From NCBI GenBank assembly GCA_041389085.1, contig JAWKSL010000001.1, positions 102,765 to 166,764 on the forward strand: a stretch of DNA of 64,000 bases. Reading direction: 5' to 3'. This DNA comes from Minisyncoccota bacterium (GTDB lineage Bacteria; Patescibacteriota; Minisyncoccia; UBA6257; 1-14-0-10-44-23). Below are positions 1 to 64,000 of this stretch, piece by piece. Position numbers and translations under genes: made by a program. Every line of letters starts with the position of its first letter. The first letter of the stretch is position 1. The notes below the pieces were generated by a model, which was given only the letters and a program-made list of their open reading frames with translations, was not told the origin of the DNA and ran no database searches.

Positions 1-318
1 CATAGCTCAACGATAAATGGAACTATTATGTAGGTCATAAGCTCTAGTAGATTTATCCCACCGTCGTAGAGAGGAAACATCATCATTCCCTGTATAAAAA
101 TTGCTGCGCCCACCAAGGCAAGGAATATAAGCCACTTCAAAAATTTATTTCTTAACGATGCTTGTAAGGTAAGAAGTACACCCGCAGCTATGCTAAAAAT
201 AGAAAAAAGTCCCTCTGAGTCAATAATTGCACTGAGGACAAAAAATGCTGTAATTAATATTGCGAGGAAGAAAATCTTTTTCTCGTAAGATTGTAGTTCA
301 CTTATTTTCTTAAACATT
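1..318 (-). CDS. membrane protein, N-terminal part only (gene runs off window start)
   Basis: ATG at 318 on minus; hydrophobic translation MFKKISELQSYEKKIFFLAILITAFFVLSAII... open to position 1; not in ORF track because no stop in window. Confidence 0.4.
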
Positions 319-336
319 ACTCTTATTATAAACCAA

Positions 337-364
337 AAAGCCCCGCATTGCGGGGCTTTTTCTA
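337..364 (-). terminator. intrinsic terminator downstream of FKBP gene
   Basis: aaaaagccccgcattgcggggcttttt: GC hairpin flanked by A/T runs. Confidence 0.6.
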
Positions 365-829
365 CTATTTAACTCCGAGGAGCTCTACTTCGAAGTGAAG
401 TGTTGAGTTTGGTGGGATAGAACCTATCGCTCTGTCTCCGTAGCCCATGTATGGTGGGATGGTGAGCTTTCGCACTCCTCCTACCTTCATACCTTCAAAC
501 CCTTGCTCCCATCCCTGAATAACCATACCGCTTCCAAGTACGAAGCTAAATGGGTTTCCTCTGTCGCGGCTGCTGTCGAACTTCGTTCCGTCGTCGAGAG
601 TTCCTACGTAGTGAACTGTTATTTCACTTCCTTTTACTGCCTCTACTCCTTCTCCTACCTTTACGTCTTCGATTTTAAAGTCTTCGTTCATAGTTTCTTC
701 TGTATTTGTTAATTGTGTTTCTTGGTTTGTTTCTCCCTCATCTACCAGAGAGTCTAAGTCTGGCTTATATTTTACTGCCGCGTAGATAATTACTACTGCG
801 AGCACAAGAAATAGTAATACTTTTTTCAT
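365..829 (-). CDS. FKBP-type peptidyl-prolyl cis-trans isomerase, membrane/secreted
   Basis: N-terminal TM/signal; FKBP domain motifs VHYVGTLDDGTKFDSS...GWEQG...GYGDRAIG. Confidence 0.85.
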   Translation of the reverse strand: MKKVLLFLVLAVVIIYAAVKYKPDLDSLVDEGETNQETQLTNTEETMNEDFKIEDVKVGEGVEAVKGSEITVHYVGTLDDGTKFDSSRDRGNPFSFVLGSGMVIQGWEQGFEGMKVGGVRKLTIPPYMGYGDRAIGSIPPNSTLHFEVELLGVK

Positions 830-870
830 ATATAGAGCTGATTATAATTGAAGTCCTTTAGGCTGACAAA

Positions 871-1845
871 CTAGGAAATAGTTTCCTTTATAAACTTCTG
901 AATTTCCTCAAGACCGTCTTCTGTTTCTACGCTGGTGCAGATAACGTTTGGGTTGAGCTTCTTAAGCTCTTTTATTCGCTTCTCTTTTTCCTTGTCTGAA
1001 ATAAGGTCTATTTTTGTGAGTATGATGCACTCATTTTTCTGGCTGAGCTCTTTATCAAAACTCTTGAGCTCGTCCCAAATAGTCTTGTAGTCCTTCTTCA
1101 TGTTTTCTGACTCTGCGCTTATGCAGTGGAAAAGGTAGCGAGTGCGCTTAATGTGGCGAAGAAACTTATCGCCAAGCCCCTTTCCTTTGTGCGCTCCCTC
1201 GATAAGGCCGGGAATGTCTGCAAGAATTGTTTGCACTGCTTTACTGTTGGTTGGGTAAAACACTCCAAGGTTTGCCTCGAGTGTAGTGAAGTGGTAGCTG
1301 GCTACTTTTGCTGTCGCTTCAGTAAGGGCGTTTAAAAGACTGCTCTTTCCTGCGCTTGGGAGCCCGATAAAGCCAGCGTCTGCGATAAGGCGAAGCTCTA
1401 TGTAATATTCAAATTCCTCCTCGCTTCTCCCCTTTTCTGCAAAGTCTGGAGCTTGGCGTTCTGCTGTTCTAAAGTGCCAGTTTCCTCTTCCTCCTTTTCC
1501 GCCTTTTGCGAGGCGCACTTTTTCTCCTACTTCAAGAACTTCGATATCTTCTTTTGTATCGAGGTTGTGCGCGATTGTTCCCACTGGAACTTTGATTATT
1601 AAATCTTCTCCGTTTTTTCCTTTGAGCTTCTTTGTTCCTCCGTCGCCTCCATTTTCTGCCTCAAAAGCTTTTTTAAAGCGGTAGTTTCTAAGCACGCTTA
1701 AATCAGACACTGCCTCCATATAGACACTGCCTCCATTTCCTCCGTCGCCTCCAGTAACGCCTTTTGAGCCTCTGCCCTTCGCAAAAGCTACACGGCCATC
1801 TCCTCCGCGACCTGCACGAACTTTAATTCTTAGCTCATCTACCAT
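871..1845 (-). CDS. obg: GTPase Obg
   Basis: Gly-rich Obg fold N-term (GRGGDGR...GGDGGNGG); G1 motif GLPSAGKSSLLNALT. Confidence 0.9.
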   Translation of the reverse strand: MVDELRIKVRAGRGGDGRVAFAKGRGSKGVTGGDGGNGGSVYMEAVSDLSVLRNYRFKKAFEAENGGDGGTKKLKGKNGEDLIIKVPVGTIAHNLDTKEDIEVLEVGEKVRLAKGGKGGRGNWHFRTAERQAPDFAEKGRSEEEFEYYIELRLIADAGFIGLPSAGKSSLLNALTEATAKVASYHFTTLEANLGVFYPTNSKAVQTILADIPGLIEGAHKGKGLGDKFLRHIKRTRYLFHCISAESENMKKDYKTIWDELKSFDKELSQKNECIILTKIDLISDKEKEKRIKELKKLNPNVICTSVETEDGLEEIQKFIKETIS

Positions 1846-1851
1846 ATAGAG

Positions 1852-2886
1852 CTACTGTTTACCGCTTTCTTTGCCGTTTGCCAAGTGCTCAAGCGCTTGG
1901 TGCGACATTCTACTCTCTACTACCTGGCTCGTACTTACGGCAAAGAAAATGACTGCTGCATAAATACCAAGCATCTGAAATGCGGTGATTGGGATTGATT
2001 TTAGCGAGCCCAAGATAAGAGCGATGTACCAAGACGATATTGATATAGCTCCGCTGGCAAACGCTACGCGGCGGAAGTTTTTAAGCTCTCCGACTTGGTG
2101 GTGGTGGCTCTTTCCGAAAGAAATAGTCATGAGGCGAGGAGAAATGTAGAAGTTGAGAAGCACACCGTTGAAGATAATAATGGCGACGATACCCATCTTT
2201 GCTAAGAACTTTGAAGATACGGCATAGGTGGCTGCAGCAGGAAGGAAAAGCCCGACTCCGCTGAGAACAAGAAGGCCAACTCCCATCCATACTACCTGGC
2301 TCAAGATGCCGAGAATTGAAGACTCGAACTGCGAAATTCTAAAGTCTTTGAGGAAGCGGAAGAAGAAAATGTCTGAAATGGTGGCAGCTCCTACTCCGAG
2401 CGCTACACCGACAAGGTGAAGGATAATCATGAGCGGCTTGAGCACTGCGAGCTGCTCGATAATGGCGCTGTTGAGGTGGAAGACTACGATAAGGAAAATA
2501 ATCGTGGTAATAATCGCTGAGCAAATACACCAGGTACACCATTCTTTGAGCGCGATAGCTTGGATAGCGATAAGGTAGATACTAAAGAGAAATGCTCCAA
2601 GGCTGATGCCAAACAGCATAAAGCTTATCGCTGGACTTGCTATCTGAGGAAAAAGTAGAAGTGTTCCGTAGCTAAAGCCAAGGAAGGCGTAGTAAATCAT
2701 TCCCAAGAGCTCTACTGGAAGGCCAAAGAATTTTGAGTATTCAGAGTGCACTACTTTTGAGCAGTCTGAGCCTACGTAGCAGACCATCGGTTGGTGGCGA
2801 GTCTTTTTGAGTCGAATATAAAGAGCAATAAAGAAGCCTATCCATGCAAGCCCTGCCAAAATTGCGTTTATAACACTGATAGTCAT
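1852..2886 (-). CDS. vitamin K epoxide reductase (VKOR) family membrane protein with extra TM domain
   Basis: Multi-TM; loop Cys pair CYVGSDC and TM CxxC (CTWC) typical of VKOR. Confidence 0.65.
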   Translation of the reverse strand: MTISVINAILAGLAWIGFFIALYIRLKKTRHQPMVCYVGSDCSKVVHSEYSKFFGLPVELLGMIYYAFLGFSYGTLLLFPQIASPAISFMLFGISLGAFLFSIYLIAIQAIALKEWCTWCICSAIITTIIFLIVVFHLNSAIIEQLAVLKPLMIILHLVGVALGVGAATISDIFFFRFLKDFRISQFESSILGILSQVVWMGVGLLVLSGVGLFLPAAATYAVSSKFLAKMGIVAIIIFNGVLLNFYISPRLMTISFGKSHHHQVGELKNFRRVAFASGAISISSWYIALILGSLKSIPITAFQMLGIYAAVIFFAVSTSQVVESRMSHQALEHLANGKESGKQ

Positions 2887-2887
2887 C

Positions 2888-4549
2888 TTATACGTCGTGT
2901 TGGTTGTCTTTCTTCATATGAGCAAGCGCGAAAGCTTTTGTTCCGCCTACCTTTTTGCCTGGGTTGAAAATGTTTTTCGGATCGAACGCATTTTTAACCT
3001 GTTTAAATAATTCTACTACTTTTTCTCCATACATCTGCTCAAGGTATGGCGTGCGGATAATACCATCGTTGTGCTCAGCGGTAATTGATCCGTTGTACTG
3101 CTTTACGAGCGCATAAACTTCGTCTGAAAGCTTAGGGATAACTGCTCTTGCAGTCGCATCTGAAAGATCCATGAGTGGGATGATGTGGAAGTTTCCATCT
3201 CCAATATGCCCGGCGATCGTGTACTGAAGCTTGTCTGAATACTTTGCTACCAGCTCGTTGAGCTTTGGGAAAAATTCTGGAAGGTGTTCAGGCTTTACGA
3301 TAACGTCGTCGATAAATGGAGCTGTCTGCCTTCCTTTTACTTTGTTTCTCAAAAGATTGAAGCTTTCGCGGCGAATTACCCAAAACTCTCTTTCTTCTTC
3401 CTCGCTCTTGGTTATGTGAGTTTTAAGGTTGAGCTTCTTGAGCGCCTCGCTTGCCGCCTGCACATCTTTGTCTATCTGCGCTTCATCGTTTCCGGTAAAT
3501 TCGGCCATTAGTACGAGCTCTGGGAGCCCGCCGGTAAGCATCATCCAAAACTCTGGCAGGAAGTGCACCATCATTTTGAAGAAGTTTTTTGGGCGCAGAA
3601 CTTTTACTAAATCTGGGAAAAACTTCAGTGCGAGCTTGAAGGTGTTTTTGTCGTAAGACTCAAATGTTTCTGGTTTAAAGGCTAAAACTTCGTTTGCTAT
3701 CTGGCCAAGGTTTTTCATATCAGCCTTGCCCATGAAGACAACGAGCATTTTCGAAAGCTTCTTTGGCTGAATAAGTTTGAACTTTATTTCGCTAATAAGG
3801 CCGAGTGTTCCTTGTGAACCCACGAGCAGGCGCGTCATGTCGAAAGTTTCTCCGTCCCACACGTTCCAAAGGAAGTAGCCTGCACTGTTTTTGCTTACTT
3901 TTGGCTTAGCGGCGTCGAGGAGCTCTTTGTTTTGGCTTACTATTTCGTATACCGAACGATAAAGTTGCCCTTCAAAGTTTTGAAGGCGCATCTTCATTTC
4001 CAAATCTACTTTTGAAATTGGTTTAAAGGTGTACTCGTTTCCATCAGCAAGTACTGCCTTGAGCTGCATAACGTAGTCTTCGGTTTTTCCGTACGCAAGC
4101 GTCTTTTCTCCTCCGGCATTGTTGGCCACCATTCCACCGACAGTACAAATTTCTCTACTGGCTGGGTAGCTTGGCATAAGGCGGTCGTGGCGCAGCGTTT
4201 CTTTTTCAAAGTCGCGATAGTAAGTACCTGGCTGCACAATTGCGTATTCTGGAGTAACTTCAACTATTTTGTTGAAGTGAGGCTTCATATCTACCACTAT
4301 TGAGTCGGTAAGCGGACCTCCACTCATACAGGCACCTCCGCTTCGCGCGGTAAGGCTTATGTGTTTACTCTCCCCTCCTTTTTCGCTGGCAAATTTTACC
4401 AGCGCCTTTAAGTCCTCTATGTCTTGAGGCTCCACGATGACTTCTGGCCTCACTTCGAACAAGCTGGCGTCTCTACTCGCGTGCCTGAGTGACTCATCGT
4501 CTGTTTTTACATCTCCTTTTATGACTTCTTTGAGTAGCTGAGATAACAT
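2888..4549 (-). CDS. FAD-binding oxidoreductase (GlcD/D-lactate dehydrogenase-like)
   Basis: FAD-binding PCMH motif ARSGGACMSGGPL; start moved to MLSQLL (4549) because the ORF-track N-terminal extension overlaps the RRM gene and a terminator. Confidence 0.8.
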   Translation of the reverse strand: MLSQLLKEVIKGDVKTDDESLRHASRDASLFEVRPEVIVEPQDIEDLKALVKFASEKGGESKHISLTARSGGACMSGGPLTDSIVVDMKPHFNKIVEVTPEYAIVQPGTYYRDFEKETLRHDRLMPSYPASREICTVGGMVANNAGGEKTLAYGKTEDYVMQLKAVLADGNEYTFKPISKVDLEMKMRLQNFEGQLYRSVYEIVSQNKELLDAAKPKVSKNSAGYFLWNVWDGETFDMTRLLVGSQGTLGLISEIKFKLIQPKKLSKMLVVFMGKADMKNLGQIANEVLAFKPETFESYDKNTFKLALKFFPDLVKVLRPKNFFKMMVHFLPEFWMMLTGGLPELVLMAEFTGNDEAQIDKDVQAASEALKKLNLKTHITKSEEEEREFWVIRRESFNLLRNKVKGRQTAPFIDDVIVKPEHLPEFFPKLNELVAKYSDKLQYTIAGHIGDGNFHIIPLMDLSDATARAVIPKLSDEVYALVKQYNGSITAEHNDGIIRTPYLEQMYGEKVVELFKQVKNAFDPKNIFNPGKKVGGTKAFALAHMKKDNQHDV

Positions 4550-4572
4550 GTTGCCCTTTAGTATATCAGAAT

Positions 4573-4603
4573 AAAAAAGAAACCCTTGCGGGTTTCTTTT
4601 TTG
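4573..4603 (-). terminator. intrinsic terminator after RRM gene
   Basis: aaaaagaaacccttgcgggtttcttttttg hairpin + U-run. Confidence 0.6.
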
Positions 4604-4607
4604 CGTT

Positions 4608-4865
4608 TTATCGCTCTTCGCGTGGGCGAGCTTCGTTGACGTTGATTTCACGTCCTTCGAGCTCCTTTCCGTTGAACATGTCGATAGCCTTTTGAGCATC
4701 ATCGTCACTTTCGTATTCAACGAATCCGAATCCCTTTGAGCGGCCTGAGAACTTGTCGTTGATAACAACTGCATCAGCAACGGTTCCTGCCTGTTCAAAG
4801 TGAGCCTTTAGCGAATCGCTAGTAACACTGTAGGGAAGGTTTCCTACAAAGAGTTTCTTTGCCAT
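4608..4865 (-). CDS. RNA-binding protein (RRM domain)
   Basis: RNP-2 LFVGNL and RNP-1 KGFGFVEY motifs. Confidence 0.85.
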   Translation of the reverse strand: MAKKLFVGNLPYSVTSDSLKAHFEQAGTVADAVVINDKFSGRSKGFGFVEYESDDDAQKAIDMFNGKELEGREINVNEARPREER

Positions 4866-4991
4866 TAACTTTGAGAACTAATTTTAATGAACGCTGTAGA
4901 AGGACCTTCCTATTTGGACGTTTTCAAAAAATACGCTTACACAGGATCTACAAACAATTGCAGAGTAGCACGGGGCTATATTTTGTCCAGT

Positions 4992-5765
4992 CTAGAAGAG
5001 GGTATTCTTGTCTTTTATCTTCCCTTCGAGGCCTTGGCAGACTTTCTTGTATTCACAGTAGTCACAGTCCTTACTTGATGCTGGAATAGAGTCGCTATCG
5101 AGGCATTTCTTGATTTTTTCGAGCGTTGGCTCTATCCAAGCCGTATCTCCGTTTGCCGGAAGGATCATAACGTCGAACTCGAGTTTTCCGTCGAAAGCTT
5201 CTGCATCTTTCTTTCCATTTACATATACAAAGTAGCCGGTGTCGCTTACCTCAAAGCCGTTGTTTCTCAAGAGCCACTGATACACTTCCATTTGGCGTAC
5301 GTACTGCGCGCCCAAGTCTCCTTCAAGGCTTGGCTTTGTGCTTTTTGCCGTCGCTTTGTAGTCGACGACCATGAGCTCTCCTTTCGAATTTTTCCATACG
5401 TCGTCTACCGCTCCGCTGATAGTCATTCCTGTAGGCTCGTGCTTGTGCTGCACTCCTTCAAAGTTTTCGCGCCACTTATCGAGCTCTTCGTGAGAAAAAG
5501 GCACGGCGTCTATACCGTAAGCTTTCATCATTGGGTGCGCCTGTTCCTTTGCACGGTGTATGTCGAACTCGCGCTTCAAAAGTTCGTCGACAGCAATGTT
5601 TAAGGTAAGAGGGAATCCTGGTGGGCGCTTTGTACCAAGCTTGTTGTCTATATAAAAGCAGCGAGGGCATTCGATAAAGAGGTCTATCTTTGAGCGAGAA
5701 AGTTTCCAGTTGCTTCCGCCGTAGTTCCAGTTTGCTCCTCGTTTTGCGCTATAAAATTTTGACAT
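4992..5765 (-). CDS. PD-(D/E)XK nuclease, Cas4/RecB-like with Cys cluster
   Basis: N-term CPRC, nuclease core VVDYKAT, C-term CDYCEYKKVC (Cas4-like 4-Cys arrangement). Confidence 0.6.
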   Translation of the reverse strand: MSKFYSAKRGANWNYGGSNWKLSRSKIDLFIECPRCFYIDNKLGTKRPPGFPLTLNIAVDELLKREFDIHRAKEQAHPMMKAYGIDAVPFSHEELDKWRENFEGVQHKHEPTGMTISGAVDDVWKNSKGELMVVDYKATAKSTKPSLEGDLGAQYVRQMEVYQWLLRNNGFEVSDTGYFVYVNGKKDAEAFDGKLEFDVMILPANGDTAWIEPTLEKIKKCLDSDSIPASSKDCDYCEYKKVCQGLEGKIKDKNTLF

Positions 5766-5803
5766 GTACTTTAGGGTATAAGATTTAATGCGTTGGGTAA
5801 AGT

Positions 5804-6895
5804 TTAGGTGAAGAGGTTTTTGCTGAGTTTTTCTACTCTTAGGCCGATAAGGCGTATCTTTTTCTTTCTTGGGTTTTCTCTGCTATCTAAGAAGGGCATA
5901 AGGAGCTGAAGCGCCTCTGTTTCAAGAATTGGTTTTTTGTTTGTTTCTCTTTCTAGAGTGTGGGCTCTGGTAAGAGTTTGAAAATCTTCGAAGCGCACCT
6001 TTATCGCTACTGTTTTAAACGCCACTCGTTTTTTATTTACTGTGCGCGATACTGAACGAATAAGCTTTTGAAACTCTTCTACTATTTTCGTAGAGTCGAG
6101 CGTGTCTTCTTGGAAAGTGCATTCTTCGCCGATCGATTTCCTCTCTGCTCTTTGCTCAACCTTACTCTCGTCTTCTCCCCTTGCCTTGTCGTACCACTCA
6201 GCCCCGCGCTTTCCGAATTTCTCTTCAAGCTCTTTTTGAGGAAACTTCGTGCGAAGCTCTTTTATTGTTTTTATCCCCGCGTTGTTTAGTGCCTGCTCTG
6301 CTTTTGGACCGATGCCGGGAATGGTGCGAATGTTTTTCGGATCGAGAAAGTTTTGTACATCTTTCTTTTGAATAATAATGAGGCCGTCTGGCTTTTCTTC
6401 GTCGCTGGCTATCTTGGCTATAAGGCGGTTTGGGCCGATACCAATTGAAGCGGTAAGTTTGTGCTTTCGCTTTATGTGAGCCTTTATTTGCTGAGCAAGC
6501 TTTTTAGCTTCACTAAACGTTTTTGTGCTCGATATGTCGGCATACGCTTCATCTATACTCGCTATCTGCAGCTTATCTACTTTCCTTTTTATATATGCAA
6601 AAATTTTCTCGCTTTCAGCTGCGTACTTTTTTATGTTTGGAGCAATAAAGACGGCTTCCGGCTTTCCTTCTGTCTTTGCTTTTTGCGAGTATGTCCATGC
6701 ACGAGAAATTGGCAGTGCGGAGCGAATACCGTATGTGCGCGCTACATAGTTTGCAGTAGAAACAACGCCGCGCCCCTTTCCATCAAGCGGGTCTGAGCCA
6801 ATAACGATTGGCCTACCTTTAAGTCGAGGCCTGTCGCGCTCTTCGACGGCTGCAAAAAAGGCGTCCATGTCTAAATGCATAACTATGCGTGGCAT
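5804..6895 (-). CDS. dinB: DNA polymerase IV (Y-family)
   Basis: MHLDMDAFFAAVEERDRPRLKGRPIVIG... typical DinB N-terminus and HhH region. Confidence 0.9.
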   Translation of the reverse strand: MPRIVMHLDMDAFFAAVEERDRPRLKGRPIVIGSDPLDGKGRGVVSTANYVARTYGIRSALPISRAWTYSQKAKTEGKPEAVFIAPNIKKYAAESEKIFAYIKRKVDKLQIASIDEAYADISSTKTFSEAKKLAQQIKAHIKRKHKLTASIGIGPNRLIAKIASDEEKPDGLIIIQKKDVQNFLDPKNIRTIPGIGPKAEQALNNAGIKTIKELRTKFPQKELEEKFGKRGAEWYDKARGEDESKVEQRAERKSIGEECTFQEDTLDSTKIVEEFQKLIRSVSRTVNKKRVAFKTVAIKVRFEDFQTLTRAHTLERETNKKPILETEALQLLMPFLDSRENPRKKKIRLIGLRVEKLSKNLFT

Positions 6896-6930
6896 ATAGC
6901 CTTAGGATATCAGAAATGACTGAGCCGCAC

Positions 6931-7458
6931 CTATACGGGGTGCGGCTCTGCGAGTTCGCGCTTTTTGGGCGCTTTGATGGGGCTACTTGGCCCCTTTACT
7001 ACCGTGACAGTGAACTTCCACTCGGGAAGCAACCCTCCTGGTGGGTGTTGCGGCATCAGGCTCGGAGGCCTGTCTTCATCGTCGTCGCGATCATCGTCTT
7101 CGTTACTACCCCCAGCCTCCATATAGGAGATGCCGAGGATGCTAGCGATGATAAAGAGTGGCAGCGTAAAGCACTTTGGCCCGAGATTGAAGATAGCTGC
7201 AAAGACTAGGTTGTCCTTGTTTTTGATGGGGCCGATGTGCCCGGCAACAAGCATGTGCACTACCACCATCATCACGGAGGCGATCATGGCGACAGCAGCA
7301 ATCATGAAAGACCGTTGGCTGATGCGGTTGTCCTGCTGCCTGATGCTGCGGGAATGGTGGTGCAGCACCCAACGCACAGGCGCCATCATGATCGCGGAGG
7401 CGACCGTGAGAGCGCACACTACTGCAAAGAGTACCTTGCTTTGGTGATTGCGCTTCAT
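6931..7458 (-). CDS. hypothetical membrane protein (GC-rich island A)
   Basis: ORF with AGGAGG 8 nt upstream of ATG; several TM segments; acidic C-term. Confidence 0.45.
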   Translation of the reverse strand: MKRNHQSKVLFAVVCALTVASAIMMAPVRWVLHHHSRSIRQQDNRISQRSFMIAAVAMIASVMMVVVHMLVAGHIGPIKNKDNLVFAAIFNLGPKCFTLPLFIIASILGISYMEAGGSNEDDDRDDDEDRPPSLMPQHPPGGLLPEWKFTVTVVKGPSSPIKAPKKRELAEPHPV

Positions 7459-7524
7459 GGTCTTGCTCCTCCTTTTGAGCTTTATCTATTTTAGAAGCCT
7501 CGGTCGATGCCCGTCAAACGCCTA

Positions 7525-7553
7525 TTGACATTTTTATATAAATAGGTTATTGT
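7525..7553 (+). promoter_or_regulatory. sigma70-like promoter TTGACA-17-TATTGT
   Basis: perfect -35 at 7525-7530, -10-like at 7548-7553, upstream of 7611 gene; divergent region also has TTGACG-18-TAAAAT on minus strand. Confidence 0.35.
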
Positions 7554-7610
7554 CTTTACTCACCTTCTGAGCGGGATGTTCTCGCTTCGACCAATTTTTC
7601 CGGAGGGATC

Positions 7611-8051
7611 GTGGGAGAAACTCTGACTGTCACGCGCTTCATCGACGGGGCAAGAGGCATCGCAACGGGAGACCGTTCCCTGCCTGTCCTCTTCACCTTC
7701 GAGGAGCTGACGAGATGGCACTACACGAGTGCTCGCGGCGCTTTCTCAACTGGGCCAGTTCGCGACGACTACTACTTCCCTGAGGTGGGAGAGCAGATCG
7801 AGGTGTACGAGCTCTCTGCCAAGGCTGCTCTTCTTGATGGCACTCGCAAGGCCATCGCTTGGGGCAAGCCAGGAGAGTTCGCCGCGCGTAATGCTTCCGC
7901 AGAAAAGGGTCGCAAGACTCTTGAGCGTAAGCGCCTTGAACATGAGGCGGAAAACCAGCTGCGCCAAGCAGCGCGTGCTGCAAGCCAGCGCAAGCGCCCT
8001 CGAGGCACGCAAAAGGGCTCGCAGCGCCACAAGGCTCGCTGTCGATCCTAG
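7611..8051 (+). CDS. hypothetical protein with Lys/Arg-rich C-terminus (GC-rich island A)
   Basis: GTG start with GGAGG 4 nt upstream; followed by terminator. Confidence 0.45.
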   Translation: MGETLTVTRFIDGARGIATGDRSLPVLFTFEELTRWHYTSARGAFSTGPVRDDYYFPEVGEQIEVYELSAKAALLDGTRKAIAWGKPGEFAARNASAEKGRKTLERKRLEHEAENQLRQAARAASQRKRPRGTQKGSQRHKARCRS

Positions 8052-8077
8052 TGTGGGGTTTATACTCACACACCGCT

Positions 8078-8123
8078 GCGCCCGTGCGTTTCCCAAGTGG
8101 AAATGCACGGGCGTTTGTTTTTT
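8078..8123 (+). terminator. intrinsic terminator
   Basis: gcgcccgtgc...gcacgggcg stem then tttgtttttt. Confidence 0.65.
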
Positions 8124-8149
8124 AGATTATAAGACTCTCTTGATAAGCT

Positions 8150-8665
8150 CTATGACTTATCAAACATATTAACTCTCAGTTTTCTCTGTAGAGTTTCTAA
8201 AAATAGACTTAGCGTTTCTAGGGTTGCTTCCTTTTCTTGCTTCCTCTTCATTTCCTCAATGAGCTTTACGTATTCCTCAGGGGTCTTTGGCTTATCTTTT
8301 TCGGCTATTTGCTTTATTAACTCCCCCGCCTCTCCAAAAAGACTTCCCTGATTCTCGGTGTACTTTCTTTCGCGCGCATGAAGATTTCTGTCAATTTTAA
8401 GATTGATAAAATCAATGTCGGCATCTTCATATTCATCTTCGGGCCTCGACTCCCATAGCAAGCCATTAAAAATGTCGTCTCCCTCTTTGTCGAAGCCGAC
8501 CCAAACGTACACTTCATGGCCATTTTCTCCAAAAATCTCCATTTCTGCGTGACCCTCCCGTTTTGCGAATTTGATTCCTGCTTCCTTCGCCAAATCCATT
8601 ACGCCTCCTAAAATGGCGTTTATTCTCTCTTGTGCCTCGTTTCTCTCAAATCCTTGGTTTTCCAT
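8150..8665 (-). CDS. hypothetical protein
   Basis: long ORF, no recognisable motif. Confidence 0.45.
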   Translation of the reverse strand: MENQGFERNEAQERINAILGGVMDLAKEAGIKFAKREGHAEMEIFGENGHEVYVWVGFDKEGDDIFNGLLWESRPEDEYEDADIDFINLKIDRNLHARERKYTENQGSLFGEAGELIKQIAEKDKPKTPEEYVKLIEEMKRKQEKEATLETLSLFLETLQRKLRVNMFDKS

Positions 8666-8666
8666 G

Positions 8667-9203
8667 TTATTTTTTTGCTAGCTTTCCATTATTATCGCAC
8701 GCGGGCGAAAAGATACCTATCTTTCTATCGCGCGCATACTGCTCGAGCTCTCTAAAATATTCTTTTCTTTCAAAGTTTTCGTTTTCATATACTTGAGCAA
8801 GGCCGTTTACTAAAAGCTTCTCTTCAAGAAGCTCTCCGTCTTCCATAAGGATGTGCCGCAAAATTCTATTGAACTGGTCTTTGTCTTTGGCGAGCGGGTC
8901 TTTGTACAAAGAAACCTCTTTGTGCAGCACTTGCTCACGAGAAAATACACTGGCGTCGAATGCCATGCACTCATGGTTTTTATCTTCGTAGTCGAGTTCT
9001 GGCGTATCTACTCCCAGAAGGCGTACTTTTTGAAGTGAGCCATCTTCTCTTTTTACTTGCACTGTATCTCCATCGTATACAAAATTGACCACTACTTTTT
9101 CTAGCTCTTGGTATGCTTCATTCCCCTGCTCCTTTTGTAGTAGTGAGTAGGTAAATACAACTACTGCACACACTACGACTAAAGCTAGGGCTCTCTTTAC
9201 CAT
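8667..9203 (-). CDS. thermonuclease (SNase) family, secreted
   Basis: signal peptide; YDGDTV ... RLLGVDTPE motifs. Confidence 0.8.
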   Translation of the reverse strand: MVKRALALVVVCAVVVFTYSLLQKEQGNEAYQELEKVVVNFVYDGDTVQVKREDGSLQKVRLLGVDTPELDYEDKNHECMAFDASVFSREQVLHKEVSLYKDPLAKDKDQFNRILRHILMEDGELLEEKLLVNGLAQVYENENFERKEYFRELEQYARDRKIGIFSPACDNNGKLAKK

Positions 9204-9207
9204 CTCT

Positions 9208-9441
9208 CTACTCTTTTTCGGTTGGCTCTACGTCGATAAAGCTCTTCTTTGTTTTCGGATTTGTAAGGTACTTGTAGAGCTTTGCTAGAAAGTAAATTCC
9301 TGCGAACACTATCGCTATACTCAGCGCGATAGTGAAAAGTACCGCAAAGACCTGTAGGGCAAATCCTAATAGTACAATTCCGAGCGCAAGCCCAAACCCA
9401 ATTGTTGCGAAGCGAATAACTGTGTCTACTGTTTTTTTCAT
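9208..9441 (-). CDS. small membrane protein
   Basis: two TM helices. Confidence 0.4.
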   Translation of the reverse strand: MKKTVDTVIRFATIGFGLALGIVLLGFALQVFAVLFTIALSIAIVFAGIYFLAKLYKYLTNPKTKKSFIDVEPTEKE

Positions 9442-9443
9442 AC

Positions 9444-9920
9444 TTATTTAAAGTACACCTCTATCTCAAGTGCATTGTCGTTTTCTGGGAGATCTGAAGG
9501 ATTGTCTTTCCTTAGGATTAAAAATCCCTTTTCTCCAAACTCTGGCTTTTCAAACTCGAGCGTAGCGGTGAAATCTACGTAGTCTTCTGTCATCCACTCC
9601 CCATCTGCTGTGGCATAGCTCTCTGCGATTATTTTTCCGTCCCAGTCGGTAAGGATGATTGGGAAGCTGGCTTCAAAAAACCAATACCCGCGAGCCCTTC
9701 CTTCTATAGTAAGCGGCGAGCTAATAGCGTCGCGAGGCTTCGGCGTTTCTATATAGATAAGGTCGTCTTTGTGGTCTACGTATGGCTCTTCTTGAGCTGG
9801 CGGTGTCTTTGTGTCGTCTTCTGTATTTGGCTGATTTTCTCCGTCGCGATTAACCCCAAGGTAGTACCCTACTGCTAATACAAGCGCTGCCACTACAAGT
9901 AAAATGAGTAATTTTTTCAT
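9444..9920 (-). CDS. secreted Gmad2-type immunoglobulin-like domain protein
   Basis: signal peptide from MKKLLILLVV; C-terminal domain SSPLTIEGRARGYWFFEASFPI...LEIEVYF resembles Gmad2. Confidence 0.5.
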   Translation of the reverse strand: MKKLLILLVVAALVLAVGYYLGVNRDGENQPNTEDDTKTPPAQEEPYVDHKDDLIYIETPKPRDAISSPLTIEGRARGYWFFEASFPIILTDWDGKIIAESYATADGEWMTEDYVDFTATLEFEKPEFGEKGFLILRKDNPSDLPENDNALEIEVYFK

Positions 9921-10035
9921 ATTTGTATGTATAGTATCACTTTTTATTCGACGACACACTTTGACTTTTCTTTCTCTTTATCGCACAATGGCTTTCTGTG
10001 CCTAAAGGTGGCACAGATGACACGGGAGGCAATTC

Positions 10036-10410
10036 ATGACAGCGCTTCAGTCGAACTGCGTCAGCGGCATGCTCCACTCGCGAGGATGGTGGGTTGCGAA
10101 GATGAATGGCAACACCATCCTTCTTCGCGTCGTGCCCAACACGCGCGGAGAGGTGGCCAAGCGGCACTCGATCGGCTTCGATCGCGAAGATCGACATGAC
10201 CTGGTCGCCTGTGGTGCCTATTGCACCAGTGGGCTGGTGACGGAACGTGAGGCCATCAACAAGTTGGTGAGCAAGCTCGTCCGGGACAGGGTCAGTCTGA
10301 CCTTGAGCGACCTCTCCTTCGAGGACTTCTCGGGCGCAGCTCTGTTCGCGCACGACCACAGCATGCCCGCGGAGGTCATCGAAGCCTTGCGCAGTCGCGC
10401 AGTGGCCTGA
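10036..10410 (+). CDS. hypothetical protein (GC-rich island B)
   Basis: GGGAGG 6 nt upstream of ATG; TTGACT -35-like at 9961; terminator follows. Confidence 0.45.
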   Translation: MTALQSNCVSGMLHSRGWWVAKMNGNTILLRVVPNTRGEVAKRHSIGFDREDRHDLVACGAYCTSGLVTEREAINKLVSKLVRDRVSLTLSDLSFEDFSGAALFAHDHSMPAEVIEALRSRAVA

Positions 10411-10433
10411 GCAACGCGACACAACACGCAAGA

Positions 10434-10470
10434 GAGCCGGTACCCTTCGGGGTAGCGGCTCCTCTTTTTT
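10434..10470 (+). terminator. intrinsic terminator (shared by convergent Kef gene)
   Basis: gagccggtacccttcggggtagcggctc + ctctttttt. Confidence 0.65.
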
Positions 10471-12172
10471 AATTAATAGCTTTTTCCAGTCGCGCTTCTA
10501 TGTTTTTTATATGCTTTTCTTTGAGCGCGCTCAGCTCTGAACTGTCTTTGTGAAACTGCCGCACTATGTGGCGACCATACTTTGCACTTATCGCATGCGG
10601 TATGAGTACGTAGTCTGCGCCCTTTTCGTATAAATGCTTTGCTTGAGCGAGCGTGTCAGCTACGAGCACAACAAATATTTTTTTATCTAGCTCTTTTACA
10701 TAGCGGAGTAAAAGAAGGTTTGCTTCTTTGCTCGGGATGGTGGAGATAACTATGTTTGCCTCGTCGAGTCCAAGCTCTGCAAGAAACTCTACGTCTTCCA
10801 TGTCGCCGTAGCGGTTTTTTATCCCTTGCTGGTTTAGGTTTGCCACCTCCTTTGGGTTGAAATCTACAACGAGCAATTCTTTTTCAAGCCTCTTCACTCC
10901 GCGCGCTATTTCTGAACCCATGCGGCCGTGACCGAAGATAACAACTTCGGCTGCTTTGTCTTTCCGCCGCTTCTCTGTTTTCTTTTTTGAGCGCCAGTCG
11001 AAGAAGCGGAGGTAGTTTTCTAGGTATGGATAAATCTTGTGTGCGTAGAGAATGAAATAGGTAGAGCCTGCGATAGTAAAGAGTCCTACGAGCGTAATGA
11101 TAGAAACTACTTCTTGGTTTATGTGCCCTACGCTTAGTCCAAGCCCAGCAAGGATAAGAGAAAATTCACTGATTTGCGCAACGGTGAGTCCGGCAAAGAA
11201 ACTTGGGCGCTTTCTGTAGCCAAGAAGAGTCATAAGGATAAAGACGATGAGCGGGTTTCCGATGAGTACGAAGAGTGAAAGAATTATCGCTGGCACCATG
11301 AGCGCACCGATACTTTCGATAACCATCTGCGATCCAAGGAATACGAAAAAGAGTACGAGAAAAAAGTCGCGGAGCGGTTTGAGGCGAGAGCTCATTTCGT
11401 ATGCAAACGGAGCGATAGACATAAGTACTCCGGCAAGAAGTGCCCCTATCTCTATCGAAAAGCCGATGAGGTAAAACACTGTAGCGATACTAAGCCCCCA
11501 TGCGAGTGTGCTGAGAAACAGAAGCTCTTGAGAAGAAGCAAAGAAGTTTCCGAAGCGTGGCAGCACAAAACGCACGAGAAGATAAAGGGCAAAACAAACA
11601 ACCAAGAGCTTACCCATGAGCAAAAGCAGCGTACCTGCAACTCCTTCGCCTGCGCTTGCGCTGATGGCTGATACGACTACAAGAATGAGCGTAGCGATTA
11701 TGTCTTGGATAAGTAGGAACCCGATGGAAATTTTCCCGTAAAGCTTGTGTAAGTCTCCCCTGTCGGAAAGGAGCTTGAGGATTATGATGGTAGAGCTAAA
11801 AGTAAGCGCTATCGCGATATATATAGAAGGTGTTGTCGCGAAGCCGAGGGCTCGGGCTATCGCGTAGCCGATAGCTGAAGTGAAAAGCACCTGCCCGGTA
11901 CCCGCTATTAGAGAAACTTTTCCTACTTCTTTTATAACTTCGGGGCTCAGGTGCACTCCAACGATGAAGAGCAAAATAGCTATTCCAACTTTTGAAAATA
12001 CTTCAAAGGCTTCATGCGACTGGAGAATGTTTAGAAAGTAAGGCCCGGCGAGAATACCGGCGAGAATGTAGCCAACTACAAGCGGCTGCTTAAACAGGCG
12101 CATAATAACGGCGAAGACTGCGGCAACTATCAGTACTGCTGTAAGTTCTACGAATATTGTCATTCGCTTCAT
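10469..12172 (-). CDS. Kef-type K+/H+ antiporter with C-terminal RCK (TrkA-N) domain
   Basis: multi-TM CPA2 core; Rossmann motif VIFGHGRMGSEIA; start set at MKRMTIF (12172), the ORF-track extension runs into a GC-rich island. Confidence 0.8.
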   Translation of the reverse strand: MKRMTIFVELTAVLIVAAVFAVIMRLFKQPLVVGYILAGILAGPYFLNILQSHEAFEVFSKVGIAILLFIVGVHLSPEVIKEVGKVSLIAGTGQVLFTSAIGYAIARALGFATTPSIYIAIALTFSSTIIILKLLSDRGDLHKLYGKISIGFLLIQDIIATLILVVVSAISASAGEGVAGTLLLLMGKLLVVCFALYLLVRFVLPRFGNFFASSQELLFLSTLAWGLSIATVFYLIGFSIEIGALLAGVLMSIAPFAYEMSSRLKPLRDFFLVLFFVFLGSQMVIESIGALMVPAIILSLFVLIGNPLIVFILMTLLGYRKRPSFFAGLTVAQISEFSLILAGLGLSVGHINQEVVSIITLVGLFTIAGSTYFILYAHKIYPYLENYLRFFDWRSKKKTEKRRKDKAAEVVIFGHGRMGSEIARGVKRLEKELLVVDFNPKEVANLNQQGIKNRYGDMEDVEFLAELGLDEANIVISTIPSKEANLLLLRYVKELDKKIFVVLVADTLAQAKHLYEKGADYVLIPHAISAKYGRHIVRQFHKDSSELSALKEKHIKNIEARLEKAIN

Positions 12173-12189
12173 TATAGCAAAACGGCGCG

Positions 12190-12435
12190 TCATCTCTGAT
12201 CGCACCGCTTGATGGTGAGCGAGGAGCCACGGTCTCTTATTTGCGCTCGCCTTCCAGCGGCGCTCCAAAGAGCAGTCTCCTCGTCGTCGGTTATCTTGCG
12301 CACCGTATCGCCATCCAACACCTTCCCCGTAAGTTCAGGGTTTGGGTCGTGTGGGTTTTTGAGCGCGATGACCGCTTCGGCAAACAGGTAGTACTGTCGC
12401 CCGTACATTGTCTTGACCTGGAAGCGGGGCTTCAT
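12190..12435 (-). CDS. small hypothetical protein (island C), translationally coupled to upstream gene
   Basis: ATGA overlap with stop of 12432..12647. Confidence 0.4.
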   Translation of the reverse strand: MKPRFQVKTMYGRQYYLFAEAVIALKNPHDPNPELTGKVLDGDTVRKITDDEETALWSAAGRRAQIRDRGSSLTIKRCDQR

Positions 12436-12647
12436 CGGGGCTCGCGCGGAACCTTCACCTTGAAGGTTCTCCCGTCCGGGCCCTTGTACACAGCCCAATC
12501 ATGGCTGGGCCGCTCAGGTGCATCGACCCTGGTGTCTACCAGGGGCCAGTGGACTGTGTATAGCTTGGTCGCCTTGGCGATGATGCTCTCGTCCCTCTCT
12601 TCCTTTATGCCCTCCAGCTCGCCCCATGCAAGTCGGTAGTGTGACAT
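12432..12647 (-). CDS. small hypothetical protein (island C)
   Basis: AAGGAGG 4 nt upstream of ATG. Confidence 0.45.
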   Translation of the reverse strand: MSHYRLAWGELEGIKEERDESIIAKATKLYTVHWPLVDTRVDAPERPSHDWAVYKGPDGRTFKVKVPREPR

Positions 12648-12673
12648 GTTCCTCCTTTCGTGAGGATTTATTT

Positions 12674-12701
12674 AAAATACTGATTTTTACAGATTTGTCA
12701 A
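12674..12701 (-). promoter_or_regulatory. promoter-like TTGACA-16-TATTTT for 12647 gene
   Basis: minus-strand TTGACA (12696-12701) and -10-like (12674-12679). Confidence 0.3.
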
Positions 12702-12740
12702 ATATAGAAAGAGCGACCACGGCCTTGCGGCGTATGGTCG

Positions 12741-12938
12741 CTACTCGCTGATCAGGATTGGTACAGTGTACCGCTCCTTTTGAGGAGTCTTGAAAATCCT
12801 CAGGCGCTCGGTCAACCCTACTCCTGTCTTGGTGATGACCATCATCCTTCTACCAAGCGCTTCGATGCCTACCTGCTTGTCGCACGGCAAGACGTGTCGA
12901 GCTTCGCGCATGGGCAGCTGTTCGATGTTTTTCTTCAC
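12741..12938 (-). CDS. small hypothetical protein (island C)
   Basis: GTG start with GGAGG upstream; hairpin terminator 12710-12740. Confidence 0.35.
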   Translation of the reverse strand: MKKNIEQLPMREARHVLPCDKQVGIEALGRRMMVITKTGVGLTERLRIFKTPQKERYTVPILISE

Positions 12939-13040
12939 AGCACCTCCACTTATATTTTCTAACTATTTTCCATCTTGTCAATTTTGACTTCGATACGAAA
13001 TTTGCTCATGCTTAGTGTAGTTCCTGACTGGAGGTGACGT

Positions 13041-13835
13041 TTGAGAAAGATCCTCGCCATTTTCCTTTTCGCATTTGTTGGCTGCAAGGCTGCAATGCGC
13101 CCTACTGCGACGCGCGGTGACGCGCTTGCAGAGCTCAATCAGTACACGCTTCAGAGCATCGTGAACTTGCAACAGTTCATCGATACTCGTGTGCTGCTTC
13201 AGTGCTACATGAACACCTATCAGGTGGTTTGCAAGGCCACTGATGGCGAACACGGCGGCTCTGGCGTTCTCTTCGTTTCTCGCGGGAAGTACTATGTGCT
13301 CACCGCTTCACACGTCGTGATGACCGAGCCGGATACCATCGCTTCTCTTCGCAGTCGACTTGGTGAGCCGGCAGTGCTCAATACTGCTACCAAGGTGCGC
13401 GGCACCATCACCGTCCACGACTACGCAGGCACCGAACTCTCTGCAAAGCTGGTTTACTGGCTGCGGCAGTTCGACCTTGCTCTGCTTCTCGTAGACGAGC
13501 CTGCGAAAGTTCGCTCTGAAACTGTCTGCCAGCTCACTATCGAAAACCCCGCCCTCAACGACCGGCTTTTCCTCTGTGGGCGACTCTGGAAGAATGGAGC
13601 CTTGGTGCGCGAAGCGCGTGTACACAAGCACAAGCCTCGCGTCACCATGAGCAGCAGCTTCCTGGCGCTCAACTTCATTGAGGTCAATGAGCGCATCATC
13701 CCTGGGTTTTCAGGCGGGCCCGTATTCACATCGGAGGGGCGTCTTGCCGGCATTGTCTGCTCCACAGACAACCTGCACGCCTACTTCACCCACCCGACCA
13801 GCATCGTAGCCCTCCTCGAGAAGTTCGATGTCTAG
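13041..13835 (+). CDS. trypsin-like serine protease lipoprotein (S1 family)
   Basis: lipobox LFAFVGC; His motif LTASHVV; Ser motif PGFSGGPVF (GDSGGP-like); TTG start with GGAGG. Confidence 0.6.
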   Translation: MRKILAIFLFAFVGCKAAMRPTATRGDALAELNQYTLQSIVNLQQFIDTRVLLQCYMNTYQVVCKATDGEHGGSGVLFVSRGKYYVLTASHVVMTEPDTIASLRSRLGEPAVLNTATKVRGTITVHDYAGTELSAKLVYWLRQFDLALLLVDEPAKVRSETVCQLTIENPALNDRLFLCGRLWKNGALVREARVHKHKPRVTMSSSFLALNFIEVNERIIPGFSGGPVFTSEGRLAGIVCSTDNLHAYFTHPTSIVALLEKFDV

Positions 13836-13844
13836 CTCGAGCTA

Positions 13845-13884
13845 GGCCCGGCAGCGAAAGTTGCCGGGCCTAAAGTCTTTTTAT
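13845..13884 (+). terminator. intrinsic terminator
   Basis: ggcccggcagcgaaagttgccgggcc + t-run. Confidence 0.65.
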
Positions 13885-13914
13885 TGATTGTTTTTGAAAA
13901 ATTTTGTACTGTTT

Positions 13915-14090
13915 GTGAGCTGAGCTTGGCTTTGGGTATGTGGTGCATGGGAACCCCCGCGCAGAGGCTTTGCCCCCGTACCACTCACCCTAGTCGATGG
14001 GCCCCATCCCGCAGGCTTGGGAACGTGAGTTGCCAAGCTCAGCCTTCGCACAGGCTCGCTCTTTAACCGGAGCGAGCCTGAACCATTTCT
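13915..14090 (+). ncRNA. candidate structured RNA element (unclassified)
   Basis: 12 bp perfect long-range stem gctgagcttggc/gccaagctcagc closing ~100 nt, plus hairpin ggctcgctc/gagcgagcc; no supported ORF. Confidence 0.2.
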
Positions 14091-14167
14091 ATCCTTGCTT
14101 TTCGCCTGCCTTTTTCATATTGTTTCTATAGAAACTTCACAACGGTCCATAACCCGAGGAGGGTGCA

Positions 14168-14761
14168 ATGCTTTACTCAGCTAAGGCTGTGGTTTTCGTA
14201 CTCGGGCTCCTAGCTCTCACTATCGCCACGTTTATCTGGTCGACCTCTCGCCTCGTTCAGCAACATCGTGACGTCTACGATGATGTCGCTCAGGAATCTG
14301 ATAGGCTATGCGCCGAACAACGAGCAATTCTCGTGGCCGCAATCCAAGCCAGCGCACCTTCCCCGGAGAAAGTCGCCGGGTTCGCCCGCAACGTTGATAC
14401 GGTGCATCGTAGAGAGCGTCAGCGGAGTAACAGCCTTGCTGCCAACTTCATCCGCTTCTACGCTAGCAACGATCCGTACAGTGTGTCTCTTGGATGGTCC
14501 AGCAAGATCTTCAAAGAAGAGCTTAAAGCTCTTCAGCTCTACAGCGAAAGCCCGCGTGCTTCTATCTTGACCAATCGCTACTTCGAAGACGAATCCTCCG
14601 AAACGGGTTGGTCTTTGGAATTCACCGAGTGGCATGACGGGCGCCTCAAAGCCGAGATGTTCAGCTTTCAAGGCGAGGCTCGAGTATTCCCTAGCCTTTC
14701 GGCCTTCGAGGCTCGCTTCGGCTCGCTCGAGTACTTGCTTGCTCGTAGTGTGCCAGAATGA
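14168..14761 (+). CDS. membrane-anchored hypothetical protein (island C)
   Basis: N-terminal TM helix; GGAGG 5 nt upstream. Confidence 0.5.
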   Translation: MLYSAKAVVFVLGLLALTIATFIWSTSRLVQQHRDVYDDVAQESDRLCAEQRAILVAAIQASAPSPEKVAGFARNVDTVHRRERQRSNSLAANFIRFYASNDPYSVSLGWSSKIFKEELKALQLYSESPRASILTNRYFEDESSETGWSLEFTEWHDGRLKAEMFSFQGEARVFPSLSAFEARFGSLEYLLARSVPE

Positions 14762-14772
14762 GCACCATCGCA

Positions 14773-14815
14773 AACAGCGCGCGTCCTTCGGGATTCGCGC
14801 TGTTGCTGTTTTTAA
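14773..14815 (+). terminator. intrinsic terminator
   Basis: aacagcgcgcg...cgcgctgtt stem + gctgttttt. Confidence 0.65.
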
Positions 14816-15366
14816 AATACTGTTTTTTCTTTTTTTGCGAGCTCGAGGATTTTTTCTAAGCGTTTCTTTTTCGTAGCTTCTTGCTTAGCGCTTAAGTACC
14901 AACGATATATTGGCCTCTTTTTTGAAGGAGAAAGTTTTTCGAAAAACTTTCTTGCTGTTTTATTTTTCTTGAGCGCAGCTGCAAGCTCTTTCGGCATGTT
15001 TGGGTTTTTAGGAATGCCTGCGTCGTGCGTAGGCTTCTTGAGCCCCTCTTTATAGAAGTGGAGGCCGCGCTCTGTCATCTTCCCTTCTTTCTTAAGCTGC
15101 TTGGCGTAGCTCAAGGTATTGTCAGACCACTTTGAGTTTTTGTTTCTTCTGCTGAAGTGGCGAATGTAGCGGTCTTCGTCTATGCGCTTTATCGTTGTAT
15201 CTATCCAGCCAAAGCAAATAGCCTCAAACATAACTTCCTTGTGAGTTGGAAAGCTTTTGCCTGTATGCTTTTTGTGAATGATGAGCGCAACCTTCTCTTC
15301 CTTGTCGTGGTTTTTCTCAAGCCACTTTCGAAAATCTTCTGCGCTAAATACTTCAAACTCCTTCAT
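14812..15366 (-). CDS. YdeI/OmpD-associated family protein
   Basis: Lys-rich ~185 aa with FGWIDT motif, matches YdeI family pattern. Confidence 0.65.
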   Translation of the reverse strand: MKEFEVFSAEDFRKWLEKNHDKEEKVALIIHKKHTGKSFPTHKEVMFEAICFGWIDTTIKRIDEDRYIRHFSRRNKNSKWSDNTLSYAKQLKKEGKMTERGLHFYKEGLKKPTHDAGIPKNPNMPKELAAALKKNKTARKFFEKLSPSKKRPIYRWYLSAKQEATKKKRLEKILELAKKEKTVF

Positions 15367-15426
15367 ACCTTAACTATATCAAAAATGTTTGCGGCGCCCT
15401 TTGTTTGGGGCGCCGCGCGCTGTGTC

Positions 15427-15639
15427 TCAGTCGAAGGTCTCGGCTGAGTGTGGAATGCCTCCCGGGAAGATTTTACCCACCTCCTTCTGCCGGGCCTTTT
15501 CTTGCGCCTCCCTGATCTTTTTGTGCTCTCTCCAGAGCGGACAGAGAGCCGCTTGCCCGGGTGTGTAGGGCATGATTGCACCACAAGTCTCGCAGTGCTT
15601 GGCGTGTGTTCCGGGCATTCGCGCCTCCTTGGGTTGCAC
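15427..15639 (-). CDS. small zinc-ribbon-like protein (island D)
   Basis: CETCG ... C pattern; hairpin terminator 15393-15418. Confidence 0.35.
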   Translation of the reverse strand: MQPKEARMPGTHAKHCETCGAIMPYTPGQAALCPLWREHKKIREAQEKARQKEVGKIFPGGIPHSAETFD

Positions 15640-15723
15640 GAAATCGTGCTCTTTTAGCCTACCCTACACTCCTCCCAAAAATCAAACAGCCCTGCACCGA
15701 ACGTGGTGCAGGGCTGCGCTGGG

Positions 15724-16467
15724 CTAGCGGATGAGGCTGTTGTACTGAAGCACGTGGGCCACCATCGCTGAGAGCTGGCTTACGCCGTGTTCGTTGGGGT
15801 GAACGCCGTCGAGCCAGAGGGTTGAGCCCAAGTTGAAGCGCTTGCCGGCGAGCTTTTGACACCCGCCCCTGCTCGCAGCTATCGCGGAAGAGCTCATCGG
15901 GAAGTAGAAGACTCTTCCGGCGCGCTCCTTGCAGGTTTCTCTAACCTTGGCGTTGAAGCTATCTAGTTGGGCCTGCGTCGGGAACGTGACGCCGTAGAGC
16001 TTGAGCGCGGTGCTATCGGTCAAGTCAGGCACGTCGCCAAGGAGCACGGGGCAGTCGAAGTTTCGCGCAAACGACAAGCCTTGCTCGAAGCGCTCACCTC
16101 GCTCCTCGACTGGCCCGCGGTAGGCAAACCAGAAGAGAAAGTCGGTGGCAACGACCAGTGTAGGGTTGAGCGCCTTGGCAGAGCGGATCTGACTGTCGGC
16201 ACTTTCCACGAGCCTCTCGCTCATCTTGGCATCGGCGAAGTTGAAGACCTGGCAGTCTGGGCCCTGCAGGATCTTCTTCAGGTAGTGGTCGAGGGCTGGG
16301 GCCCACACGCCGCCTGCAGAAGAGCTTGCGCCGATGATGACGATGCGCTGCGTGGTACTGACCATGCAGGGCTCTACCGGCTCCTCCCTTCCTCCCGTAG
16401 ACAAGCAGCTCAGTAGGAGGGGCGCCATCAGAATGCAGAGGAGAAGTTTTCTAACCATGGGACGCAC
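15724..16467 (-). CDS. SGNH/GDSL hydrolase family lipoprotein
   Basis: lipobox LLLSCLS; block I IIGASSS; block V DGVHPN. Confidence 0.75.
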   Translation of the reverse strand: MRPMVRKLLLCILMAPLLLSCLSTGGREEPVEPCMVSTTQRIVIIGASSSAGGVWAPALDHYLKKILQGPDCQVFNFADAKMSERLVESADSQIRSAKALNPTLVVATDFLFWFAYRGPVEERGERFEQGLSFARNFDCPVLLGDVPDLTDSTALKLYGVTFPTQAQLDSFNAKVRETCKERAGRVFYFPMSSSAIAASRGGCQKLAGKRFNLGSTLWLDGVHPNEHGVSQLSAMVAHVLQYNSLIR

Positions 16468-16595
16468 CTCCGTTTTCTATCTCTTCACCATGAAGAGTTC
16501 TATATTTAGTTTACTCCTATCTAACAAATTCTCTAAATTTTACTTATCGGCTTTTATAAAATAGACTGACTCTACCATCGTTGAAAGGAGCAACC

Positions 16596-16844
16596 ATGCC
16601 TTGCGACCATAAGCCTAACTGCGATCAGGCCTTTTGCATGGAGTGCGGCAAAAAAAACCCCTCCTTCAATCGGGATGTGCACGGAGAATACGAGAAGTTT
16701 GTTGATATGCACTGCCTTCTCGGACACCCCTTCGCTGCGAAATTCGCCCTGGAAATGCAAAGGTGTGGCGAGGAGCCGCCGAACTTCTGCCCCGAATGTG
16801 GAGCAGCACTGACCGAGCAGTCACCGCAAGAGCCACTCAAATGA
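16596..16844 (+). CDS. small double zinc-ribbon protein, paralog 1
   Basis: AAAGGAG upstream; CMECGKKNP and CPECG motifs. Confidence 0.55.
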   Translation: MPCDHKPNCDQAFCMECGKKNPSFNRDVHGEYEKFVDMHCLLGHPFAAKFALEMQRCGEEPPNFCPECGAALTEQSPQEPLK

Positions 16845-16862
16845 GTGGCTCTGTTCTTTTTC
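16833..16862 (+). terminator. intrinsic terminator
   Basis: gagccactc-aaat-gagtggctc + t-run; stop codon in loop. Confidence 0.6.
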
Positions 16863-16919
16863 TTTACATATTTATTTCAATAGAATAGTATGGGCTCGTT
16901 AGTACTGGAGATACGACTA

Positions 16920-17156
16920 ATGCCCTGTTCCCACCCCCAACCCTCCAACGTAGCTTTCTGCACGGAGTGCGGCGAGAAAAACCCGTACTTCGACAGGAGG
17001 CTATTTCAGCAGATGCACCGAAACAACAAGAGCTACGAGGAAGCTCTTGGGGACTGCTTCGAAGGCCACTCTGCTACGCTTGAGGCGGCGCGCATCATCT
17101 TCGAAGGTGAAGATGTGCTGCGCTACTGCCCCGACTGCGGGACGGTGCTCACCTAG
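16920..17156 (+). CDS. small double zinc-ribbon protein, paralog 2
   Basis: tandem paralog (MPCSHPQ..FCTECGEKNP vs MPCDHKP..FCMECGKKNP); CPDCG. Confidence 0.55.
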   Translation: MPCSHPQPSNVAFCTECGEKNPYFDRRLFQQMHRNNKSYEEALGDCFEGHSATLEAARIIFEGEDVLRYCPDCGTVLT

Positions 17157-17164
17157 CAGGAAAC

Positions 17165-17197
17165 GCGAGAGCCACTCTGAGGAGTGGCTCTGTTTTT
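17165..17197 (+). terminator. intrinsic terminator (bidirectional)
   Basis: gagccactc-tgag-gagtggctc, same 9 bp stem as 16833 copy. Confidence 0.6.
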
Positions 17198-17646
17198 TAT
17201 TGACAAATATCTATTTTCATGTTTAAATATCTGTCGAACCTCAGAAGAAAGGACTCGCGGTTTGAGCAAGCTTGGCAGGCATTTGAAAACGTTTCTGGTA
17301 CCGGGTTGCACGGCGCTGTTATGCACTCTACCTGCACCTGCCCGCAGACTGGCTGGTACACTGCTGTGCAGGCGTCTACATTTCTTTGCTCTGGCTTGCA
17401 CTCTACTCCTGCTACTGGCGCAGGCTCTGGGTCTGCTTGTACTTGTGGACATTCTTCAAACTCACAGTTTGGGCCGGTGCAGCCAACTGCGCTACCGTCT
17501 GGGCATATCTTTGCCTCAAGAGTGCAGGCTGTGCCATCTGGCTCTTTATCTTCGTTTATTGGCGCTTCCATCTTTTCAGCAAACAAGTAGCTGTATGCTG
17601 CAAAAGCGAGCACAAGGGCTATAAGGGCGAGTAATATTTTTTTCAT
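17197..17646 (-). CDS. secreted Cys-rich protein with Kazal-like domain
   Basis: signal peptide; YQPVCG...C...ETFSNACQAC resembles Kazal-type inhibitor fold. Confidence 0.5.
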   Translation of the reverse strand: MKKILLALIALVLAFAAYSYLFAEKMEAPINEDKEPDGTACTLEAKICPDGSAVGCTGPNCEFEECPQVQADPEPAPVAGVECKPEQRNVDACTAVYQPVCGQVQVECITAPCNPVPETFSNACQACSNRESFLLRFDRYLNMKIDICQ

Positions 17647-17653
17647 ACTAAAA

Positions 17654-18193
17654 TTATACGTTATTTCTTAATTTCTTTCTGAGCTCTTTGTAGTTTGGGA
17701 TAGCTTTTTCTACGAGTGCCCAAAACTCTTTTGAATGGTTAAGTTCTTTAAGATGGCAAAGCTCGTGGACTACTATATAGTCTTGCAGCTCTTGAGGAAG
17801 CAACACTATGCGTGCGCTAAAGCTCATATTTCCTTTGTCTGAACAAGAACCCCAGCGAGTCTTTGGGTTTGTTACTGAAACTCTGTTGTACTGGTAGCCG
17901 TAGAGCTTGTTGAAGTGTGCGAGCCTTTCTTTTACCAGCTTTCTTGCAGCTTCTTTATTCTTTAAATACTGAGTTCGAGTAAAAGACTTTTCCGATACTG
18001 GCTTGAGTTTGCCGAGCTTTTTTACGTTTTTCTCTATCCAGCCTGCGTGAAGGCGCAAAAACTTTTCTATACTTCGCTGGCTTGCTCGTAGCGGCCCGCT
18101 TAATACAACTCTACCTCCTGGGTGTACCGTGAGGCGTAAATATTTTGAGCGCTTGGATTTGCGAATGGTAACTTCCTGCACTACTTCTTCCAA
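17654..18193 (-). CDS. YgjP-like metallopeptidase (DUF45/M48 family)
   Basis: WGSCS and HELCHL (HExxH) motifs. Confidence 0.8.
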   Translation of the reverse strand: MEEVVQEVTIRKSKRSKYLRLTVHPGGRVVLSGPLRASQRSIEKFLRLHAGWIEKNVKKLGKLKPVSEKSFTRTQYLKNKEAARKLVKERLAHFNKLYGYQYNRVSVTNPKTRWGSCSDKGNMSFSARIVLLPQELQDYIVVHELCHLKELNHSKEFWALVEKAIPNYKELRKKLRNNV

Positions 18194-18360
18194 TCTTTAA
18201 TAATAAGGGTTTTGCCTACCTGCTCTACTACAACCTGTTGACGCTCCTGCCAGCGCAGGTTGCGAATCATAGAGGCTGGCAGCGTAACCCCTATTGTTCG
18301 TTTCCCGCCAGTGCGGAAAAGCTTGCGAACGTTTTCATCTCCCAATTTTCTTCGAGCCAT
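18181..18360 (-). CDS. AbrB/MazE/SpoVT-family small DNA-binding protein (59 aa, below ORF-track cutoff)
   Basis: MARRKLGDENVRKLFRTGGKRTIGVTLPASMIRNLRW...: swapped-hairpin-like motif; overlaps YgjP gene start by 13 nt. Confidence 0.45.
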   Translation of the reverse strand: MARRKLGDENVRKLFRTGGKRTIGVTLPASMIRNLRWQERQQVVVEQVGKTLIIKDWKK

Positions 18361-18410
18361 ATTTTTCTTTGTTAATAATCTTTCTCTTAGTTTAACACTC
18401 TTCCCTCCTC

Positions 18411-18457
18411 TGCTCTAGAGCAAGCTCTATATTATGCTCTAGAGCATAATATAGAGC
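18411..18457. promoter_or_regulatory. operator-like palindromes: TGCTCTAGAGCA twice, second inside a 34 bp perfect palindrome
   Basis: 12-mer at 18411-18422 and 18435-18446; perfect palindrome gctctatattatgctctagagcataatatagagc 18424-18457. Confidence 0.5.
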
Positions 18458-18591
18458 AGACAGGGGAGTGGGTTTTTAAAAAAATTGCGCGAAGAGTTCG
18501 CAGTGTACGTGTTTGCTGCTTTTCACTTGCCATTTCTTTGAAATCATTGCATTATTCTCTCACCCCTAATTTCAGGGTGGAGGTCTTTCAT

Positions 18592-19518
18592 ATGGATAGG
18601 ACGGCTTTGTTTGATTTTGCCTTGGAGGAACTCATTACTGCCTTCGACCAGGGGTTGATGCTTCTGGTAGTTGGCGGCAGAAGCACAAACCTGTCCGCAG
18701 AAATGAGAGACGGTCAAAACATCGTGTGGCTTGGTAGCACCGACGCTGCGTCCATGGGTGCAAATAGCATCCCCGAGCGAGTCGGAGTGGTGCTTTTCCT
18801 TCGCTTCATTGATCATAAGCTTTTTGAGCGGTTGCGTGCCGACGCCGATCGCAAGAAGATAAGCTTCCTGGGGCCATTTGGCACCGGAGAGCTTCGCAAG
18901 CTCTACTCCCAGGCTCGCAAGGCCCTGGAGAGCGAGAGTAGCGAGTGCGAGGACGCACATGATTATGAGGCGACTCAGAGGAAGGACTACTCTGGGTTGG
19001 TAGCGGCCATTTTTGACCGCGTGAAGACTGAGGATCTCTCGGAAGAACGCCTCGAGGACACATCCTTCTTGAAGGCTCTGGCCGAGGAACTAAGTATCAG
19101 CTGGCCCTCTCTCTCGCTTAAGCGGACAAGGCGGGTGTTTAGAAGCTGCCTTATCACACTTGAGGTGATAAACCCGGTGCAAACAAGCGAAGAGCAGGTA
19201 GAGGAGGCAGAGGCGCAGACTCGCTCGGAAAGCGAAGAAGTCGCAAAACTCAAGAGAGAGGTTGCTCGTCTTCAGCAGAAGCTCTCAGATGCGACCGCGC
19301 TTGCCAACAAGAGGCATGGCGAGAACTCCAAGCTTATTGGTCAAAACAAGAGCCTGCGAAGGAGGATGCAGGCCCTGCGCACAGAGCTCGCCAAGGCAGA
19401 AGATGCCCAGGCGATAGCAATCGAGATGATGGATAGATTCCCTGTGCTGAGGCTTCTCCTCAGCGATCAGGGAAACGAGGCTGTGCCTCCAGCTGAAGCC
19501 AGTTCTCGTCCTTACTAG
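18592..19518 (+). CDS. hypothetical protein with C-terminal coiled coil (island E)
   Basis: GGTGGAGG upstream of ATG; heptad-rich C-term. Confidence 0.5.
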   Translation: MDRTALFDFALEELITAFDQGLMLLVVGGRSTNLSAEMRDGQNIVWLGSTDAASMGANSIPERVGVVLFLRFIDHKLFERLRADADRKKISFLGPFGTGELRKLYSQARKALESESSECEDAHDYEATQRKDYSGLVAAIFDRVKTEDLSEERLEDTSFLKALAEELSISWPSLSLKRTRRVFRSCLITLEVINPVQTSEEQVEEAEAQTRSESEEVAKLKREVARLQQKLSDATALANKRHGENSKLIGQNKSLRRRMQALRTELAKAEDAQAIAIEMMDRFPVLRLLLSDQGNEAVPPAEASSRPY

Positions 19519-19523
19519 CGAGA

Positions 19524-19563
19524 GCGCTGGTGGCAGCAATGCCACTGGCGCTCAATTTTTTAT
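19524..19563 (+). terminator. intrinsic terminator
   Basis: gcgctggtggcagcaatgccactggcgc + ttttttat. Confidence 0.6.
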
Positions 19564-19620
19564 AAAAATCAAACGGCGCGGGCTTCCTTGCGGATGCTCG
19601 CGCCGAATGGCGTTGTGGGG

Positions 19621-20319
19621 TTACCGGCCGGGTATGGCGGGCGGGCGAAAGCTCATGTCGCCAGCTGCCATACTCAGTGCAGCTTGGAAGCCCTTGAGGA
19701 AGGTGTCTACCTCCCCTTCGGTGCGCAAGGTCTCGGTCCAGGTTGCCTTCGGTGTCTCGACAGTGACGTGGTAGACGGTTACCTTGGGGTCTTGCGCCAC
19801 ATGGATTGCCAAAAGGGTGATCTTGCCCTGAGGGCCAGTGGCAGGAAGATCGTCGACTGTGTTGAAGGCGGCTTCTGTGCTGAAGTTCTCAGGGTAATCG
19901 ACACCCTCGATTGAGGCGGTCGGCATTCCCGTGCCCCACTCAGCAACGTAGGCGTCGACTTCCTCCTGAGTGAAGGTGGGTCTGCCGCCTACCATCCGGT
20001 AGACGACCTTCTCTTGTCTCATGGCCGCCAACAGCTCTTCTTCTTCCATTCCGGTCTTGCGCAAGACCTCGTCGAAGCTCAGACGACTTGGCTGCTCAAA
20101 GTAGTCAACGCCCTCGATTGAGGCGGTAGGCACACAGATCGTAGGCTTCCCCGCCAGGTAGGCGTCGATGTCGGACTGCAGGAACTTCATCTGCCCGCCC
20201 TCGCGCCACACACGAATCTTGCGCTCTTTGATCAGCGCCTCGAGGCCTTCCTCATCGGTGCTCAGCAGGCGCAGGGCCGCGTCGAAGCTCACAAACTCTG
20301 ACTTCTCTTGTCCACTCAC
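19621..20319 (-). CDS. protein with two tandem excisionase-like HTH domains (island E)
   Basis: internal ~65 aa repeat, both ending PTASIEGVDY; resembles MerR/Xis-type HTH_17. Confidence 0.45.
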   Translation of the reverse strand: MSGQEKSEFVSFDAALRLLSTDEEGLEALIKERKIRVWREGGQMKFLQSDIDAYLAGKPTICVPTASIEGVDYFEQPSRLSFDEVLRKTGMEEEELLAAMRQEKVVYRMVGGRPTFTQEEVDAYVAEWGTGMPTASIEGVDYPENFSTEAAFNTVDDLPATGPQGKITLLAIHVAQDPKVTVYHVTVETPKATWTETLRTEGEVDTFLKGFQAALSMAAGDMSFRPPAIPGR

Positions 20320-20586
20320 GATGCTCTCCTGTTCTCCTTCCCCATAGGAAGGGCTGGTTGTACTAAAAGGAAGCCTAGCGTACTCGCTTGGCTATTTCAA
20401 ATTTTTACTAGATTCCTCCGATTGTTCCCTCGAATCCAGCTTGTAGGCCCCAGCGTATTAAAAAGTAGAGGGCTATTAGAAGAATTGCTCCGCCGATAAT
20501 CTTTTTTAGCATGTATTTGTAGTAGGATTTTGTTTTATTAGGCAATCAGTTAGGGGGCTTTCCAGCCGAAGTGTGGAGGGTCCTGC

Positions 20587-21531
20587 TTATTCGAACTCTA
20601 TTGTTTCGATTCGAAGTGCATATTTATCTTCAAGCTGGTTATGGAATTTAGCCTTCTCTTCCCCGGAAGAATTTTGGTAGTCCTCATTACCAAAGAGCTC
20701 GCTATATCTATATGGAAAGGAGTATACCTGATATGTTCCCCACTCTGGATGGTTGTAAGTTTTAGGTTCCGGCAACGGATAAACTTTGTACTCCAAGGTG
20801 TGGTTATTTATCCAGCGGATTGGAATCCTTTCATGACCCGATAATTCACTCTCGCTGAATACCATCGTTTCTCCTTTGCCTAGCAAAATATCTCTTTCTA
20901 TAGAATTTGTTTGCATGTTAAACACTAGTAGCCTGTCGTATTTCGTATTTCCGTTTAACTTTATTGCAACACGATTGCCATCTGGCGAATAAATAAAAGC
21001 ATTCCAATAGATAGTGGTGTTGTCTGGATTTAATTTCTTTAACTTCCCTGATTCTGTGTTAAAGCTATACAGATAGACTGGGAAAAGTGCATCGGTACCC
21101 CCATTAAATCTGGATGCCCTTAAATAGAGGTTATTGTTTATGGGTGTTACCCCGGCACTGTCGGTGCTTATTAGAAAAAAGCTAGAAACATTTGGATTTG
21201 GAACTTCCTCTCCGTAGAGCTCAACTACTTTTTGAGAAAGATTTTCAAGCAAGACAAACTTTTCTCCATTTGCATTGTAATATACAAGAGATTGTGATTC
21301 TGGAGGCGCAAAGGTATTATTCGGCAATGGGTAAACAGACTCTATCTTGTAGCTATTAAGGTCTGCTGGTTGCTCAACGACTGGATTTGTTAAGGTGCTG
21401 TCTTCTTCCGGGGCTTTTGGTATATCTTGCGCGCTTTCTGAATCAGAAATTTCCCTTGACGTATTGCTCAGGGTAAAATATGTGGCGCCTACTAAAACAA
21501 CGATTACCGCACCTATGATTATTTTCTTCAT
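20587..21531 (-). CDS. secreted/membrane-anchored hypothetical protein
   Basis: N-terminal TM; no motif. Confidence 0.5.
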   Translation of the reverse strand: MKKIIIGAVIVVLVGATYFTLSNTSREISDSESAQDIPKAPEEDSTLTNPVVEQPADLNSYKIESVYPLPNNTFAPPESQSLVYYNANGEKFVLLENLSQKVVELYGEEVPNPNVSSFFLISTDSAGVTPINNNLYLRASRFNGGTDALFPVYLYSFNTESGKLKKLNPDNTTIYWNAFIYSPDGNRVAIKLNGNTKYDRLLVFNMQTNSIERDILLGKGETMVFSESELSGHERIPIRWINNHTLEYKVYPLPEPKTYNHPEWGTYQVYSFPYRYSELFGNEDYQNSSGEEKAKFHNQLEDKYALRIETIEFE

Positions 21532-21613
21532 GCTAAAACTATACCCTTCACGCAGGAGGTGGGCAAGATCTAAAGAATTGGCAACTACCTCCCTAATGAA
21601 CCAGGGAAATGAT

Positions 21614-24580
21614 TTATCTTATGCTTCTTGAAAGTTCGCAGTAGCTACAATCAGCCTCATTACAGGTTTTATCCCAAAAGCTGAGATTTAGTATTTCTTC
21701 TGCTACCTTCTTAACTTGGTTCTGAAGCTCCCCTGCTTGGGCTTCTGATATTGAAAACTGGTGGCGCACGTGCCTACCCTTATTATCTGGCTCGACAAAG
21801 TCTATTTCCCCTGTGCGCATCTTGAAACGCGGGGTAGGTTTCCCGCCATCAGTTCCACTGGGCGAGGTTTGCGCTTCTGTTAGATAGTTATCTAACAGAA
21901 GCTTATACAACACGAGCTGGCGGTGGTAGTCGCCGGTAGAGCTTTTTGTTTTACCCTGCAGCACGTGTGCGCTCTTTGGTTTGCCTGTTTTGTAGTCGAC
22001 TACGTTGCACTCATTTGTATCTGGATTTATCTCTATCTTGTCTATCTTCCCGTTTAGCGAAAATTCTTGGCCTGAATCTGTTTGCATCGACACATGCTTT
22101 ACGTTGAACTCATATAAAATATGCTGGCTCCAGCTTTTTGAATTTGCGTCGAAATAAATACTGAGCGCCTCTTTACCCTTCTCTAGCAGCTCCTCAAACT
22201 CTGCTTTTGAAAGCGGCTCCTTTTCTAACTCTGTTTCAAACACTGTAAGAAGAAAGGCTTTCTTTGCCGGTTCTCCTTCCTTCACTTTCTCGAGCGTTTT
22301 GTGGAGCGCTTCGTGGATAGCGGTGCCGTAGCTCATGTGTTTTGTCTTTGCTTGTGGAAGGCGCACGAGGTTTTTAAAGAAGAACTGCCACGGGCACTTA
22401 AGGTAGTTGTTGAGCGCGGTAACTGAAAGGCCGCGAGAGAGAAAGAGCTCGTTTAAAAACTCTTTTTCTCCTTGCCCTATTCCGCGCGCAACTATTTTTG
22501 AGGGGCTAAACAAAATGTCTTTCTCTTTTTTGAAAGCTTCTTCGAGCTTAGTTGTATCTACCTCCTTCAGAAGCTCTGCGTCTATTTCGCTTAGATACTG
22601 GCTTGGGAGCTGGTCGCGCTCACTCGCACTCTTTTGCGCATAGCTTATAAGTACTTCTTTGCGCGCTCGCGTAAGGGCTACATAGAAAAGGTTTCTTTCA
22701 TCCTCGTGAGCATCGTCTGTTGTTTGCCCGAGCAGGCTAAATGCCTTTGCGGGGAGCTTAATGTTTTCTTTCTTCTTCCTGTTTCCCCAGTGGCCGTCGA
22801 AGGCGTTTGCTATATACACCGTGTCGAATTCCATACCTTTCGACTTGTGTGCCGTCATAAGGCGAACTTTTCCTGCTGACTGCTTTGGAGCTTTCTTGAT
22901 AAGGAGGTCGTGGCTCTTTAGAAGCTCTATGTAGTCGATAAACTGGCTGAGTAAATATTCCTTGTGGTTTGCTACTAGGCTTTTTACTTCGTCGAAAAGC
23001 GCGTTGAGCTTGTCGAGCTTTTCAGCTGCGTTTGGCAGGCTCAGAATATATGGGAGGAAGCCGCTTTCTCGCACTATCTCCTCGAAGAGCTGGGCGAAGT
23101 TTTGGAAGTGGGCCTTGCGCTTCCAGTTTTCAAGCTTCTGGAAGAGCTTATGCATAGACTCTGCAGATTCAAGGCCTAGGTTTTGGAGCGCTCCTGCATC
23201 TTTCAGTAGGTGGAGAACTTTTTTCTTATGCTCTTTGCAGTGGGCTATGGACCGGTAAATGTCGAATGGGGCTATACCAAGAAAGTCTGCGTGCATAAGG
23301 CGGATAAGCGACTCCTCGCTTCCAAGACTGTTTACGCTTTCTAAAAGTAGGAGAAGCTTTTTTATATCTTCATCTTCGAAAATGTTTTGGTCGCTTTCTA
23401 TAAGGAAGGGAATGCCAAACTTTTCAAGCATGTGCGCTATTGGCAGCGCGTCGCGGTTGTCGCGATACAGCACGGCTACTTCGCTTGGGTTTGCGCCTTC
23501 TTTGAGCTTCTTTTGAATAGACTTTGCAAGGAAGTAGTTTTCACTCTCGGCTGTTTCAAGCGCTGTGTAGTAAAGCTGCTTTTCTTGGTGAAGGCTTTGG
23601 GCCTTGAGCTTTATCTTTGGGTCGATACTGCTCTTTTTTACTGCATGTGCCGCATTGAGAATAGTTTGGCTGGAGCGGTAGTTGCTCTCGAGCTTTATTA
23701 GCTCGGCTTCTGGATAAAGCTTTTGGAAATAGAGGAAGTTTTCTAAGCTTGCTCCCTGGAAACGATAAATCGCCTGCTTCTCGTCGCCCACTACGAAAAT
23801 GTTTGGGCTTTTGTGGAAATTCATAAGAAGCTCGAGAATTTTGTTCTGAGCGTTGTTGGTGTCTTGGTGTTCGTCTACTAGCACATAGTGAAAGCTTTCT
23901 TGAAGTTGAAAGAGGAGGTCTTTGTCTTTCTTCAAAACATCAAGAACTTGAATGAGCATGTCGGAGTAATCGTAGAGCTTTTGTTTCTTGAGCTCCTCTT
24001 GGTAGCTCTCGAAAAGATTTGAAAGCTCGTTGTTTTTCTCTATATTTTTGAGCTCCTTTTGATAGACACCTTTCATCTTGCCTTTGTGTGCACCCTTCTC
24101 ATGGTAGAGGTCTTCGATAGAGGCAAAGCTTTTCTCTTCTTCTTTTACTATTTTTCTAAACTCCTCTACAGAGACTGCTTCACGCTTGAGGCTGTTTATG
24201 GACGCCAAAATACTCTTGAGGTAATAGTGTGGGTCGCCAAAAGGTTTGAGCGGGCTTTTGCCTGGAAGCTTTTCTATGAGCTTTTCTAAAATCTGCACCT
24301 GCTCTACTTCGGTAATAGCTCGGCTGCCGATAATCTGCTCAAACTGGTCTGGGTAGTCAAAAATAATTGAGTTTGCAAACGCGTGGAAGGTAGTAATGTT
24401 TACGTAGTAGGCTGGCGATCCTATAAGCTGAGCAAGGCGCTTTTTCATAGAAGCTACTCCGCTTTCGGTAAACGTTATGGCGAGGATATTTTCTGGCTCT
24501 GTATCTGTCTTTTCTAAAATGTTTGCTATACGCAGGGTGAGAATCTGAGTTTTCCCCGTACCCGGACCGGCGATAACCAT
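21614..24580 (-). CDS. UvrD/PcrA-like helicase with C-terminal PD-(D/E)XK nuclease domain
   Basis: Walker A GPGTGKT; C-term VVDYKTGK and Cys cluster CNEADCSYC. Confidence 0.85.
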   Translation of the reverse strand: MVIAGPGTGKTQILTLRIANILEKTDTEPENILAITFTESGVASMKKRLAQLIGSPAYYVNITTFHAFANSIIFDYPDQFEQIIGSRAITEVEQVQILEKLIEKLPGKSPLKPFGDPHYYLKSILASINSLKREAVSVEEFRKIVKEEEKSFASIEDLYHEKGAHKGKMKGVYQKELKNIEKNNELSNLFESYQEELKKQKLYDYSDMLIQVLDVLKKDKDLLFQLQESFHYVLVDEHQDTNNAQNKILELLMNFHKSPNIFVVGDEKQAIYRFQGASLENFLYFQKLYPEAELIKLESNYRSSQTILNAAHAVKKSSIDPKIKLKAQSLHQEKQLYYTALETAESENYFLAKSIQKKLKEGANPSEVAVLYRDNRDALPIAHMLEKFGIPFLIESDQNIFEDEDIKKLLLLLESVNSLGSEESLIRLMHADFLGIAPFDIYRSIAHCKEHKKKVLHLLKDAGALQNLGLESAESMHKLFQKLENWKRKAHFQNFAQLFEEIVRESGFLPYILSLPNAAEKLDKLNALFDEVKSLVANHKEYLLSQFIDYIELLKSHDLLIKKAPKQSAGKVRLMTAHKSKGMEFDTVYIANAFDGHWGNRKKKENIKLPAKAFSLLGQTTDDAHEDERNLFYVALTRARKEVLISYAQKSASERDQLPSQYLSEIDAELLKEVDTTKLEEAFKKEKDILFSPSKIVARGIGQGEKEFLNELFLSRGLSVTALNNYLKCPWQFFFKNLVRLPQAKTKHMSYGTAIHEALHKTLEKVKEGEPAKKAFLLTVFETELEKEPLSKAEFEELLEKGKEALSIYFDANSKSWSQHILYEFNVKHVSMQTDSGQEFSLNGKIDKIEINPDTNECNVVDYKTGKPKSAHVLQGKTKSSTGDYHRQLVLYKLLLDNYLTEAQTSPSGTDGGKPTPRFKMRTGEIDFVEPDNKGRHVRHQFSISEAQAGELQNQVKKVAEEILNLSFWDKTCNEADCSYCELSRSIR

Positions 24581-24853
24581 AACAGGGCCTTCAATAGTAT
24601 CTACGGCTTCTTTCTGCTCAGGATTGAGGCGCTGATATGACTTTTTGAAAATCCATGTGCACTGACCTTATTGTAGCGATACTGAGCTTTTTATGCTATT
24701 TAGATATAAGTTCCTTACTCCTGAGGAGAATCGCTCATGCCTGACGAATGGCTCCTTCACTGCTACTGGCCTTTTCGGAGGCCTCCTGCGTCTTCTTCAT
24801 CGCATTCTGCGCATGTAGCTGGATTGCCCGGAAGCACAAGGAGGAGCGGAAGC

Positions 24854-24958
24854 ATGACTAGCTTCCACTGGTTCTTGGTTGCCGGCTTTGTTCTCATCGC
24901 CGGCTTGGCCATCGCTTTCTGGATCGCGCGCTATAATGAGCGCCGCCCTCCCTGGTAG
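24854..24958 (+). CDS. tiny hydrophobic peptide (34 aa, island F)
   Basis: AAGGAGGAG 8 nt upstream of ATG; single TM helix. Confidence 0.3.
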   Translation: MTSFHWFLVAGFVLIAGLAIAFWIARYNERRPPW

Positions 24959-25032
24959 GAGTGCGGCGCTTGTTCTTTTTTTGATATCTGATATAAAAAG
25001 ATTTCCTTCGCAGTGAGGGAAAGGAGGCATTG

Positions 25033-25182
25033 TGGGGCGAGAGGAACACAATCCCTGGAAGTACTGGACTGGTCTTTTCATCTTTCTCTTCATCGTAACT
25101 CTCCTTGCTTGCTCATGGCGCATTAGTGAGCTCAAGAAGGAGGTAAACAACCTCAAACAGAGGTTTAGCGTGGGGCGCTAGG
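25033..25182 (+). CDS. tiny membrane peptide (49 aa, island F)
   Basis: AGGAGG upstream of GTG; TM helix; terminator follows. Confidence 0.3.
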
Positions 25183-25223
25183 GCGCTTTCGATCTCGATC
25201 GAAGGCGCCTCAAATATTTTTTA
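25183..25223 (+). terminator. intrinsic terminator
   Basis: ggcgctttcgatctcgatcgaaggcgcc + tcaaatatttttt. Confidence 0.6.
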
Positions 25224-25244
25224 GAAAGCTTTTTGTTATTTTCT

Positions 25245-26308
25245 TTATTTGACTATAGTTTTCAGCTTCCATGAGCTTAATGCGGAGCTTTTTGCACCGT
25301 CAAAGTCTGAGCAGTAGGCTTTGTAGTGCTTTTTCATATAATCGAAGTTTTTGAGCCAGTCTTTAGCTTTTAGCTTTGCGGGCTCGCTCTTTCTTTTTTT
25401 CCTTTCTGGCCCGTAAGTTTTTACATAGAGCTTTGTGTGCTCAAGCATTATCTTGAGCTGCTTTTTTAGACTTGGTTTGTATGGCTGCCCGATGCGCCCG
25501 TGACGGACGTGGTTTCTCACCGTGAAAAACCACGGCTTGCCGAAGATGCCTCGGCCTACCATAGTTCCGTCTGCGCCAAACTCTTCGCAGAGCTCACCAG
25601 CCTGACTCAAAGTTTCTACATCTCCATTTCCAAGCAATACTGGGCGCTCGCTTTCAGGAAGCTTATTTACGAGCTCGCGCATAGCGCGCATACGGCTCCA
25701 GTCTGCTGGTACTTTGCTCATTTGCTTTCTGGTTCTTAGGTGCATGATTATAGCAGCTGGGCGCGCTTCAAGGAGGTGAGCCATCCACTCTTCGAGAACG
25801 TCTGTGTTGTAGCCCATGCGCGTCTTTACTGAAACGGGAAGGTTTGGTGCTCCCTTTTTTGTAGCTAGAATAATGGCCTTTGCTCTTTCTGGGTCTTTTA
25901 TAAGTGCTGAGCCTGCGCCACTTTTCTCTACCCCTTGTCTGGGCAGCCCATGTTTATATCGATGCCGTCGAAAACTCCTGCCTCTTGTATTTGCCTTGCC
26001 ACTTTTTCAAACTGCTCCGGTTTTGAGCCGAAAATTTGAGCTACTGTTGGCGCGTGCTTATCGAGCTTATAAAAATCTACGAGTGCTATGTCTCTTCCTT
26101 CAGAAAGAAGCGCCTCTACTGAAACAAACTCTGTCCAGGCAACATATCTCTCGACATGCTCGAGATTGTGCTTAGCTCCTCTACGACACTGTGTGCAGGA
26201 GTACTTAGCGATAATGGCACGAAAAACCGCGTCGGTAACGTTTGCCATCGGCGCGAGTGCGAGTATTGGTGTTTTTAGCTCCTTCCAAAAATTTTTAGTC
26301 GTCGTCAT
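25245..26308 (-). pseudogene. dus: tRNA-dihydrouridine synthase with one frameshift
   Basis: N-term LAPMANVTD..DINMGCP (25928-26308) and C-term MVGRGIFGKPWFF (25245-25817); missing middle KSGAGSALIKDPE readable in shifted frame; shift near cccagacaagggg ~25925-25935. Confidence 0.7.
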
Positions 26309-27365
26309 CTCTCCTCTTAAATATCATTCTCAAAAGCCACTTGAGGATAAAGTAGATAAAGACGAGAAGCAAGGCGTAGAAGAGCCACTTTATCTTAAAG
26401 ATAAAGTACATAAGTGAGATAAAAAGTAAGTAGGCCCTTTTGAGCGCGCCGCGTTCTGAACCTTTTATTTGCAACTGCTGCTCATCTTCAGCTCCTGATG
26501 TTTGGCTTTCACTCTTAGTTGTACTTATAACCTTGCTTTCTGTTTCTTCAATTTCTGCCTTGAGCTTCTGGCGAACTCCAGCTAAAGACTCTGCCTGCTT
26601 TTGCGCAAAGTCTTCGAGCTTTTCGTAAACTGTTTTTGCAACCTGCTTGGCCGTTGCCGCTCCCCCATCTTCTACGACCGGAGCTTCCTCCGCTACCTTT
26701 TCTTCTTCCACAAACTCAGACTCTCTTGCTGAGAGCGGGTTTGCGTCGTGACCGTCGAGAACGTCGTCGTTGTCGCTATCTGGGTCGAGCGGGTTTGTGC
26801 CCTTTTCCTCTTCTTCTTTATCGCTCAGACCATCTTGGTCGGTGTCTTTGTTTTTCGGATCAGTTCCTAGCTCTTCCTCTTTTTTATCGGTAAGGCCGTC
26901 GCCATCGTCGTCTTGGTCTTCCTTGTCTCCTACGCCGTCTCCATCAGTATCGAAGTCTACATCGAAAGACTCCTCAGCTGTTTTTGCGTTTACTGCTATA
27001 ACAAAGGCATTTGGATCGTCTGCTAGATATGCCTTCTTTATACGAGCTGTTAGTGTATGCTCCCCACTCGCAACTTTCCAATCTACCTGTACTTGCGCGA
27101 GCTGACCTGCTGGCGCTTTGAACTCGATTGTTCCAATACTCTTACTGTTGTCGAAAAACTCTACTTCACCTTTTATTTCCTGATCTTCACTATTAAAGAC
27201 TGCTGAATAAATAGTGATTGTTTGGTTAGCAAAAAATGGCGTTTGGGAGTACCAAATGTTTCTATCTATAATTCCAAAGTTCTTTTCCTCTTGGCTTTGA
27301 GCTCCTGCTGCAAGCGGCACTATTGTTAGAAGGGCAGCGCAGAACAAGAGGGCTTTATTCCTCAT
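26295..27365 (-). CDS. secreted protein with thrombospondin type-3-like Ca-binding repeats and C-terminal TM
   Basis: signal peptide; DTDGDGVGD / DDDGDGLTD / DQDGLSD repeats. Confidence 0.55.
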   Translation of the reverse strand: MRNKALLFCAALLTIVPLAAGAQSQEEKNFGIIDRNIWYSQTPFFANQTITIYSAVFNSEDQEIKGEVEFFDNSKSIGTIEFKAPAGQLAQVQVDWKVASGEHTLTARIKKAYLADDPNAFVIAVNAKTAEESFDVDFDTDGDGVGDKEDQDDDGDGLTDKKEEELGTDPKNKDTDQDGLSDKEEEEKGTNPLDPDSDNDDVLDGHDANPLSARESEFVEEEKVAEEAPVVEDGGAATAKQVAKTVYEKLEDFAQKQAESLAGVRQKLKAEIEETESKVISTTKSESQTSGAEDEQQLQIKGSERGALKRAYLLFISLMYFIFKIKWLFYALLLVFIYFILKWLLRMIFKRRDDDD

Positions 27366-27412
27366 ACTTCTATTATAAAGAAAAATAAGCCTTTCGGCTT
27401 ATTTTTCTTCAC

Positions 27413-27646
27413 TTAGAGCTGACTTGCGTCTTGATCGTAGTCTTGAAACTCGGTTTCAAGATCTGTTTGATTGAGCCCTTCGAGCTCTGCTTCCATTGAA
27501 GCTGCACTGTCATCTTCTGGGCCTGGGACTTCACCTACTTCTTCCATTTGCTCGATTGAGCCTGCCCCATCCTTGTCTGCTACAAATATCCAGTAGCCAA
27601 GGAAGATAAGAATTATGATAACAATGACGATTGTGGCTTTCTTCAT
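27413..27646 (-). CDS. small acidic membrane-anchored protein
   Basis: N-terminal TM. Confidence 0.4.
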   Translation of the reverse strand: MKKATIVIVIIILIFLGYWIFVADKDGAGSIEQMEEVGEVPGPEDDSAASMEAELEGLNQTDLETEFQDYDQDASQL

Positions 27647-27694
27647 TGGTTATTTTGCTAATACATTTATATTAGCTTTATTATAGCAGTTTCT

Positions 27695-28444
27695 TTATTC
27701 GTCTGCAGAGTCGTCTTCTGCATCCTTCACAAGCTCAACTGCTGTACGAAGCTTTTCTCGTGCGTTTTCAATATCTTGCTTTACCGCTTCAAGGTCTTCG
27801 TGCATTTTTGCCTTGAGTTCAAGCGCTGCATCTACTGATGCATCTTCACTTTCAACATCGAGCTCGTAGGTCATTTCTGCCTGCGCGTCTACTGACGCTT
27901 GTGCTGCATCGATGGCTTCTTCAGCTGCCTGAATTTCTTCATCTGCATCTACCCCCAGCTCATCTGCCTTGTTTTCTACGCGGGTAAGAATTTCGCGCAT
28001 TTTTGTGAGCTGCTCGGTCCAGTGTGTTGTAACTCGAGCATTTATGTCCTCAGCGCGGTCGATAAGGCGAAGGAGAATTTCTGCCTTCTTTTCGTCGCTA
28101 AAGTTTTCAAGGCGCTCCTTTAGGTTTTCTTTGTGCTCTTCCCACTTTTCGCGAGCTGCCTCCATGCGATCTTTGAACTCACCCACTATTTCTTGGTGGC
28201 GCTCCTTAAAATCTTCCTTTCTCTCTTCCCAGAGGTCTTTCATTTCTCCTCTGTGCTCTTCCATGAACTCTTTACGCTCTTCTCTGTTTTCTTCCATATG
28301 CTCTTTGCGCTCCTCCATAGCGTCTTTTCGCTCTTGGCGAACTTCAGCGCGAAGGTCTGCATTTACATCTGTTTGAGCAAATGCTGCTAGTGGCGTAAAT
28401 GCCATAAGCGCAGCAAGTGATGTAGTAACTATTCGTTTGTCCAT
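27695..28444 (-). CDS. secreted highly charged coiled-coil protein
   Basis: signal peptide; E/K/R-rich repeats. Confidence 0.5.
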   Translation of the reverse strand: MDKRIVTTSLAALMAFTPLAAFAQTDVNADLRAEVRQERKDAMEERKEHMEENREERKEFMEEHRGEMKDLWEERKEDFKERHQEIVGEFKDRMEAAREKWEEHKENLKERLENFSDEKKAEILLRLIDRAEDINARVTTHWTEQLTKMREILTRVENKADELGVDADEEIQAAEEAIDAAQASVDAQAEMTYELDVESEDASVDAALELKAKMHEDLEAVKQDIENAREKLRTAVELVKDAEDDSADE

Positions 28445-28637
28445 AATTAAAAATCTTAAATTTGTAATGCTTCTTTTAATTTATAGTATCATGTGCGATT
28501 TTCCTTTTTAACGCTGCTGCGCCGTCAGTGCGTGCGCAGCAGCGAAAAAGGATTTACCCTTATGCCCAATTTATATTGGGCGCTCCTCACACACTTTAAA
28601 AGACGACTCTTTAGTTATTTTCTTACACCTTTTGTAT

Positions 28638-28666
28638 TTGACATTTCACTATTAATGTTTGATAGT
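28638..28666 (+). promoter_or_regulatory. sigma70-like promoter TTGACA-17-GATAGT
   Basis: perfect -35 28638-28643; upstream of 28692 gene. Confidence 0.35.
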
Positions 28667-28691
28667 AATTAAAGTCTTTGGAGGACGATCA

Positions 28692-29027
28692 ATGGGACTT
28701 CCCCGTAACTCGTATGACGCCCTCCTTAGGAGGGCGTGGGACATCTTGCAGGATCAGTGGGTTGACCACGTCAATCCGCGAGTCCTTGCATCGTGCGCCG
28801 TTGGTCGCGCGCGAGCTGAGCTTGCTGTTGCCATGAGCGCCCTGAGCGACGAAGAGAGGCACAGCATGTATGCCCGGCTCGAGAAGATGGAAGCGAAGCA
28901 CCGCGACCGTCTTCGAGAGCTTGCTGCTGAGCGCAAAGCTCGGCGGGCCAAGGCCTACTCAGGTAGCCTTCCTCGCTCACTGCGTGGTGGCAACCACGGA
29001 AATGCCCTTCCACGGGGCGACCGATAG
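28692..29027 (+). CDS. hypothetical protein (island G)
   Basis: GGAGG 6 nt upstream of ATG. Confidence 0.45.
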   Translation: MGLPRNSYDALLRRAWDILQDQWVDHVNPRVLASCAVGRARAELAVAMSALSDEERHSMYARLEKMEAKHRDRLRELAAERKARRAKAYSGSLPRSLRGGNHGNALPRGDR

Positions 29028-29122
29028 CAACGAGCGGCTTTTCCTAACGGAGAGGTCGCTCGTTTTGCTTTCACTACTTGCCGGGCGTATAATAAAGGCA
29101 ATATTCAATAACAATTTACTCC

Positions 29123-29557
29123 ATGAAAAAAACAAGTGTTCTTATATTAATCATCCTCGCTCTCCTCATCGGCTTTATGGTGTGGCGATTTATTAATATT
29201 TCGAAAAAGGACGCCATTGTTGTAATTGGAGAAGGAAGCGTTGAAGTAGTAGACCAGAAGCCAGGGCAGCTTGGTACCACAATAAAGGAAGTGCGCTTGG
29301 CGCAAAACGGGTTTGTAGTAATAAAGGGAGTAGTAAACGGCAATGCTGGAGTTACTGTAGGAGTAAGCAAACTTCTTCGCGCTGGAGTACACAAAAATGT
29401 GCAAGTACTCATGGAGCTTGTACCGGGGCAGGAGTACGCCGTATTTCTCTATGCGGACAACGGAAACGGAGTCTTTGATGACTTAGACGATGTGCTCATA
29501 GAAGAAAGCGAAGCTCACTTCTTCGTAGATGAAGATGAGGCCTTCTTTGGAAAATAA
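29123..29557 (+). CDS. membrane-anchored hypothetical protein
   Basis: N-terminal TM. Confidence 0.5.
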   Translation: MKKTSVLILIILALLIGFMVWRFINISKKDAIVVIGEGSVEVVDQKPGQLGTTIKEVRLAQNGFVVIKGVVNGNAGVTVGVSKLLRAGVHKNVQVLMELVPGQEYAVFLYADNGNGVFDDLDDVLIEESEAHFFVDEDEAFFGK

Positions 29558-29561
29558 ACCT

Positions 29562-29590
29562 AAAACCCGCGAAAGCGGGTTTTTTATTTT
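29562..29590 (+). terminator. intrinsic terminator
   Basis: aaaacccgcgaaagcgggttttttatttt. Confidence 0.7.
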
Positions 29591-30852
29591 CTTCGTATAA
29601 ACTTTGTGCGCTGTCTTCGCCCGAAGTTTATTGAAAACCGGTGTGCCTCGTCGCGCACTTGCTGGAAGACTTTTTTAGAACCAACTAAAAGCTCTTTGCC
29701 TACTTTTTTTGTATTTAAAATAACCAGCTTGTCGTTTTTCGCACTACTTTGACTGTGCATACCTGCTTTTGATAGGCCGACTACTGGAGGACGCATATTG
29801 TTTATAGCTAAAATGTCGCGCACTGCTTTTACTTGCGCGAGCCCACCGTCTACAAACACTATATCTGGCATAGCCCACTCGGCGTGCTTTATTCTTCGCT
29901 CGACTACTTCCTTGAGCATGTCTGTGTCGCTCTGAGTTTTTTCTCCTCTTATCTTGAAAATTCTATACTCTGCTTTGTTTGGCTCGTTGTCTTCAAACAC
30001 AACCATTGCGCCTACTGGTTCCTTACCGGCTAAATGACTTATATCGTAGCCTTCGATTCTTAGCGAAGAAAGTTCGTTTGATTTTTGCAGGAGTTTTGAA
30101 GACTTTTGCAAAAGCGCTATGTCGCGCACGTGGTCGAGGGCGCGAATAGCTTCGTTGCTCTTTTCCTTTTTGAGTGCTGAAAGGAGGCGCTTCTTTTCCC
30201 CTTTGAAGAAAAAAATAAGGTTTGAAATGTTTTTCTTATACTCTTTGCTACTCACCTGCCCCGTGCAGACACCCGGGCAAAGGCCTATTTGAAAATGGAA
30301 ACATGGGCGCTTTGAATTTGGTGTACATGTTGAGTATGGAAAGATCGGGCGCAAAAGCTCGAGGGCTGTTTTTAGAATTCGATAGCTTTGATATGGGCCA
30401 AATACATATACTCCCGCGCGCGGGCGACTTGTCCCCTGCGACATATATTTTGCTAAATCTTTTCCGCGCACTACAAGCAGCTTTGGAAAGTCTTTCTTCG
30501 TATCGATAACGAGGTAGATAAAAGACTTGTCGTCTTTTTCTTTTACGTTGTACTTTGGCCAATACTTTTTAATCAAGTTTGCTTCAAGTACCACTGCTTC
30601 AAGCAAAGTTTTTGTTTGCTCCCAATCAAGACTCACTGCCGTTTCTACCATCTCTGCTATACGGCTATCTTTCGTATTGAAGTAGTTTTGTAGTCTATTT
30701 TTTAACGAGCCTGCGCGGCCGATATAAAGAATATCGTTATTCGTGCGCCCCCGCCCAAGGCGGGTCCGCCTCTGGCGGAAAAAGTACACCCCTGGCTTAT
30801 TTGGGGCTTTCTTTGCTTTATTTCTAAGCTTGTCGCGTTTAGATTTCGGCAT
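29584..30852 (-). CDS. uvrC: excinuclease ABC subunit C, compact form lacking C-terminal (HhH)2
   Basis: GIY-YIG (KPGVYFF..ILYIGRAGSLKNRL), Cys4, UVR motif, endonuclease domain IEGYDISH...RDEAHRF; start set at MPKSKRD (30852). Confidence 0.85.
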   Translation of the reverse strand: MPKSKRDKLRNKAKKAPNKPGVYFFRQRRTRLGRGRTNNDILYIGRAGSLKNRLQNYFNTKDSRIAEMVETAVSLDWEQTKTLLEAVVLEANLIKKYWPKYNVKEKDDKSFIYLVIDTKKDFPKLLVVRGKDLAKYMSQGTSRPRAGVYVFGPYQSYRILKTALELLRPIFPYSTCTPNSKRPCFHFQIGLCPGVCTGQVSSKEYKKNISNLIFFFKGEKKRLLSALKKEKSNEAIRALDHVRDIALLQKSSKLLQKSNELSSLRIEGYDISHLAGKEPVGAMVVFEDNEPNKAEYRIFKIRGEKTQSDTDMLKEVVERRIKHAEWAMPDIVFVDGGLAQVKAVRDILAINNMRPPVVGLSKAGMHSQSSAKNDKLVILNTKKVGKELLVGSKKVFQQVRDEAHRFSINFGRRQRTKFIRRK

Positions 30853-30910
30853 AGTTGCTTTGGTTAGTATAAGCTTGAGCCCTCGCAATAGTCTACTGCG
30901 AGGGCTCGTA

Positions 30911-31144
30911 CTAGAAGCGAAGGCCTCCTTCCTGCCACCACCCTTTCGGCCATCGTAGCCTCTGAAAGGGCGGGTTGAAACGCGGAGGCATGTACTGGTT
31001 GCGCGGGCGCTTGCGAAGGCGCTCTTCCTCTGCCTCCTCAAAGGCCTTGAGCTCTTCGGGCGTGGGCGGGCGAAACTCGATCTTGCCGCCCGCTGCCCGG
31101 TGAAGCCTTGCGAGAATGTTGTCTTCTGGCGCTTGCTCTACCAT
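30911..31144 (-). CDS. hypothetical protein (island H)
   Basis: ORF only. Confidence 0.3.
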   Translation of the reverse strand: MVEQAPEDNILARLHRAAGGKIEFRPPTPEELKAFEEAEEERLRKRPRNQYMPPRFNPPFQRLRWPKGWWQEGGLRF

Positions 31145-31226
31145 GAAGGTCTCCTTTCACTTTTATTTTACCCCAAACTGAAGCGGCCACCCTGCGTAAT
31201 GCTGAGTGGCCGCTGCGTTGGTTGGG

Positions 31227-31766
31227 CTAGGCTTCCTCTCGGAAGAACCTGCCCTGCCCTGCGTCCTCGATGATCTTCTCTTGGACGCAGGCCTTGTGGA
31301 GCTCCTTGAACTTGGTTCGGAACTCTTCTGGGTCGATAAGCGCTTCAACTTCGAGGTCTGTGGTGGGGATTTCGCCCTTCTCACACCTCTCTGCCCGATC
31401 CAGCGCCCGTGCGAGCTCTCGCAGACGCTTATGTGCACGTCGGCGCAGCTCATCTCTTCCCAGCTCGAGCCCTTCCTCATCCACGCTGAGCTCATCTAGG
31501 ATCCGCCTCAGGCTGCGCTCGCGGTTTTGCAGAGTCGACAGCACCCACACAGATACTGCGAAAAGTGCCACTCCGATGAAGACTAGAGGGCTTAGCTCTG
31601 GCATGGGCGCTGCGAGCTTGGCTTCCCTGGGGAGATCACGATACGCATCATGCTGTATCGCATAGTAGATCACTCCGCCAAAAGATCCTACCATCCCGAG
31701 AACTAGCCCGAGGATTGAGCAGTTGATGGCTACATTGAGAGCCCGGTACTTTTGAATGATCTTCAC
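31227..31766 (-). CDS. hypothetical membrane protein (island H)
   Basis: GTG start, GGAAAGG upstream; two TM helices. Confidence 0.45.
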   Translation of the reverse strand: MKIIQKYRALNVAINCSILGLVLGMVGSFGGVIYYAIQHDAYRDLPREAKLAAPMPELSPLVFIGVALFAVSVWVLSTLQNRERSLRRILDELSVDEEGLELGRDELRRRAHKRLRELARALDRAERCEKGEIPTTDLEVEALIDPEEFRTKFKELHKACVQEKIIEDAGQGRFFREEA

Positions 31767-31890
31767 TTGAAACCTTTCCGACCTTCGCGCAATGGAGGTT
31801 TCATCACCTCACTCCTGCAAGGATTCGCGCCCCTGCAACAGCACTTCATTGCCACGCATTGGCGGTCGTTTTGCCAATTTCGCTTCTATT

Positions 31891-31920
31891 ATTATACCAC
31901 TAAATAGCCCCTTTTGTCAA
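31891..31920 (-). promoter_or_regulatory. consensus sigma70 promoter TTGACA-18-TATAAT (minus strand)
   Basis: minus strand TTGACA (31915-31920) and TATAAT (31891-31896); overlaps uvrA terminator hairpin aatagcc/ggctatt. Confidence 0.45.
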
Positions 31921-31931
31921 GTGGCTATTTT

Positions 31932-34502
31932 TTAGAGATAGTCTTTGAGGAAGCGGCCGGTGTGGCTCTTTGGGTGCTTGGCTATTTGCTCTGGAGTGCC
32001 TTCGGCTACTATTTTCCCTCCTCCAGCTCCTCCTTCTGGGCCCATGTCTATGATCCAATCTGCGAGCTTGATAACGTGCATGTTGTGCTCGATGAGCACT
32101 ACGGTGTTCCCCTTCTCTACAAGCTTGTTGAGCACGGTCATTAGCATCTTTATATCTTCATAGTGAAGTCCTGTTGTTGGCTCGTCGAGAATGAAAAGAT
32201 TTTTCCTTGCGAGTGGGCGGGCGAGCTCCTTACTGAGCTTTATTCTTTGTGCTTCTCCTCCTGAGAGCGTTGTTGCGCTTTGGCCAAGCTTAATGTAGCC
32301 AAGACCTACGTCTTTAAGAACCTTCAACTTGTCTGCTATGTGGTAAATGTCTTGGAAAATTTCGTAGGCGTCTTCTACTGTCATGTTGAGCACATCAGCG
32401 ATACTCTTGCCTTTGTACTCTACTTCGAGGGTTTCTCTGTTGAAGCGCTGGCCCATACAAACTTCGCAGCTTACATACACGTCTGGAAGGAAGTGCATTT
32501 CGATAACCTTAACTCCGGCTCCTTCGCAGGCTTCGCAGCGTCCGCCTTTTACGTTGAAACTAAAGCGCCCACTTCCGTACCCTCTCTCCTTTGCTTCTGG
32601 GAGCATTGAAAAAAGATCGCGAATTGGGCTAAACACACCTGTGTAGGTTGCTGGGTTTGAGCGCGGGGTTTTACCGATTGGTTTTTGGTCAATTTCGATA
32701 ACTTTTTTTATAAATTCGGTACCGAGTACTTTTGATACGTTTTCGAGGTTGTTGTTAAATCCGCCAAGCTTCTTTTGTATGTTTTTATAGAAGATATCGT
32801 CTATCAGCGTACTCTTCCCGCTTCCTGAAACTCCGGTAATACATACAAGCCTACTGAGCGGCACGGTAACATCGAGATTTTTAATATTGTTTTTTGTAGC
32901 ACCAACAAGCTTTATGTTTGCCTTGTCTTTGTTTCTTCGAGTTTTTGGAACTTCTATTTCTTCTTTTCCGGTTAAGTAGTTTAGGGTTAAGCTTCTCGAT
33001 GCACTCGAAGCTGCGCTGCCTTTGCCACCTTTTTTCTCTTTCTGTTTCGAGCCTGTCGAAAAACTTGCCAAAAGCTCTTTTGTTGGCCCGTGTACTACAA
33101 CGTTTCCTCCGTGCACCCCTGGGCCAGGACCTATTTCTACAAAATGATCGCTTTCTTTTAGTACGCGCTCGTCGTGCTCTACGACAAGTACGGTGTTTCC
33201 AAGATTTTTTAGATCTTTAAGAATTTTAATGAGGCGCTCGTTGTCGCGCTCATGGAGCCCTATGGTTGGCTCATCGAGCACATAGAGCGTACCGCTGAGC
33301 TTTGAACCTATCTGGCTTGCAAGACGAATACGCTGAGCCTCTCCTCCTGAAAGAGTTCCGCTCTCGCGGTTGAGAGTAAGGTAGTCGAGCCCTACCTGAA
33401 GAAGGAAGTCGAGCCTATCTACTATTTCCTTTAGTGCGTTTACTGCTATCTTCTTTTCGTTTTCAGTAAGGTGCTTTGGAAGCTCGGCAAAAAATTCGTA
33501 GGCCTTGTCGATGGTAAGCGCGGTAGCCTCTGAAATGTTTTTGTCGAGAATTTTTATTGAGAGCGGCTCTATCTTTAGTCTGTTTCCTTTACATACTTCA
33601 CAGACTGATTCTTGAATAAACGGGTTTCGCCCAATACCATGGCACTCTTCACACGCTCCGTATGGACTGTTGAATGAAAAAAGGCGCGGAGTTATTTCTG
33701 GGAAAGAAAATCCTGTCTTTGGATCGGTAAAGCTTGCGGAAAGGACTATGCTGTCTTCCTCTACTGCAGCTCCTGGGTCTTCGCCAAATACGACGCTTAC
33801 TAGCCCCTGGCCTTCGTAAAGCGCTGTTTCTACCGCTTCAAACAGGCGCTGCTGATCGTTTGGCATAAGCTTGTCTACTACTATGTCTATGTCGTGCATG
33901 CCGTAGCGCTTAAGCTCTACCTTTTCGTGTAGGCTCTGCCACTTTCCATCGATGCGTGCTTCTGAAAACCCTTTTGCAAAATAGTTTTGTAAAAGCTGGA
34001 AGTACTCTCCTTTTCTTCCGCGAACTACGGGAGCTAAAATTGTAACCACCTTTGCCTTACGCTTTTTTGCTTGGGTAATGACGGCGTCTACCATTTCTTC
34101 CGGACTGAGCTTTTGAATTTTCTCCCCTGTTTCTGGATGGTAAGGAACTCCAATACGCGCGTAAAGTACGCGCATGTAGTCATAAATTTCCGTTAGCGTT
34201 GCAACGGTAGAGCGCGGGTTTGCGCTGTGAGCTTTTTGATCTATGGCTATGGCTGGTGAAAGCCCTGTTATTTCGTCTACATCTGGCTTTTCCATTTGCC
34301 CGAGAAACTGGCGCGCGTATGGAGAAAGACTTTCTACATAGCGGCGCTGACCCTCAGCAAAGATAGTATCGAATGCTAAAGAGCTCTTCCCGCTTCCAGA
34401 AAGACCAGAAAATACGATCATTTCATTTCTTGGCAACTCAAGATCGATATTTTTTAAGTTGTGTACGCGAGCTCCGCGAATCGTTATCTTTTTTGCATCC
34501 AT
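31932..34502 (-). CDS. uvrA: excinuclease ABC subunit A
   Basis: two ABC modules, GLSGSGKSSLAFDTIFAEGQRRY; start set at MDAKKITIRG (34502). Confidence 0.9.
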   Translation of the reverse strand: MDAKKITIRGARVHNLKNIDLELPRNEMIVFSGLSGSGKSSLAFDTIFAEGQRRYVESLSPYARQFLGQMEKPDVDEITGLSPAIAIDQKAHSANPRSTVATLTEIYDYMRVLYARIGVPYHPETGEKIQKLSPEEMVDAVITQAKKRKAKVVTILAPVVRGRKGEYFQLLQNYFAKGFSEARIDGKWQSLHEKVELKRYGMHDIDIVVDKLMPNDQQRLFEAVETALYEGQGLVSVVFGEDPGAAVEEDSIVLSASFTDPKTGFSFPEITPRLFSFNSPYGACEECHGIGRNPFIQESVCEVCKGNRLKIEPLSIKILDKNISEATALTIDKAYEFFAELPKHLTENEKKIAVNALKEIVDRLDFLLQVGLDYLTLNRESGTLSGGEAQRIRLASQIGSKLSGTLYVLDEPTIGLHERDNERLIKILKDLKNLGNTVLVVEHDERVLKESDHFVEIGPGPGVHGGNVVVHGPTKELLASFSTGSKQKEKKGGKGSAASSASRSLTLNYLTGKEEIEVPKTRRNKDKANIKLVGATKNNIKNLDVTVPLSRLVCITGVSGSGKSTLIDDIFYKNIQKKLGGFNNNLENVSKVLGTEFIKKVIEIDQKPIGKTPRSNPATYTGVFSPIRDLFSMLPEAKERGYGSGRFSFNVKGGRCEACEGAGVKVIEMHFLPDVYVSCEVCMGQRFNRETLEVEYKGKSIADVLNMTVEDAYEIFQDIYHIADKLKVLKDVGLGYIKLGQSATTLSGGEAQRIKLSKELARPLARKNLFILDEPTTGLHYEDIKMLMTVLNKLVEKGNTVVLIEHNMHVIKLADWIIDMGPEGGAGGGKIVAEGTPEQIAKHPKSHTGRFLKDYL

Positions 34503-34504
34503 AA

Positions 34505-35215
34505 TTATTCGGCTTTTTTTAACATAACCATTTCGGCATTTATTCTCTGCCCCACTCTTGGTGAGGTCCATGCTCCCTGCATAACATCTTCTACAACGCT
34601 CCAGCCCTTTGGTAGATTTAGCTCCTTTAAAGCTCCAACATGGCTTTCTAGTGGTATATCTCCCACAACTTGGCGTACTGTTTCTGAAAATTCTTTTGTA
34701 ATTTCTTCAAAGCTTAAGGTAGCTGTCTTTTTTGCTTTCGCTAAAATAGACAAGATAACTTTTTCTATATCTTCTTTTGACACATAGTATAGAGCACTTA
34801 GAGATACAATATGATCGTAGCTTCCCTCTTGCTCTACTGCCTCTTCTATCCTGCCAAGAATCACCTTTTCATATCCCGCCTTAATTGCCTGCTGTGCCAT
34901 GCCTGGCGAAATATCTACTCCAGTTAGCTCAAAATTTGCCCCTTCAATTTTTTGAAGTGCATTTCCTACGACGCCTGGACCGCACCCAAGATCGAGCACT
35001 GTTCCACTTTTTACATCGTGATTTTGAAAGAAACGCAGCATAGTTTCGGGAAGAGCATAGTTTATCTTTTCTCCGTATGCATCTGCTTCATAACTTTCCG
35101 CCTCGGCGTCATACATAGCCGCAAACTTTTCTATCGGTTTCCCTTCGAGGCCATCTATGGCCTCTATCTTTCCTTCTTCGACGAGGCGTTCAAATTCTGA
35201 TTTATATTGCTCCAT
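34505..35215 (-). CDS. class I SAM-dependent methyltransferase
   Basis: motif I VLDLGCGPG. Confidence 0.8.
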   Translation of the reverse strand: MEQYKSEFERLVEEGKIEAIDGLEGKPIEKFAAMYDAEAESYEADAYGEKINYALPETMLRFFQNHDVKSGTVLDLGCGPGVVGNALQKIEGANFELTGVDISPGMAQQAIKAGYEKVILGRIEEAVEQEGSYDHIVSLSALYYVSKEDIEKVILSILAKAKKTATLSFEEITKEFSETVRQVVGDIPLESHVGALKELNLPKGWSVVEDVMQGAWTSPRVGQRINAEMVMLKKAE

Positions 35216-35285
35216 AGTATTGCGCCCCCATTTAACTCTATGGGGGTGATATGTGTAAACCTAGTATATACAAACTGGCTTTTTT

Positions 35286-35324
35286 GAAAAGTTTCAACCC
35301 CGCGGCGCATGATGCGACGCGGGG
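35286..35324 (-). repeat. repeat module copy 1 (hairpin terminator gaaaagtttcaa-ccccgcg..cgcgggg)
   Basis: 38/39 identical to 35766-35804. Confidence 0.7.
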
Positions 35325-35338
35325 TCTACTGGTGAGAG

Positions 35339-35746
35339 CTATGCATTTGCATTCTCTGCAAGCCAGGCGATGGCTCTGAGCTCCCTCTCTTCTCCTGGCC
35401 GCTGCTCTATATCCGCACCGACCCTCTTGCCGGAGAATTTGATGGGCCCCTTATCCCTTACGACCATGAGCATCATGATCTTGCCATTCCTGTGCCACTC
35501 GACATCGATCTGCTCACCGCGAGCTACTTCGGCATAGGTTGGCAAGGGAAAGCCGGGATACCTCTTCGCTGCCTTTCTAAGGTAGCGAATGAGCCTTCTC
35601 TGCGCCCTTTTGACAGCCTTGAGCTTCAGCTCTAAGGGCTCGCCCTCTGAGTCGAGAAGGTACGCTTCTGGAATGAGGCGGCGCCTCAATCTCCGAATGA
35701 ATGCTTCTACTCTTTGCACGACTAACTCCTTTTTTTCTTTCTGCAT
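35339..35746 (-). CDS. hypothetical protein (island I)
   Basis: ORF; alternative GTG start with GGAG RBS. Confidence 0.4.
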   Translation of the reverse strand: MQKEKKELVVQRVEAFIRRLRRRLIPEAYLLDSEGEPLELKLKAVKRAQRRLIRYLRKAAKRYPGFPLPTYAEVARGEQIDVEWHRNGKIMMLMVVRDKGPIKFSGKRVGADIEQRPGEERELRAIAWLAENANA

Positions 35747-35765
35747 TCATTTTTATGTATTGAAT

Positions 35766-35804
35766 GAAAAGTTTCAACCCCGCGGCGCATGGTGCGACGC
35801 GGGG
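35766..35804 (-). repeat. repeat module copy 2
   Basis: see copy 1. Confidence 0.7.
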
Positions 35805-35815
35805 TTGCGTTGAAG

Positions 35816-36079
35816 CTAGGCATCTACGCCTGCTCTGCGAAGGAACCTGCCGGCGCAGTCGCGAACCTCTCGCGAAAACTTCCTGCGCCTCTCCATCTCT
35901 GGAGCGACTAGGACCACCATGGCCTGGCCGACCTGCTTGGCTGTGCCAGTAAGGTCGCCAAGAAGCTTCTGAATCGACTCCTCGGCTCCCTTGCCCTTCG
36001 GGTCTCTGAGGTCGCACCCGATCATGTTGAGGATGCACGCTTCGTTGAGCGTTGCTCGAAAGACTACTTCCTTGGGCAT
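35816..36079 (-). CDS. hypothetical protein (island I)
   Basis: ORF. Confidence 0.35.
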   Translation of the reverse strand: MPKEVVFRATLNEACILNMIGCDLRDPKGKGAEESIQKLLGDLTGTAKQVGQAMVVLVAPEMERRRKFSREVRDCAGRFLRRAGVDA

Positions 36080-36516
36080 GTTCGCCTCCTTTGGGTGCTG
36101 TTTTCCAGAAATACTTCTAGTTGCCTAGCAAGCATCTCTGGAGTGGTCGTGTGAGTTACTACTCTACTGTCTTCCGACGTGCAGACGCCAAGGATCTCCT
36201 TGGCAGCTCTCAGGCTCTCCGGCTTGGGGTACCCGGTACGGTCGATGTAGCCACTGTCAATTGGCTTCTTCACTTGCGCCTCCTTCTTGTAGCGCACACT
36301 AGCCCTATCCAAGATCTCCCTTGCACTTTTCAGCGTTTTTTCTGAGAACGCCTCCTTTTTCTTCCTGGCTACGAGTGCCTCCATGCACCGAGCGATATCG
36401 ACTGAGGGGCCGCTGAGTTTGCCGACAAAGCGATCTACGCTCTCTGTATCACCCCTTCCTAAGGCGACTGCGATGACCATGAGAAAATTGGCTTGATCGA
36501 TGGTGACCCGTGACAT
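36064..36516 (-). CDS. hypothetical protein (island I)
   Basis: ORF overlapping downstream gene by 16 nt. Confidence 0.4.
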   Translation of the reverse strand: MSRVTIDQANFLMVIAVALGRGDTESVDRFVGKLSGPSVDIARCMEALVARKKKEAFSEKTLKSAREILDRASVRYKKEAQVKKPIDSGYIDRTGYPKPESLRAAKEILGVCTSEDSRVVTHTTTPEMLARQLEVFLENSTQRRRTCPRK

Positions 36517-36561
36517 CTACACCTCCTTGGTCTACTCCTAGCTTAGAGCGAGTTAAAAGGC

Positions 36562-38397
36562 TTAGTCAAATTCTCGTATTTCTTTTTTGATTGTCTTTGG
36601 CGTGATGCCGTGTTTTTTGTTGTACTCAAGCTGTATTTTTCTGCGACGCTCACTTTCTTTTATCGCAGCGTTCATAGACTTGGTTTTACTATCGGCATAC
36701 AAAATAACACGGCCGTTTGCGTTTCGAGCAGCGCGGCCCATGGTTTGGATAAGGCTTGTTTCGTTTCTTAAAAATCCTTCTCTATCTGCATCGAGTATGG
36801 CAACTAAACTCACCTCTGGAAGGTCGAGCCCTTCTCTGAGAAGGTTTATGCCTACGAGAATGTCGAATTCCTGCTTTCGGAAATCTGAAAGTATCTTAGT
36901 GCGCTCAAAAGTATCGTTGTCGCCGTGCATGTAGCGCGACTTGAAGCCTTGCTCCTTCAGGAAAGTGTCGAGCTCCTCTGCCATCTTTTTTGTAAGAGTA
37001 AGAATAAGGGTGCGCTCGTTTTTCTTTGCAGTTTCTATAGCCTCCTGCATAACGTCGTCTACCTGGCTTCTATTCTTCTCTTTATCAAACACTGGGCGAA
37101 TTTCTATCGGTGGATCTACGAGCCCGGTTGGGCGAACGATTTGCTCCACTACGTTTTCTGAATGCTCTTTTTCATAGTCGCCTGGCGTTGCACTGGTATA
37201 TACAACTTGGCCTACGCGCTCTTCAAACTCTTTAAAGTTGAGCGGCCTGTTATCAAGAGCACTTGGAAGACGCCACCCGTGCTCCACGAGGGTTTCTTTT
37301 CGACTTCTGTCGCCGGCAAACATTCCTCGCACCTGCGGAACGCTAATGTGGCTTTCGTCGATGATGGTCAGAAAATCTGGCGTTCCATCTTCTTTGTGTG
37401 GGAAATAGCCGAGAAGTGTATCTGGAGCATCGCCTGGGAGCTTTCCGGTAAGGTGGCGACTGTAGTTTTCTATCCCGTGGCAAAAGCCGAGGGTTTGGAG
37501 CATCTCCATATCGTACTTCGTGCGACGCGCGAGTCTTTCACCTTCAAGCAGAAGCCCTTTCTTCTTTAGATACACGAGCCGCTCTTTAAGCTCCTCTTTT
37601 ATATCTTTAATAGCCCTCTCGCGGTCTGGCAGACTGGTAACAAAGTGCTTTGGTGGGAAGATAAGTATTTCAGTAAGGTCTTCTTTTATATTTCTGGTTA
37701 CTGCCTCTGTTATCGCTATTGAAAGAACCTCCTGGTCTTTGAGCTCTATACGGTATACGAGCTCCTCGCTGGCAAACTGTATTTCAAACACATCGCCTCT
37801 AAGGCGGAAGTTTCCTCTCTTGAGCGCTGTCTGGTTTCTCTCAAACCCGATCTTTACCAAGTTTTTCATCAAATCTTGCCTGGTGATTTTCTGCCCTACC
37901 TCGAGTTTTATAACTGAGTCGAAATAGTTTTCTGGCAAACCAAGGTTGTAGATACAGGAAACACTAGCTACGACGATAACGTCGCTTCTCGTTAAAAGTG
38001 AACTGGTAGCAAGGTGACGAAACTTGTCTATTTCTTCGTTTATCATCGCCTCTTTCTCAATGTAGGTGTCTGTCGTAGGTAAATATGCTTCCGGCTGGTA
38101 GTAGTCGTAGTATGAAACGAAGTAGCAAACACGGTTTTTTGGGAAGAAGCTTTTGTACTCCTGATAAAGCTGGGCTGCAAGTGTTTTGTTTGGCGCTATC
38201 ACCAGCGTTGGTTTTTGTATTTTCTGAATAACGTTTGCAACGGTAAAAGTTTTTCCGCTTCCGGTAACTCCGAGCAACGTTTGATGGCGCTGCCCTTTTT
38301 CTATACCTTCAATTAGCCCTTTGATAGCTTTGGGTTGATCTCCCGCCGGAGCGAAGTCTGAGCTTAGTTCGAATTTTATATTCTTTCTATTTGGCAT
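36562..38397 (-). CDS. uvrB: excinuclease ABC subunit B
   Basis: GVTGSGKTFT Walker A, helicase motifs; start set at MPNRKNIKF (38397). Confidence 0.9.
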   Translation of the reverse strand: MPNRKNIKFELSSDFAPAGDQPKAIKGLIEGIEKGQRHQTLLGVTGSGKTFTVANVIQKIQKPTLVIAPNKTLAAQLYQEYKSFFPKNRVCYFVSYYDYYQPEAYLPTTDTYIEKEAMINEEIDKFRHLATSSLLTRSDVIVVASVSCIYNLGLPENYFDSVIKLEVGQKITRQDLMKNLVKIGFERNQTALKRGNFRLRGDVFEIQFASEELVYRIELKDQEVLSIAITEAVTRNIKEDLTEILIFPPKHFVTSLPDRERAIKDIKEELKERLVYLKKKGLLLEGERLARRTKYDMEMLQTLGFCHGIENYSRHLTGKLPGDAPDTLLGYFPHKEDGTPDFLTIIDESHISVPQVRGMFAGDRSRKETLVEHGWRLPSALDNRPLNFKEFEERVGQVVYTSATPGDYEKEHSENVVEQIVRPTGLVDPPIEIRPVFDKEKNRSQVDDVMQEAIETAKKNERTLILTLTKKMAEELDTFLKEQGFKSRYMHGDNDTFERTKILSDFRKQEFDILVGINLLREGLDLPEVSLVAILDADREGFLRNETSLIQTMGRAARNANGRVILYADSKTKSMNAAIKESERRRKIQLEYNKKHGITPKTIKKEIREFD

Positions 38398-38620
38398 AGT
38401 GCTTTTTGAAGGCTTTTTGCTGTAGTAGAAGCTAACAGTCAGACTGAGCTTCACTACCGGGCAGGCCTGCTGGTTTGAACTTTGAATCAAGCTCAAATTT
38501 TACTTTTCGTCTTCCTTTGTTGGGCATTTATGAAATATGGTAAGCGCCCAGAATTTAGCCCTCTGGGTTAATGTATTGTTCCTGTGCGCACTTTTGCGCG
38601 CACAGGAAAGTCGAGGTCAG

Positions 38621-38791
38621 CTGAAGCGCCGAACGCCACACCTGCGACGGAAGACTCCTCCGGGCGTGACCCGAGAGCTACCGCCCCTTCTTGGTGCATG
38701 GAAGCTGGGAATACTTCGTGGCACCTTCGTTGTAGCCCTGGAGACCAGGGCACTGATGCCGACAAGCGCGATGAACCGTGCTGCGTCCATG
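38621..38791 (-). CDS. small secreted peptide (56 aa, island L)
   Basis: AAGGAGGGG upstream of ATG; signal-like N-term; perfect 10 bp hairpin tcctgtgcgc/gcgcacagga at 38596-38625. Confidence 0.3.
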
Positions 38792-38828
38792 CTTTACGCC
38801 CCTCCTTTTGCAGGCGTCTTCTTATTTT

Positions 38829-39809
38829 CTATTCCTCAGCCTCTGGTGTCAAATTTACCCCGCGGACTTCTCCTCCACGCTCGATAAGGCGGTTTGCTTC
38901 AACGTTTTCCTTGAGCTTTATCATTTCATGAATTTCTTGAAGCTTTTGAGCCTGCTCTGCGCGCTGGTTTGCCTGGCGCAGAAGGGCTTGAGCGGCCTGC
39001 TTATTCTCTTCTGCTTTATCTAAAATTGAGCCTTCTCGTAGCGTCTTCTGACCTTCCTCTATTTTATCTTCGATGTCTTTTTGCGCGGCAGCGTGTACCT
39101 GCTCGCGAATTTTCTCGTAGCGTTTTCTGGCTGCTTCTATATTTTCTTGTGCCTTCAGCTCCTCTTCTTCAACGGTCATGTCGTCTTCGGCTACATACTC
39201 TGGTGGCGTAATGTTCTTTCGCATAAGCTGAATGCGCGACACAAACGAGTTTAGATTTTCGCTGTTTTCAAAATTTTCTACGATAGTTGAGACTACTTCT
39301 TCGTGAGTTTGTAGTTGAAGATTTATTTCCCCCTGCAATACGTACGCTGTTGTCGTAGCGAGCTGCGCAAGACTTTCATTTATACGCTCTGCTCTCTGGT
39401 TTACTTGGCTTTCTATATCTTTCTTTAGCTCTGCTTCAAGCCTTCCTTGAGCTGCAAGTATTTCTGCCTCTTTGAGGCGCTCCTCAAGAAGACGGGCGTT
39501 TGTTTTTGTCTTTGCCTGAGCTCCTACTGAAACCATTTCTTGCACTCGCTCGTTTACTTGAGTTTTAACAACGTAAAGCTTTTCCCCCGGAAGTGACCCC
39601 TGTGCTGCAAAGCTTGTACCTGCTGAGAGCATAATAATGAGAACTCCTGCTACTGGTGCATACCCAAAGTGCATAAAGTTTGCTCGCACTCCTTTTATAC
39701 GAGACGGATTTTGCGCCACAAACAAAAGTAGCTCACCTTTAATACCCTCTTTGGTTTTCCTTGAGAGTCTTATAGTTTTGCACTTTTTGAATTCTTTATT
39801 TAGTCTCAT
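38829..39809 (-). CDS. putative anti-sigma factor (membrane-anchored, coiled-coil)
   Basis: start overlaps ECF sigma stop by 14 nt; single TM then extracytoplasmic coiled coil. Confidence 0.5.
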   Translation of the reverse strand: MRLNKEFKKCKTIRLSRKTKEGIKGELLLFVAQNPSRIKGVRANFMHFGYAPVAGVLIIMLSAGTSFAAQGSLPGEKLYVVKTQVNERVQEMVSVGAQAKTKTNARLLEERLKEAEILAAQGRLEAELKKDIESQVNQRAERINESLAQLATTTAYVLQGEINLQLQTHEEVVSTIVENFENSENLNSFVSRIQLMRKNITPPEYVAEDDMTVEEEELKAQENIEAARKRYEKIREQVHAAAQKDIEDKIEEGQKTLREGSILDKAEENKQAAQALLRQANQRAEQAQKLQEIHEMIKLKENVEANRLIERGGEVRGVNLTPEAEE

Positions 39810-40332
39810 ACGCTTTTTTGAGTTTTTGCACCGCCCTATGGATCCTTACCGAAACTACGTTTGTGGTGAGGTCGAGAAGACTTGCTATCTCCTTCGGCCT
39901 CAGATCATCTACAAACCGCATCAGTATCAGATCTTTATCTTCCGGCTCAAGCTCGTCGAGCTTATGCAGAAGCGCCTTTATGTCTGCTGCCTTCTCGATG
40001 TCTTTATGACTATCGTCTGAGACTTGCAAGCCATCGTCGGTGAGAGCGTCTAAGGACGACTCTTTCTTTTTTCTATAGTGGTCGATGATGAGGTTTGTAG
40101 CGACCCTATACAAAAATGCCCTTATGTTTTTGGGAGTTTCGTTTTCACGCATATACTCCCACGTCTTCATAAAGGTTTCCTGCATCAAATTCTCTGCAGT
40201 ATCCTTATCTGAAACACGAAAGTAGCAGTGCCTATAAATCGCGTCTGCGTATTTTTCGTATGCTTTTGAAAAAACTTTTTGGGGATTTTTCATTATCTTT
40301 GACGCTTTATAGCGCGTTTCCTTACTTTCCAA
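39796..40332 (-). CDS. RNA polymerase sigma factor, ECF subfamily
   Basis: region 2 and region 4 motifs (DLILMRFVDDL..EIA..L). Confidence 0.85.
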   Translation of the reverse strand: MESKETRYKASKIMKNPQKVFSKAYEKYADAIYRHCYFRVSDKDTAENLMQETFMKTWEYMRENETPKNIRAFLYRVATNLIIDHYRKKKESSLDALTDDGLQVSDDSHKDIEKAADIKALLHKLDELEPEDKDLILMRFVDDLRPKEIASLLDLTTNVVSVRIHRAVQKLKKAYETK

Positions 40333-41020
40333 GGCGCTTTTCTCGCCTTAGAGCCTTACTAAGGGCTTTTCTTAAATCTGCTTTTGTAAATTGAGGCCAG
40401 AGCTTTTCAGTAAAATAGAAGTCGGTGTTTGCAGCCTGCCACATCATAAACCCTGCTGACCAGTGTGGTTCCCCTCCTGTGCGTATAACGAGGTCTAGGT
40501 CTGGGAGCGACCCAGTCTGAAGGTTTTTCCTAAACTCTTCTTCTCCCTTCTTCCCACCCATCTTACGGGCTGCCTCTAGCACTTCTTTCCTCCCATCGTA
40601 GCCGAAAAGAATTGTGAGAAAGTGATCTTTATTTTTCTCTGTTTTTTGCTCAAGCGCTGCTATGCACTTATCGAGCTCTTTATCTTTTACTATCTTAGCA
40701 CCGTCGCCAACTATTCTCACCTGCACTCCTTCGTCCATCAAATCGCTACTTTCTACCATTTCTTTTAGATAGCTTTTAAGGAGGCGCACCAAAAAGGCTA
40801 CTTCTTGCTTTGAGCGCTTCTGAAGATTGTCTATCGATGCAGCCCAAAAAGTAAGGTAGCGAACATCGTTCCTAAAACTCTCCTTCATAATCTGCTCAAA
40901 CTGAGCAGCTCCTTTTTTGTATCCGTTCCACAAACTAAGCTTCGCGCCGCGCGCAAAGCGCCTGTTTCCATCTGGAATTATTGCTACGTGGTTCAAACTC
41001 ATGTCTTTCAAGAATATCAC
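40322..41020 (-). CDS. uppS: isoprenyl transferase (undecaprenyl diphosphate synthase)
   Basis: HVAIIPDGNRRFA motif. Confidence 0.9.
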   Translation of the reverse strand: MIFLKDMSLNHVAIIPDGNRRFARGAKLSLWNGYKKGAAQFEQIMKESFRNDVRYLTFWAASIDNLQKRSKQEVAFLVRLLKSYLKEMVESSDLMDEGVQVRIVGDGAKIVKDKELDKCIAALEQKTEKNKDHFLTILFGYDGRKEVLEAARKMGGKKGEEEFRKNLQTGSLPDLDLVIRTGGEPHWSAGFMMWQAANTDFYFTEKLWPQFTKADLRKALSKALRREKRLGK

Positions 41021-41066
41021 TATTTAAAAGTCGTGGGCGGGAACATTACTGCTCCCGCCCATGCGG

Positions 41067-41378
41067 TCAGCTGGCCCTGCGCAGCGGCGATACAATTCGC
41101 CGGCGCTTGTAGCCTGCTGACTGGAAGAAGTTCGGCGCCTTCCGGAAGATTCTCCCATCTGAGCTCTGATAGACCGTGAAGCGAAGCTCCTTGTCTGTCT
41201 TTGCCCTTTCAAGAAGAGTCCACAGAATGGACTTGGCGTTCTCAGGGATGTCGAGGACATGCACCTGCTTGCCGCCAATCTCGATAGGCCGAACTGCTGT
41301 GTCATGTGCGCCATCTGCCAGCGCACCTGCGAGGGCGTTTCGCGCCTTCTCGCTCTGCGTATATACGTACCATCGCAT
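41067..41378 (-). CDS. hypothetical protein (island M)
   Basis: ORF followed by hairpin gggcggga/tcccgccc at 41037-41062. Confidence 0.4.
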   Translation of the reverse strand: MRWYVYTQSEKARNALAGALADGAHDTAVRPIEIGGKQVHVLDIPENAKSILWTLLERAKTDKELRFTVYQSSDGRIFRKAPNFFQSAGYKRRRIVSPLRRAS

Positions 41379-41450
41379 CGCAATGCCTTTCCGCAGGCTA
41401 GGAATCTAACCCAGCACGAAACTATGACAGCTTTACTCAAAAAGTAAAGT

Positions 41451-42221
41451 CTAAATGTTGAAAAGTAGAATGAAGGCGAGGATAGCGAATGCTATGCGGT
41501 AGTAGCCGAATGCTTTGAAGTCGTTTTGCTGAATGAACTTCAGAAGAAACTTTACTGCGGCGAGGGCAACAACGAAAGACACGGCGCATCCGATCAGCAG
41601 AAGCCTTATCTGCTCTGCGGTAAATACTGGAGCTGTCTTGAGAAGGTCGAGCCCGGTTGCAGCTGCCATCGTTGGGATGGCCAGAAGGAAAGAAAACTCC
41701 ACAATTGCTCTGCGGCTCAATCCAAGGCCAATACCACCCAAAATCGTTGCTGCGGCTCTTGATACTCCTGGTACTATGGCAAGGCTCTGAAAGAGGCCGA
41801 TGCTTACTGCTTGTTTTATTGTTATGTCCTTTACCTCTGTGCCTTCTTTTTCTTTGAACATGTATTCGAAAATGATGATTGCTACTCCTCCGAGAAAGAG
41901 AGCGTAAAGCACCGTTGTGGTAGAGCCAAGCAAGACGCTTTTTACAATTGGGTATGCAAGGAGTCCGATAACTGCTGTTGGTATAAAGGCGCAGAGCACT
42001 TTTATAAACGTATCTTTATCGAGCAGAAGACGCCTCCAGTATAAAAAGAGTACGGCAAGGATGGCTCCAAGCTGTATTGCTATTTCAAATGTAGTTAAAA
42101 AGCTGCTTTGCTCAACGGCGAGAGCCTTTGCTGCTATAATTAAGTGGCCTGTTGAAGATATTGGCAAAAACTCAGTAATACCTTCGACAATACCTAGGAT
42201 AATTGCTTGCAGAACTGTCAT
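41451..42221 (-). CDS. uppP: undecaprenyl-diphosphatase
   Basis: multi-TM with PGVSRAAATI motif. Confidence 0.85.
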   Translation of the reverse strand: MTVLQAIILGIVEGITEFLPISSTGHLIIAAKALAVEQSSFLTTFEIAIQLGAILAVLFLYWRRLLLDKDTFIKVLCAFIPTAVIGLLAYPIVKSVLLGSTTTVLYALFLGGVAIIIFEYMFKEKEGTEVKDITIKQAVSIGLFQSLAIVPGVSRAAATILGGIGLGLSRRAIVEFSFLLAIPTMAAATGLDLLKTAPVFTAEQIRLLLIGCAVSFVVALAAVKFLLKFIQQNDFKAFGYYRIAFAILAFILLFNI

Positions 42222-42241
42222 TAGAACTATATTAGCAAATT

Positions 42242-42499
42242 ATGGACTCACTTTTGAAATCTGACATATTTTTTATCGTGACTACGGCTATGGTCATACT
42301 TGTGGCCCTTGCTGTACTTGTAATTCTTTTTTACCTCTTTCGTATTGTACGCACTGCAAAGAAGGTGTCTGACGAGGTAGCAAAAACCGTAGACCATATC
42401 GCAAAAGATACCGAGAAAGCTCGCTCAAAAATTAAAACCACTGGGCTTTCTGGAGTAGTTGAGATAATAGCCGGAACAAAAAAGAAAAAGCGTAAATAG
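42242..42499 (+). CDS. small membrane protein
   Basis: one TM, Lys-rich tail. Confidence 0.45.
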   Translation: MDSLLKSDIFFIVTTAMVILVALAVLVILFYLFRIVRTAKKVSDEVAKTVDHIAKDTEKARSKIKTTGLSGVVEIIAGTKKKKRK

Positions 42500-42502
42500 C
42501 TT

Positions 42503-43318
42503 ATGTTTCTCAGCCCCGTAATTCGCCAAGCGCTTACATCGATGAGGGAAGACAAAACTCATCGGCTTGGCGCTGCGCTTGCCTACTACTCTTTGTTTTC
42601 CCTTGTTCCACTTCTCCTTTTTCTTCTCTTTATATTTGGAGGGCTTCTTTCACAGCCTGGCGTGCAGTTGGGGGTGCTCAATAGCGTAGGACAATACTTC
42701 GGCGCTCCAGTAAAGGAGCTCCTTGGCTCTGTTCTTTCTAATGTGCAGTCTGTCCGAATAGAAGGAGTTTATGGGCTCATACTCCTTGGTGTGCTCCTTT
42801 TTAGCGCAACTGGGGCATTCCGCCACCTAAAAGAGTCTATGAACATTATCTGGCACATATCGGAGGTGCCGCGCTTTTCTATACTTACCACCATCTATAA
42901 AAACTCTCTTGCCCTTTTTATGATTTTCTTCACTGGACTGCTCATGCTTGTTTCTATGAGCTTCACTGTCGCCTTCTCCTCCGTACTCGAACAAGGGCTT
43001 TTAAGCTTTAGAGTTTTTGAGGCAATCAACTTCCTATTTACCCTCTCTATCACTTCCGTAGTTTTTGCGCTGATGTTTTCAAGCCTGCCTGACAAAACTC
43101 TGTCATTCAAAGAGATGTTTCTTCCTGGATTTATAACAGCCCTTTTGTTTGTGCTTGTTAAGATACCTTTTGGTATCTACTTAGGACTAAGCAATATAAC
43201 CACAACATTTGGAGCTGCTGGTTCGATGGTGGTGTTCCTTCTCTGGATCTATGTAAGTGCCCAAATTTTCCTTTTCGGAGCTGAGCTTTCGCGAGCTCAC
43301 TATCTTTCGAAGAAATAA
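42503..43318 (+). CDS. YihY/BrkB family membrane protein
   Basis: LGAALAYYSLFSLVPLL motif. Confidence 0.8.
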   Translation: MFLSPVIRQALTSMREDKTHRLGAALAYYSLFSLVPLLLFLLFIFGGLLSQPGVQLGVLNSVGQYFGAPVKELLGSVLSNVQSVRIEGVYGLILLGVLLFSATGAFRHLKESMNIIWHISEVPRFSILTTIYKNSLALFMIFFTGLLMLVSMSFTVAFSSVLEQGLLSFRVFEAINFLFTLSITSVVFALMFSSLPDKTLSFKEMFLPGFITALLFVLVKIPFGIYLGLSNITTTFGAAGSMVVFLLWIYVSAQIFLFGAELSRAHYLSKK

Positions 43319-43350
43319 AAAAGTGCCCATTCCTGGGCACTTTTTCGTCT
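43319..43350 (+). terminator. intrinsic terminator (bidirectional)
   Basis: aaaaaagtgcccattcctgggcactttttcg. Confidence 0.65.
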
Positions 43351-43744
43351 AGTTCTGGTCGCCTGTACAGTGTGCGCACTTCGTCGCTTCGATGTTGATT
43401 TTTTCTTTGCAGAATCTGCAGGTTTTTGTTGTTGGCGCTGCGGGCTCTTCATCTTTTTCATTGAGCTTGTTTATGGCCTTTACTACAAGGAATATTGAAA
43501 ATGCGATGATAATAAACTCTATCAAAGCATTGATAAAGTTTCCGTACATGATTGCTGAGGTTTCCGTAAGTGGAATGCTGAGATTTGAGAAGTCTATCTT
43601 TCCGGTAAAGATGGAAAGGATAGGGTTTATAAGATCGTTTACTACTGAGCTTACTATTTTCCCAAACGCAGCTCCGATTACAACACCGACTGCAAGATCT
43701 ACGGCGTTGCCCTTAATGGCGAACTTTTTGAATTCTTCAATCAT
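43349..43744 (-). CDS. mscL: large-conductance mechanosensitive channel with C-terminal zinc-ribbon extension
   Basis: [20 protein letters not shown]; extra C-term [18 protein letters not shown]. Confidence 0.85.
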
Positions 43745-43757
43745 AGTTTTATAGTTT

Positions 43758-44921
43758 TTACTTTTTAGGACTTTCGAGACGCAGCCAGCCTTGTATAAGC
43801 AGTGGGCCTACAAAGGTGGTGATTGCTGAAAGTATTACTAACGATGATATCAAGTCTTCGTGAATAATACCAAGCTCAAGCCCTGAAAATGCTACTGCGA
43901 GCGTAGTCGATAGCTGAGGTATGCCAGCTACCCCCATCAGACCCGCCTCCTTTGGCGGAATCCTGTTGAGACGTCCAGCGAGATAACCAGCCACAAACTT
44001 TGCTAATATGAGCGCTGCGACAGTAGCTACTGTGAGGTTAAGTATGTTTTTATCTGCGCTCGTAAATGCACTGATATCTATCTTTGCTCCTACAACCATG
44101 AAAAATATCGGGATAAATAGTCCGTAGCTTATTGCTGAAAGCTTACCCTTGAGCTGATCTTTGCGTACAGAGTCTGAAAGAATAAGCCCTGCAAGGAAGC
44201 CTCCAACAATTGGGTGAAGTCCTACGATTTGAAAAGCTATAACTGAACCAAGGAGCATGACGAGTACAACCTGAAGCTCGTGCCCACCTTTTTGCTCATC
44301 TGCAAAAAGAAATCCCATAACTTTTTCTACTGGTTTTTTAATCCAGCGCAGCCCAGCGAAAAGCACCAAAATAAGCGGGTACAAAACCCCTGGCTGAATT
44401 GGGCTGAGGTCGTTTGTCGTTTGGAAAATTAGAGAGAGAAGGAAAAGGCTTGAGATGTCGAGCACAATTGTCGTATCGACAATGAGCTTGCCTACTTTTG
44501 TGCCGAGCTTGCCTGCCCTCTCGAGGGTAGGAATAACAACTGCTACCGATGAAGATATAAAGATAACTCCCAAAAGCACAGAGGCATTTCTTCCAAGCTC
44601 GAAGAAATTTCCTACTCCAAAACCGGCAAGGAATGGGATGGTAATACCGAGCGCCGCTGCAATAACAATCTCCTTCTTTAGCCCTGCAAAGCTTGAGAGT
44701 CGTGCCTCAAGTCCGGCCATAAACATAAGAAAGATAAGCCCGATCTCTGCGATAAAGAGCACTGTTTCGTTTAGGGAAACGAGCGCGAGCCCCTGAGGAC
44801 CGACTACTATTCCAGCAACAATCAACGCTACCACCCAAGGAAGATGGAAGCGATTAAAAATTTCAGAGAAAAAGAGTCCTGCAAAGAGAATGATAAAGAA
44901 AGAAAGTAGTGCTGAGGCCAT
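43758..44921 (-). CDS. cation:proton antiporter (Na+/H+ exchanger family)
   Basis: 11-12 TM CPA fold. Confidence 0.75.
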
Positions 44922-44926
44922 TTGGT

Positions 44927-45607
44927 CTACTTTTGTTTGTCTTTTTTCTTGAGGGCTTTTAGCTCTTCGTCTACCTTACTTTCTGCGCGATAGAAGCGCA
45001 TGAATGAAAACGTCACAATTCCCCCAAACACAATACCGATTGTGTTCATAAAGAATACGAGAAGAAAAAATCTTGATAGCGCAAACCCTGTCCCTGCTAG
45101 CCCAATACCGATAAGGCTCAGTGGTGGCACTAAAGAGACTGCTACTGCTATACCTGGAAGAATATCTGAGCTATTGCGGTGTGCAAAAGCGAAAGTTGCT
45201 GCTGCTCCTGAGCAGAGCGCCACGATAAAGTAGAGCACTGCTGTGCGCATCGTATCTGCAAAAAAGAAATCTTGTGGTGGTTGCCCAAAGATAAAGCGAA
45301 GGAGAAATCCTGAGAAAACAATAAACCCAAATGATTTGAGGAGAAAGAAAGACATTCTCCTGAGCAACTCTCCTCTGCCGACTGTTATAGCAAGGGCTAT
45401 AGCAATAATCGGAGTGAGGACTGGTGTTACTATCATGCCTCCGATCACAATTGCTGAGTTTGAGAGTAAAAGGCCGCTCGTGATAATAAGGCTCGAAACA
45501 AAGAGGAGAAAATAGTATGTAAACGATGGTTGGCTCTTTGCTATAAGCTCATCTACGGTGTGAAATTGCTGCTTTTTTGTCGGTACAGCGGTTCTTTTTA
45601 GTGCCAT
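44927..45607 (-). CDS. DUF389-like membrane protein
   Basis: multi-TM pattern. Confidence 0.5.
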   Translation of the reverse strand: MALKRTAVPTKKQQFHTVDELIAKSQPSFTYYFLLFVSSLIITSGLLLSNSAIVIGGMIVTPVLTPIIAIALAITVGRGELLRRMSFFLLKSFGFIVFSGFLLRFIFGQPPQDFFFADTMRTAVLYFIVALCSGAAATFAFAHRNSSDILPGIAVAVSLVPPLSLIGIGLAGTGFALSRFFLLVFFMNTIGIVFGGIVTFSFMRFYRAESKVDEELKALKKKDKQK

Positions 45608-45626
45608 ATATGGCTTAGTATAGCAT

Positions 45627-46214
45627 TTAGAGCACTAATTTTGTCATATCGATGGTTAAAATTTCGTGAAGCGGGGCAAAGTTTTCTGCCTGCTCCTCTA
45701 CTGTGCGTGTATAGACGTGCACAATGTCTGCGTTTTGCGTTACAACAAACTCGGTGCCTGCTCCCGCCCACCAGCACATAGCAAATGAGCGCGGCTCTCC
45801 TTCTGTACCGCTCATATCGAGGCTGCTCTTCATTTCACTGCAGGTGCCCTGGTGCGTACCAAGCTTAAACCCACCGAGTTTTATTGGGCGGCCATCTATC
45901 TGGAAGTCGTCTAGGTAAATCCTCACGAGTGAATACGGTAGCTCCCCTGCCTGTTCAAGCTCAAAGAACTCCCAGCGAATTTTTGAAAATGAATATGTCT
46001 CGCTACGCACCTGCTGGTACATGTATCCAGCATCAGCACCATCGGTCGCTCCGATGTCGGTAATATCGAAAGGCTTCTCTTGTGCTACCTGCTCCTCGCT
46101 CTCCTGCTGTTCCTGTTTCTCTCCTTCTGGCTCTTTTTTAGGTTTTTGACTAACAAGAATTGGCAGTACGGCTAACAACACTATTGCAGTTACTATGAGT
46201 GTATTTCTTTTCAT
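45627..46214 (-). CDS. secreted hypothetical protein
   Basis: signal peptide. Confidence 0.45.
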   Translation of the reverse strand: MKRNTLIVTAIVLLAVLPILVSQKPKKEPEGEKQEQQESEEQVAQEKPFDITDIGATDGADAGYMYQQVRSETYSFSKIRWEFFELEQAGELPYSLVRIYLDDFQIDGRPIKLGGFKLGTHQGTCSEMKSSLDMSGTEGEPRSFAMCWWAGAGTEFVVTQNADIVHVYTRTVEEQAENFAPLHEILTIDMTKLVL

Positions 46215-47002
46215 TGCAGTATATTGTCTTGATCGAGGACAAAAACCTCCTCTTTGTCTTTTGCTCTTACAGTATACTCTCCTGCTTTAAGCCCGTATAT
46301 ATCAAGTGTCACTGATTCTTCGAATGGTACAAGTGCTTGCGTACAGAGCGCCTCTGCATCTCTCGCTGTCGCTACATCAATAGTGAATTGCTTGCCCACT
46401 GCGCTAAAGCGCGACTTTACGCTCTCTATCTGCGTACATCCGTCTGCTAGACTCCCTTTTACGATCGCTCTCATTTGAAGAGGGAAAGACTCAAGCATGA
46501 GAAGGTCTATGCCGTCTACGTAGTAAATTCCCTCTACTAAATCTCCTCCAAGCGAAAATGTTTGCACTTGCTCTGAGGCGATCACAATATAATCCCCTCT
46601 CTCTAAACCACTTGTATCGAGCGGTACTTCGCGCGTGAAGTTTCTTGTTCCACTTTCACACTTTTTATTTTCATCTCTTTGGGCAATAACGCTTATATCG
46701 AAGGTGGCCGTACTTGTGTCGCGTAGTGTTTCTACTTGTAGCACCTCTGTGCAACTATCTTTTAGCGTCCCTTCAATATATGCGACTGCGGTATCGCCCT
46801 GGACTTCCACTGAAAGTTCATCGGTGCGTGCTATCACAGTCACTTTTCCATCCTGCTCTTCAAGAATAAGCTCTCCTGATTTGCTAAAGTCGCGCGAAGT
46901 TATCGCCCAGCTAAAAAATGCCAGCGCCACAAGGAAAAATACTACTACTAAGCTCATTCGCTTCATTGGCGTGATAATACCATGCGCTCCCCCGCATACC
47001 AA
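46211..47002 (-). CDS. secreted hypothetical protein
   Basis: signal peptide; 4 nt overlap with next gene. Confidence 0.45.
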   Translation of the reverse strand: MVCGGAHGIITPMKRMSLVVVFFLVALAFFSWAITSRDFSKSGELILEEQDGKVTVIARTDELSVEVQGDTAVAYIEGTLKDSCTEVLQVETLRDTSTATFDISVIAQRDENKKCESGTRNFTREVPLDTSGLERGDYIVIASEQVQTFSLGGDLVEGIYYVDGIDLLMLESFPLQMRAIVKGSLADGCTQIESVKSRFSAVGKQFTIDVATARDAEALCTQALVPFEESVTLDIYGLKAGEYTVRAKDKEEVFVLDQDNILQ

Positions 47003-47022
47003 AAAGGCCCTTGCGGGCCTTT

Positions 47023-47559
47023 TTATGGAATGAAGCTTTGCATTGTTTGGAACTGCACGTCGCTTGGTGGATCGAATTGACTGTCTGATACAGCAGTTTG
47101 CTCACAGAAGTCTTTAAACCTCTCTATTTCTGCCTTTATCTCAGCTCGGCTCTGCACTCCTGCACTCATCGCATCGTCTCCTGACTCTACCTCAACCTCT
47201 GGCACTTCGAAGATAAAGCCTATCTTTTCATCTGCTTGCCAGAAGTATGCAGTCTGGTCTTTATAGATAATGTGAAACTTTTGTCCGAGCTCATCTACGG
47301 TGTCTACACGCAGACTGTCGCCTTTTATGTAGGTTACTGAACTTGCGTCTACATCTGGAAGCTCGTACTCGCAGCGCACTGAAACCTCTCCTTTAAATGC
47401 AGCTGTAATTACGTCGAAAATGTCTCCTGACATTTCTTCTGTTGCCTCTTCTGGTCCGGTTGTGTCTTTACCGCCAAGAATTGCTAATGCAATGATGGCA
47501 AGCACAACGATGATTCCAATTAGAATGTGTTTTTTCATAGTGCTTTGACTATAGCACAC
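47023..47559 (-). CDS. secreted hypothetical protein
   Basis: signal peptide. Confidence 0.45.
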   Translation of the reverse strand: MCYSQSTMKKHILIGIIVVLAIIALAILGGKDTTGPEEATEEMSGDIFDVITAAFKGEVSVRCEYELPDVDASSVTYIKGDSLRVDTVDELGQKFHIIYKDQTAYFWQADEKIGFIFEVPEVEVESGDDAMSAGVQSRAEIKAEIERFKDFCEQTAVSDSQFDPPSDVQFQTMQSFIP

Positions 47560-47849
47560 TAGAGGCTGAGTAAGTCCTGTATTTCCTCTGCGTATTCAGG
47601 GAAATACAAACTTATTTCCATAAGGCTAAACTGTGGCAAAATTCGCTCCTTGTCCTGGCGCTCTAGTAGAAACTCAAAGCTTTTTTTAATAAGAATTTCT
47701 GGCTTCACCTGAGCTGCGGTTATGTTTTCATAGTCTCGCGCAGTGAGCTCCACCTCGTGTGTGCTCGAATCGCCATCTTCTCCCACTACAACCTCGAAAA
47801 TCCAGCCTCCTGGGAGTCTATCTTTTTCTTCAATAATTATTTCTTCCAT
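47559..47849 (-). CDS. hypothetical protein
   Basis: ORF coupled to upstream gene. Confidence 0.4.
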   Translation of the reverse strand: MEEIIIEEKDRLPGGWIFEVVVGEDGDSSTHEVELTARDYENITAAQVKPEILIKKSFEFLLERQDKERILPQFSLMEISLYFPEYAEEIQDLLSL

Positions 47850-47927
47850 GATGGAAAAAATTGTAACAGAAAAAACACCCTCGTGTTAGCAGGGTGCTTT
47901 TTCTGTGGAAAACAACCAATAGCTGGT

Positions 47928-48215
47928 TTACATTCCTCCTTTGCCTTTGCACATAGTGCAGCACTTCTTGTGACTTGCAAGCTCGTAAATTGCTGAGAGA
48001 CCAACAAGGATGTATACGATGCGAGCAACCATTCCGTCCATTCCTCCAAGTACCCAGTGACCAAGCTCAGCTCCAAAGATTGCAAACAAGAGCCAGTTGA
48101 TTCCTCCGATAATAAGAAGGATGAATGTTATCATGTGTAGTTTCATAAGATTTTCAAGAATCTTTATGTGCGACCTTTCTCTACTTTCTTCATTAATTAT
48201 ACGATTTTTAGCCAT
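47928..48215 (-). CDS. DUF378 family membrane protein (true start may be internal Met near 48146)
   Basis: GGINWLLFAIFG...IVYILVGLSAIYEL motif. Confidence 0.55.
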   Translation of the reverse strand: MAKNRIINEESRERSHIKILENLMKLHMITFILLIIGGINWLLFAIFGAELGHWVLGGMDGMVARIVYILVGLSAIYELASHKKCCTMCKGKGGM

Positions 48216-48363
48216 TTTTAGGGGTTTTTTTGGGGATAAGGGCTGTAATAACCGCTCCAGATGTACGTTATACTAGTTATGAGGTTTAGAACGGTGACAG
48301 GAGGAACGTAAGTGACTCCTTCGCGGATTTTTCCGATAGGCGTTCCAAGCCTCGCTTGAAAAC

Positions 48364-48418
48364 CAGGCCCCACTGCACATTTTTATAGTGTCTAGTGGGG
48401 CCTGGTTTTTTAAATTTG
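48364..48418 (+). terminator. strong intrinsic terminator inside 5' region of TrmH-like gene
   Basis: ccaggccccact/agtggggcctgg 12 bp stem + ttttttaaa. Confidence 0.6.
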
Positions 48419-48431
48419 CTATTCTATACAC

Positions 48432-49010
48432 ATGGATAGGAAGGAGAAGATATATTCGGTAGCAAAGAATCGGCAGAGTGGAATTGTTGTTGTGCTTGAA
48501 GATGTTCACGATCCACACAATGCCGCTGCGATACTTCGTAGTTGCGATGCGTTTGGCGTACAGGATGTATATTTTATTTTTGATAAGCAAAAACCCTACA
48601 ACCCTGCTCGCGTTGGTAAGGTAAGTTCGTCTTCAGCAAACAAATGGCTGAGCTACAAACGATTTAGTAGCGCTTCGGAGTGCGCGAGCGAACTTAAGCG
48701 CGATGGCTTTACCACATTCGCCACTATCCTTGATAAGGAGGCCCGCAGCATTTTTAAAACTAAATTCTCTAAACATAAAAAGATAGCCATCTTTTTTGGT
48801 AACGAGAAAGACGGACTCTCCCCTGAGGCCATTCGCTGCTGCGATAAAAAGGTATATATACCGATGCGCGGACTTGTGCAAAGTCTTAATGTTTCCGTAA
48901 CTGCTGCACTTTTTATTTTTGAGGCAACTCGACAGCGCGGTAGCTCTTCACGTTTTAAAAGGAAAAAGAGCGATGTAGACGCTCTTTTTGACGATCTTTC
49001 CTCTCGCTAA
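48432..49010 (+). CDS. SpoU/TrmH family RNA 2'-O-methyltransferase
   Basis: VVVLEDVHDPHNAAAILRSCDAFGV. Confidence 0.8.
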   Translation: MDRKEKIYSVAKNRQSGIVVVLEDVHDPHNAAAILRSCDAFGVQDVYFIFDKQKPYNPARVGKVSSSSANKWLSYKRFSSASECASELKRDGFTTFATILDKEARSIFKTKFSKHKKIAIFFGNEKDGLSPEAIRCCDKKVYIPMRGLVQSLNVSVTAALFIFEATRQRGSSSRFKRKKSDVDALFDDLSSR

Positions 49011-50242
49011 TCTATCTTGCTCAGATCGCGATTTCTAAAGAAGTTAATTGTCCAGTCGAGCATTATTTGTAAGCGCTTTGGCCAGCTCGCAAAGTTGAAC
49101 AGATAAATTGTTCGCCACATAAACCAGGCGATAAAGCCACTGAAGTGAAACGGACCTATCTTTGCAAGCGCTTTGTGGTTTCCAAGACTTACAAGCCTTC
49201 CCTTCTCCCTATATTCAAATGGTTTTACACTCTTTCGCCCGAGGAGACTTTCAATATTTTTACCGATATATTCCCCCTGCTCTTTTGCTACCTGTGCGAG
49301 CATAGGGAGCATGCTTTCGTCGTGCCAGTGCGCACCTGCTATATCTCCAAGAACAAAAACGTCTTCCCCTGATTTTATTCTTAGATTTTTATCTACAAGG
49401 ATTCTTCCTCTTTCCGCCTCTGGCTCAGGCATAACCGAAACTGGGTTTGCCTTTACCCCTGCAGACCAAATTGTGGTGTGTGAAGGTATTTTTTGCCCAC
49501 CGCTTGTAGTAAGCGAGTCGCTCTCTACTTTTACTACTTTCGTGTTGTTTATTATGTTTACTCCAAGATTGGTGAGTATTTTCTGGGTATTTTCTTGGAA
49601 GTGGCGCTCAAAATGCTTGAGAGGAAACTCATCGCTATTTATAAGATTGAGTGTAATTTCACTCTCTTTTATTTGTGTATATTCTTTTGTAGCTGTTTCA
49701 AAAAGCCACTCCGCGAGCTCCCCTGCTAGCTCAACGCCTGTTGGCCCTGCGCCTACAATTGAAAAGCTTAAAAGTTTTTTGCGCTCATCTTCGTCGTGCT
49801 TTTGATTTGCCTCTTCGAGAACTGCGAGGATTTTATTCTTAATTATCTGCGCGTCTTTCAGAGTTTTTAGTGAAAGACAGTACTCTTGTGCTCCTTCTAT
49901 ATTGAAAAAGTTATTCACCGCACCGAGTGCAAGCACGAGCACGTCGTAGCTTATTGTTTGATGCTCGAGCTCTACAGTTTTTTCTTGTGTATTGATGCGC
50001 TTGATTGAGCTTTCAATAAACTGAGCATCATCACCAATAAGGCTTCGAATCGGTTCTATAACATGGCTTCTGTTGAGCGAGCCGGTTGCTACCTCGTGAA
50101 TGAGTGGAGTAAAGACGAAATAGTTGTTTTTATCTACTAGGGTGATGTCGAAGTTCTTCCGCACTTTTTTTGGCATACTTCGATAGGTGTAAAGACCCGC
50201 AAATCCTATGCCGAGGATAACGAGTTTTTGCTTTTGCTTCAT
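49007..50242 (-). CDS. type II NADH:quinone oxidoreductase (NDH-2) family
   Basis: two Rossmann motifs KLVILGIGFAG / SIVGAGPTGVE. Confidence 0.75.
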   Translation of the reverse strand: MKQKQKLVILGIGFAGLYTYRSMPKKVRKNFDITLVDKNNYFVFTPLIHEVATGSLNRSHVIEPIRSLIGDDAQFIESSIKRINTQEKTVELEHQTISYDVLVLALGAVNNFFNIEGAQEYCLSLKTLKDAQIIKNKILAVLEEANQKHDEDERKKLLSFSIVGAGPTGVELAGELAEWLFETATKEYTQIKESEITLNLINSDEFPLKHFERHFQENTQKILTNLGVNIINNTKVVKVESDSLTTSGGQKIPSHTTIWSAGVKANPVSVMPEPEAERGRILVDKNLRIKSGEDVFVLGDIAGAHWHDESMLPMLAQVAKEQGEYIGKNIESLLGRKSVKPFEYREKGRLVSLGNHKALAKIGPFHFSGFIAWFMWRTIYLFNFASWPKRLQIMLDWTINFFRNRDLSKID

Positions 50243-50264
50243 ATAGAGAAGGATAGCTTAGATT

Positions 50265-51726
50265 TTATTTCTTTTTTAGGTCGAGCAAATCTATCTTCCC
50301 GGTAACGCCAACCTGCTCAACAAACTCTGGAAGGTGGGATACTAGAATCATAGCCCCCTGATAGTCTTTAAGAGCCTTTGCAATTACAGGGAGGTGGCGG
50401 AAGTTTATGTGGTTTGTAGGCTCGTCGAGAATAAGGAGTCCTGGGCGCTGAAGCACTAGGCGTGCAAAGCTCAAAAGCCCCTTTTGCCCTTCTGAGAGGT
50501 AGGAAATATGGTGGCGCATAAGCTCAGAGTCGATAAGGAACGAAGCTGCTGTTGAGCGTACTTCTTCTTCTGTGCGACCTGTCGCTACATCAATAAGGCT
50601 GTCGTATACTTTCTGCTCTGGATCGAGCGTAGAGAAATCTTGTCGGTAATAACCAACTTTACTCCTCCTCTATCTTTACTCCTTTTGCCTCGTTGTTTGC
50701 TATGCGTTCAAGCCAGGTAGTTTTCCCAATACCGTTTGGACCTGAAAGAAGAATCTTTTCTTTCTTGTGCAGTCCTAGTTCGAGCTTCTTCTCTACTATC
50801 TTGTCTTTTTGAATAACGGAAACTGAGCTAATTGTTGCAATTAAACTCTCAAGACCTTCTTGCGGTGGAATTGAAAATGGGCGAATAGTTTTATCTTCGC
50901 GAGTTGCCTCTCCCATACCTTCCTCAAGCTCCTCTACTCTGTCTCTCATCTTTTTAGCAACAACACGCATCTTTCCTCCTTTTTGAGCAAAGAAGTTTGC
51001 CTTGTCTTTTCTTTCTTGAATTTCCTTTTCTGCCTTTGCTCTTTGACGACGTTCTCTGTCTTGCTTTGCTGCAATTTCATTTACTACGTCGTTGTAGTTT
51101 CCATCAAACTTTTCGAGCTTCTTTGTAAAAATATCGAGATACAAAACCCCGTCGGTAAAGGCGTTTAGGAACTCTGCATCGTGGGAAATAACCAAGCAGG
51201 TTTTTGGATACTCAACGAGAAACTGTGTAAGGTGCTTTAACCCTTCTACATCGAGGTTGTTTGTAGGCTCATCGAGCAAAAGAATATCTGGATTCTTTAT
51301 CAGTGCGCTCGCGAGCAAAATTCGCGCTTGCTGCCCTCCTGAGAGCTCTTTAAGCTTTCTGTCTGTTGGTACTTGAAGGTTTACCGCATCAAAAACCTTA
51401 GCGATACGCGGATCTATATCGTACACCTTTTCAGTAAAAAGGCTTTCGAAGTACTCCTTTATTTTCAAATCGAGCTTGTCTTTTGGAATAACCTGCTCGG
51501 CGATAGCGATGGTAGCTTTCTTATCTATAGAAACGCTCCCATCCTCTGGTTTGAGTTTGCCAGCGATAAGCTTAAAAAGAGTAGATTTTCCTGCCCCGTT
51601 TTGCCCCATAAGCACTATTTTGCTTCCTCTGCGTAAACTAAAGTTTGCCTCATTAAGAATGGGCTTATTGTGTCCGTATTCAAACGATACGTCGGTAAAT
51701 TTAAGAATTACGTTGCCGTTGCTCAT
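50265..51726 (-). pseudogene. ABC-F family ATPase with one frameshift
   Basis: first ABC module complete (50659-51726); second Walker A LSGPNGIGKTT then stop; remainder (signature LSEGQKG, Walker B) in shifted frame 50265-50661; shift within gaggaggag at ~50662-50676. Confidence 0.7.
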
Positions 51727-51796
51727 AAGCTAGCTATAAAGCCCTATTCTAGGTTAAATAACGCCTTGTTTCAAGCTTAAACAAAAAGAGCCCTTG

Positions 51797-51940
51797 CGGG
51801 CCTTTTTTATTTCTTAAACGCCTTCATGCGCTTCGCGTGGGCCTTCGCCTTCTTCTCTGCAAGCATCGTTGCTTTTGCAGCACGTCGCTTTGCAGTCTTT
51901 TTTGAGCGAGATGGAAGCTTCTTTCCTACTCCTGTTCTTC
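51797..51940 (-). CDS. small basic protein (47 aa), possibly ribosomal-protein-like
   Basis: MSKRRTGVGKKLPSRSKKTAKRRAAK...; bidirectional terminator 51778-51810. Confidence 0.3.
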
Positions 51941-51986
51941 GTTTTGACATATTACCTATAAACTTATGATTTGCCTTAGACTAGCA

Positions 51987-52289
51987 TTAAACTAATCTTA
52001 TCTCAATCGCTACCTTATCTTGATCAAAGAGCCCTTCAGCTTTTCTGACCTGTGCTTTGAGCGGGAGAAGATAAGTCCCAGACTTTTTGTCAGGGAAAAT
52101 TGAGGTACTCCACTGCGTCTTCCCTATCTTTACCTCTACTGGAAGCGAACCCCAACCACGCGCTTGGTCTTTGAAGTCTTTTTTAATTTGCTCGCTTTCC
52201 TTTTTCGGCACGCTCGCAAAATGCCAACCTCCCATACCAGGGTAGGCAAAAACTTGGGTTTTTACTTTGTACTGTTTTTTCTTCGGCAT
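51987..52289 (-). CDS. DUF1905 family protein
   Basis: GMGGWHFASVP...TQWSTSI...YLLPLKAQVRKAEG pattern. Confidence 0.6.
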   Translation of the reverse strand: MPKKKQYKVKTQVFAYPGMGGWHFASVPKKESEQIKKDFKDQARGWGSLPVEVKIGKTQWSTSIFPDKKSGTYLLPLKAQVRKAEGLFDQDKVAIEIRLV

Positions 52290-52438
52290 AGCTTTACTAC
52301 CCTTATCGCACCTACTGTAGCGACTATTACTCCGAGTAGTTGCCCGCCCGGACTATCGTCGTACTCACCGTAGACAAACATAAGTACTCCTAAAACTATA
52401 AGTAGGGCGTAGAGGAGAGCTGCTTTAAAGCCGCTCAT
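52268..52438 (-). CDS. small membrane protein (56 aa)
   Basis: two hydrophobic helices; below ORF-track cutoff. Confidence 0.3.
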
Positions 52439-52642
52439 CTATTTCTTCAAATACTTCCCTGCGATGCTGAGTGCGAATGATGGGAGTATGATGAACACGC
52501 TTATAAAGAGAAGCTCGTGAAGCCTCTGGTTTAGCACTGAAGCCCCTTCTCCATCTGGACCTCCTGCGAGGATAAGCAAAATGCCTATTATCCCAAACGC
52601 TACTGAGGCGCAAATAAATATGTTTGTTGCTATTTTTTGCAT
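52439..52642 (-). CDS. small membrane protein
   Basis: two TM helices. Confidence 0.4.
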   Translation of the reverse strand: MQKIATNIFICASVAFGIIGILLILAGGPDGEGASVLNQRLHELLFISVFIILPSFALSIAGKYLKK

Positions 52643-52694
52643 AGCTCTATATTAGCCTAATTTTGGCTTTACGTCGTGGATATTTTTTTGGTCT

Positions 52695-53291
52695 CTATGA
52701 GTCTTTTATGTCTTCAATGAGCTCTGGGAACGTTTCTTGTGTAAAATGCCCCCTATCCTCGAACCATTGAAGTTTAATGTGTGGGATATTTTTCTTATAT
52801 TTCTCCGCGTCTTGATATGGTACGGCTTCGTCGTCTTTGCTTTGGTATAGGAAAATGCGTTCTGTCTGCTCACCAAGCCCTTCTATACTTTCTCCAAGCT
52901 CAAAATCTGCAAGTGAATCCTTGCAGTGCTCTGTGTCGTATGGCGGCGCAACAAGATGGACGGATTTTATCTTCTTTGGGAATTTGTTCTCAGCTAAGTA
53001 TTTTGCGAGAAAAATGCCACCCAAAGAGTGACCAATCAGAACAACCTCGTCATTCAGTAGAGGAAAAAGTTTTTCAAACCACATCTTCCACTCAGGGTAT
53101 CGAGCGTTCTTAGCGTTTGGCATCTTAGGATAAAGAACATCAAAATCTGGAAGTACTGATTGAAGCCTATCCTTCCAGTCCCTTGCCTTTATTTTCTCTA
53201 TAGTTAGCTTGCAAGACTCCAAATACCCTAAGTATTCTTCGTAGGTCTCGAAAGTTGTACCTCCATGGATTATTACGATCTGCTGCTTCAT
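52695..53291 (-). CDS. alpha/beta hydrolase (RBBP9/YdeN-like serine hydrolase)
   Basis: GHSLGG nucleophile elbow. Confidence 0.65.
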   Translation of the reverse strand: MKQQIVIIHGGTTFETYEEYLGYLESCKLTIEKIKARDWKDRLQSVLPDFDVLYPKMPNAKNARYPEWKMWFEKLFPLLNDEVVLIGHSLGGIFLAKYLAENKFPKKIKSVHLVAPPYDTEHCKDSLADFELGESIEGLGEQTERIFLYQSKDDEAVPYQDAEKYKKNIPHIKLQWFEDRGHFTQETFPELIEDIKDS

Positions 53292-53356
53292 ATCAAAACT
53301 ATACCTAAAATGAGAAATAACGCCTTCACACGTACGTGTGAGGCGTTTATTTTAAA

Positions 53357-53678
53357 TGCTCCGCGCAGGGATCGAACCTGCGACATCTTCGTTACGCTTT
53401 ACCTACTATTACTAGTAGTGCGGACTATATCATCGTCTTTCTATTTCTAGCGAAGACGCAAGGCGCTTCCCGTTGTTACGTAGCATGCTACGTAACAGCC
53501 GAGTACTCCCTTTTCGGGATAGTCTCTGAACCTTCCTACCCAAGGGCCAAGGCTTGGCTGCTGATTGCCCAGCCTAGACTGGGTTTCCAGCAATTCACCT
53601 TGTTTTTCAATCTGCATTTCTGCGAACCTGCGACATCTTCGTTAACAGCGAAGCGTTCTACCACTGAACTACCGCGGA
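53357..53678 (-). tRNA. tRNA-Asn(GUU) gene interrupted by group I intron
   Basis: minus strand: UCCGCGG-UA-GUUCAGUGGUAGAAC-G-CUUCG-CUGUUAA-CGAAG-AUGUC-GCAGG-UUCGAUC-CCUGC-GCGGAGC-A when exons joined (near-identical D/anticodon arms to E. coli tRNA-Asn); acceptor pairing imperfect in hand fold. Confidence 0.55.
53394..53644 (-). ncRNA. group I intron (approximate bounds)
   Basis: R element GGUUCAGAGACUA (53515-53532) and S element GAUGAUAUAGUCC (53421-53433) forming P7; P9-like hairpin CUACUAGUAAUAGUAG; terminal G; 22 nt direct repeat at 53372-53393 and 53623-53644. Confidence 0.65.
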
Positions 53679-53706
53679 ATACAGGAACGATAACAAAAAA
53701 CCCTTT

Positions 53707-55170
53707 TTAGCTCAATAGCTCCTTTATTACCTCCTGAAGGGCAGCAGGGTTTGCTCTTCCCTTGAGCTCTGCCATAGACTTTCCAACGAAAAACATAAGG
53801 AGCTTGTCGTTCCCGCCTTTGTACTTTTCTACTGCGTCTTGGTTTTCTTCCATCACCTTTTGAACTGCTTGTGCGAGGGTTTGCGGGTCGGAAATTTGCT
53901 CAAGGCCCTCTGACTTCACTATTTCTCGAGGGTCTCCCCCATTCTCATACATTTTTGCAAGCACGTCTTTTGCTGCTCTACTGTTTATCGTTTCTTTTTC
54001 TACAAGTACGATAAGGTCGGCAAAGTTTTCTGCTGTTATCTTGCTTTTGTGTGGATCGGAAATTCCGTCTTGGATAAGAAGGCCCTTAAAGTCACTGGTA
54101 AGGTAGTTATAAGCAAGCTGCGCTGCGCGCACTTGGTCGTTTACTTCTTCTGTTTTTAGCTCAGATACTGCTTCTTCAAAAAAGGCAGCGATTGGACGCT
54201 CAAGCGTAAGCAAGCCTGCTTGTTCTGCGTTTAGGCCAAACTCTTTCTGTAGTCTTTCTCTCTTCTCCCATGGGAGCTCAGGCATTTCTTCCTTAAGCCG
54301 ATTGAAATCAAACTGAGCGATGTTTATCGGTGGAAGATCTGGCTCTGGGAAGTAGCGGTAGTCGGCACTTGTTTCCTTTATGCGCTGACTTACTGTTTGC
54401 TTATTTATATCGTCCCAGCCGCGAGTTTCTTGTACTACCTTTTCCCCTTCCTCAAGCACCTTTGTTTGGCGCTCTATTTCGTAGCGGGCTGCTGCTTCTG
54501 CCATCTTGAAGCTGGCTATGTTTTTAACCTCTACTTTTGTACCGAATTTAAGCTCACCATCTTCCATAGTTCCAAGGCTGAGGTTTACCTCTACACGCAT
54601 CTGGCCTTTTTCAATGTCTGCATCGGCTACGCCAAGATAGCGAAGAAGGAGCTGGAGCTCGCGTGCGAACTCTCCTATTTTTTCTGGAGACTTTATGCAT
54701 GGCTCGGTAACGAGCTCCATAAGAGGCACTCCTGCTCGGTTAAAGTCTACAAGCGTTATTTTCTCCCCTGCCTCGTTTGCTCCATGGGTAAGCTTCCCAG
54801 TGTCTTCTTCTAAGTGCACTCGAGTGATTTTTACTCCTGCAAGAAGCCCACCGAATACAAACGGTATGTCGTACTGGCTTATCTGATAGCCCTTTGGCAG
54901 GTCTGGGTAGAAGTAGTTTTTTCTATCGAACTTTGAAACTGCAGGAATTTCTCCGCCAATGGCGGTACCAATCTTAAGCATAGACTCGATAGCCTTCTGA
55001 TTCATGACCGGAAGGGCTCCTGGCTGCCCGGTGCAAACTGGACAGATGTGCTTATTTGGCTCGGTTTCGTCTGGATCGTTTAAACACGCGCAGAACATTT
55101 TTGTGCGCGTGTTGAGCTCGGCGTGAATTTCTAGCCCGATAACTGGTATGTACTTAGGACTATTTGTCAT
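53707..55170 (-). CDS. gatB: Asp-tRNA(Asn)/Glu-tRNA(Gln) amidotransferase subunit B
   Basis: YIPVIGLEIHAELNTRTKMFCAC N-terminus and GatB core. Confidence 0.9.
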   Translation of the reverse strand: MTNSPKYIPVIGLEIHAELNTRTKMFCACLNDPDETEPNKHICPVCTGQPGALPVMNQKAIESMLKIGTAIGGEIPAVSKFDRKNYFYPDLPKGYQISQYDIPFVFGGLLAGVKITRVHLEEDTGKLTHGANEAGEKITLVDFNRAGVPLMELVTEPCIKSPEKIGEFARELQLLLRYLGVADADIEKGQMRVEVNLSLGTMEDGELKFGTKVEVKNIASFKMAEAAARYEIERQTKVLEEGEKVVQETRGWDDINKQTVSQRIKETSADYRYFPEPDLPPINIAQFDFNRLKEEMPELPWEKRERLQKEFGLNAEQAGLLTLERPIAAFFEEAVSELKTEEVNDQVRAAQLAYNYLTSDFKGLLIQDGISDPHKSKITAENFADLIVLVEKETINSRAAKDVLAKMYENGGDPREIVKSEGLEQISDPQTLAQAVQKVMEENQDAVEKYKGGNDKLLMFFVGKSMAELKGRANPAALQEVIKELLS

Positions 55171-55195
55171 TTGTTTACTTTATCTTTTTAGTAAG

Positions 55196-55415
55196 TATAA
55201 TGGCACTAGCGGTTCGATGATGCAATAAGCGGTTTCTTGCCGAACCTAGCCCTTGTCGCGGAGTACAGCTGTGCGAAACTTTCTTTGTCGCATCTTCGGC
55301 ATCTGCCGAGACTGTCAGCAGAACAGCCATTGCGGTGGCTGCACCTGCTGCCGGACCTGACCGTCCGATCAACTCTCCCGTGCTATCAACTCGTATAGCG
55401 CGGGAGCTCTTTTTT
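55196..55415 (+). ncRNA. candidate ~200 nt noncoding transcript antisense to gatB leader
   Basis: TATAAT at 55196-55201 with TTTACT 16 nt upstream; terminator ctcccgtgc..gcgcgggag + tcttttttt at 55376-55415; no RBS-supported + ORF; strong internal hairpins. Confidence 0.25.
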
Positions 55416-55929
55416 TAAGAATCTCTATATTTCTTCTGTGCCAACCTAGCTCCCTTTGCCACTTCTTTGAGAGTCTAAAATTTAGCAATTTTCTTTCAAT
55501 TTTTGTAAGCGGGATGCCCTCTTTTTCTATTGAATGCCCGCTTACAAACGCGCTCACTGCTGATTTTGGATACCCCATTAGCTCTCCGACCTCCCTTTTT
55601 CTTATTGTTGCGTCTCCACTCCTCTCTGCCCTCTCTATTTTTTTTAGCGTCCTGCGAGTCTTTGCTACCTCACTGAATACCGTTAAATCACTGTCTTTGA
55701 TTGGGTAATTTATCCTTGGGTTGATGATTAGTTTATTCGCCTTTAGGTATTCTTCAAATTTTCTTATTCGTTCCCTGAAATCCTTCTCTGCTATTCCCTT
55801 TTCTTTACGATATGAAATTTCTACTAGGGCAGCTTTTTTTCTTCCACTCTTAAGCAAAACCAAATCTACTAACTCGCTTAAGCATAAAATGTCTTGAAAA
55901 TTTTCGATGCCCTCTAATATTCTTTTCAT
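55369..55929 (-). CDS. hypothetical protein
   Basis: start set at MKRILEG (55929). Confidence 0.45.
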   Translation of the reverse strand: MKRILEGIENFQDILCLSELVDLVLLKSGRKKAALVEISYRKEKGIAEKDFRERIRKFEEYLKANKLIINPRINYPIKDSDLTVFSEVAKTRRTLKKIERAERSGDATIRKREVGELMGYPKSAVSAFVSGHSIEKEGIPLTKIERKLLNFRLSKKWQRELGWHRRNIEILKKRAPALYELIARES

Positions 55930-55964
55930 ATGCAGAGGATAGCGCAGGGGCCTAAAAAGTGAAA

Positions 55965-55993
55965 GGCGCCGGCACACATGGTGTGACGGCGCC
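55965..55993 (-). repeat. palindromic repeat copy 1 (ggcgccggcacacatggtgtgacggcgcc)
   Basis: three near-identical copies with aaaagt(c/g)aaa flank. Confidence 0.75.
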
Positions 55994-56004
55994 CTCGCTG
56001 GCCC

Positions 56005-56334
56005 CTAGAGGGGCTCGTCTGACCTGCGCACGAAGACAAGCAGGTCGACCTCCTTGTCTGCTCCTTCGACCTCGATGACGTCGTAGAGTCGGTGCACCTC
56101 ATTGGTCTTCTGCGGAATCCTCTCGAAAGCATCGATGAATTTCTGATCGATCTTGCAGTCTTCGAAAATCCTCTCTTCGTCGTTCATCGCGACGAAGATC
56201 TGGACAGCATCGAGGAAGCTATCCCTCGTATCCTCGAACCGCCTCCCTGAGACGGCGTAGTTGAGGTTGAGAGCGACCGCGCTCCACAGCCCATCTTCAT
56301 CGGGACAAATCAGGACCCTTACTTCTCTTTGCAT
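56005..56334 (-). CDS. HicB-like/DUF1902-like small protein (island J)
   Basis: LICPDEDGLWSAVALNLNYAVSG...DSFLDAV pattern resembles HicB N-domain; paralog of 56759..57085. Confidence 0.4.
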   Translation of the reverse strand: MQREVRVLICPDEDGLWSAVALNLNYAVSGRRFEDTRDSFLDAVQIFVAMNDEERIFEDCKIDQKFIDAFERIPQKTNEVHRLYDVIEVEGADKEVDLLVFVRRSDEPL

Positions 56335-56398
56335 TCTAATCCTCTCTTTTGCGACGAAGGGTCCTTACAGGCTAGGCTTTTGACTAAAAAAAGTCAAA

Positions 56399-56427
56399 GG
56401 CGCCGACACACATGGTGTGCCGGCGCC
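56399..56427 (-). repeat. palindromic repeat copy 2
   Basis: ggcgccgacacacatggtgtgccggcgcc. Confidence 0.75.
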
Positions 56428-56452
56428 CTATGAGTTTGTTAGCTTGAGCACG

Positions 56453-56668
56453 CTAGCTCTGACGGCCGAGGAAGGCAGCCTTGCTGAGGTTCGCCTGCAG
56501 CCCCTGCAGGACCCTGCGCTCGTGCATCTCTTCGCGCCGCATCTTGTCTTGGTAGACCTCGATGTAGCGATCGCACTCGCCCTTCGTGCCACAGAACACT
56601 TGGAGCCCTGCCCTCATGACTCGGTGGTACCTCTTGTCCTTTTTGATGCAGAGGAACTCGATCCGCAT
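56453..56668 (-). CDS. small hypothetical protein (island J)
   Basis: ORF between repeat copies. Confidence 0.3.
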   Translation of the reverse strand: MRIEFLCIKKDKRYHRVMRAGLQVFCGTKGECDRYIEVYQDKMRREEMHERRVLQGLQANLSKAAFLGRQS

Positions 56669-56722
56669 GCCACGTCTCCTTTCTACTTTCTAGACTAGCC
56701 TATGCTATTTATAAAAGTCAAA

Positions 56723-56751
56723 GGCGCCGGCACACATGGTGTGACGGCGCC
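56723..56751 (-). repeat. palindromic repeat copy 3
   Basis: identical to copy 1. Confidence 0.75.
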
Positions 56752-56758
56752 CTGATTG

Positions 56759-57085
56759 CTAGGCGGCGATGATGGGGACGCAGTTGATCGCGAAGACGTA
56801 GGGGGTGCCCTTCAACGTCTCGTAGCGCGCGATACCGCGCATAAGTCCGTTGAATTGCCTGGCACACCTGAGTACCTCCTTGGCCTTGTCGCGAGTACTA
56901 GGCCTGGCCTCCAAGTCCTCCCCTTCAACAAGGCGCCGCCCGACTTCTGCGATGAACGCGTCGATCGCCTCCTTGGTGTCTGCCCCTTTTGCGCGCAGAG
57001 TGCTGCCCGTGATCCCTTGCACAGCCCAACTCCCGTCTTCCTGACAGAAAAGCAGGGCTGCAACCTCTTTCTTTTCTTTATTCAT
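56759..57085 (-). CDS. HicB-like/DUF1902-like small protein (island J)
   Basis: LLFCQEDGSWAVQGITGSTLRAKGADTKEAIDAFIAEV. Confidence 0.4.
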   Translation of the reverse strand: MNKEKKEVAALLFCQEDGSWAVQGITGSTLRAKGADTKEAIDAFIAEVGRRLVEGEDLEARPSTRDKAKEVLRCARQFNGLMRGIARYETLKGTPYVFAINCVPIIAA

Positions 57086-57186
57086 GATTCACCTCCTCTA
57101 CCAGCCTAAACTTAGGAGGCGGGTATGTCAAAAATGTTTACGCCCCCGAGTCCTTGCGGAATCGGGGGCGCGTATTGCGTTGAGCG

Positions 57187-57732
57187 CTAGCTCGGGATCG
57201 GATCGGGATAGGCCTGCGGTTCTTCGAACCCGCAAACCGGACAATCCCTCTTGCCGCACCTGCAGCTGGGCCCTCCCACCTTGATGGTAGGGTAGCAGTC
57301 TTCGACAAGGTCGGTGGGCCTACTCCTGACGTCGATCATTTGCATGCGTGCTTCCATGAGCTCGCCAGCCGAAAGATCGACCTCTCCGATATGTATGCCC
57401 AGCTCCTCGCTGCAGCCCTTGGGGGCGAACTCCTTGAGCACCTTGCCGGCAAGCACACTAGCGCTTCGCGGGAAGAGCAAGATCTTCCCCTCCATCGTGA
57501 CTAGCACGATGACGTATCGACCCTTCTCTAGAAAGTCCTTCCCCCGCGATACGTCTGCGCCTCGAAGAGTTGAAGGCGCATGCCCCCTCTCTCCAGGCAC
57601 TAGGCACCAAGCGCCTACGTACCTTGCAGGAATCTTGTCGGCAAAGGTGCTGCTACCGCGAGATGAATGGGTGATGTCGATTGCACCTGCGGGGATGAGC
57701 TTCCGAAGCCACTGACGCTTTGAAATGGGCAT
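57187..57732 (-). CDS. hypothetical protein with C-terminal zinc ribbon (island J)
   Basis: CRCGKRDCPVCG; hairpin cgcccccga/tcgggggcg at 57125-57160. Confidence 0.4.
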   Translation of the reverse strand: MPISKRQWLRKLIPAGAIDITHSSRGSSTFADKIPARYVGAWCLVPGERGHAPSTLRGADVSRGKDFLEKGRYVIVLVTMEGKILLFPRSASVLAGKVLKEFAPKGCSEELGIHIGEVDLSAGELMEARMQMIDVRSRPTDLVEDCYPTIKVGGPSCRCGKRDCPVCGFEEPQAYPDPIPS

Positions 57733-57898
57733 GTGCCCTCCTGGTCTGGAACGCGGGGTTTTAGCCCGCTTAGCAGATTTTTAAGCTGGAACGCAGAGGC
57801 ACACGCCATCTGCTTAGCAGCTCAGGTTCTAATATAATTATCGCATATTTTACCTATTTTGTCAATATCTCCTTTTTTGACTGCTTTTGCGGCGTACA

Positions 57899-57930
57899 AA
57901 AAAGAGCCCTTTTGGGCTCTCTTTAATATT
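57899..57930 (-). terminator. intrinsic terminator after rplK
   Basis: aaaaaagagcccttttgggctctc hairpin with flanking A/T runs. Confidence 0.65.
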
Positions 57931-58355
57931 TAGTCTTTTACTTCTATACCCATGTTCTTTGCGGTACCTTCGATGATTTTTGCTGCTTGGTCTACGTCGT
58001 AAGCATTTAGGTCGTTTAACTTCTTTTCTGCTATTTCGCGAACCTGAGCTTTTGTTACCTTTCCTACTTTCTGAGTAAGTGGATTTCCTGCTCCCTTCTC
58101 TACTCCGGCCGCTTTCTTAAGCATGTCTGAAGCTGGAGGAGTTTTAAGGATAAAGGTGAAGCTTCGGTCTTCGAAGATAGTGAGAACTGCTGGGATAACC
58201 TGGCCCATCATTTCTTTTGTAGCGTCGTTAAACTGCTTGCAGAAGTCTGCAATGTTTATACCGTGTGGCCCAAGCGCCGTTCCTACTGGAGGAGCTGGAT
58301 TTGCTTGTCCTGCTGGGATTTGAATTTTTACTGTTGCTTTTATTGGCTTTGCCAT
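57930..58355 (-). CDS. rplK: 50S ribosomal protein L11
   Basis: [25 protein letters not shown]. Confidence 0.95.
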
Positions 58356-58360
58356 ATGTT

Positions 58361-58924
58361 TTAAATCTTTTGAACTTGTAGACTGTCTATCTCTACTGTG
58401 GTGTCGCGACCGAAGATAGCTATTGCTACCTTTATTACTCCGCTCTTCTCATCTACCTGAGTTACTTTCGCTTCGTAATCCTTAAATGGTCCGTCGGTAA
58501 TTTTTACCATTTCTCCTACTGAAAGGTCAACAGTGTACTGTTTGTCTTTGTTCATCTTGCCCATGAGCTCGTCTACTTCGCGCTGTGAAAGCGGTGATGG
58601 CGTAGTAGTATCTGAGCCTACGAAACCGGTAACGCGCGGGGTGTTTCGCACTACATACCAAGTGTCGTCGGTAAGAATCATGTCGATAAGTACGTATCCT
58701 GGGTAGATTTTCTCCTCTACTTCGGTGCGGCGTCCGTTTTTGATCTTGATCTTGGTTTCCTTTGGAACGATGATTTTGAAAATCTTGTCGTGGAGGTCGA
58801 GACTTTCAACGCGCTGCTTTAAATAACGCTCTACGGCGTCTTCGTACCCTGAGTAGGTGTGCACTGCGTACCAGTGGCGCTCACCTGACTGCTGTTTGCT
58901 GTTTTGTGACTTTGCTGCCTCCAT
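58361..58924 (-). CDS. nusG: transcription termination/antitermination protein NusG
   Basis: NGN domain [11 protein letters not shown] and KOW motif. Confidence 0.9.
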
Positions 58925-58933
58925 TTATTTATT

Positions 58934-59122
58934 TTACAGGTTTATAACTGTTTGGAGTATGTACTGGTAGAGGTAGTCGAATGCACCAAGGTATATAGCG
59001 GCCATCAAAGAAAACCCGATAACGATTAGGGTTAGACTGCGTGTTACTTGGGCTGTTGGCCACTGCACGTGTTTGAGCTCTTGCTGAGCTCCTTTTAGGT
59101 ATGCTCCTATCTTTGAAAACAT
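58934..59122 (-). CDS. secE: preprotein translocase subunit SecE
   Basis: ELKHVQWPT + single TM, position upstream of nusG. Confidence 0.8.
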   Translation of the reverse strand: MFSKIGAYLKGAQQELKHVQWPTAQVTRSLTLIVIGFSLMAAIYLGAFDYLYQYILQTVINL

Positions 59123-59167
59123 GTTTGACGATTTTACTAATTTTGTCTGTATTGGTCAAGCTCCTCT

Positions 59168-61144
59168 TTAGATATCGAGGTTCTTTACGTTGAGCGCGTG
59201 GCTCTGGATGAATTTTGAGCGTGGGGCTACGTTTTCTCCCATCAGGATGTCGAAGAGCTTATCTGCCTCCTTAGCGTCGGCAACAGTGATCTGCTTGAGC
59301 ACTCTATTTTCCTTATTCATAGTAGTGTCGGCAAGCTGGTCGGCGTTCATCTCTCCAAGTCCCTTGTAGCGCTGGATTGAAACTCCTTTTACTCCCTTGA
59401 GGGCGTCGTCCCCTTCTGACTCGTCTATCTGCACACCCTTAGACTTAGCGATTTTCTTAAGAAGCGCGTCTTTTTCGTCGTCTTTATATACGTAGGTCTT
59501 CTCTTTTCCGTTTTGAATAAGGTAGAGCGGTGGCTGCGCTACATACACGTGTCCACTCTTAATAAGCTCTGGGAAGTAGCGGTAGAAAAGAGTAAGCAGC
59601 AAGGTGGTAATGTGGCGGCCGTCGACATCAGCGTCGGAGAGGATGATTATCTTGTGGTAGCGAAGTTTGTTTATGTCGAAGTTTTCTGCGATCGCGGTAC
59701 CAAAAGCGATAACGAGAGATTTGATTTCTTTGTTGGCGAGCATCTTGTCGATACGAGCTTTCTCAACGTTGAGCGGCTTTCCTCGAAGTGGAAGTACTGC
59801 CTGAGTCTTCTTGTCGCGACCCATACGTGCGCTACCACCTGCGCTGTCTCCCTCTACGATGAAGAGCTCACTTTCTTCTGGGTGTTTTGAAATACAGTCG
59901 GTAAGTTTTCCTGGAAGCTGAAGCCCTTCAAGCGCACCCTTTCGAATAACGGTGTCTCGAGCAGCCTTTGCAGCTTTGCGCGCCTTTGCAGCAAGAATAC
60001 ACTTTTCTACAATCTTCCCTGCGTCTTTACTGTTTCTCTCAAAGAAGTTTTTCAGCGCTTCTCCTACTGCGCTTTCAACTGCGGTACGAGCTTCTGGGCT
60101 ACCGAGCCTACTCTTTGTTTGCCCTTCAAACTGTGGTTCGCGAAGCTTTACTGAAACAATAGCGGTAAGTCCTTCGCGCGCATCCTCTCCGGTGAAATTG
60201 TTTTCTTTTGCTTTTAGATAGTTGTTTGCCACTGCCCAGCTGTTGAGCGTACGGGTTAGGGCTGTTCTAAAACCGGTAAGGTGCATTCCTCCGTCTGGAG
60301 TATAAATGTTGTTGGCGAAGCTGAGCTCCTGAGTTTCTATTTCGTCTGTGTAGGTGAAGGTAACTTCTACTTGAATGTCGTCTACTGTTTTTTCTACGTA
60401 GAAAATTTCGTTCTGCACTACGGTGCGGTCTTCGGTGAGGTGGCGGATAAATGAAAGAAGTCCTCCGTCGAAATAAAATCCGTGGAAGGCCGCTGGTGCT
60501 TGGCGGTGATCAATAAACTCAATGTTTATTCCTTTCGTAAGGAAGGCTTGGCGGCGAAGACGCTCAAGAATAGTTTTTGTACTAAACTCGGTTGTTTCAA
60601 AAATTGAAGCGTCTGGTTTAAAGATTATCTTAGTTCCGGTACCTTTTGCGGTGCCAGCTTTCTTTACCGCTCCCTGCGGTTTTCCAATTTTGTACTCTTG
60701 TACATAAAGCGCGCCGTCTCTCTTTACCTCTGCGCGAAGATATTCTGAAAGAGCGTTTACAACTGAAACTCCTACTCCGTGCAAACCTCCTGAAACTTTA
60801 TACCCTTCTCCTCCAAACTTTCCTCCTGCGTGTAGCACTGTAAGAACTGTCTCAAGTGTAGACTTTTTTGTTTGTGCGTGCTTTTCAACTGGAATTCCTC
60901 GTCCGTCGTCTGATACTGCAACGTGCCCGTCTGCCAAAAGCTCAACGAGAACGTTTTTCGCGTGGCCAGCCATGGCCTCGTCGATAGAGTTGTCTACAAC
61001 CTCCCAAATAAGGTGGTGCAACCCAGCTACATCGGTGGTACCGATGTACATACCTGGTCGCTTTCGTACTGGATCGAGCCCTTCGAGGACGGTAATGTCT
61101 TTCGCGCTATATCCGCTTTTCTTCGCTTTTGCTTCTTTCGGCAT
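59168..61144 (-). CDS. gyrB: DNA gyrase subunit B
   Basis: GHKL ATPase motifs, Toprim; start set at MPKEAKAK (61144). Confidence 0.9.
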   Translation of the reverse strand: MPKEAKAKKSGYSAKDITVLEGLDPVRKRPGMYIGTTDVAGLHHLIWEVVDNSIDEAMAGHAKNVLVELLADGHVAVSDDGRGIPVEKHAQTKKSTLETVLTVLHAGGKFGGEGYKVSGGLHGVGVSVVNALSEYLRAEVKRDGALYVQEYKIGKPQGAVKKAGTAKGTGTKIIFKPDASIFETTEFSTKTILERLRRQAFLTKGINIEFIDHRQAPAAFHGFYFDGGLLSFIRHLTEDRTVVQNEIFYVEKTVDDIQVEVTFTYTDEIETQELSFANNIYTPDGGMHLTGFRTALTRTLNSWAVANNYLKAKENNFTGEDAREGLTAIVSVKLREPQFEGQTKSRLGSPEARTAVESAVGEALKNFFERNSKDAGKIVEKCILAAKARKAAKAARDTVIRKGALEGLQLPGKLTDCISKHPEESELFIVEGDSAGGSARMGRDKKTQAVLPLRGKPLNVEKARIDKMLANKEIKSLVIAFGTAIAENFDINKLRYHKIIILSDADVDGRHITTLLLTLFYRYFPELIKSGHVYVAQPPLYLIQNGKEKTYVYKDDEKDALLKKIAKSKGVQIDESEGDDALKGVKGVSIQRYKGLGEMNADQLADTTMNKENRVLKQITVADAKEADKLFDILMGENVAPRSKFIQSHALNVKNLDI

Positions 61145-61287
61145 AATGTAAAAAAGGCACAAATCGCCTTTGTTTAAAGCTATTTTAGCCCAAATTGCCC
61201 TATAAATCAATTGCCATACCAAGCTCAAAATGCCATACTTTTTTAGCGTTCCTGCATAGTGTGGGAGGCATGGGCTAAGGAGGTCTC

Positions 61288-61680
61288 TTGAACACCATCG
61301 GCAATTTCTGCATTAGGGCGAGCATCTTGATGCGGGTCGTCACCGAAGGCAGGACCTATTCGCTCAGGGCAGCGTTCCCCGAGAAGGGTTACAGCAGGGG
61401 TGAGAAGAGGATGGCAATTGGCTTCCTCAAGCGCTTGCGCTCCATGCAGAGAGCTCGCGATCTGCACGGCACGTACAGCGGAGCTGGTGCTGCCATTCCC
61501 TGCCAAGTACTTCGCCACTCTGGTGAGCGTCTACGCGGCACGCTCTGCTGGACCAAGCAGGTGGTTGGGAGTGCTCGACTCGCCCTGCGTCTTGACCCCA
61601 ACCCTCTCTACGCCAATGATTTCTTCTCCCCCGCTGTTTTTAACCATGGGAAAGAAGATGCACTTCTGGTCTTGGTCTAG
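61288..61680 (+). CDS. hypothetical protein (island K)
   Basis: TTG start with AAGGAGG 4 nt upstream; hairpin at 61690-61735. Confidence 0.35.
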   Translation: MNTIGNFCIRASILMRVVTEGRTYSLRAAFPEKGYSRGEKRMAIGFLKRLRSMQRARDLHGTYSGAGAAIPCQVLRHSGERLRGTLCWTKQVVGSARLALRLDPNPLYANDFFSPAVFNHGKEDALLVLV

Positions 61681-61732
61681 CCTCAGGGTCGGAAGACGAA
61701 TTCGCCGCTTTCTCTTCGGAGGGGGCGGCGAT

Positions 61733-63178
61733 TTACTTTATAGAAAAGTCGTTGGCGTTGTTGTCTGTGTCTTGTAGGCGCTCAAGTCTTTTGTTTGCTC
61801 CTGGGTTTTCTGGATATGGCGCCGTTTCTGCAAAAATATTTTCTGCGCTTCCCCACGCGACTGAGTCGGTTATCTGGCCCGTATCTTGATCGCCAAAGCG
61901 AATCGCTACTCCGTTGTCATTTGAAATCGATGCTGAAGTGCGCGTGTCTGCTTGTACGTCAGTGTAGTTTGAGTTCGCCCACATGTACGTCTCCCCCGGC
62001 TGTAAAAATACATCTTCAGTGAACGATTTAATCGAGCTGTCGGTAGAGCCTGTCTTTGTTCGCTTTACGAGCCGGTAGCCATTTAGGTTCACTTCTTCAT
62101 CGGAGTCGTTTTTAATAACAATGAGGTCGTTTGTTGTGAGCCCTTGGCCGCCAGTTATTTGCACTGATTGGATAATGAGCCTTTTTGCCTCTTGCTGCAT
62201 CTCGGGCTTTTCTTCTGGCTCTTCTGTTTCTATAACGACCGCTTCTTCGTCTTCAAAGATTCCTAATTTTGCGTCTTCCTCGCTTTGCTCTGCTTGTTGA
62301 TTTTCTTTATCTTGGGAATTGTTTGTTTTCTTAACTACTATCTCTATTGGGTTATTTTTTGCTGGGCTTCCTCCTGTCTGATGACTACTGTACCAACTTA
62401 AGTCTGGCGCTCTTTGAGCTGTAAGCCTTTTCGCTGAATTTCCTGCTGGCCAATTTGGCGCCGCTAAAACTTCGTCTTGTAAGCGGCAGCTTTCATCAAA
62501 GAGCCTTAGCCCCTCATCTGTATTTGCTAAGGCGCCTGTATACAGCGGAGCTTCTATTTTGGTTAATACGCGCTCCCCTCTCTTTACTAAATAAAGTGCT
62601 GCCTCTGGCAAAAGCACTCCGTCGGTAATGGTTATTTTTATCTGCTCGGCTTTATCGATGATTGCCCAGCCGGAAATATCTTTTTCTTTATCGGAAATGT
62701 TTTTGAGCTCTATCCATTCGTTGTTCGAACTATCTTTATCGCCAGCCCAATTTACTTCGTTAAAAATAACCGTTGATTGGTCGGGTAGAAAGTCGGTAGT
62801 AAATTCGCACTCGGTGTCTTCACTCTTTACCCTTTTTGTAGACTTACTCTCTGCAAGAATTTCTTTTCTTACTTTTGGTTGCGAGCTGTCTACAAAAACT
62901 CCCGGTACCTCCTCTTTGCTTTTCGTGGCTACTCCTTGGTAAGCGACAGGAGAAGAAACACCGAGGACTTTTTCTTCTGGCAAAACTGCTACCGGTAAAA
63001 CTTCTTGCTGTGTATACGCCTCTCTTGTAGTGGCTAGGAGCTCAAACTGTTCCTCTTTTTGAAACGCCCCAGCAACTTTTGAAAACGCAGCATCTACAAC
63101 CGTGGAGAGGCTCGAGCCCACAAAAGCTCCGAGTGCGATAAGTAAAAATGCCTGCTTGTTTTCTTTTAAAAAGGTCAA
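61733..63178 (-). CDS. secreted protein with two lamin-tail (LTD) domains
   Basis: signal/TM; NEVNWAGDKDSSNNEWIELKN LTD motif twice. Confidence 0.6.
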   Translation of the reverse strand: MTFLKENKQAFLLIALGAFVGSSLSTVVDAAFSKVAGAFQKEEQFELLATTREAYTQQEVLPVAVLPEEKVLGVSSPVAYQGVATKSKEEVPGVFVDSSQPKVRKEILAESKSTKRVKSEDTECEFTTDFLPDQSTVIFNEVNWAGDKDSSNNEWIELKNISDKEKDISGWAIIDKAEQIKITITDGVLLPEAALYLVKRGERVLTKIEAPLYTGALANTDEGLRLFDESCRLQDEVLAAPNWPAGNSAKRLTAQRAPDLSWYSSHQTGGSPAKNNPIEIVVKKTNNSQDKENQQAEQSEEDAKLGIFEDEEAVVIETEEPEEKPEMQQEAKRLIIQSVQITGGQGLTTNDLIVIKNDSDEEVNLNGYRLVKRTKTGSTDSSIKSFTEDVFLQPGETYMWANSNYTDVQADTRTSASISNDNGVAIRFGDQDTGQITDSVAWGSAENIFAETAPYPENPGANKRLERLQDTDNNANDFSIK

Positions 63179-63333
63179 AGGCCTGTTGCTTCGTCTATAT
63201 GTTGCTCAATAATTATTGGCGCTACCTCTGTTTCCTTCGCACTAAGGTAGCCGAGTGCGAATGAAAGTGTTGTGACTATAAAGAGAAGAATGAAGAGAAC
63301 TACGTCTTTTTTATTTTTTTGGAAAAAATTCAT
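63175..63333 (-). CDS. small membrane protein (52 aa), translationally coupled
   Basis: TAATG overlap with upstream gene; below ORF-track cutoff. Confidence 0.3.
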   Translation of the reverse strand: MNFFQKNKKDVVLFILLFIVTTLSFALGYLSAKETEVAPIIIEQHIDEATGL

Positions 63334-63902
63334 TAGAAGCGCAGAAATTTATCCCACTTATCATAGAGAGCTTGAGTAGCGAAAAGATCGTCTGCATTGT
63401 AGCGAGCTATATCTAGATACCTTCCTTCTTTGAAAAGCGCAGTTACATCTTCCCCCTTTACCCCATTGTCTTTTGGGCTCTTTAGATTGAAGGCGCGCAT
63501 ATACATGTGCATAGCCCCGCTCCTGCGCAGCGCCCCATAGTAGTTGAGCTGGTCGAAGAGGTCGATATGAATAGCGTCGGGTGTTTGCTGGTAAAGATAT
63601 CTGCCGCGCATAAGATCTTTGGTTGGGCGTATGCCGTTTATGGCACTTCTCATGTTTATAAAGGGAATATCAAAGCCCCTTCCATTGAAGGTTATGAAAT
63701 GCTGGTAGCTTTGCGCACCCTCCCAAAAAGCCTGGAGCATATCTTTTTCGCTCATTGGCTTATAGGTTATATCGCCCTCCACGCTTTCCTTTTCTTTTCC
63801 TTTTGTCTGGTAGTAAACGACTCCCTTACTCTGATGGTGGTCGAGCACTCCTATTGCTACAATCTGGGCGGTAAGCGGTGAAAATACGAGATTGTTTTTC
63901 AC
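63333..63902 (-). CDS. RNase H-like / PolB-exonuclease-like domain protein
   Basis: ITFNGRGFDIPFI and YNADDLFATQALYDKW motifs; GTG start after GGAGG. Confidence 0.45.
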   Translation of the reverse strand: MKNNLVFSPLTAQIVAIGVLDHHQSKGVVYYQTKGKEKESVEGDITYKPMSEKDMLQAFWEGAQSYQHFITFNGRGFDIPFINMRSAINGIRPTKDLMRGRYLYQQTPDAIHIDLFDQLNYYGALRRSGAMHMYMRAFNLKSPKDNGVKGEDVTALFKEGRYLDIARYNADDLFATQALYDKWDKFLRF

Positions 63903-64000
63903 CTCCGCTATTCCTTCTTCAAGCTCCTTATCTGACTTTGCGGTGTTCCTTATATACGTAGTTAGTACGTCTTTGGTGGTTTTGTCGTATGTATCAAAAT

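What the first reader, a model, noticed from the sequence alone, without database searches (positions are those of the whole stretch)
53357..53688. tRNA-Asn(GUU) gene split by a group I intron with a 22 nt exon-derived direct repeat, next to gatB
On the minus strand, the 5' part (about 53645-53678) gives a textbook tRNA-Asn acceptor/D/anticodon arm with anticodon GUU. The T-arm and 3' end sit about 250 nt downstream (53357-53393). The intervening sequence carries the group I catalytic-core elements R (GGUUCAGAGACUA) and S (GAUGAUAUAGUCC), a P9-like hairpin and a terminal G. A 22 nt segment (TAACGAAGATGTCGCAGGTTCG on the minus strand) occurs at both junctions, so the exact splice sites are ambiguous. 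That duplication is unusual for group I introns. The 3' acceptor strand seems two nucleotides short in my hand fold, so this could also be a decaying copy. The tRNA lies immediately downstream of gatB, the enzyme that makes Asn-tRNA(Asn) by transamidation.
Basis: partly seen in the sequence, partly recalled or inferred. Interest (0 to 1): 0.75.

Follow-up and report, generated by a model that had tools for sequence, protein, structure and literature searches.

The report
Intron-split tRNA-Asn gene with recombination scar
A self-splicing group I intron interrupts the asparagine tRNA gene of a tiny-genome (Patescibacteria) bacterium, an arrangement published in 2026, but this copy also has a unique 22-base duplication and a shortened tRNA end that look like a recent recombination accident.

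Summary
On the minus strand there is a tRNA-Asn(GUU) 5' exon (53678-53645), a 250-nt group I intron (53644-53395; Rfam Intron_gpI 81.6 bits) and a 3' exon (53394-53357), just downstream of gatB. An exact 22-nt repeat sits at both junctions.

The kind is already published. Nakagawa et al. 2026 (PMC13011429) describe subgroup IA introns at position 35/36 of tRNA-Asn in Patescibacteria and show that they self-splice in vitro. One pattern scan found at least 120 such loci.

The splice site is not ambiguous. Only 35/36 gives a 5' exon ending in U and an intron ending in G, and the homologs use the same site.

Two features are unique to this locus:
- The 22-nt repeat (0-2 nt shared in 111 homologs). 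It replaces the intron's P1 loop and guide sequence with tRNA positions 36-57. The tRNA T arm, GCAGGUUC, nearly matches the homologs' GCAGCUUC, so I read it as a recombination scar between intron-bearing and intronless alleles.
- A 3' acceptor strand 2 nt short (no such gap in any homolog). A relative with 96% identical GatB has a normal intronless gene at the same place.

The ribozyme core is intact, but P1 and P2 are weakened. Whether a working tRNA results is open. The gatB adjacency is lineage-specific (0 of 120 loci).

The parts
53707..55170 (-). gatB (487 aa), the upstream neighbour. It is not functionally tied to the intron.
   Evidence: Pfam GatB_N and GatB_Yqey. Best relatives are Cand. 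Harrisonbacteria / Paceibacterota. gatB lies near an intron-bearing tRNA-Asn in 0 of 120 other loci.
53645..53678 (-). tRNA-Asn(GUU) 5' exon, canonical positions 1-35, ending CUGU.
   Evidence: It is 100% identical to the intronless tRNA-Asn of L001.
53395..53644 (-). Group I intron of 250 nt, subgroup IA type, inserted at 35/36. No homing endonuclease ORF.
   Evidence: Rfam RF00028 at 81.6 bits, within the homolog range of 51-93 bits. Homologous to at least 120 loci, mostly Patescibacteria, that pair this intron core with a tRNA-Asn-type 3' exon. P7.1 and P7.2 helices lie between P7 and P3'.
53623..53644 (-). Repeat copy 1: the first 22 nt of the intron, identical to tRNA positions 36-57. It occupies the P1 loop, the guide sequence, J1/2 and the first nucleotide of P2.
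   Evidence: In the alignment to 15 homologs it takes the place of their own P1 loop plus GCAGC-UUC.
53628..53631 (-). GCAG, the inferred internal guide sequence. It pairs with CUGU (53648-53645) to form P1, with a U.G pair at the splice site. By origin it is T-stem positions 49-52.
   Evidence: It aligns with the invariant GCAG that pairs with CUGU in 16 of 16 sequences (columns 43-46 with 74-77). Its 16-nt spacing to UUGA matches the 18 nt measured in homolog L143.
53614..53623 (-). P2 hairpin GCA-GAAA-UGC. Only 3 bp, or 4 bp with a bulged A.
   Evidence: Homolog P2 helices are 5-8 bp with strong covariation (columns 81-86 with 91-96).
53520..53532 (-). R element, the 5' strand of P7 (GGTTCAGAGACTA).
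   Evidence: Invariant across homologs.
53469..53519 (-). P7.1 (UCCCGAAAAGGGA) and an extended P7.2 that contains a perfect 24-nt palindrome (53474-53497).
   Evidence: inverted repeat I3. The P7.2 stem is longer than in all 15 aligned homologs.
53422..53434 (-). S element, J8/7 plus the 3' strand of P7 (GATGATATAGTCC).
   Evidence: Invariant across homologs.
53395..53395 (-). Terminal G of the intron (omega-G).
   Evidence: A G occupies this position before TAA in all homologs, which the scan pattern required.
53357..53394 (-). tRNA-Asn 3' exon (position 36 to the end). It begins with repeat copy 2 (53394-53373). The 3' acceptor strand lacks 2 nt (CC), and CCA is not fully encoded.
   Evidence: Of 111 homologs, 108 show a perfect 7-bp acceptor; the other 3 are parsing errors of my script.
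53315..53352 (-). Terminator-like hairpin followed by a T-rich run, directly after the tRNA 3' end.
   Evidence: Inverted repeat I2 and the sequence itself.
52669..53356 (-). Segment of about 690 nt that is absent from the orthologous L001 locus. It holds the terminator and an alpha/beta-hydrolase gene (52695-53291).
   Evidence: blastn of L001 against the window, Pfam. Homologs of the hydrolase sit in unrelated contexts.

Best explanation
This is a member of the published family of subgroup IA group I introns that interrupt tRNA-Asn(GUU) at anticodon-loop position 35/36 in Patescibacteria.

Inferred splicing mechanism. The precursor folds into the ribozyme. P1 forms between the last four exon nucleotides, CUGU, and the intron's GCAG at 53631-53628, with the U.G wobble at the splice site. 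An external guanosine cleaves after U35. The terminal G (53395) then docks, and the exons are ligated to give the GUU anticodon.

The locus-specific twist. The first 22 intron nucleotides are not the intron's own P1 loop and guide sequence. They are a copy of tRNA positions 36-57. The tRNA T arm reads GCAG-G-UUC, and the family's guide-to-P2 segment reads GCAG-C-UUC. I therefore infer that an intronless tRNA-Asn template (an L001-like allele taken up as DNA, or a cDNA) recombined with an intron-bearing allele: full homology on the 5' side and this 8-9-nt near-identity on the 3' side, that is, homology-facilitated illegitimate recombination. The tRNA's own GCAG now stands in register as the guide sequence.

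Consequences. The scar cost two P1 flanking pairs and part of P2. It also created a competing anticodon-arm mimic. In addition, it left two direct repeats that would allow precise deletion of the intron at the DNA level.

The 3' end. Separately or in the same episode, the 3' end of the gene was disturbed: two nucleotides are missing from the acceptor strand, and a ~690-nt insertion or deletion starts right there. As the sequence stands, the spliced tRNA would have a defective acceptor stem. I read the locus as a recently rearranged allele that is probably impaired, not as a designed feature.

Shown: the intron family, the insertion site, the uniqueness of the repeat and of the acceptor gap, the intact core, and the weak P1/P2.

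Inferred: the recombination route, splicing competence, and the functional state of the product.
For: - Rfam Intron_gpI scores 81.6 bits over the full model. Close homologs score 51-93 bits.
- The family is published, with in vitro splicing and subgroup IA assignment (PMC13011429).
- One pattern scan returned at least 120 loci, mostly Patescibacteria.
- nhmmer aligns the whole exon-intron-exon unit to many of these loci; the best 60 hits have E from 2e-30 to 2e-16.
- In the 16-sequence alignment, the consensus fold recovers P1-P9 plus P7.1 and P7.2, with 55 of 81 pairs showing compensatory changes.
- The invariant CUGU:GCAG P1 aligns with the window's exon-derived GCAG.
- GCAGCTTC is the commonest homolog string after the P1 loop (38 of 75), and the window's T arm is GCAGGTTC.
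- The intron and the 3' exon share a prefix of 0-2 nt in 111 homologs, against 22 nt here.
- L001, whose GatB is 96% identical, has a canonical intronless tRNA-Asn at the same place. Its homology to the window runs through exactly tRNA position 57.
- The 96 nt before the junction, including the 31-nt spacer, are 100% identical to L001, against 82-92% per 100 nt across most of gatB.
- The local P1+P2 fold is -11 to -17 kcal/mol in four homologs. In the window P1 is -1.4, P1 plus P2 is -4.0, and the mutually exclusive anticodon-arm mimic alone is -4.0 kcal/mol.
- The P2 3' strand UGCAGA leaves a bulged A exactly at the junction.
Against: - No second assembly or read set confirms the junction or the 2-nt gap. 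The only metagenome hit was a chance match, and the source MAG could not be retrieved.
- The recombination route is reconstructed from a single locus. No ancestral allele of this lineage with a normal intron was found.
- The 100%-identical tract could reflect promoter and tRNA constraint rather than recent transfer, since other stretches reach 96%.
- If this is the only tRNA-Asn gene, as is usual in Patescibacteria and as the orthologous position in L001 suggests, an impaired product would be lethal. That argues either for function or for an error in the deposited sequence.
- P1 has no covariation (it is invariant), so the choice among three nearby GCAGs rests on alignment register and spacing alone.
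Confidence: 0.7

Rival explanations
1. The gene is fully functional and is the cell's only tRNA-Asn. The intron splices at 35/36. The 22-nt duplication is neutral, or even helpful, for example by pre-forming a tRNA-like 5' domain. The 2-nt gap is either a local error in the MAG consensus or is tolerated through the slipped fold with a 7-bp acceptor and a 4-bp T stem.
For: - The locus occupies the same position as the intronless tRNA-Asn of L001.
- The ribozyme core is intact.
- Apart from the gap, the exons are identical to L001.
- A terminator-like hairpin follows the gene.
- ARAGORN accepts the spliced product as tRNA-Asn(gtt) in a slipped register.
- The two intron-bearing genes chosen for the splicing assays in the published survey are the sole genomic copies of their tRNAs.
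Against: - None of 111 homologs shows an acceptor gap, and none shares more than 2 nt of prefix.
- The window shows no sign of indel-rich assembly: coding density is 88% and there are long ORFs. A random error landing in these 7 nt is therefore improbable, and a ~690-nt rearrangement begins 1 nt after the tRNA end.
- As far as I know, a stack of a 7-bp acceptor on a 4-bp T stem has no precedent in bacterial elongator tRNAs.
- P1 and P2 are far weaker than in homologs.
Confidence: 0.35
2. The locus is a dead or dying pseudogene. A botched recombination crippled P1/P2 and the acceptor stem, and a functional tRNA-Asn exists elsewhere in the genome.
For: The acceptor gap, the weak P1/P2 and the competing hairpin. 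An adjacent insertion or deletion.
Against: - There are no substitutions in either exon or between the two repeat copies, and the core scores in the middle of the family range. Any decay would have to be very recent.
- No other tRNA or intron is present in the 64-kb window.
- In the two published genomes where copy number was stated, the intron-bearing tRNA gene was the sole copy.
Confidence: 0.3
3. A cassette of about 940 nt (intron core, tRNA positions 36 to the 3' end, terminator, hydrolase gene) was inserted as a unit into the T loop (57/58) of an intronless gene. This would resemble integrative elements that target tRNA genes and bring their own 3' tRNA part. The displaced native 3' end would be decaying at 52681-52664.
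For: - Homology to L001 stops at position 57 and resumes at the last nucleotides of the tRNA (AGCCA) before the conserved downstream region.
- ATCCACGACGTAAAGCCA loosely resembles ATCCCTGCCCGCGGAGCCA, with about 11 of 19 positions matching.
Against: - The putative remnant is not significant: its local alignment score is below the null mean, and the anchored test gives p of about 0.06.
- No integrase and no flanking repeats are present.
- The incoming 3' exon is identical to the native tRNA, including its lineage-specific anticodon stem.
- Hydrolase homologs are not linked to tRNA-Asn elsewhere.
Confidence: 0.12
4. The repeat is an assembly or amplification chimera rather than a biological sequence.
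For: The source is a MAG. Intron-bearing and intronless alleles may coexist in a population.
Against: The junction GGTTCG|CAGAAATG shares only about 4-8 nt with either parental sequence. That is far below assembler k-mer sizes, so it must be present in reads (my inference). The contig is otherwise well formed.
Confidence: 0.05

Closest known systems
Subgroup IA group I introns at position 35/36 of tRNA-Asn(GUU) and tRNA-Asp(GUC) in Patescibacteria (Nakagawa, Amikura, Omae & Suzuki, mSystems 2026, PMC13011429; bioRxiv 10.1101/2025.07.03.662931)
   Same: Same phylum, same tRNA, same insertion site (U35|U36), same subgroup architecture (P7.1/P7.2) and no homing endonuclease. Standard tRNA finders miss the gene (ARAGORN found 0). 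The sequence is homologous to at least 120 such loci.
   Different: The first 22 intron nucleotides are a copy of the 3' exon, whereas 111 homologs share 0-2 nt. P1 and P2 are shortened. The spliced product does not fold into the canonical cloverleaf the paper reports for its cases, because the acceptor 3' strand is 2 nt short.
Cyanobacterial and plastid tRNA-Leu(UAA) intron and other bacterial tRNA introns of subgroup IC (according to PMC13011429, 81% of the 333 bacterial tRNA introns surveyed)
   Same: A self-splicing group I intron in the anticodon loop of a bacterial tRNA. The exon-exon anticodon stem flanks P1.
   Different: Different subgroup (IC, without P7.1/P7.2), different insertion positions (for example 34/35) and a different tRNA.
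Phage and viral group IA introns (IMG/VR contigs such as L013, L046, L115, L116)
   Same: The core is closely similar: AATTGCTGGAAAC, CAGC.GCCAAGC, AAGGTTCAGAGACTA and GATATAGTCC are invariant or nearly so.
   Different: These introns are not in tRNA-Asn. Their similarity to the window starts only after repeat copy 1 (query positions 78-81), which supports the view that the 22 nt are not native intron sequence.
Homology-facilitated illegitimate recombination during natural transformation (known from Acinetobacter and Streptococcus; cited from my own knowledge, not tested here)
   Same: One junction lies in full homology (gatB, spacer, 5' exon). The other lies at a microhomology of a few nucleotides (GCAG.UUC).
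   Different: This has never been shown for Patescibacteria or for intron-bearing versus intronless alleles. Here it is only an inference from the shape of the scar.

Membership tests
Group I intron (Rfam RF00028) | Conserved catalytic core (P3-P9) that scores above the family threshold with a covariance model | tested here: met
   81.6 bits against a gathering score of 50, model positions 1-253. The score lies inside the 51-93 bit range of 17 homologs.
Group I intron (Rfam RF00028) | 5' exon ends in a U that forms a U.G wobble pair in P1; the intron ends in G | tested here: met
   CUGU|...GCAG and ...AAGCG|UAACG. It is the only one of the 23 registers allowed by the repeat that satisfies both rules. 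The CUGU:GCAG pairing is invariant in 16 of 16 sequences.
Group I intron (Rfam RF00028) | Self-splicing with a guanosine cofactor | not testable with these tools
   Shown in vitro for two other members of the family (PMC13011429), not for this sequence.
Subgroup IA | Extra helices P7.1 and P7.2 between P7 and the 3' strand of P3 | tested here: met
   Rfam shows a 52-nt insertion at that point. RNAalifold predicts two helices there (columns 210-221 and 226-259), with compensatory changes in P7.2. Subgroup-specific covariance models were not available.
Patescibacteria tRNA-Asn 35/36 intron family (PMC13011429) | Insertion between anticodon positions 35 and 36 of tRNA-Asn(GUU) in a Patescibacteria genome | tested here: met
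   Taxonomy is inferred from GatB and hydrolase relatives (Cand. Harrisonbacteria / Paceibacterota).
Patescibacteria tRNA-Asn 35/36 intron family (PMC13011429) | Spliced exons fold into a canonical cloverleaf that matches intronless homologs | tested here: not met
   The 3' acceptor strand lacks CC relative to L001 and to its own 5' strand. ARAGORN folds the product only in a slipped register with a 4-bp T stem.
Functional bacterial tRNA-Asn gene | 7-bp acceptor stem stacked on a 5-bp T stem, with U1-A72 and G73 | tested here: not met
   U1-A72 and G73 can be drawn, but only 5 acceptor pairs follow, leaving G6 and G7 unpaired.
Integrative element at a tRNA gene (att-site duplication) | Integrase gene, and direct repeats of the tRNA 3' part flanking the element | tested here: not met
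   No integrase lies between or beside the repeats. The 250-nt unit delimited by the repeats is the intron itself (228 nt lie between the two copies). The putative distal remnant is not significant.

The most novel reading that the evidence does not exclude
The locus may be a captured intermediate of intron turnover. Recombination between an intronless and an intron-bearing allele would have swapped the ribozyme's own guide sequence for a piece of its host tRNA that happens to carry the same GCAG, leaving a still-active intron flanked by 22-nt direct repeats. Such repeats would make the intron precisely deletable at the DNA level by slippage or RecA. This would be a concrete DNA-level route for exact group I intron loss, or for gain read in reverse, without reverse transcription or a homing endonuclease. 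A bolder form adds that the cell lives on a tRNA-Asn with an 11-bp acceptor/T stack.
Probability: 0.2. Interest if true: 0.55.

Novelty: new member of a known kind. Interest (0 to 1): 0.3.

Why it matters
The general phenomenon is already described, so the locus mainly confirms that these introns are very widespread.

The locus-specific value is modest but real. It shows what happens when intron-bearing and intronless alleles of the same tRNA recombine out of register. It shows that a host T arm can stand in for a ribozyme guide sequence. It also shows that the result is an intron bracketed by direct repeats that could be lost precisely. For genome annotators it is a caution: an intron-aware tRNA call here would report tRNA-Asn as present, although the product is structurally abnormal.

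Tried and rejected
1. The source genome could not be retrieved. Neither GatB nor the hydrolase is indexed by exact sequence, although a 100% identical hydrolase record exists from a 312,629-bp contig of an NCBI Cand. Paceibacterota MAG.

2. The metagenome scan for a lineage-specific intron string (GCAGAAATGCAGATTGAAAAAC) gave one hit, in a human-gut contig. It has no intron and is a chance match.

It showed only that the core is the common phage-like IA type.

4. Hydrolase contexts: homologs at about 71% identity sit next to unrelated genes and never next to tRNA-Asn. This gives no support for a travelling cassette of intron plus hydrolase.

5. The 'decayed native 3' end' at 52681-52664 was tested and is not significant.

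6. Alternative guide sequences: the second and third GCAG (53622-53619 and 53614-53611) leave no room for P2 and do not give a more stable P1 (-0.8 and -1.3 kcal/mol, against -1.4 for the first). I rejected them in favour of the aligned first GCAG.

7. An intron in the T loop (splicing register after G57) is rejected, because the 5' exon would end in G.

8. The whole-precursor minimum-energy fold was uninformative. It cannot represent the P7 pseudoknot and misfolds P1.

9. No convincing P10 pairing was found by eye in the window or in the homologs.

Full report
**1. What is in the sequence**

Reading the minus strand from 53678 gives the 5' part of a tRNA: UCCGCGG-UA-GUUC-AGUGGUA-GAAC-G-CUUCG-CUGU.

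- Rfam's group I intron model matches 53654-53402 at 81.6 bits, over all 253 model positions.
- The tRNA model matches 53678-53618 at 38 bits. This match is a composite of the 5' exon and the first intron nucleotides, not a real tRNA.
- The 22-mer TAACGAAGATGTCGCAGGTTCG occurs exactly twice in the window, at 53644-53623 and 53394-53373, 250 nt apart. No shuffle produced any match.
- Removing one 250-nt period gives a sequence that ARAGORN calls tRNA-Asn(gtt). It does so only in a slipped register with a 4-bp T stem, because the 3' acceptor strand reads GCGGA where CCGCGGA is needed.
- ARAGORN finds no tRNA at all in the unspliced 64-kb window.
- gatB (53707-55170, minus strand) is confirmed by Pfam.

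**2. The splice site is not ambiguous**

The repeat allows 23 excision registers that all give the same ligated product. Group I chemistry requires the 5' exon to end in a U (paired with G in P1) and the intron to end in G. Inside the repeat the same nucleotide would have to be both. Only the register at the start of the repeat satisfies the rule: ...CUGU|UAACG... and ...AAGCG|UAACG.... That places the intron between anticodon positions 35 and 36, and the intron is 53644-53395.

**3. Organism and the known family**

GatB and the neighbouring hydrolase have their best relatives in Candidatus Harrisonbacteria / Paceibacterota, which belong to the Patescibacteria or CPR.

A literature search found Nakagawa et al., mSystems 2026 (PMC13011429). 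The paper reports:

- Group I introns at the previously unusual position 35/36 in tRNA-Asn(GUU) and tRNA-Asp(GUC) of Patescibacteria.
- 15 of the 22 intron-bearing tRNA genes found in 95 complete genomes are tRNA-Asn.
- Nearly all of these introns are subgroup IA, and most lack homing endonucleases.
- Standard tRNA finders miss or mislabel them.
- Two of them self-splice precisely in vitro.

The paper does not mention any exon duplication.

The consensus fold of the window plus 15 close homologs recovers the tRNA arms, P1, P2, P3, P4, P5, P6, P7.1, P7.2, P8 and P9. Compensatory changes occur at 55 of 81 pairs. The two helices inserted between P7 and P3' are the hallmark of subgroup IA. The window's Rfam score lies in the middle of the homologs' range of 51-93 bits, so the catalytic core is not decayed. 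The kind is therefore already known, and the window is one more member.

**4. What the 22-nt repeat is**

In 111 homologs whose exons I could parse, the intron and the 3' exon share a prefix of 0 nt (108 loci), 1 nt (1) or 2 nt (2). The window shares 22 nt.

All close homologs have the same 5' architecture:

- CUGU at the end of the exon;
- a P1 loop of 6-30 nt;
- GCAG-C, the internal guide sequence;
- UU(C) followed by a P2 hairpin of 5-8 bp;
- UUGA-AAAAC leading into P3.

In the window, the GCAG that aligns with this invariant guide sequence is nucleotides 14-17 of the repeat, which are T-stem positions 49-52 of the tRNA. Its spacing to UUGA is 16 nt, against 18 nt in L143, so it fits. The two later GCAGs leave no room for P2.

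The commonest homolog string after the P1 loop is GCAGCTTC (38 of 75). The tRNA T arm is GCAGGTTC. The repeat ends exactly where this near-identity ends. Viral IA introns are homologous to the window only from that point onward. The P2 3' strand, UGCAGA, implies an ancestral 5' strand CUGCA. The present UUC-GCA leaves its A bulged, as if one U had been lost at the junction.

The simplest reading is that an intronless tRNA-Asn template recombined with an intron-bearing allele. The left junction would lie in normal homology and the right junction in this 8-9-nt near-identity. This replaced the intron's own P1 loop and guide sequence with tRNA positions 36-57. Three observations are consistent with it:

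- The closest relative, L001 (GatB 96% identical), carries a canonical intronless tRNA-Asn at the same position.
- L001's homology to the window runs without a break through tRNA position 57.
- The last 96 nt before the junction, including the 31-nt spacer, are 100% identical to L001, while gatB is mostly 82-92% identical per 100 nt. This last point is suggestive only, because other stretches reach 96%.

The 3' exon is native. It is identical to L001's tRNA over its first 30 nt, up to the missing CC, and it carries the lineage-specific anticodon stem CUUCG/CGAAG. The intron-bearing partner was therefore an allele of the same tRNA and not a distant donor.

**5. Consequences for function**

The exon-derived GCAG can still form P1 with CUGU, including the U.G pair. 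However, the two flanking pairs that homologs have are mismatched here. These are position 31 with the C after GCAG, and intron nucleotide +1 with the nucleotide before GCAG; the latter covaries in homologs.

Local folding results:

| Structure | Energy (kcal/mol) |
|---|---|
| P1 + P2 in four homologs | -11 to -17 |
| Window P1 alone | -1.4 |
| Window P1 + 3-bp P2 | -4.0 |
| Window anticodon-arm mimic (5' exon with repeat copy 1) | -4.0 |

The anticodon-arm mimic is mutually exclusive with P1. Splicing is therefore plausible, but it is likely to be less efficient than in relatives. This is an inference.

The two direct repeats also mean that slippage or homologous recombination could delete the intron exactly, regenerating an intronless gene. 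The arrangement should therefore be evolutionarily short-lived, which agrees with the repeats being identical.

**6. The 3' end**

Of the 111 homologs, 108 show a perfect 7-bp acceptor stem, and the three exceptions are parsing errors of my script. The window lacks CC. Many homologs also end in GGAGCA, so the missing C of the CCA is not abnormal.

Directly after the tRNA, the window carries about 690 nt that L001 lacks: a terminator-like hairpin and an alpha/beta-hydrolase gene. L001 homology resumes at 52668. I tested whether 52681-52664 is the decayed native 3' end, which would make everything from 53622 to 52682 a single insertion into the T loop. The resemblance is not significant. Hydrolase homologs lie in unrelated contexts.

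The window shows no sign of an indel-prone assembly (88% coding, long ORFs). I therefore think the gap is more likely a real consequence of rearrangement at this end than a consensus error, but I cannot verify that.

As written, the mature tRNA would have a 5-bp acceptor with two unpaired Gs, or a slipped stack of 7 + 4 bp. Either would be unprecedented in this family. Whether the cell relies on it, has another copy, or the deposit is wrong cannot be settled from 64 kb.

**7. gatB adjacency**

The adjacency is shared with L001. It is not shared with gatB loci at 67-71% identity (no tRNA nearby) or with any of 120 intron-bearing tRNA-Asn loci. It is a lineage-specific neighbourhood, not a functional coupling.

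**8. Verdict**

This is a correct and careful first-stage observation of something that was published in January 2026. It is a new member of a known kind. It has two unique blemishes that are best read as a recent recombination scar and a damaged 3' end.

Interest is modest. The most novel reading still open is that this is a live intermediate of precise intron gain or loss at the DNA level, in which a host-derived guide sequence keeps the ribozyme working.

Noticed in passing
window 53474-53497: A perfect 24-nt palindrome, TGTTACGTAGCA/TGCTACGTAACA, forms the tip of P7.2. This stem is much longer than in all 15 aligned homologs, so it looks like a lineage-specific expansion of a peripheral helix.
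   Followed up: partly
window 52669-53356 compared with L001 2029-2031: A ~690-nt insertion or deletion lies directly at the tRNA 3' end. The window has a terminator-like hairpin and an alpha/beta-hydrolase gene (52695-53291) that the closest relative lacks. Hydrolase homologs (~71% identical) sit in different neighbourhoods in other Paceibacterota.
   Followed up: partly
window 53623-53718 compared with L001 1919-2014: The last 96 nt before the repeat/intron junction are 100% identical to L001. They comprise the last 8 nt of gatB, the 31-nt spacer and tRNA positions 1-57. gatB itself is mostly 82-92% identical per 100 nt. This could be a recent conversion tract, or promoter and tRNA constraint.
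   Followed up: partly
window 1-64000: ARAGORN finds no tRNA gene in the whole 64 kb. Rfam at gathering threshold reports only the intron and the composite tRNA hit.
   Followed up: yes
L005-L124 (IMG/VR viral contigs): The pattern GTTCARAGACTA-N70-100-GATATAGTC hit the 120-locus limit in viral contigs. Several contigs carry two or more such introns close together (for example L027, L050, L039, L072, L077, L090). Their host genes were not examined.
   Followed up: no
L002 and L003, positions 1-700: In a Cand. Harrisonbacteria relative, the GyrB gene upstream of the secE-nusG-rplK-tmk-gatB cluster carries an intein (Pfam Intein_splicing hit). This is another self-splicing element in these small genomes.
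   Followed up: no
L132, L163, L187, L188, L204, L134, L137, L141, L185, L159, L160, L171, L198: The same pattern of intron plus tRNA-Asn 3' exon also occurs in MAGs labelled Gammaproteobacteria, Omnitrophota, Planctomycetales, Oligoflexia, Spirochaetota and Desulfocicer. These are either real occurrences outside Patescibacteria or binning contamination.
   Followed up: no
window 53342-53710 (+): A 122-codon stop-to-stop open frame runs antisense across the whole intron and tRNA. It is almost certainly spurious.
   Followed up: no
L249 7901-7922: An exact 22-nt match to the window's P2-J2/3 string lies in a 342-kb human-gut metagenome contig. There is no intron there, so it is a chance match.
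   Followed up: yes

Follow-up and report, generated by a model that had tools for sequence, protein, structure and literature searches.

A GC-rich array of four orphan genes with candidate terminator-promoter joints between rplK and gatB in a Paceibacterota chromosome

A 64-kb stretch of a Candidatus Paceibacterota (CPR) MAG, here called the window, harbors a GC-rich array of four small minus-strand genes (g1 to g4, Table 1), the last three of which are each followed by a near-identical hairpin fused to promoter-like boxes. With slightly better than even confidence, we read the locus as four independently insulated, vertically inherited transcription units of lineage-restricted orphan proteins, provided with terminator and promoter joints. 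Promoter P1 and a two-hairpin leader would drive g1, which would be followed by an ordinary hairpin and promoter (T1/P2). After g2, g3 and g4, the stem of the joint would stop the incoming transcript, its U-rich tail UUUGACUUUU would supply the -35 box TTGACT, and a -10-like TA(G/T)NCT, 16-18 nt downstream, would start a new transcript for the gene that follows. At the end of the array, the last joint would again provide a promoter, this time for the downstream gene (gatB in a relative).

Setting and age of the array

In this Paceibacterota (CPR) chromosome the array occupies a synteny breakpoint, with rplK on one side and gatB on the other. Upstream lie gyrB, secE, nusG and rplK, the terminator of rplK marking the end of the core secE-nusG-rplK unit; downstream lies gatB, not rplA. 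A sequence-only reading of this DNA had taken the array to interrupt the rplK-rplA order, which finds no support: gatB follows rplK in this lineage, and a group of Parcubacteria is known to lack L1 (bioRxiv 10.1101/2022.01.07.475337). As ORFs of ~180 and ~110 aa after rplK, g1 and g2 were also considered as divergent L10 and L12; this identity was rejected because Ribosomal_L10/L12 gave no hits and the composition is foreign.

GC content is ~56% over the array span (55,936-57,836) against ~44% in the core. In 300-nt windows it is 0.51-0.61 across 55,850-57,800 and 0.39-0.47 in the flanks, and a 200-nt scan sets the limits of the GC-rich patch at 55,869-57,847 (0.559 GC). The GC3 of the array genes is 0.65-0.86 vs. 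0.37-0.52, and it is high in both lineages compared below. GC scans, ORFs and the repeat search thus bear out the earlier description of a row of small, GC-rich genes marked off by a recurring standard hairpin. Similar GC-rich inserts with orphan genes recur elsewhere within the window. A restriction-modification idea, based on avoidance or enrichment of GGCGCC, was rejected (19 observed, 14.6 expected).

Table 1. Features of the array and its surroundings, in window positions
Feature	Position	Strand	Description
rplK	57930-58355		Pfam Ribosomal_L11; directly upstream of the array
rplK intrinsic terminator	57899-57924	-	host style: A-tract, short GC stem, T-tract
P1	57837-57865	-	strong sigma-70-type promoter: TTGACA, 17-nt spacer, TG-extended GATAAT; AT-rich, host-like
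g1 5' leader	57733-57836	-	tandem hairpins HP1 (57783-57823) and HP2 (57745-57777), then ribosome-binding site GGAGGG
g1	57187-57732	-	181-aa orphan; NCBI R3B52_00905, "hypothetical"
T1	57141-57170	-	terminator hairpin after g1; 12 pairs, one internal mismatch, 4-nt loop; -27.1 kcal/mol, z = -5.5
P2	57103-57131	-	candidate g2 promoter: TTGACA 57131-57126, 17-nt spacer, TAGGCT 57108-57103
g2	56759-57085	-	108-aa orphan; R3B52_00900
J2-3	56692-56751	-	hairpin 56723-56751 (-24.4 kcal/mol, z = -4.7); U-rich tail; TTGACT 56721-56716, 18-nt spacer, TAGTCT 56697-56692
g3	56453-56668	-	71-aa basic orphan; pI 9.8 (9.95 in L004)
J3-4	56369-56427	-	hairpin 56399-56427, fully paired (mid-stem G.U; -32.1 kcal/mol, z = -7.7); TTGACT 56397-56392, 17-nt spacer, TAGCCT 56374-56369
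g4	56005-56334	-	109-aa acidic orphan; pI 4.4 (4.8 in L004); R3B52_00890
6-2-6 inverted repeat	56001-56014	.	GCCCCTAGAGGGGC; over the g4 stop codon; encodes conserved C-terminus P-L-stop
J4-x	55936-55993	-	hairpin 55965-55993 (-27.7 kcal/mol); TTCACT 55963-55958, 16-nt spacer, TATCCT 55941-55936
186-aa ORF	55369-55929	-	between array and gatB; AT-rich, 40% GC; weak HTH-like similarity

Two Logan contigs from two other sequencing runs, L003 and L004, both cross the border formed by the rplK terminator, the promoter and g1, and L003 carries the terminator sequence at its 5' end. L004 belongs to a divergent relative and covers the whole array through into gatB; here too the four genes, in unchanged order, stand between that promoter and gatB. 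Given two independent assemblies and the same layout in a divergent genome, an assembly error and a recent insertion can both be dismissed; the locus, for whose borders a check had been proposed, is confirmed, and the term "inserted", understood as a recent event, is not supported. Silent sites are saturated: within 11 alignable gatB codons, 4/4 fourfold sites differ between window and L004, the depth of core-genome divergence being estimated from these codons and ~60 nt of intergenic DNA. The word "conserved" refers throughout to this one comparison of two genomes. Identity along the alignment peaks at the joints (80-88%) and at the promoter and leader (93-100%), with 25-75% in gene interiors. 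The only structural difference is an extra 766 nt after the last joint in the window, absent from L004, where the alignment passes from 55936 straight to gatB at 55157. The 186-aa ORF has no counterpart in L004 and is therefore not counted as part of the conserved array. Judged by this comparison, the array is old and predates the split of both lineages, and it was probably inherited vertically.

The setting is chromosomal. There are no PHROG or other phage matches and no phage genes near the array, and neither target-site duplications nor att-like direct repeats occur at the island borders. No recombinase, integrase or transposase was found among the Pfam-screened ORFs of at least 250 aa in the window or among the neighbours of the array; the helicase, uvrA/B/C and gatB were recognised as housekeeping genes by sequence, and gyrB by product length and position, while dinB and a Kef-type membrane protein were judged by sequence or position.

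The joints between the genes

The repeated unit is 41 nt long, including an AAAAGT(C/G)AAA flank, with 93-100% identity, and contains a 29-nt palindrome whose copies start at 55965, 56399 and 56723 (0, 2 and 0 mismatches). It follows three of the genes, as the sequence-only reading had stated, namely g2, g3 and g4, at measured distances of 7, 25 and 11 nt from the stop codon instead of the "10-40 nt" given there; the different hairpin announced for the remaining gene was found as well, after g1. The copies are separated by 324 and 434 nt with one conserved ORF per interval, in contrast to a CRISPR array, a candidate discarded on account of its non-coding spacers of ~30-40 nt. All three are co-oriented, each at the same place relative to the stop and start codons.

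Each GC-rich stem comprises 13 positions (7 bp, one variable position, 5 bp) closed by a 3-nt loop, and folding is strong (-24 to -32 kcal/mol, z -4.5 to -7.7). Across the six copies of window and L004, 12 stem pairs are invariant (24/24 bases in 6/6 copies), leaving the mid-stem position and the loop free to vary. The mid-stem mismatch changes identity and is paired in 2/6 copies; it is a mismatch in 2/3 window hairpins. A terminator scan flagged only J3-4 as "terminator-like", the other two being passed over because of this mismatch. T1 has the shape of the 29-mer and an unrelated sequence, and its counterpart in L004 is again a hairpin with no shared sequence. T1 serves as an internal control for a constraint on structure only, as opposed to the sequence-invariant stem of the 29-mer. 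Since the stem has kept its very sequence in addition to its shape, it is probably also the target of a sequence-specific factor that reads it in RNA or DNA form, and the basic g3 would be a purely conjectural candidate for this factor.

The invariance also raises the possibility that the palindrome is a DNA operator, centred at about -51 of P3, P4 and P5, for a dimeric and possibly array-encoded regulator, the hairpin potential being secondary. In all six copies the arm segments GGCGCCG and CACAC are unchanged, variation being limited to the centre and the position between the segments, the palindrome is fixed immediately upstream of each -35 box, and g3 is small and basic. Against this, arms of 13 bp are unusually long, the palindrome always lies just past a stop codon and combines a stable stem with a U-rich tail in the geometry of a terminator, P2 has no such site, and no DNA-binding domain is detectable in g1 to g4 (Pfam, NCBIfam). 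We hold the operator to be quite improbable as the primary function; it is compatible with the preferred reading of insulated units, the two not being mutually exclusive.

The distribution of the repeat is narrow. No further copy occurs within the 64-kb window, which is part of a 312-kb contig, at ≤3 mismatches (0 expected from 100 shuffles), and a covariance model of the six known copies recovered no extra one there, the next best candidate scoring 19 bits vs. 68-75 for true copies. A ubiquitous generic terminator, which the sequence-only reading had named as the finding that would undo it, is not what was found, the repeat not being spread over the 64-kb window. Searches of 185,579 GTDB species genomes, JGI metagenomes and IMG/VR returned only one match, a single-copy terminator between convergent genes in Streptomyces; this is treated as convergence, though it might faintly reflect a donor of high GC content. 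Rfam gave no match for the hairpins or a candidate sRNA. It is thus hardly credible that the repeats are dispersed selfish elements of the REP/REPIN or MITE type, sitting here by chance. Like these they are short, imperfect and intergenic palindromes, but the window has no dispersed copies, only three within one array, in one orientation and at a fixed place relative to stop and start codons. There are no inverted doublets or target-site duplications, and the genome and metagenome searches yielded nothing beyond the Streptomyces terminator.

The loop CAT is common to all three window copies, and the L004 copies each differ. This pattern suggests within-genome homogenisation and favors a cassette system in which the repeats are recombination sites (through homologous exchange of the PeSL mini-circle type or an attC-type enzyme) and the array a landing pad for mobile genes. 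Near-identical joints flanking unrelated genes, the deviation of cargo GC and GC3 from the core, the extra 766 nt of the window and a second array with its own private joint family point the same way. That array lies between uvrB and the methyltransferase-uvrA genes and has the same design with a different sequence: two copies of ACCCCGCGTCGCAYCATGCGCCGCGGGGTTGAAACTTTTCA, each a mismatched stem of 13-14 positions fused to TTGAAA. This recurrence equally speaks for the preferred reading of insulated units, as does the different style of host terminators (A-tract, short stem, T-tract). A cassette system is nevertheless unlikely, since the only relative keeps four cassettes in the same order despite saturated silent divergence. 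The attC R'/R'' boxes are absent and the unit is too short, no integrase or transposase was found among ORFs ≥250 aa that were Pfam-screened or evidently housekeeping, and searches of IMG/VR, GenBank phages and plasmids found no relatives of the cargo.

On the coding strand, the flank AAAAGTCAAA reads UUUGACUUUU, a U-rich tail, broken by GAC, that contains the -35-like TTGACT. A conserved -10-like TAnnCT lies 16-18 nt downstream in both genomes. This arrangement, which the sequence-only reading had missed, makes a composite joint of terminator and promoter the best reading of the repeat, and we infer that the joints both terminate and initiate transcription. Between window and L004, 46/48 positions agree in the -35/-10 hexamers of the junction promoters, four in number and with a spacing fixed to 16-18 nt, compared with 27/52 in the P2-P4 spacers. 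In P2 both hexamers are identical and the spacer 8/17; in J4-x the spacer plus -10 box is 21/22 identical. The junction -10-like boxes match TATAAT at 3-4/6 positions and were missed by a consensus scan. A GGAG-type ribosome-binding site precedes every array gene. J4-x would drive the 186-aa ORF in the window and gatB in L004, where gatB starts ~48 nt past the last hairpin and the joint is the sole promoter-like element between them.

These boxes bear on the alternative of one operon, in which P1 transcribes g1 to g4 plus the downstream gene, the hairpins are partial attenuators or 3'-end stabilisers that adjust how much of each cistron is present, as REP/BIME hairpins do in E. coli operons, and internal promoters are lacking. 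Such an operon would fit the strength of P1 (11/12 matches plus TG), the close spacing of the genes and their location on a single strand, the weak internal -10 boxes uncalled by the scan and the mid-stem mismatch of two window hairpins. It would leave unexplained why TTGAC(A/T) and TAnnCT are kept at constant spacing at four joints when the spacers are ~52% identical. It also has to accommodate very stable stems (-24 to -32 kcal/mol) followed by a U-rich tail and, in L004, an essential gatB whose nearest promoter-like element is that of the joint. One operon is therefore doubtful, though it retains an appreciable minor probability.

The second palindrome that had been reported over a stop codon was located at the end of g4. 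Its core CCCCTCTAGGGG also occurs in L004, and this conservation may be explained by protein-coding constraint.

The g1 leader and the four proteins

Under the preferred reading the first unit is served by P1. The 60 nt around this promoter are 56/60 (93%) identical to L004, with 4/4 differences upstream of the -35 box, and positions 57856-57817 are 100% identical. The leader (minimum free energy -42.9 kcal/mol, z = -3.4) is 102/103 identical, its three differences from L004 being confined to loops or linker. HP1 and HP2 carry an identical 4x4 internal loop (CUAA/GUUC), and a comparison of the two yields three compensatory pairs, all cells being paired. Promoter and leader together form a block of ~190 nt conserved at 93-100%. 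The leader has no match in Rfam, and its motif does not recur elsewhere in the window or in IMG/VR; as a conserved structure of two hairpins it is a candidate for a new cis-regulatory RNA.

The array ORFs are real genes under purifying selection. Their lengths in window and L004 (181/179, 108/106, 71/71 and 109/107 aa) differ by multiples of 3 nt, and dN/dS is 0.25-0.43 with pS 0.58-0.76. The only homologue of g1, P0002, is 53% identical (5.8 billion clustered proteins; exhaustive profile search of 1.84 billion representatives); dN/dS is 0.25 and the AF2 model has a pLDDT of 40. The orthologue of g2 in L004 is 40% identical (pLDDT 48 for the AF2 model, which like that of g1 is too poor for judging the fold), the N-terminal 46 aa of g3 are 61% identical (dN/dS 0.43), and g4 is 45% identical (dN/dS 0.41).

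None of the four has a match in Pfam or NCBIfam at E≤1, in PHROGs or PADLOC, among PDB sequences by profile, or in IMG/VR, and GenBank phages and plasmids returned nothing or noise. Word-indexed protein searches recovered g1 to g4 themselves plus the one g1 orthologue, exact-protein look-ups of rplK, g3, g4 and the 186-aa ORF found no record, and there are no paralogues elsewhere in the window. Several identities suggested from the letters alone find no support. The two proteins called HicB-like, g2 and g4, have no Pfam, NCBIfam or PADLOC match at E≤1 and no match to HicB chains among PDB sequences at E≤10, and a HicA-like ORF is not present; as supposed paralogs they reach a profile-profile (hhalign) probability of 3%. 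The zinc ribbon assigned to g1 rested on a C-terminal Cys4 knuckle that its only orthologue lacks.

Significance and comparison with known systems

CPR bacteria have very small genomes, and their lineage-specific genes are mostly without assigned function. A literature search on GC-rich islands in CPR genomes gave nothing relevant. At this locus, orphan genes have been kept long at a fixed site under purifying selection, the non-coding parts are far better conserved than the proteins, and the regulatory grammar, with its long GC-rich terminator stems joined to promoter boxes, is distinct from that of the host core genes. Should the joints be bifunctional and recognised by a factor, they would be compact natural insulators and offer a handle to find accessory arrays in CPR genomes; if they are merely terminators, the locus is an ordinary well-insulated accessory operon.

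Ordinary Rho-independent terminators keep shape, not sequence. The array repeat resembles them in that a U-rich tail succeeds a GC-rich stem straight after the stop codon, but in the 29-mer, which is joined to promoter-like boxes, 24/24 stem bases are unchanged in all six copies despite saturated silent divergence. The REP, BIME and REPIN elements of enterobacteria are scattered over the genome, where they number tens to hundreds and go together with RAYT transposases, and they can attenuate transcription or stabilise upstream mRNA. The array repeats are likewise GC-rich imperfect palindromes, intergenic and downstream of stop codons; they differ in numbering three, in a single array, within the 64-kb window.

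In integrons, attC sites measure 57-141 nt, with R''/L''...L'/R' boxes (RYYYAAC...GTTRRRY) and extrahelical bases, and the cassettes are usually promoterless; in chromosomal integrons the repeats are nearly identical within one array. As in an integron or CALIN, tandem co-oriented small genes are each followed by a similar imperfect palindrome. An integron-like nature, one way to take the resemblance to cassette arrays noted earlier, is nonetheless not supported: the palindrome measures 29 nt, the conserved 53-nt unit contains no AAC...GTT boxes, promoter-like elements are present, and neither an intI nearby nor a recombinase among the screened ORFs was found.

Morons are transcribed independently, each having a promoter and a terminator to itself, deviate in GC content from their neighbours and are inserted between conserved genes (Juhala/Hendrix; reviewed in PMC3594210). 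The array genes share with them the promoter-like and terminator-like elements and a GC content unlike that of their neighbours. In contrast to morons, they have no prophage context, form four tandem units with one standard joint and are present in both genomes.

In T4-like phages, PeSLs are short intergenic repeats in which a stable stem-loop terminator is joined to a promoter of the sigma-70 type and to a Shine-Dalgarno sequence (Arbiol et al., 2010, PMC2839356; Comeau et al., 2014, PMC4122927). They lie between small ORFans, in compositionally and evolutionarily plastic regions that separate blocks of core genes (PMC2839356, PMC4122927). The joints of the array are similarly stable stem-loops beside a -35/-10 pair, between a stop codon and the next Shine-Dalgarno and start. 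The array differs in residing in a bacterial (CPR) chromosome and not in a T4-like phage, in a hairpin that is wholly upstream of, and fused to, the -35 box, with a GC-rich, sequence-invariant stem and weak -10 boxes, and in bearing no sign of shuffling or mini-circles in the one relative compared, where the gene content is identical. By analogy, GC-rich arrays with array-private invariant joints could tentatively be seen as a chromosomal CPR counterpart of PeSLs, a "socket" that would install accessory genes between core genes without disturbing expression, joints and leader being read by an array-encoded factor. We grant this view a small but not negligible likelihood; if true, it would constitute a previously undescribed grammar of gene acquisition and insulation for streamlined episymbionts.

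Gene content, conservation and age of the array

The g1 product (181 aa) is identical to NCBI MEZ4156524.1 ('hypothetical protein R3B52_00905') from a 312,629-nt contig of a Candidatus Paceibacterota bacterium MAG, which makes the window a piece of the chromosome of a CPR/Parcubacteria organism. Genes on its minus strand run in the order gyrB, secE, nusG and rplK, the array (g1 to g4), a 186-aa AT-rich ORF, gatB, and a tRNA with a group I intron. The intron matches Rfam Intron_gpI (81.6 bits), and there is a partial tRNA match as well; ARAGORN called 0 tRNAs in the window. Between the 186-aa ORF and gatB lies a candidate small RNA of ~200 nt, oriented against the surrounding genes. A sigma-70-like promoter (TTTACT-16-TATAAT) precedes it and a strong predicted terminator plus T-run ends it; its fold has z = -3.3, and Rfam holds no match.

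The sequence-only reading described four small GC-rich minus-strand ORFs, and ORF calls and a GC scan bear this out. Its protein assignments fared less well: g2 and g4, said to be HicB-like paralogs, have no detectable relationship to each other and match no HicB family, and the Cys4 motif behind the 'zinc-ribbon' label of g1 is absent from its orthologue. No homologue of g1-g4 was found in Pfam, NCBIfam, PHROGs or PADLOC, nor among PDB sequences, IMG/VR, and GenBank phages and plasmids. Beyond a single relative, 5.8 billion clustered proteins yielded none, and an exhaustive search of 1.84 billion representatives with a g1 profile added nothing. AF2 models of g1 and g2 are too low in quality for use. 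In both genomes g3 is basic and g4 acidic.

The sole g1 homologue, P0002 (53% identity), comes from a third run and is encoded on the 2,076-nt Logan contig L004 (SRR23004066). This contig has the same promoter and leader and the same hairpin joints, and its four ORFs encode 179, 106, 71 and 107 aa. It passes directly from the array into the start of gatB; a 766-nt segment comprising the 186-aa ORF and the candidate small RNA region is missing. A second contig, from a different run (L003, SRR32608987) and found by exact look-up of g1, has the window's exact sequence between the rplK terminator and a point inside g2. With contigs of other runs carrying the locus, an assembly artefact at its borders, a concern of the sequence-only reading, can be set aside.

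Statements on conservation rest on two genomes, the window and L004. Their g1-g4 proteins are 55, 40, 46 and 45% identical, respectively, and the genes 62-69% identical in nucleotides. Silent sites are saturated (pS 0.58-0.76) and dN/dS is 0.25-0.43, as expected of real genes kept by purifying selection, which the ORFs therefore are. The gatB sample is small, with 11 alignable codons: the protein motif is the same, yet every one of the four 4-fold degenerate sites differs. This points to two genomes that are far apart overall, in which case the array would be older than their split. The word 'inserted' in the earlier description, if taken to mean a recent insertion, does not hold, since L004 has the same four genes despite saturated silent sites. 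Nor does the array interrupt the ribosomal cluster, as had been supposed. Ribosomal protein L1 is mentioned in one preprint as missing in a group of Parcubacteria (bioRxiv 10.1101/2022.01.07.475337, citing Brown et al. 2015), and no rplA, rplJ or rplL occurs among the Pfam-screened window ORFs. The rplK break therefore belongs to the lineage, L004 included, and was not caused by the array.

Hairpin joints and the promoter-leader block

The repeat, a 29-mer palindrome (GGCGCCG-N-CACAC-ATG-GTGTG-N-CGGCGCC), is present in three copies. The repeat calls of the sequence-only reading stand: three near-identical palindromes with a common flank, here extended to a 41-nt unit with 93-100% identity among copies; a different hairpin after g1; and a second palindrome (GCCCCTAGAGGGGC) over a stop codon, that of g4. 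No other copy of the 29-mer occurs in the window at <=3 mismatches (0 expected by chance), and a covariance model of the unit with filters off detected none in the 64 kb. The only database matches are to a perfect-stem version, GGGGCGCCGGCACACATGGTGTGCCGGCGCCCC, at L001 1602-1632 and L002 835-865. In Streptomyces mutomycini and on a metagenome contig of Streptomyces-like origin, it forms the terminator of one and the same convergent gene pair. The likeness is probably convergence.

Since the array is encoded on the minus strand, the flank first noted as AAAAGT(C/G)AAA reads UUUGACUUUU on the coding strand, directly 3' of the hairpin. Folding energies of the hairpins are -24 to -32 kcal/mol (z -4.5 to -7.7), and a stable hairpin followed by this U-rich tail is the predicted geometry of a terminator; a terminator scan called one of the three window hairpins terminator-like. 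Inside the tail lies TTGACT, followed 17-18 nt on by TAGTCT/TAGGCT in the g2/g3 joint or TAGCCT in the g3/g4 joint. Similar boxes follow g4 (TTCACT/TTTACT, 16-nt spacer, TATCCT) and the g1 hairpin (TTGACA, 17-nt spacer, TAGGCT). The -10 boxes of the joints match the consensus at 3-4 of 6 positions and were left uncalled by the promoter scan. Between the window and L004, 46 of 48 junction hexamer positions are identical, against only 27/52 in the spacers of the first three junction promoters, a phylogenetic footprint of putative -35 and -10 elements. Downstream of every predicted promoter come a ribosome-binding site of the GGAG type and a start codon. Along the locus, identity peaks on the joints (80-88%) and falls within genes to troughs of 25-75%. 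Terminator geometry, promoter footprint and identity peaks together lead to reading the repeat as a composite terminator-plus-promoter joint. Through such joints each gene would be an insulated transcription unit, and the last joint would pass a promoter to whatever lies next, which in L004 is gatB and in the window the additional 186-aa ORF. From sequence comparison, the repeat is best explained as the standard terminator/promoter joint of a real, well-defined locus.

Each genome has three copies, and none of the 12 stem pairs varies among the six; a mid-stem position and the 3-nt loop vary freely. The g1 terminator serves as an internal control: the hairpin is similarly shaped in both genomes with zero common sequence. 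The 29-mer is therefore constrained in sequence, not in structure alone. This suggests that a specific factor may recognise it, either in the RNA or in the DNA, where the centre of the palindrome lies at about -51 relative to the following promoter.

Upstream, a ~190-nt block is 93-100% identical between the two genomes, far above the genes. It comprises a host-type promoter (TTGACA-17-TGnGATAAT, strong by sequence), a 104-nt leader and the first seven g1 codons. The leader folds as two tandem hairpins (z = -3.4), both with a 4x4 internal loop CUAA/GUUC and distinguished from one another by three compensatory pairs; the three differences between window and L004 all fall in loops or the linker. 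It matches no Rfam family, and its motif has no second copy in the window and none in IMG/VR. The leader resembles a cis-regulatory RNA that binds protein, or else two operators, and may be a new cis-regulatory RNA.

GC-rich orphan inserts across the window

About 20 window genes have a GC content of 0.53-0.60, most with GC3 of 0.55-0.77, and are interspersed among core genes (GC 0.39-0.48); nearly all are without Pfam match. Three orphan ORFs (150, 87 and 135 aa; no Pfam matches) make up a second array, together with two near-identical joints, ACCCCGCGTCGCA(C/T)CATGCGCCGCGGGGTTGAAACTTTTCA. In each joint a mismatched stem of 13-14 positions, closed by a 3-nt loop, runs into a -35-like TTGAAA. 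Its architecture is like that of the rplK-gatB array, with a different joint sequence. Host terminators are of another style (A-tract, short stem, T-tract). This mosaic, with a second array using its own joints, makes the rplK-gatB array one member of a class of GC-rich orphan inserts that is genome-wide, as seen within the 64-kb window, and has a regulatory style of its own. High GC3 is kept in both lineages despite saturated silent divergence; both partial amelioration from a very GC-rich donor and active maintenance are possible.

Further features were observed in the window. Two tandem paralogous CxxC...CxxC ORFs each precede an identical hairpin, AGAGCCACTC-N4-GAGTGGCTCT, plus T-run, the second of which merges into TTGACA. 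The g1 hairpin and another GC-rich hairpin 42 kb away, otherwise different, have a common 3' tail, AAACATTTTTGA(C/T)A, a terminator tail running into a -35-like box. In the uvrC ORF as called mechanically, the first ~63 aa (MRRQRKSAF...) are a GC-rich extension overlapping the GC-rich insert next to it; the true start of uvrC is probably the internal MPKSKRDK.

Positions of features within the window
Feature	Position	Strand	Remark
Second array	35230-36560	-	between uvrB and methyltransferase-uvrA genes
Second-array joints	35297-35325; 35775-35807		
tRNA gene split by group I intron	53402-53678	-	
Candidate small RNA	55174-55416	+	promoter 55174-55201; terminator 55375-55406
GC-rich patch with g1-g4	~55,870-57,850		GC 0.51-0.61; 0.39-0.47 around array
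29-mer copies	55965; 56399; 56723		
g1 hairpin	57141-57170	-	tail 57123-57140
Promoter-leader block	57,896-57,705	-	
Second hairpin with common tail	15391-15416	-	tail 15375-15390
Tandem CxxC ORFs	16581-17191	+	87 and 88 aa
uvrC ORF	29584-31041	-	
GC-rich blocks (examples)	6648-8171; 9946-10565; 12105-20456; 28640-29131; 30739-31767; 40917-41812; 60873-61768		
Trypsin-like peptidase	13041-13835		in 12.1-20.4 kb block
HTH_17 protein	19621-20319		in 12.1-20.4 kb block

Comparison with known systems

Within the window, the array was tested for the defining features of integron attC sites, REP/REPIN elements, CRISPR and HicAB, and did not show them. Phage morons have their own promoter, their own terminator and deviant GC (PMC3594210), a logic that the array shares. 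The closest design is the PeSL of T4-like phages, a recurring composite in which a stem-loop terminator and a sigma-70 promoter lie beside ORFans, within the plastic stretches that separate core modules; modular shuffling is the role proposed for it (PMC2839356, PMC4122927). The array has the architecture of both systems but does not lie in a phage, and shows no shuffling in the one comparison made (window and L004). Notable here are stems of invariant sequence, a structured leader with ultra-high conservation and, in a CPR organism, a genome-wide class of GC-rich orphans.
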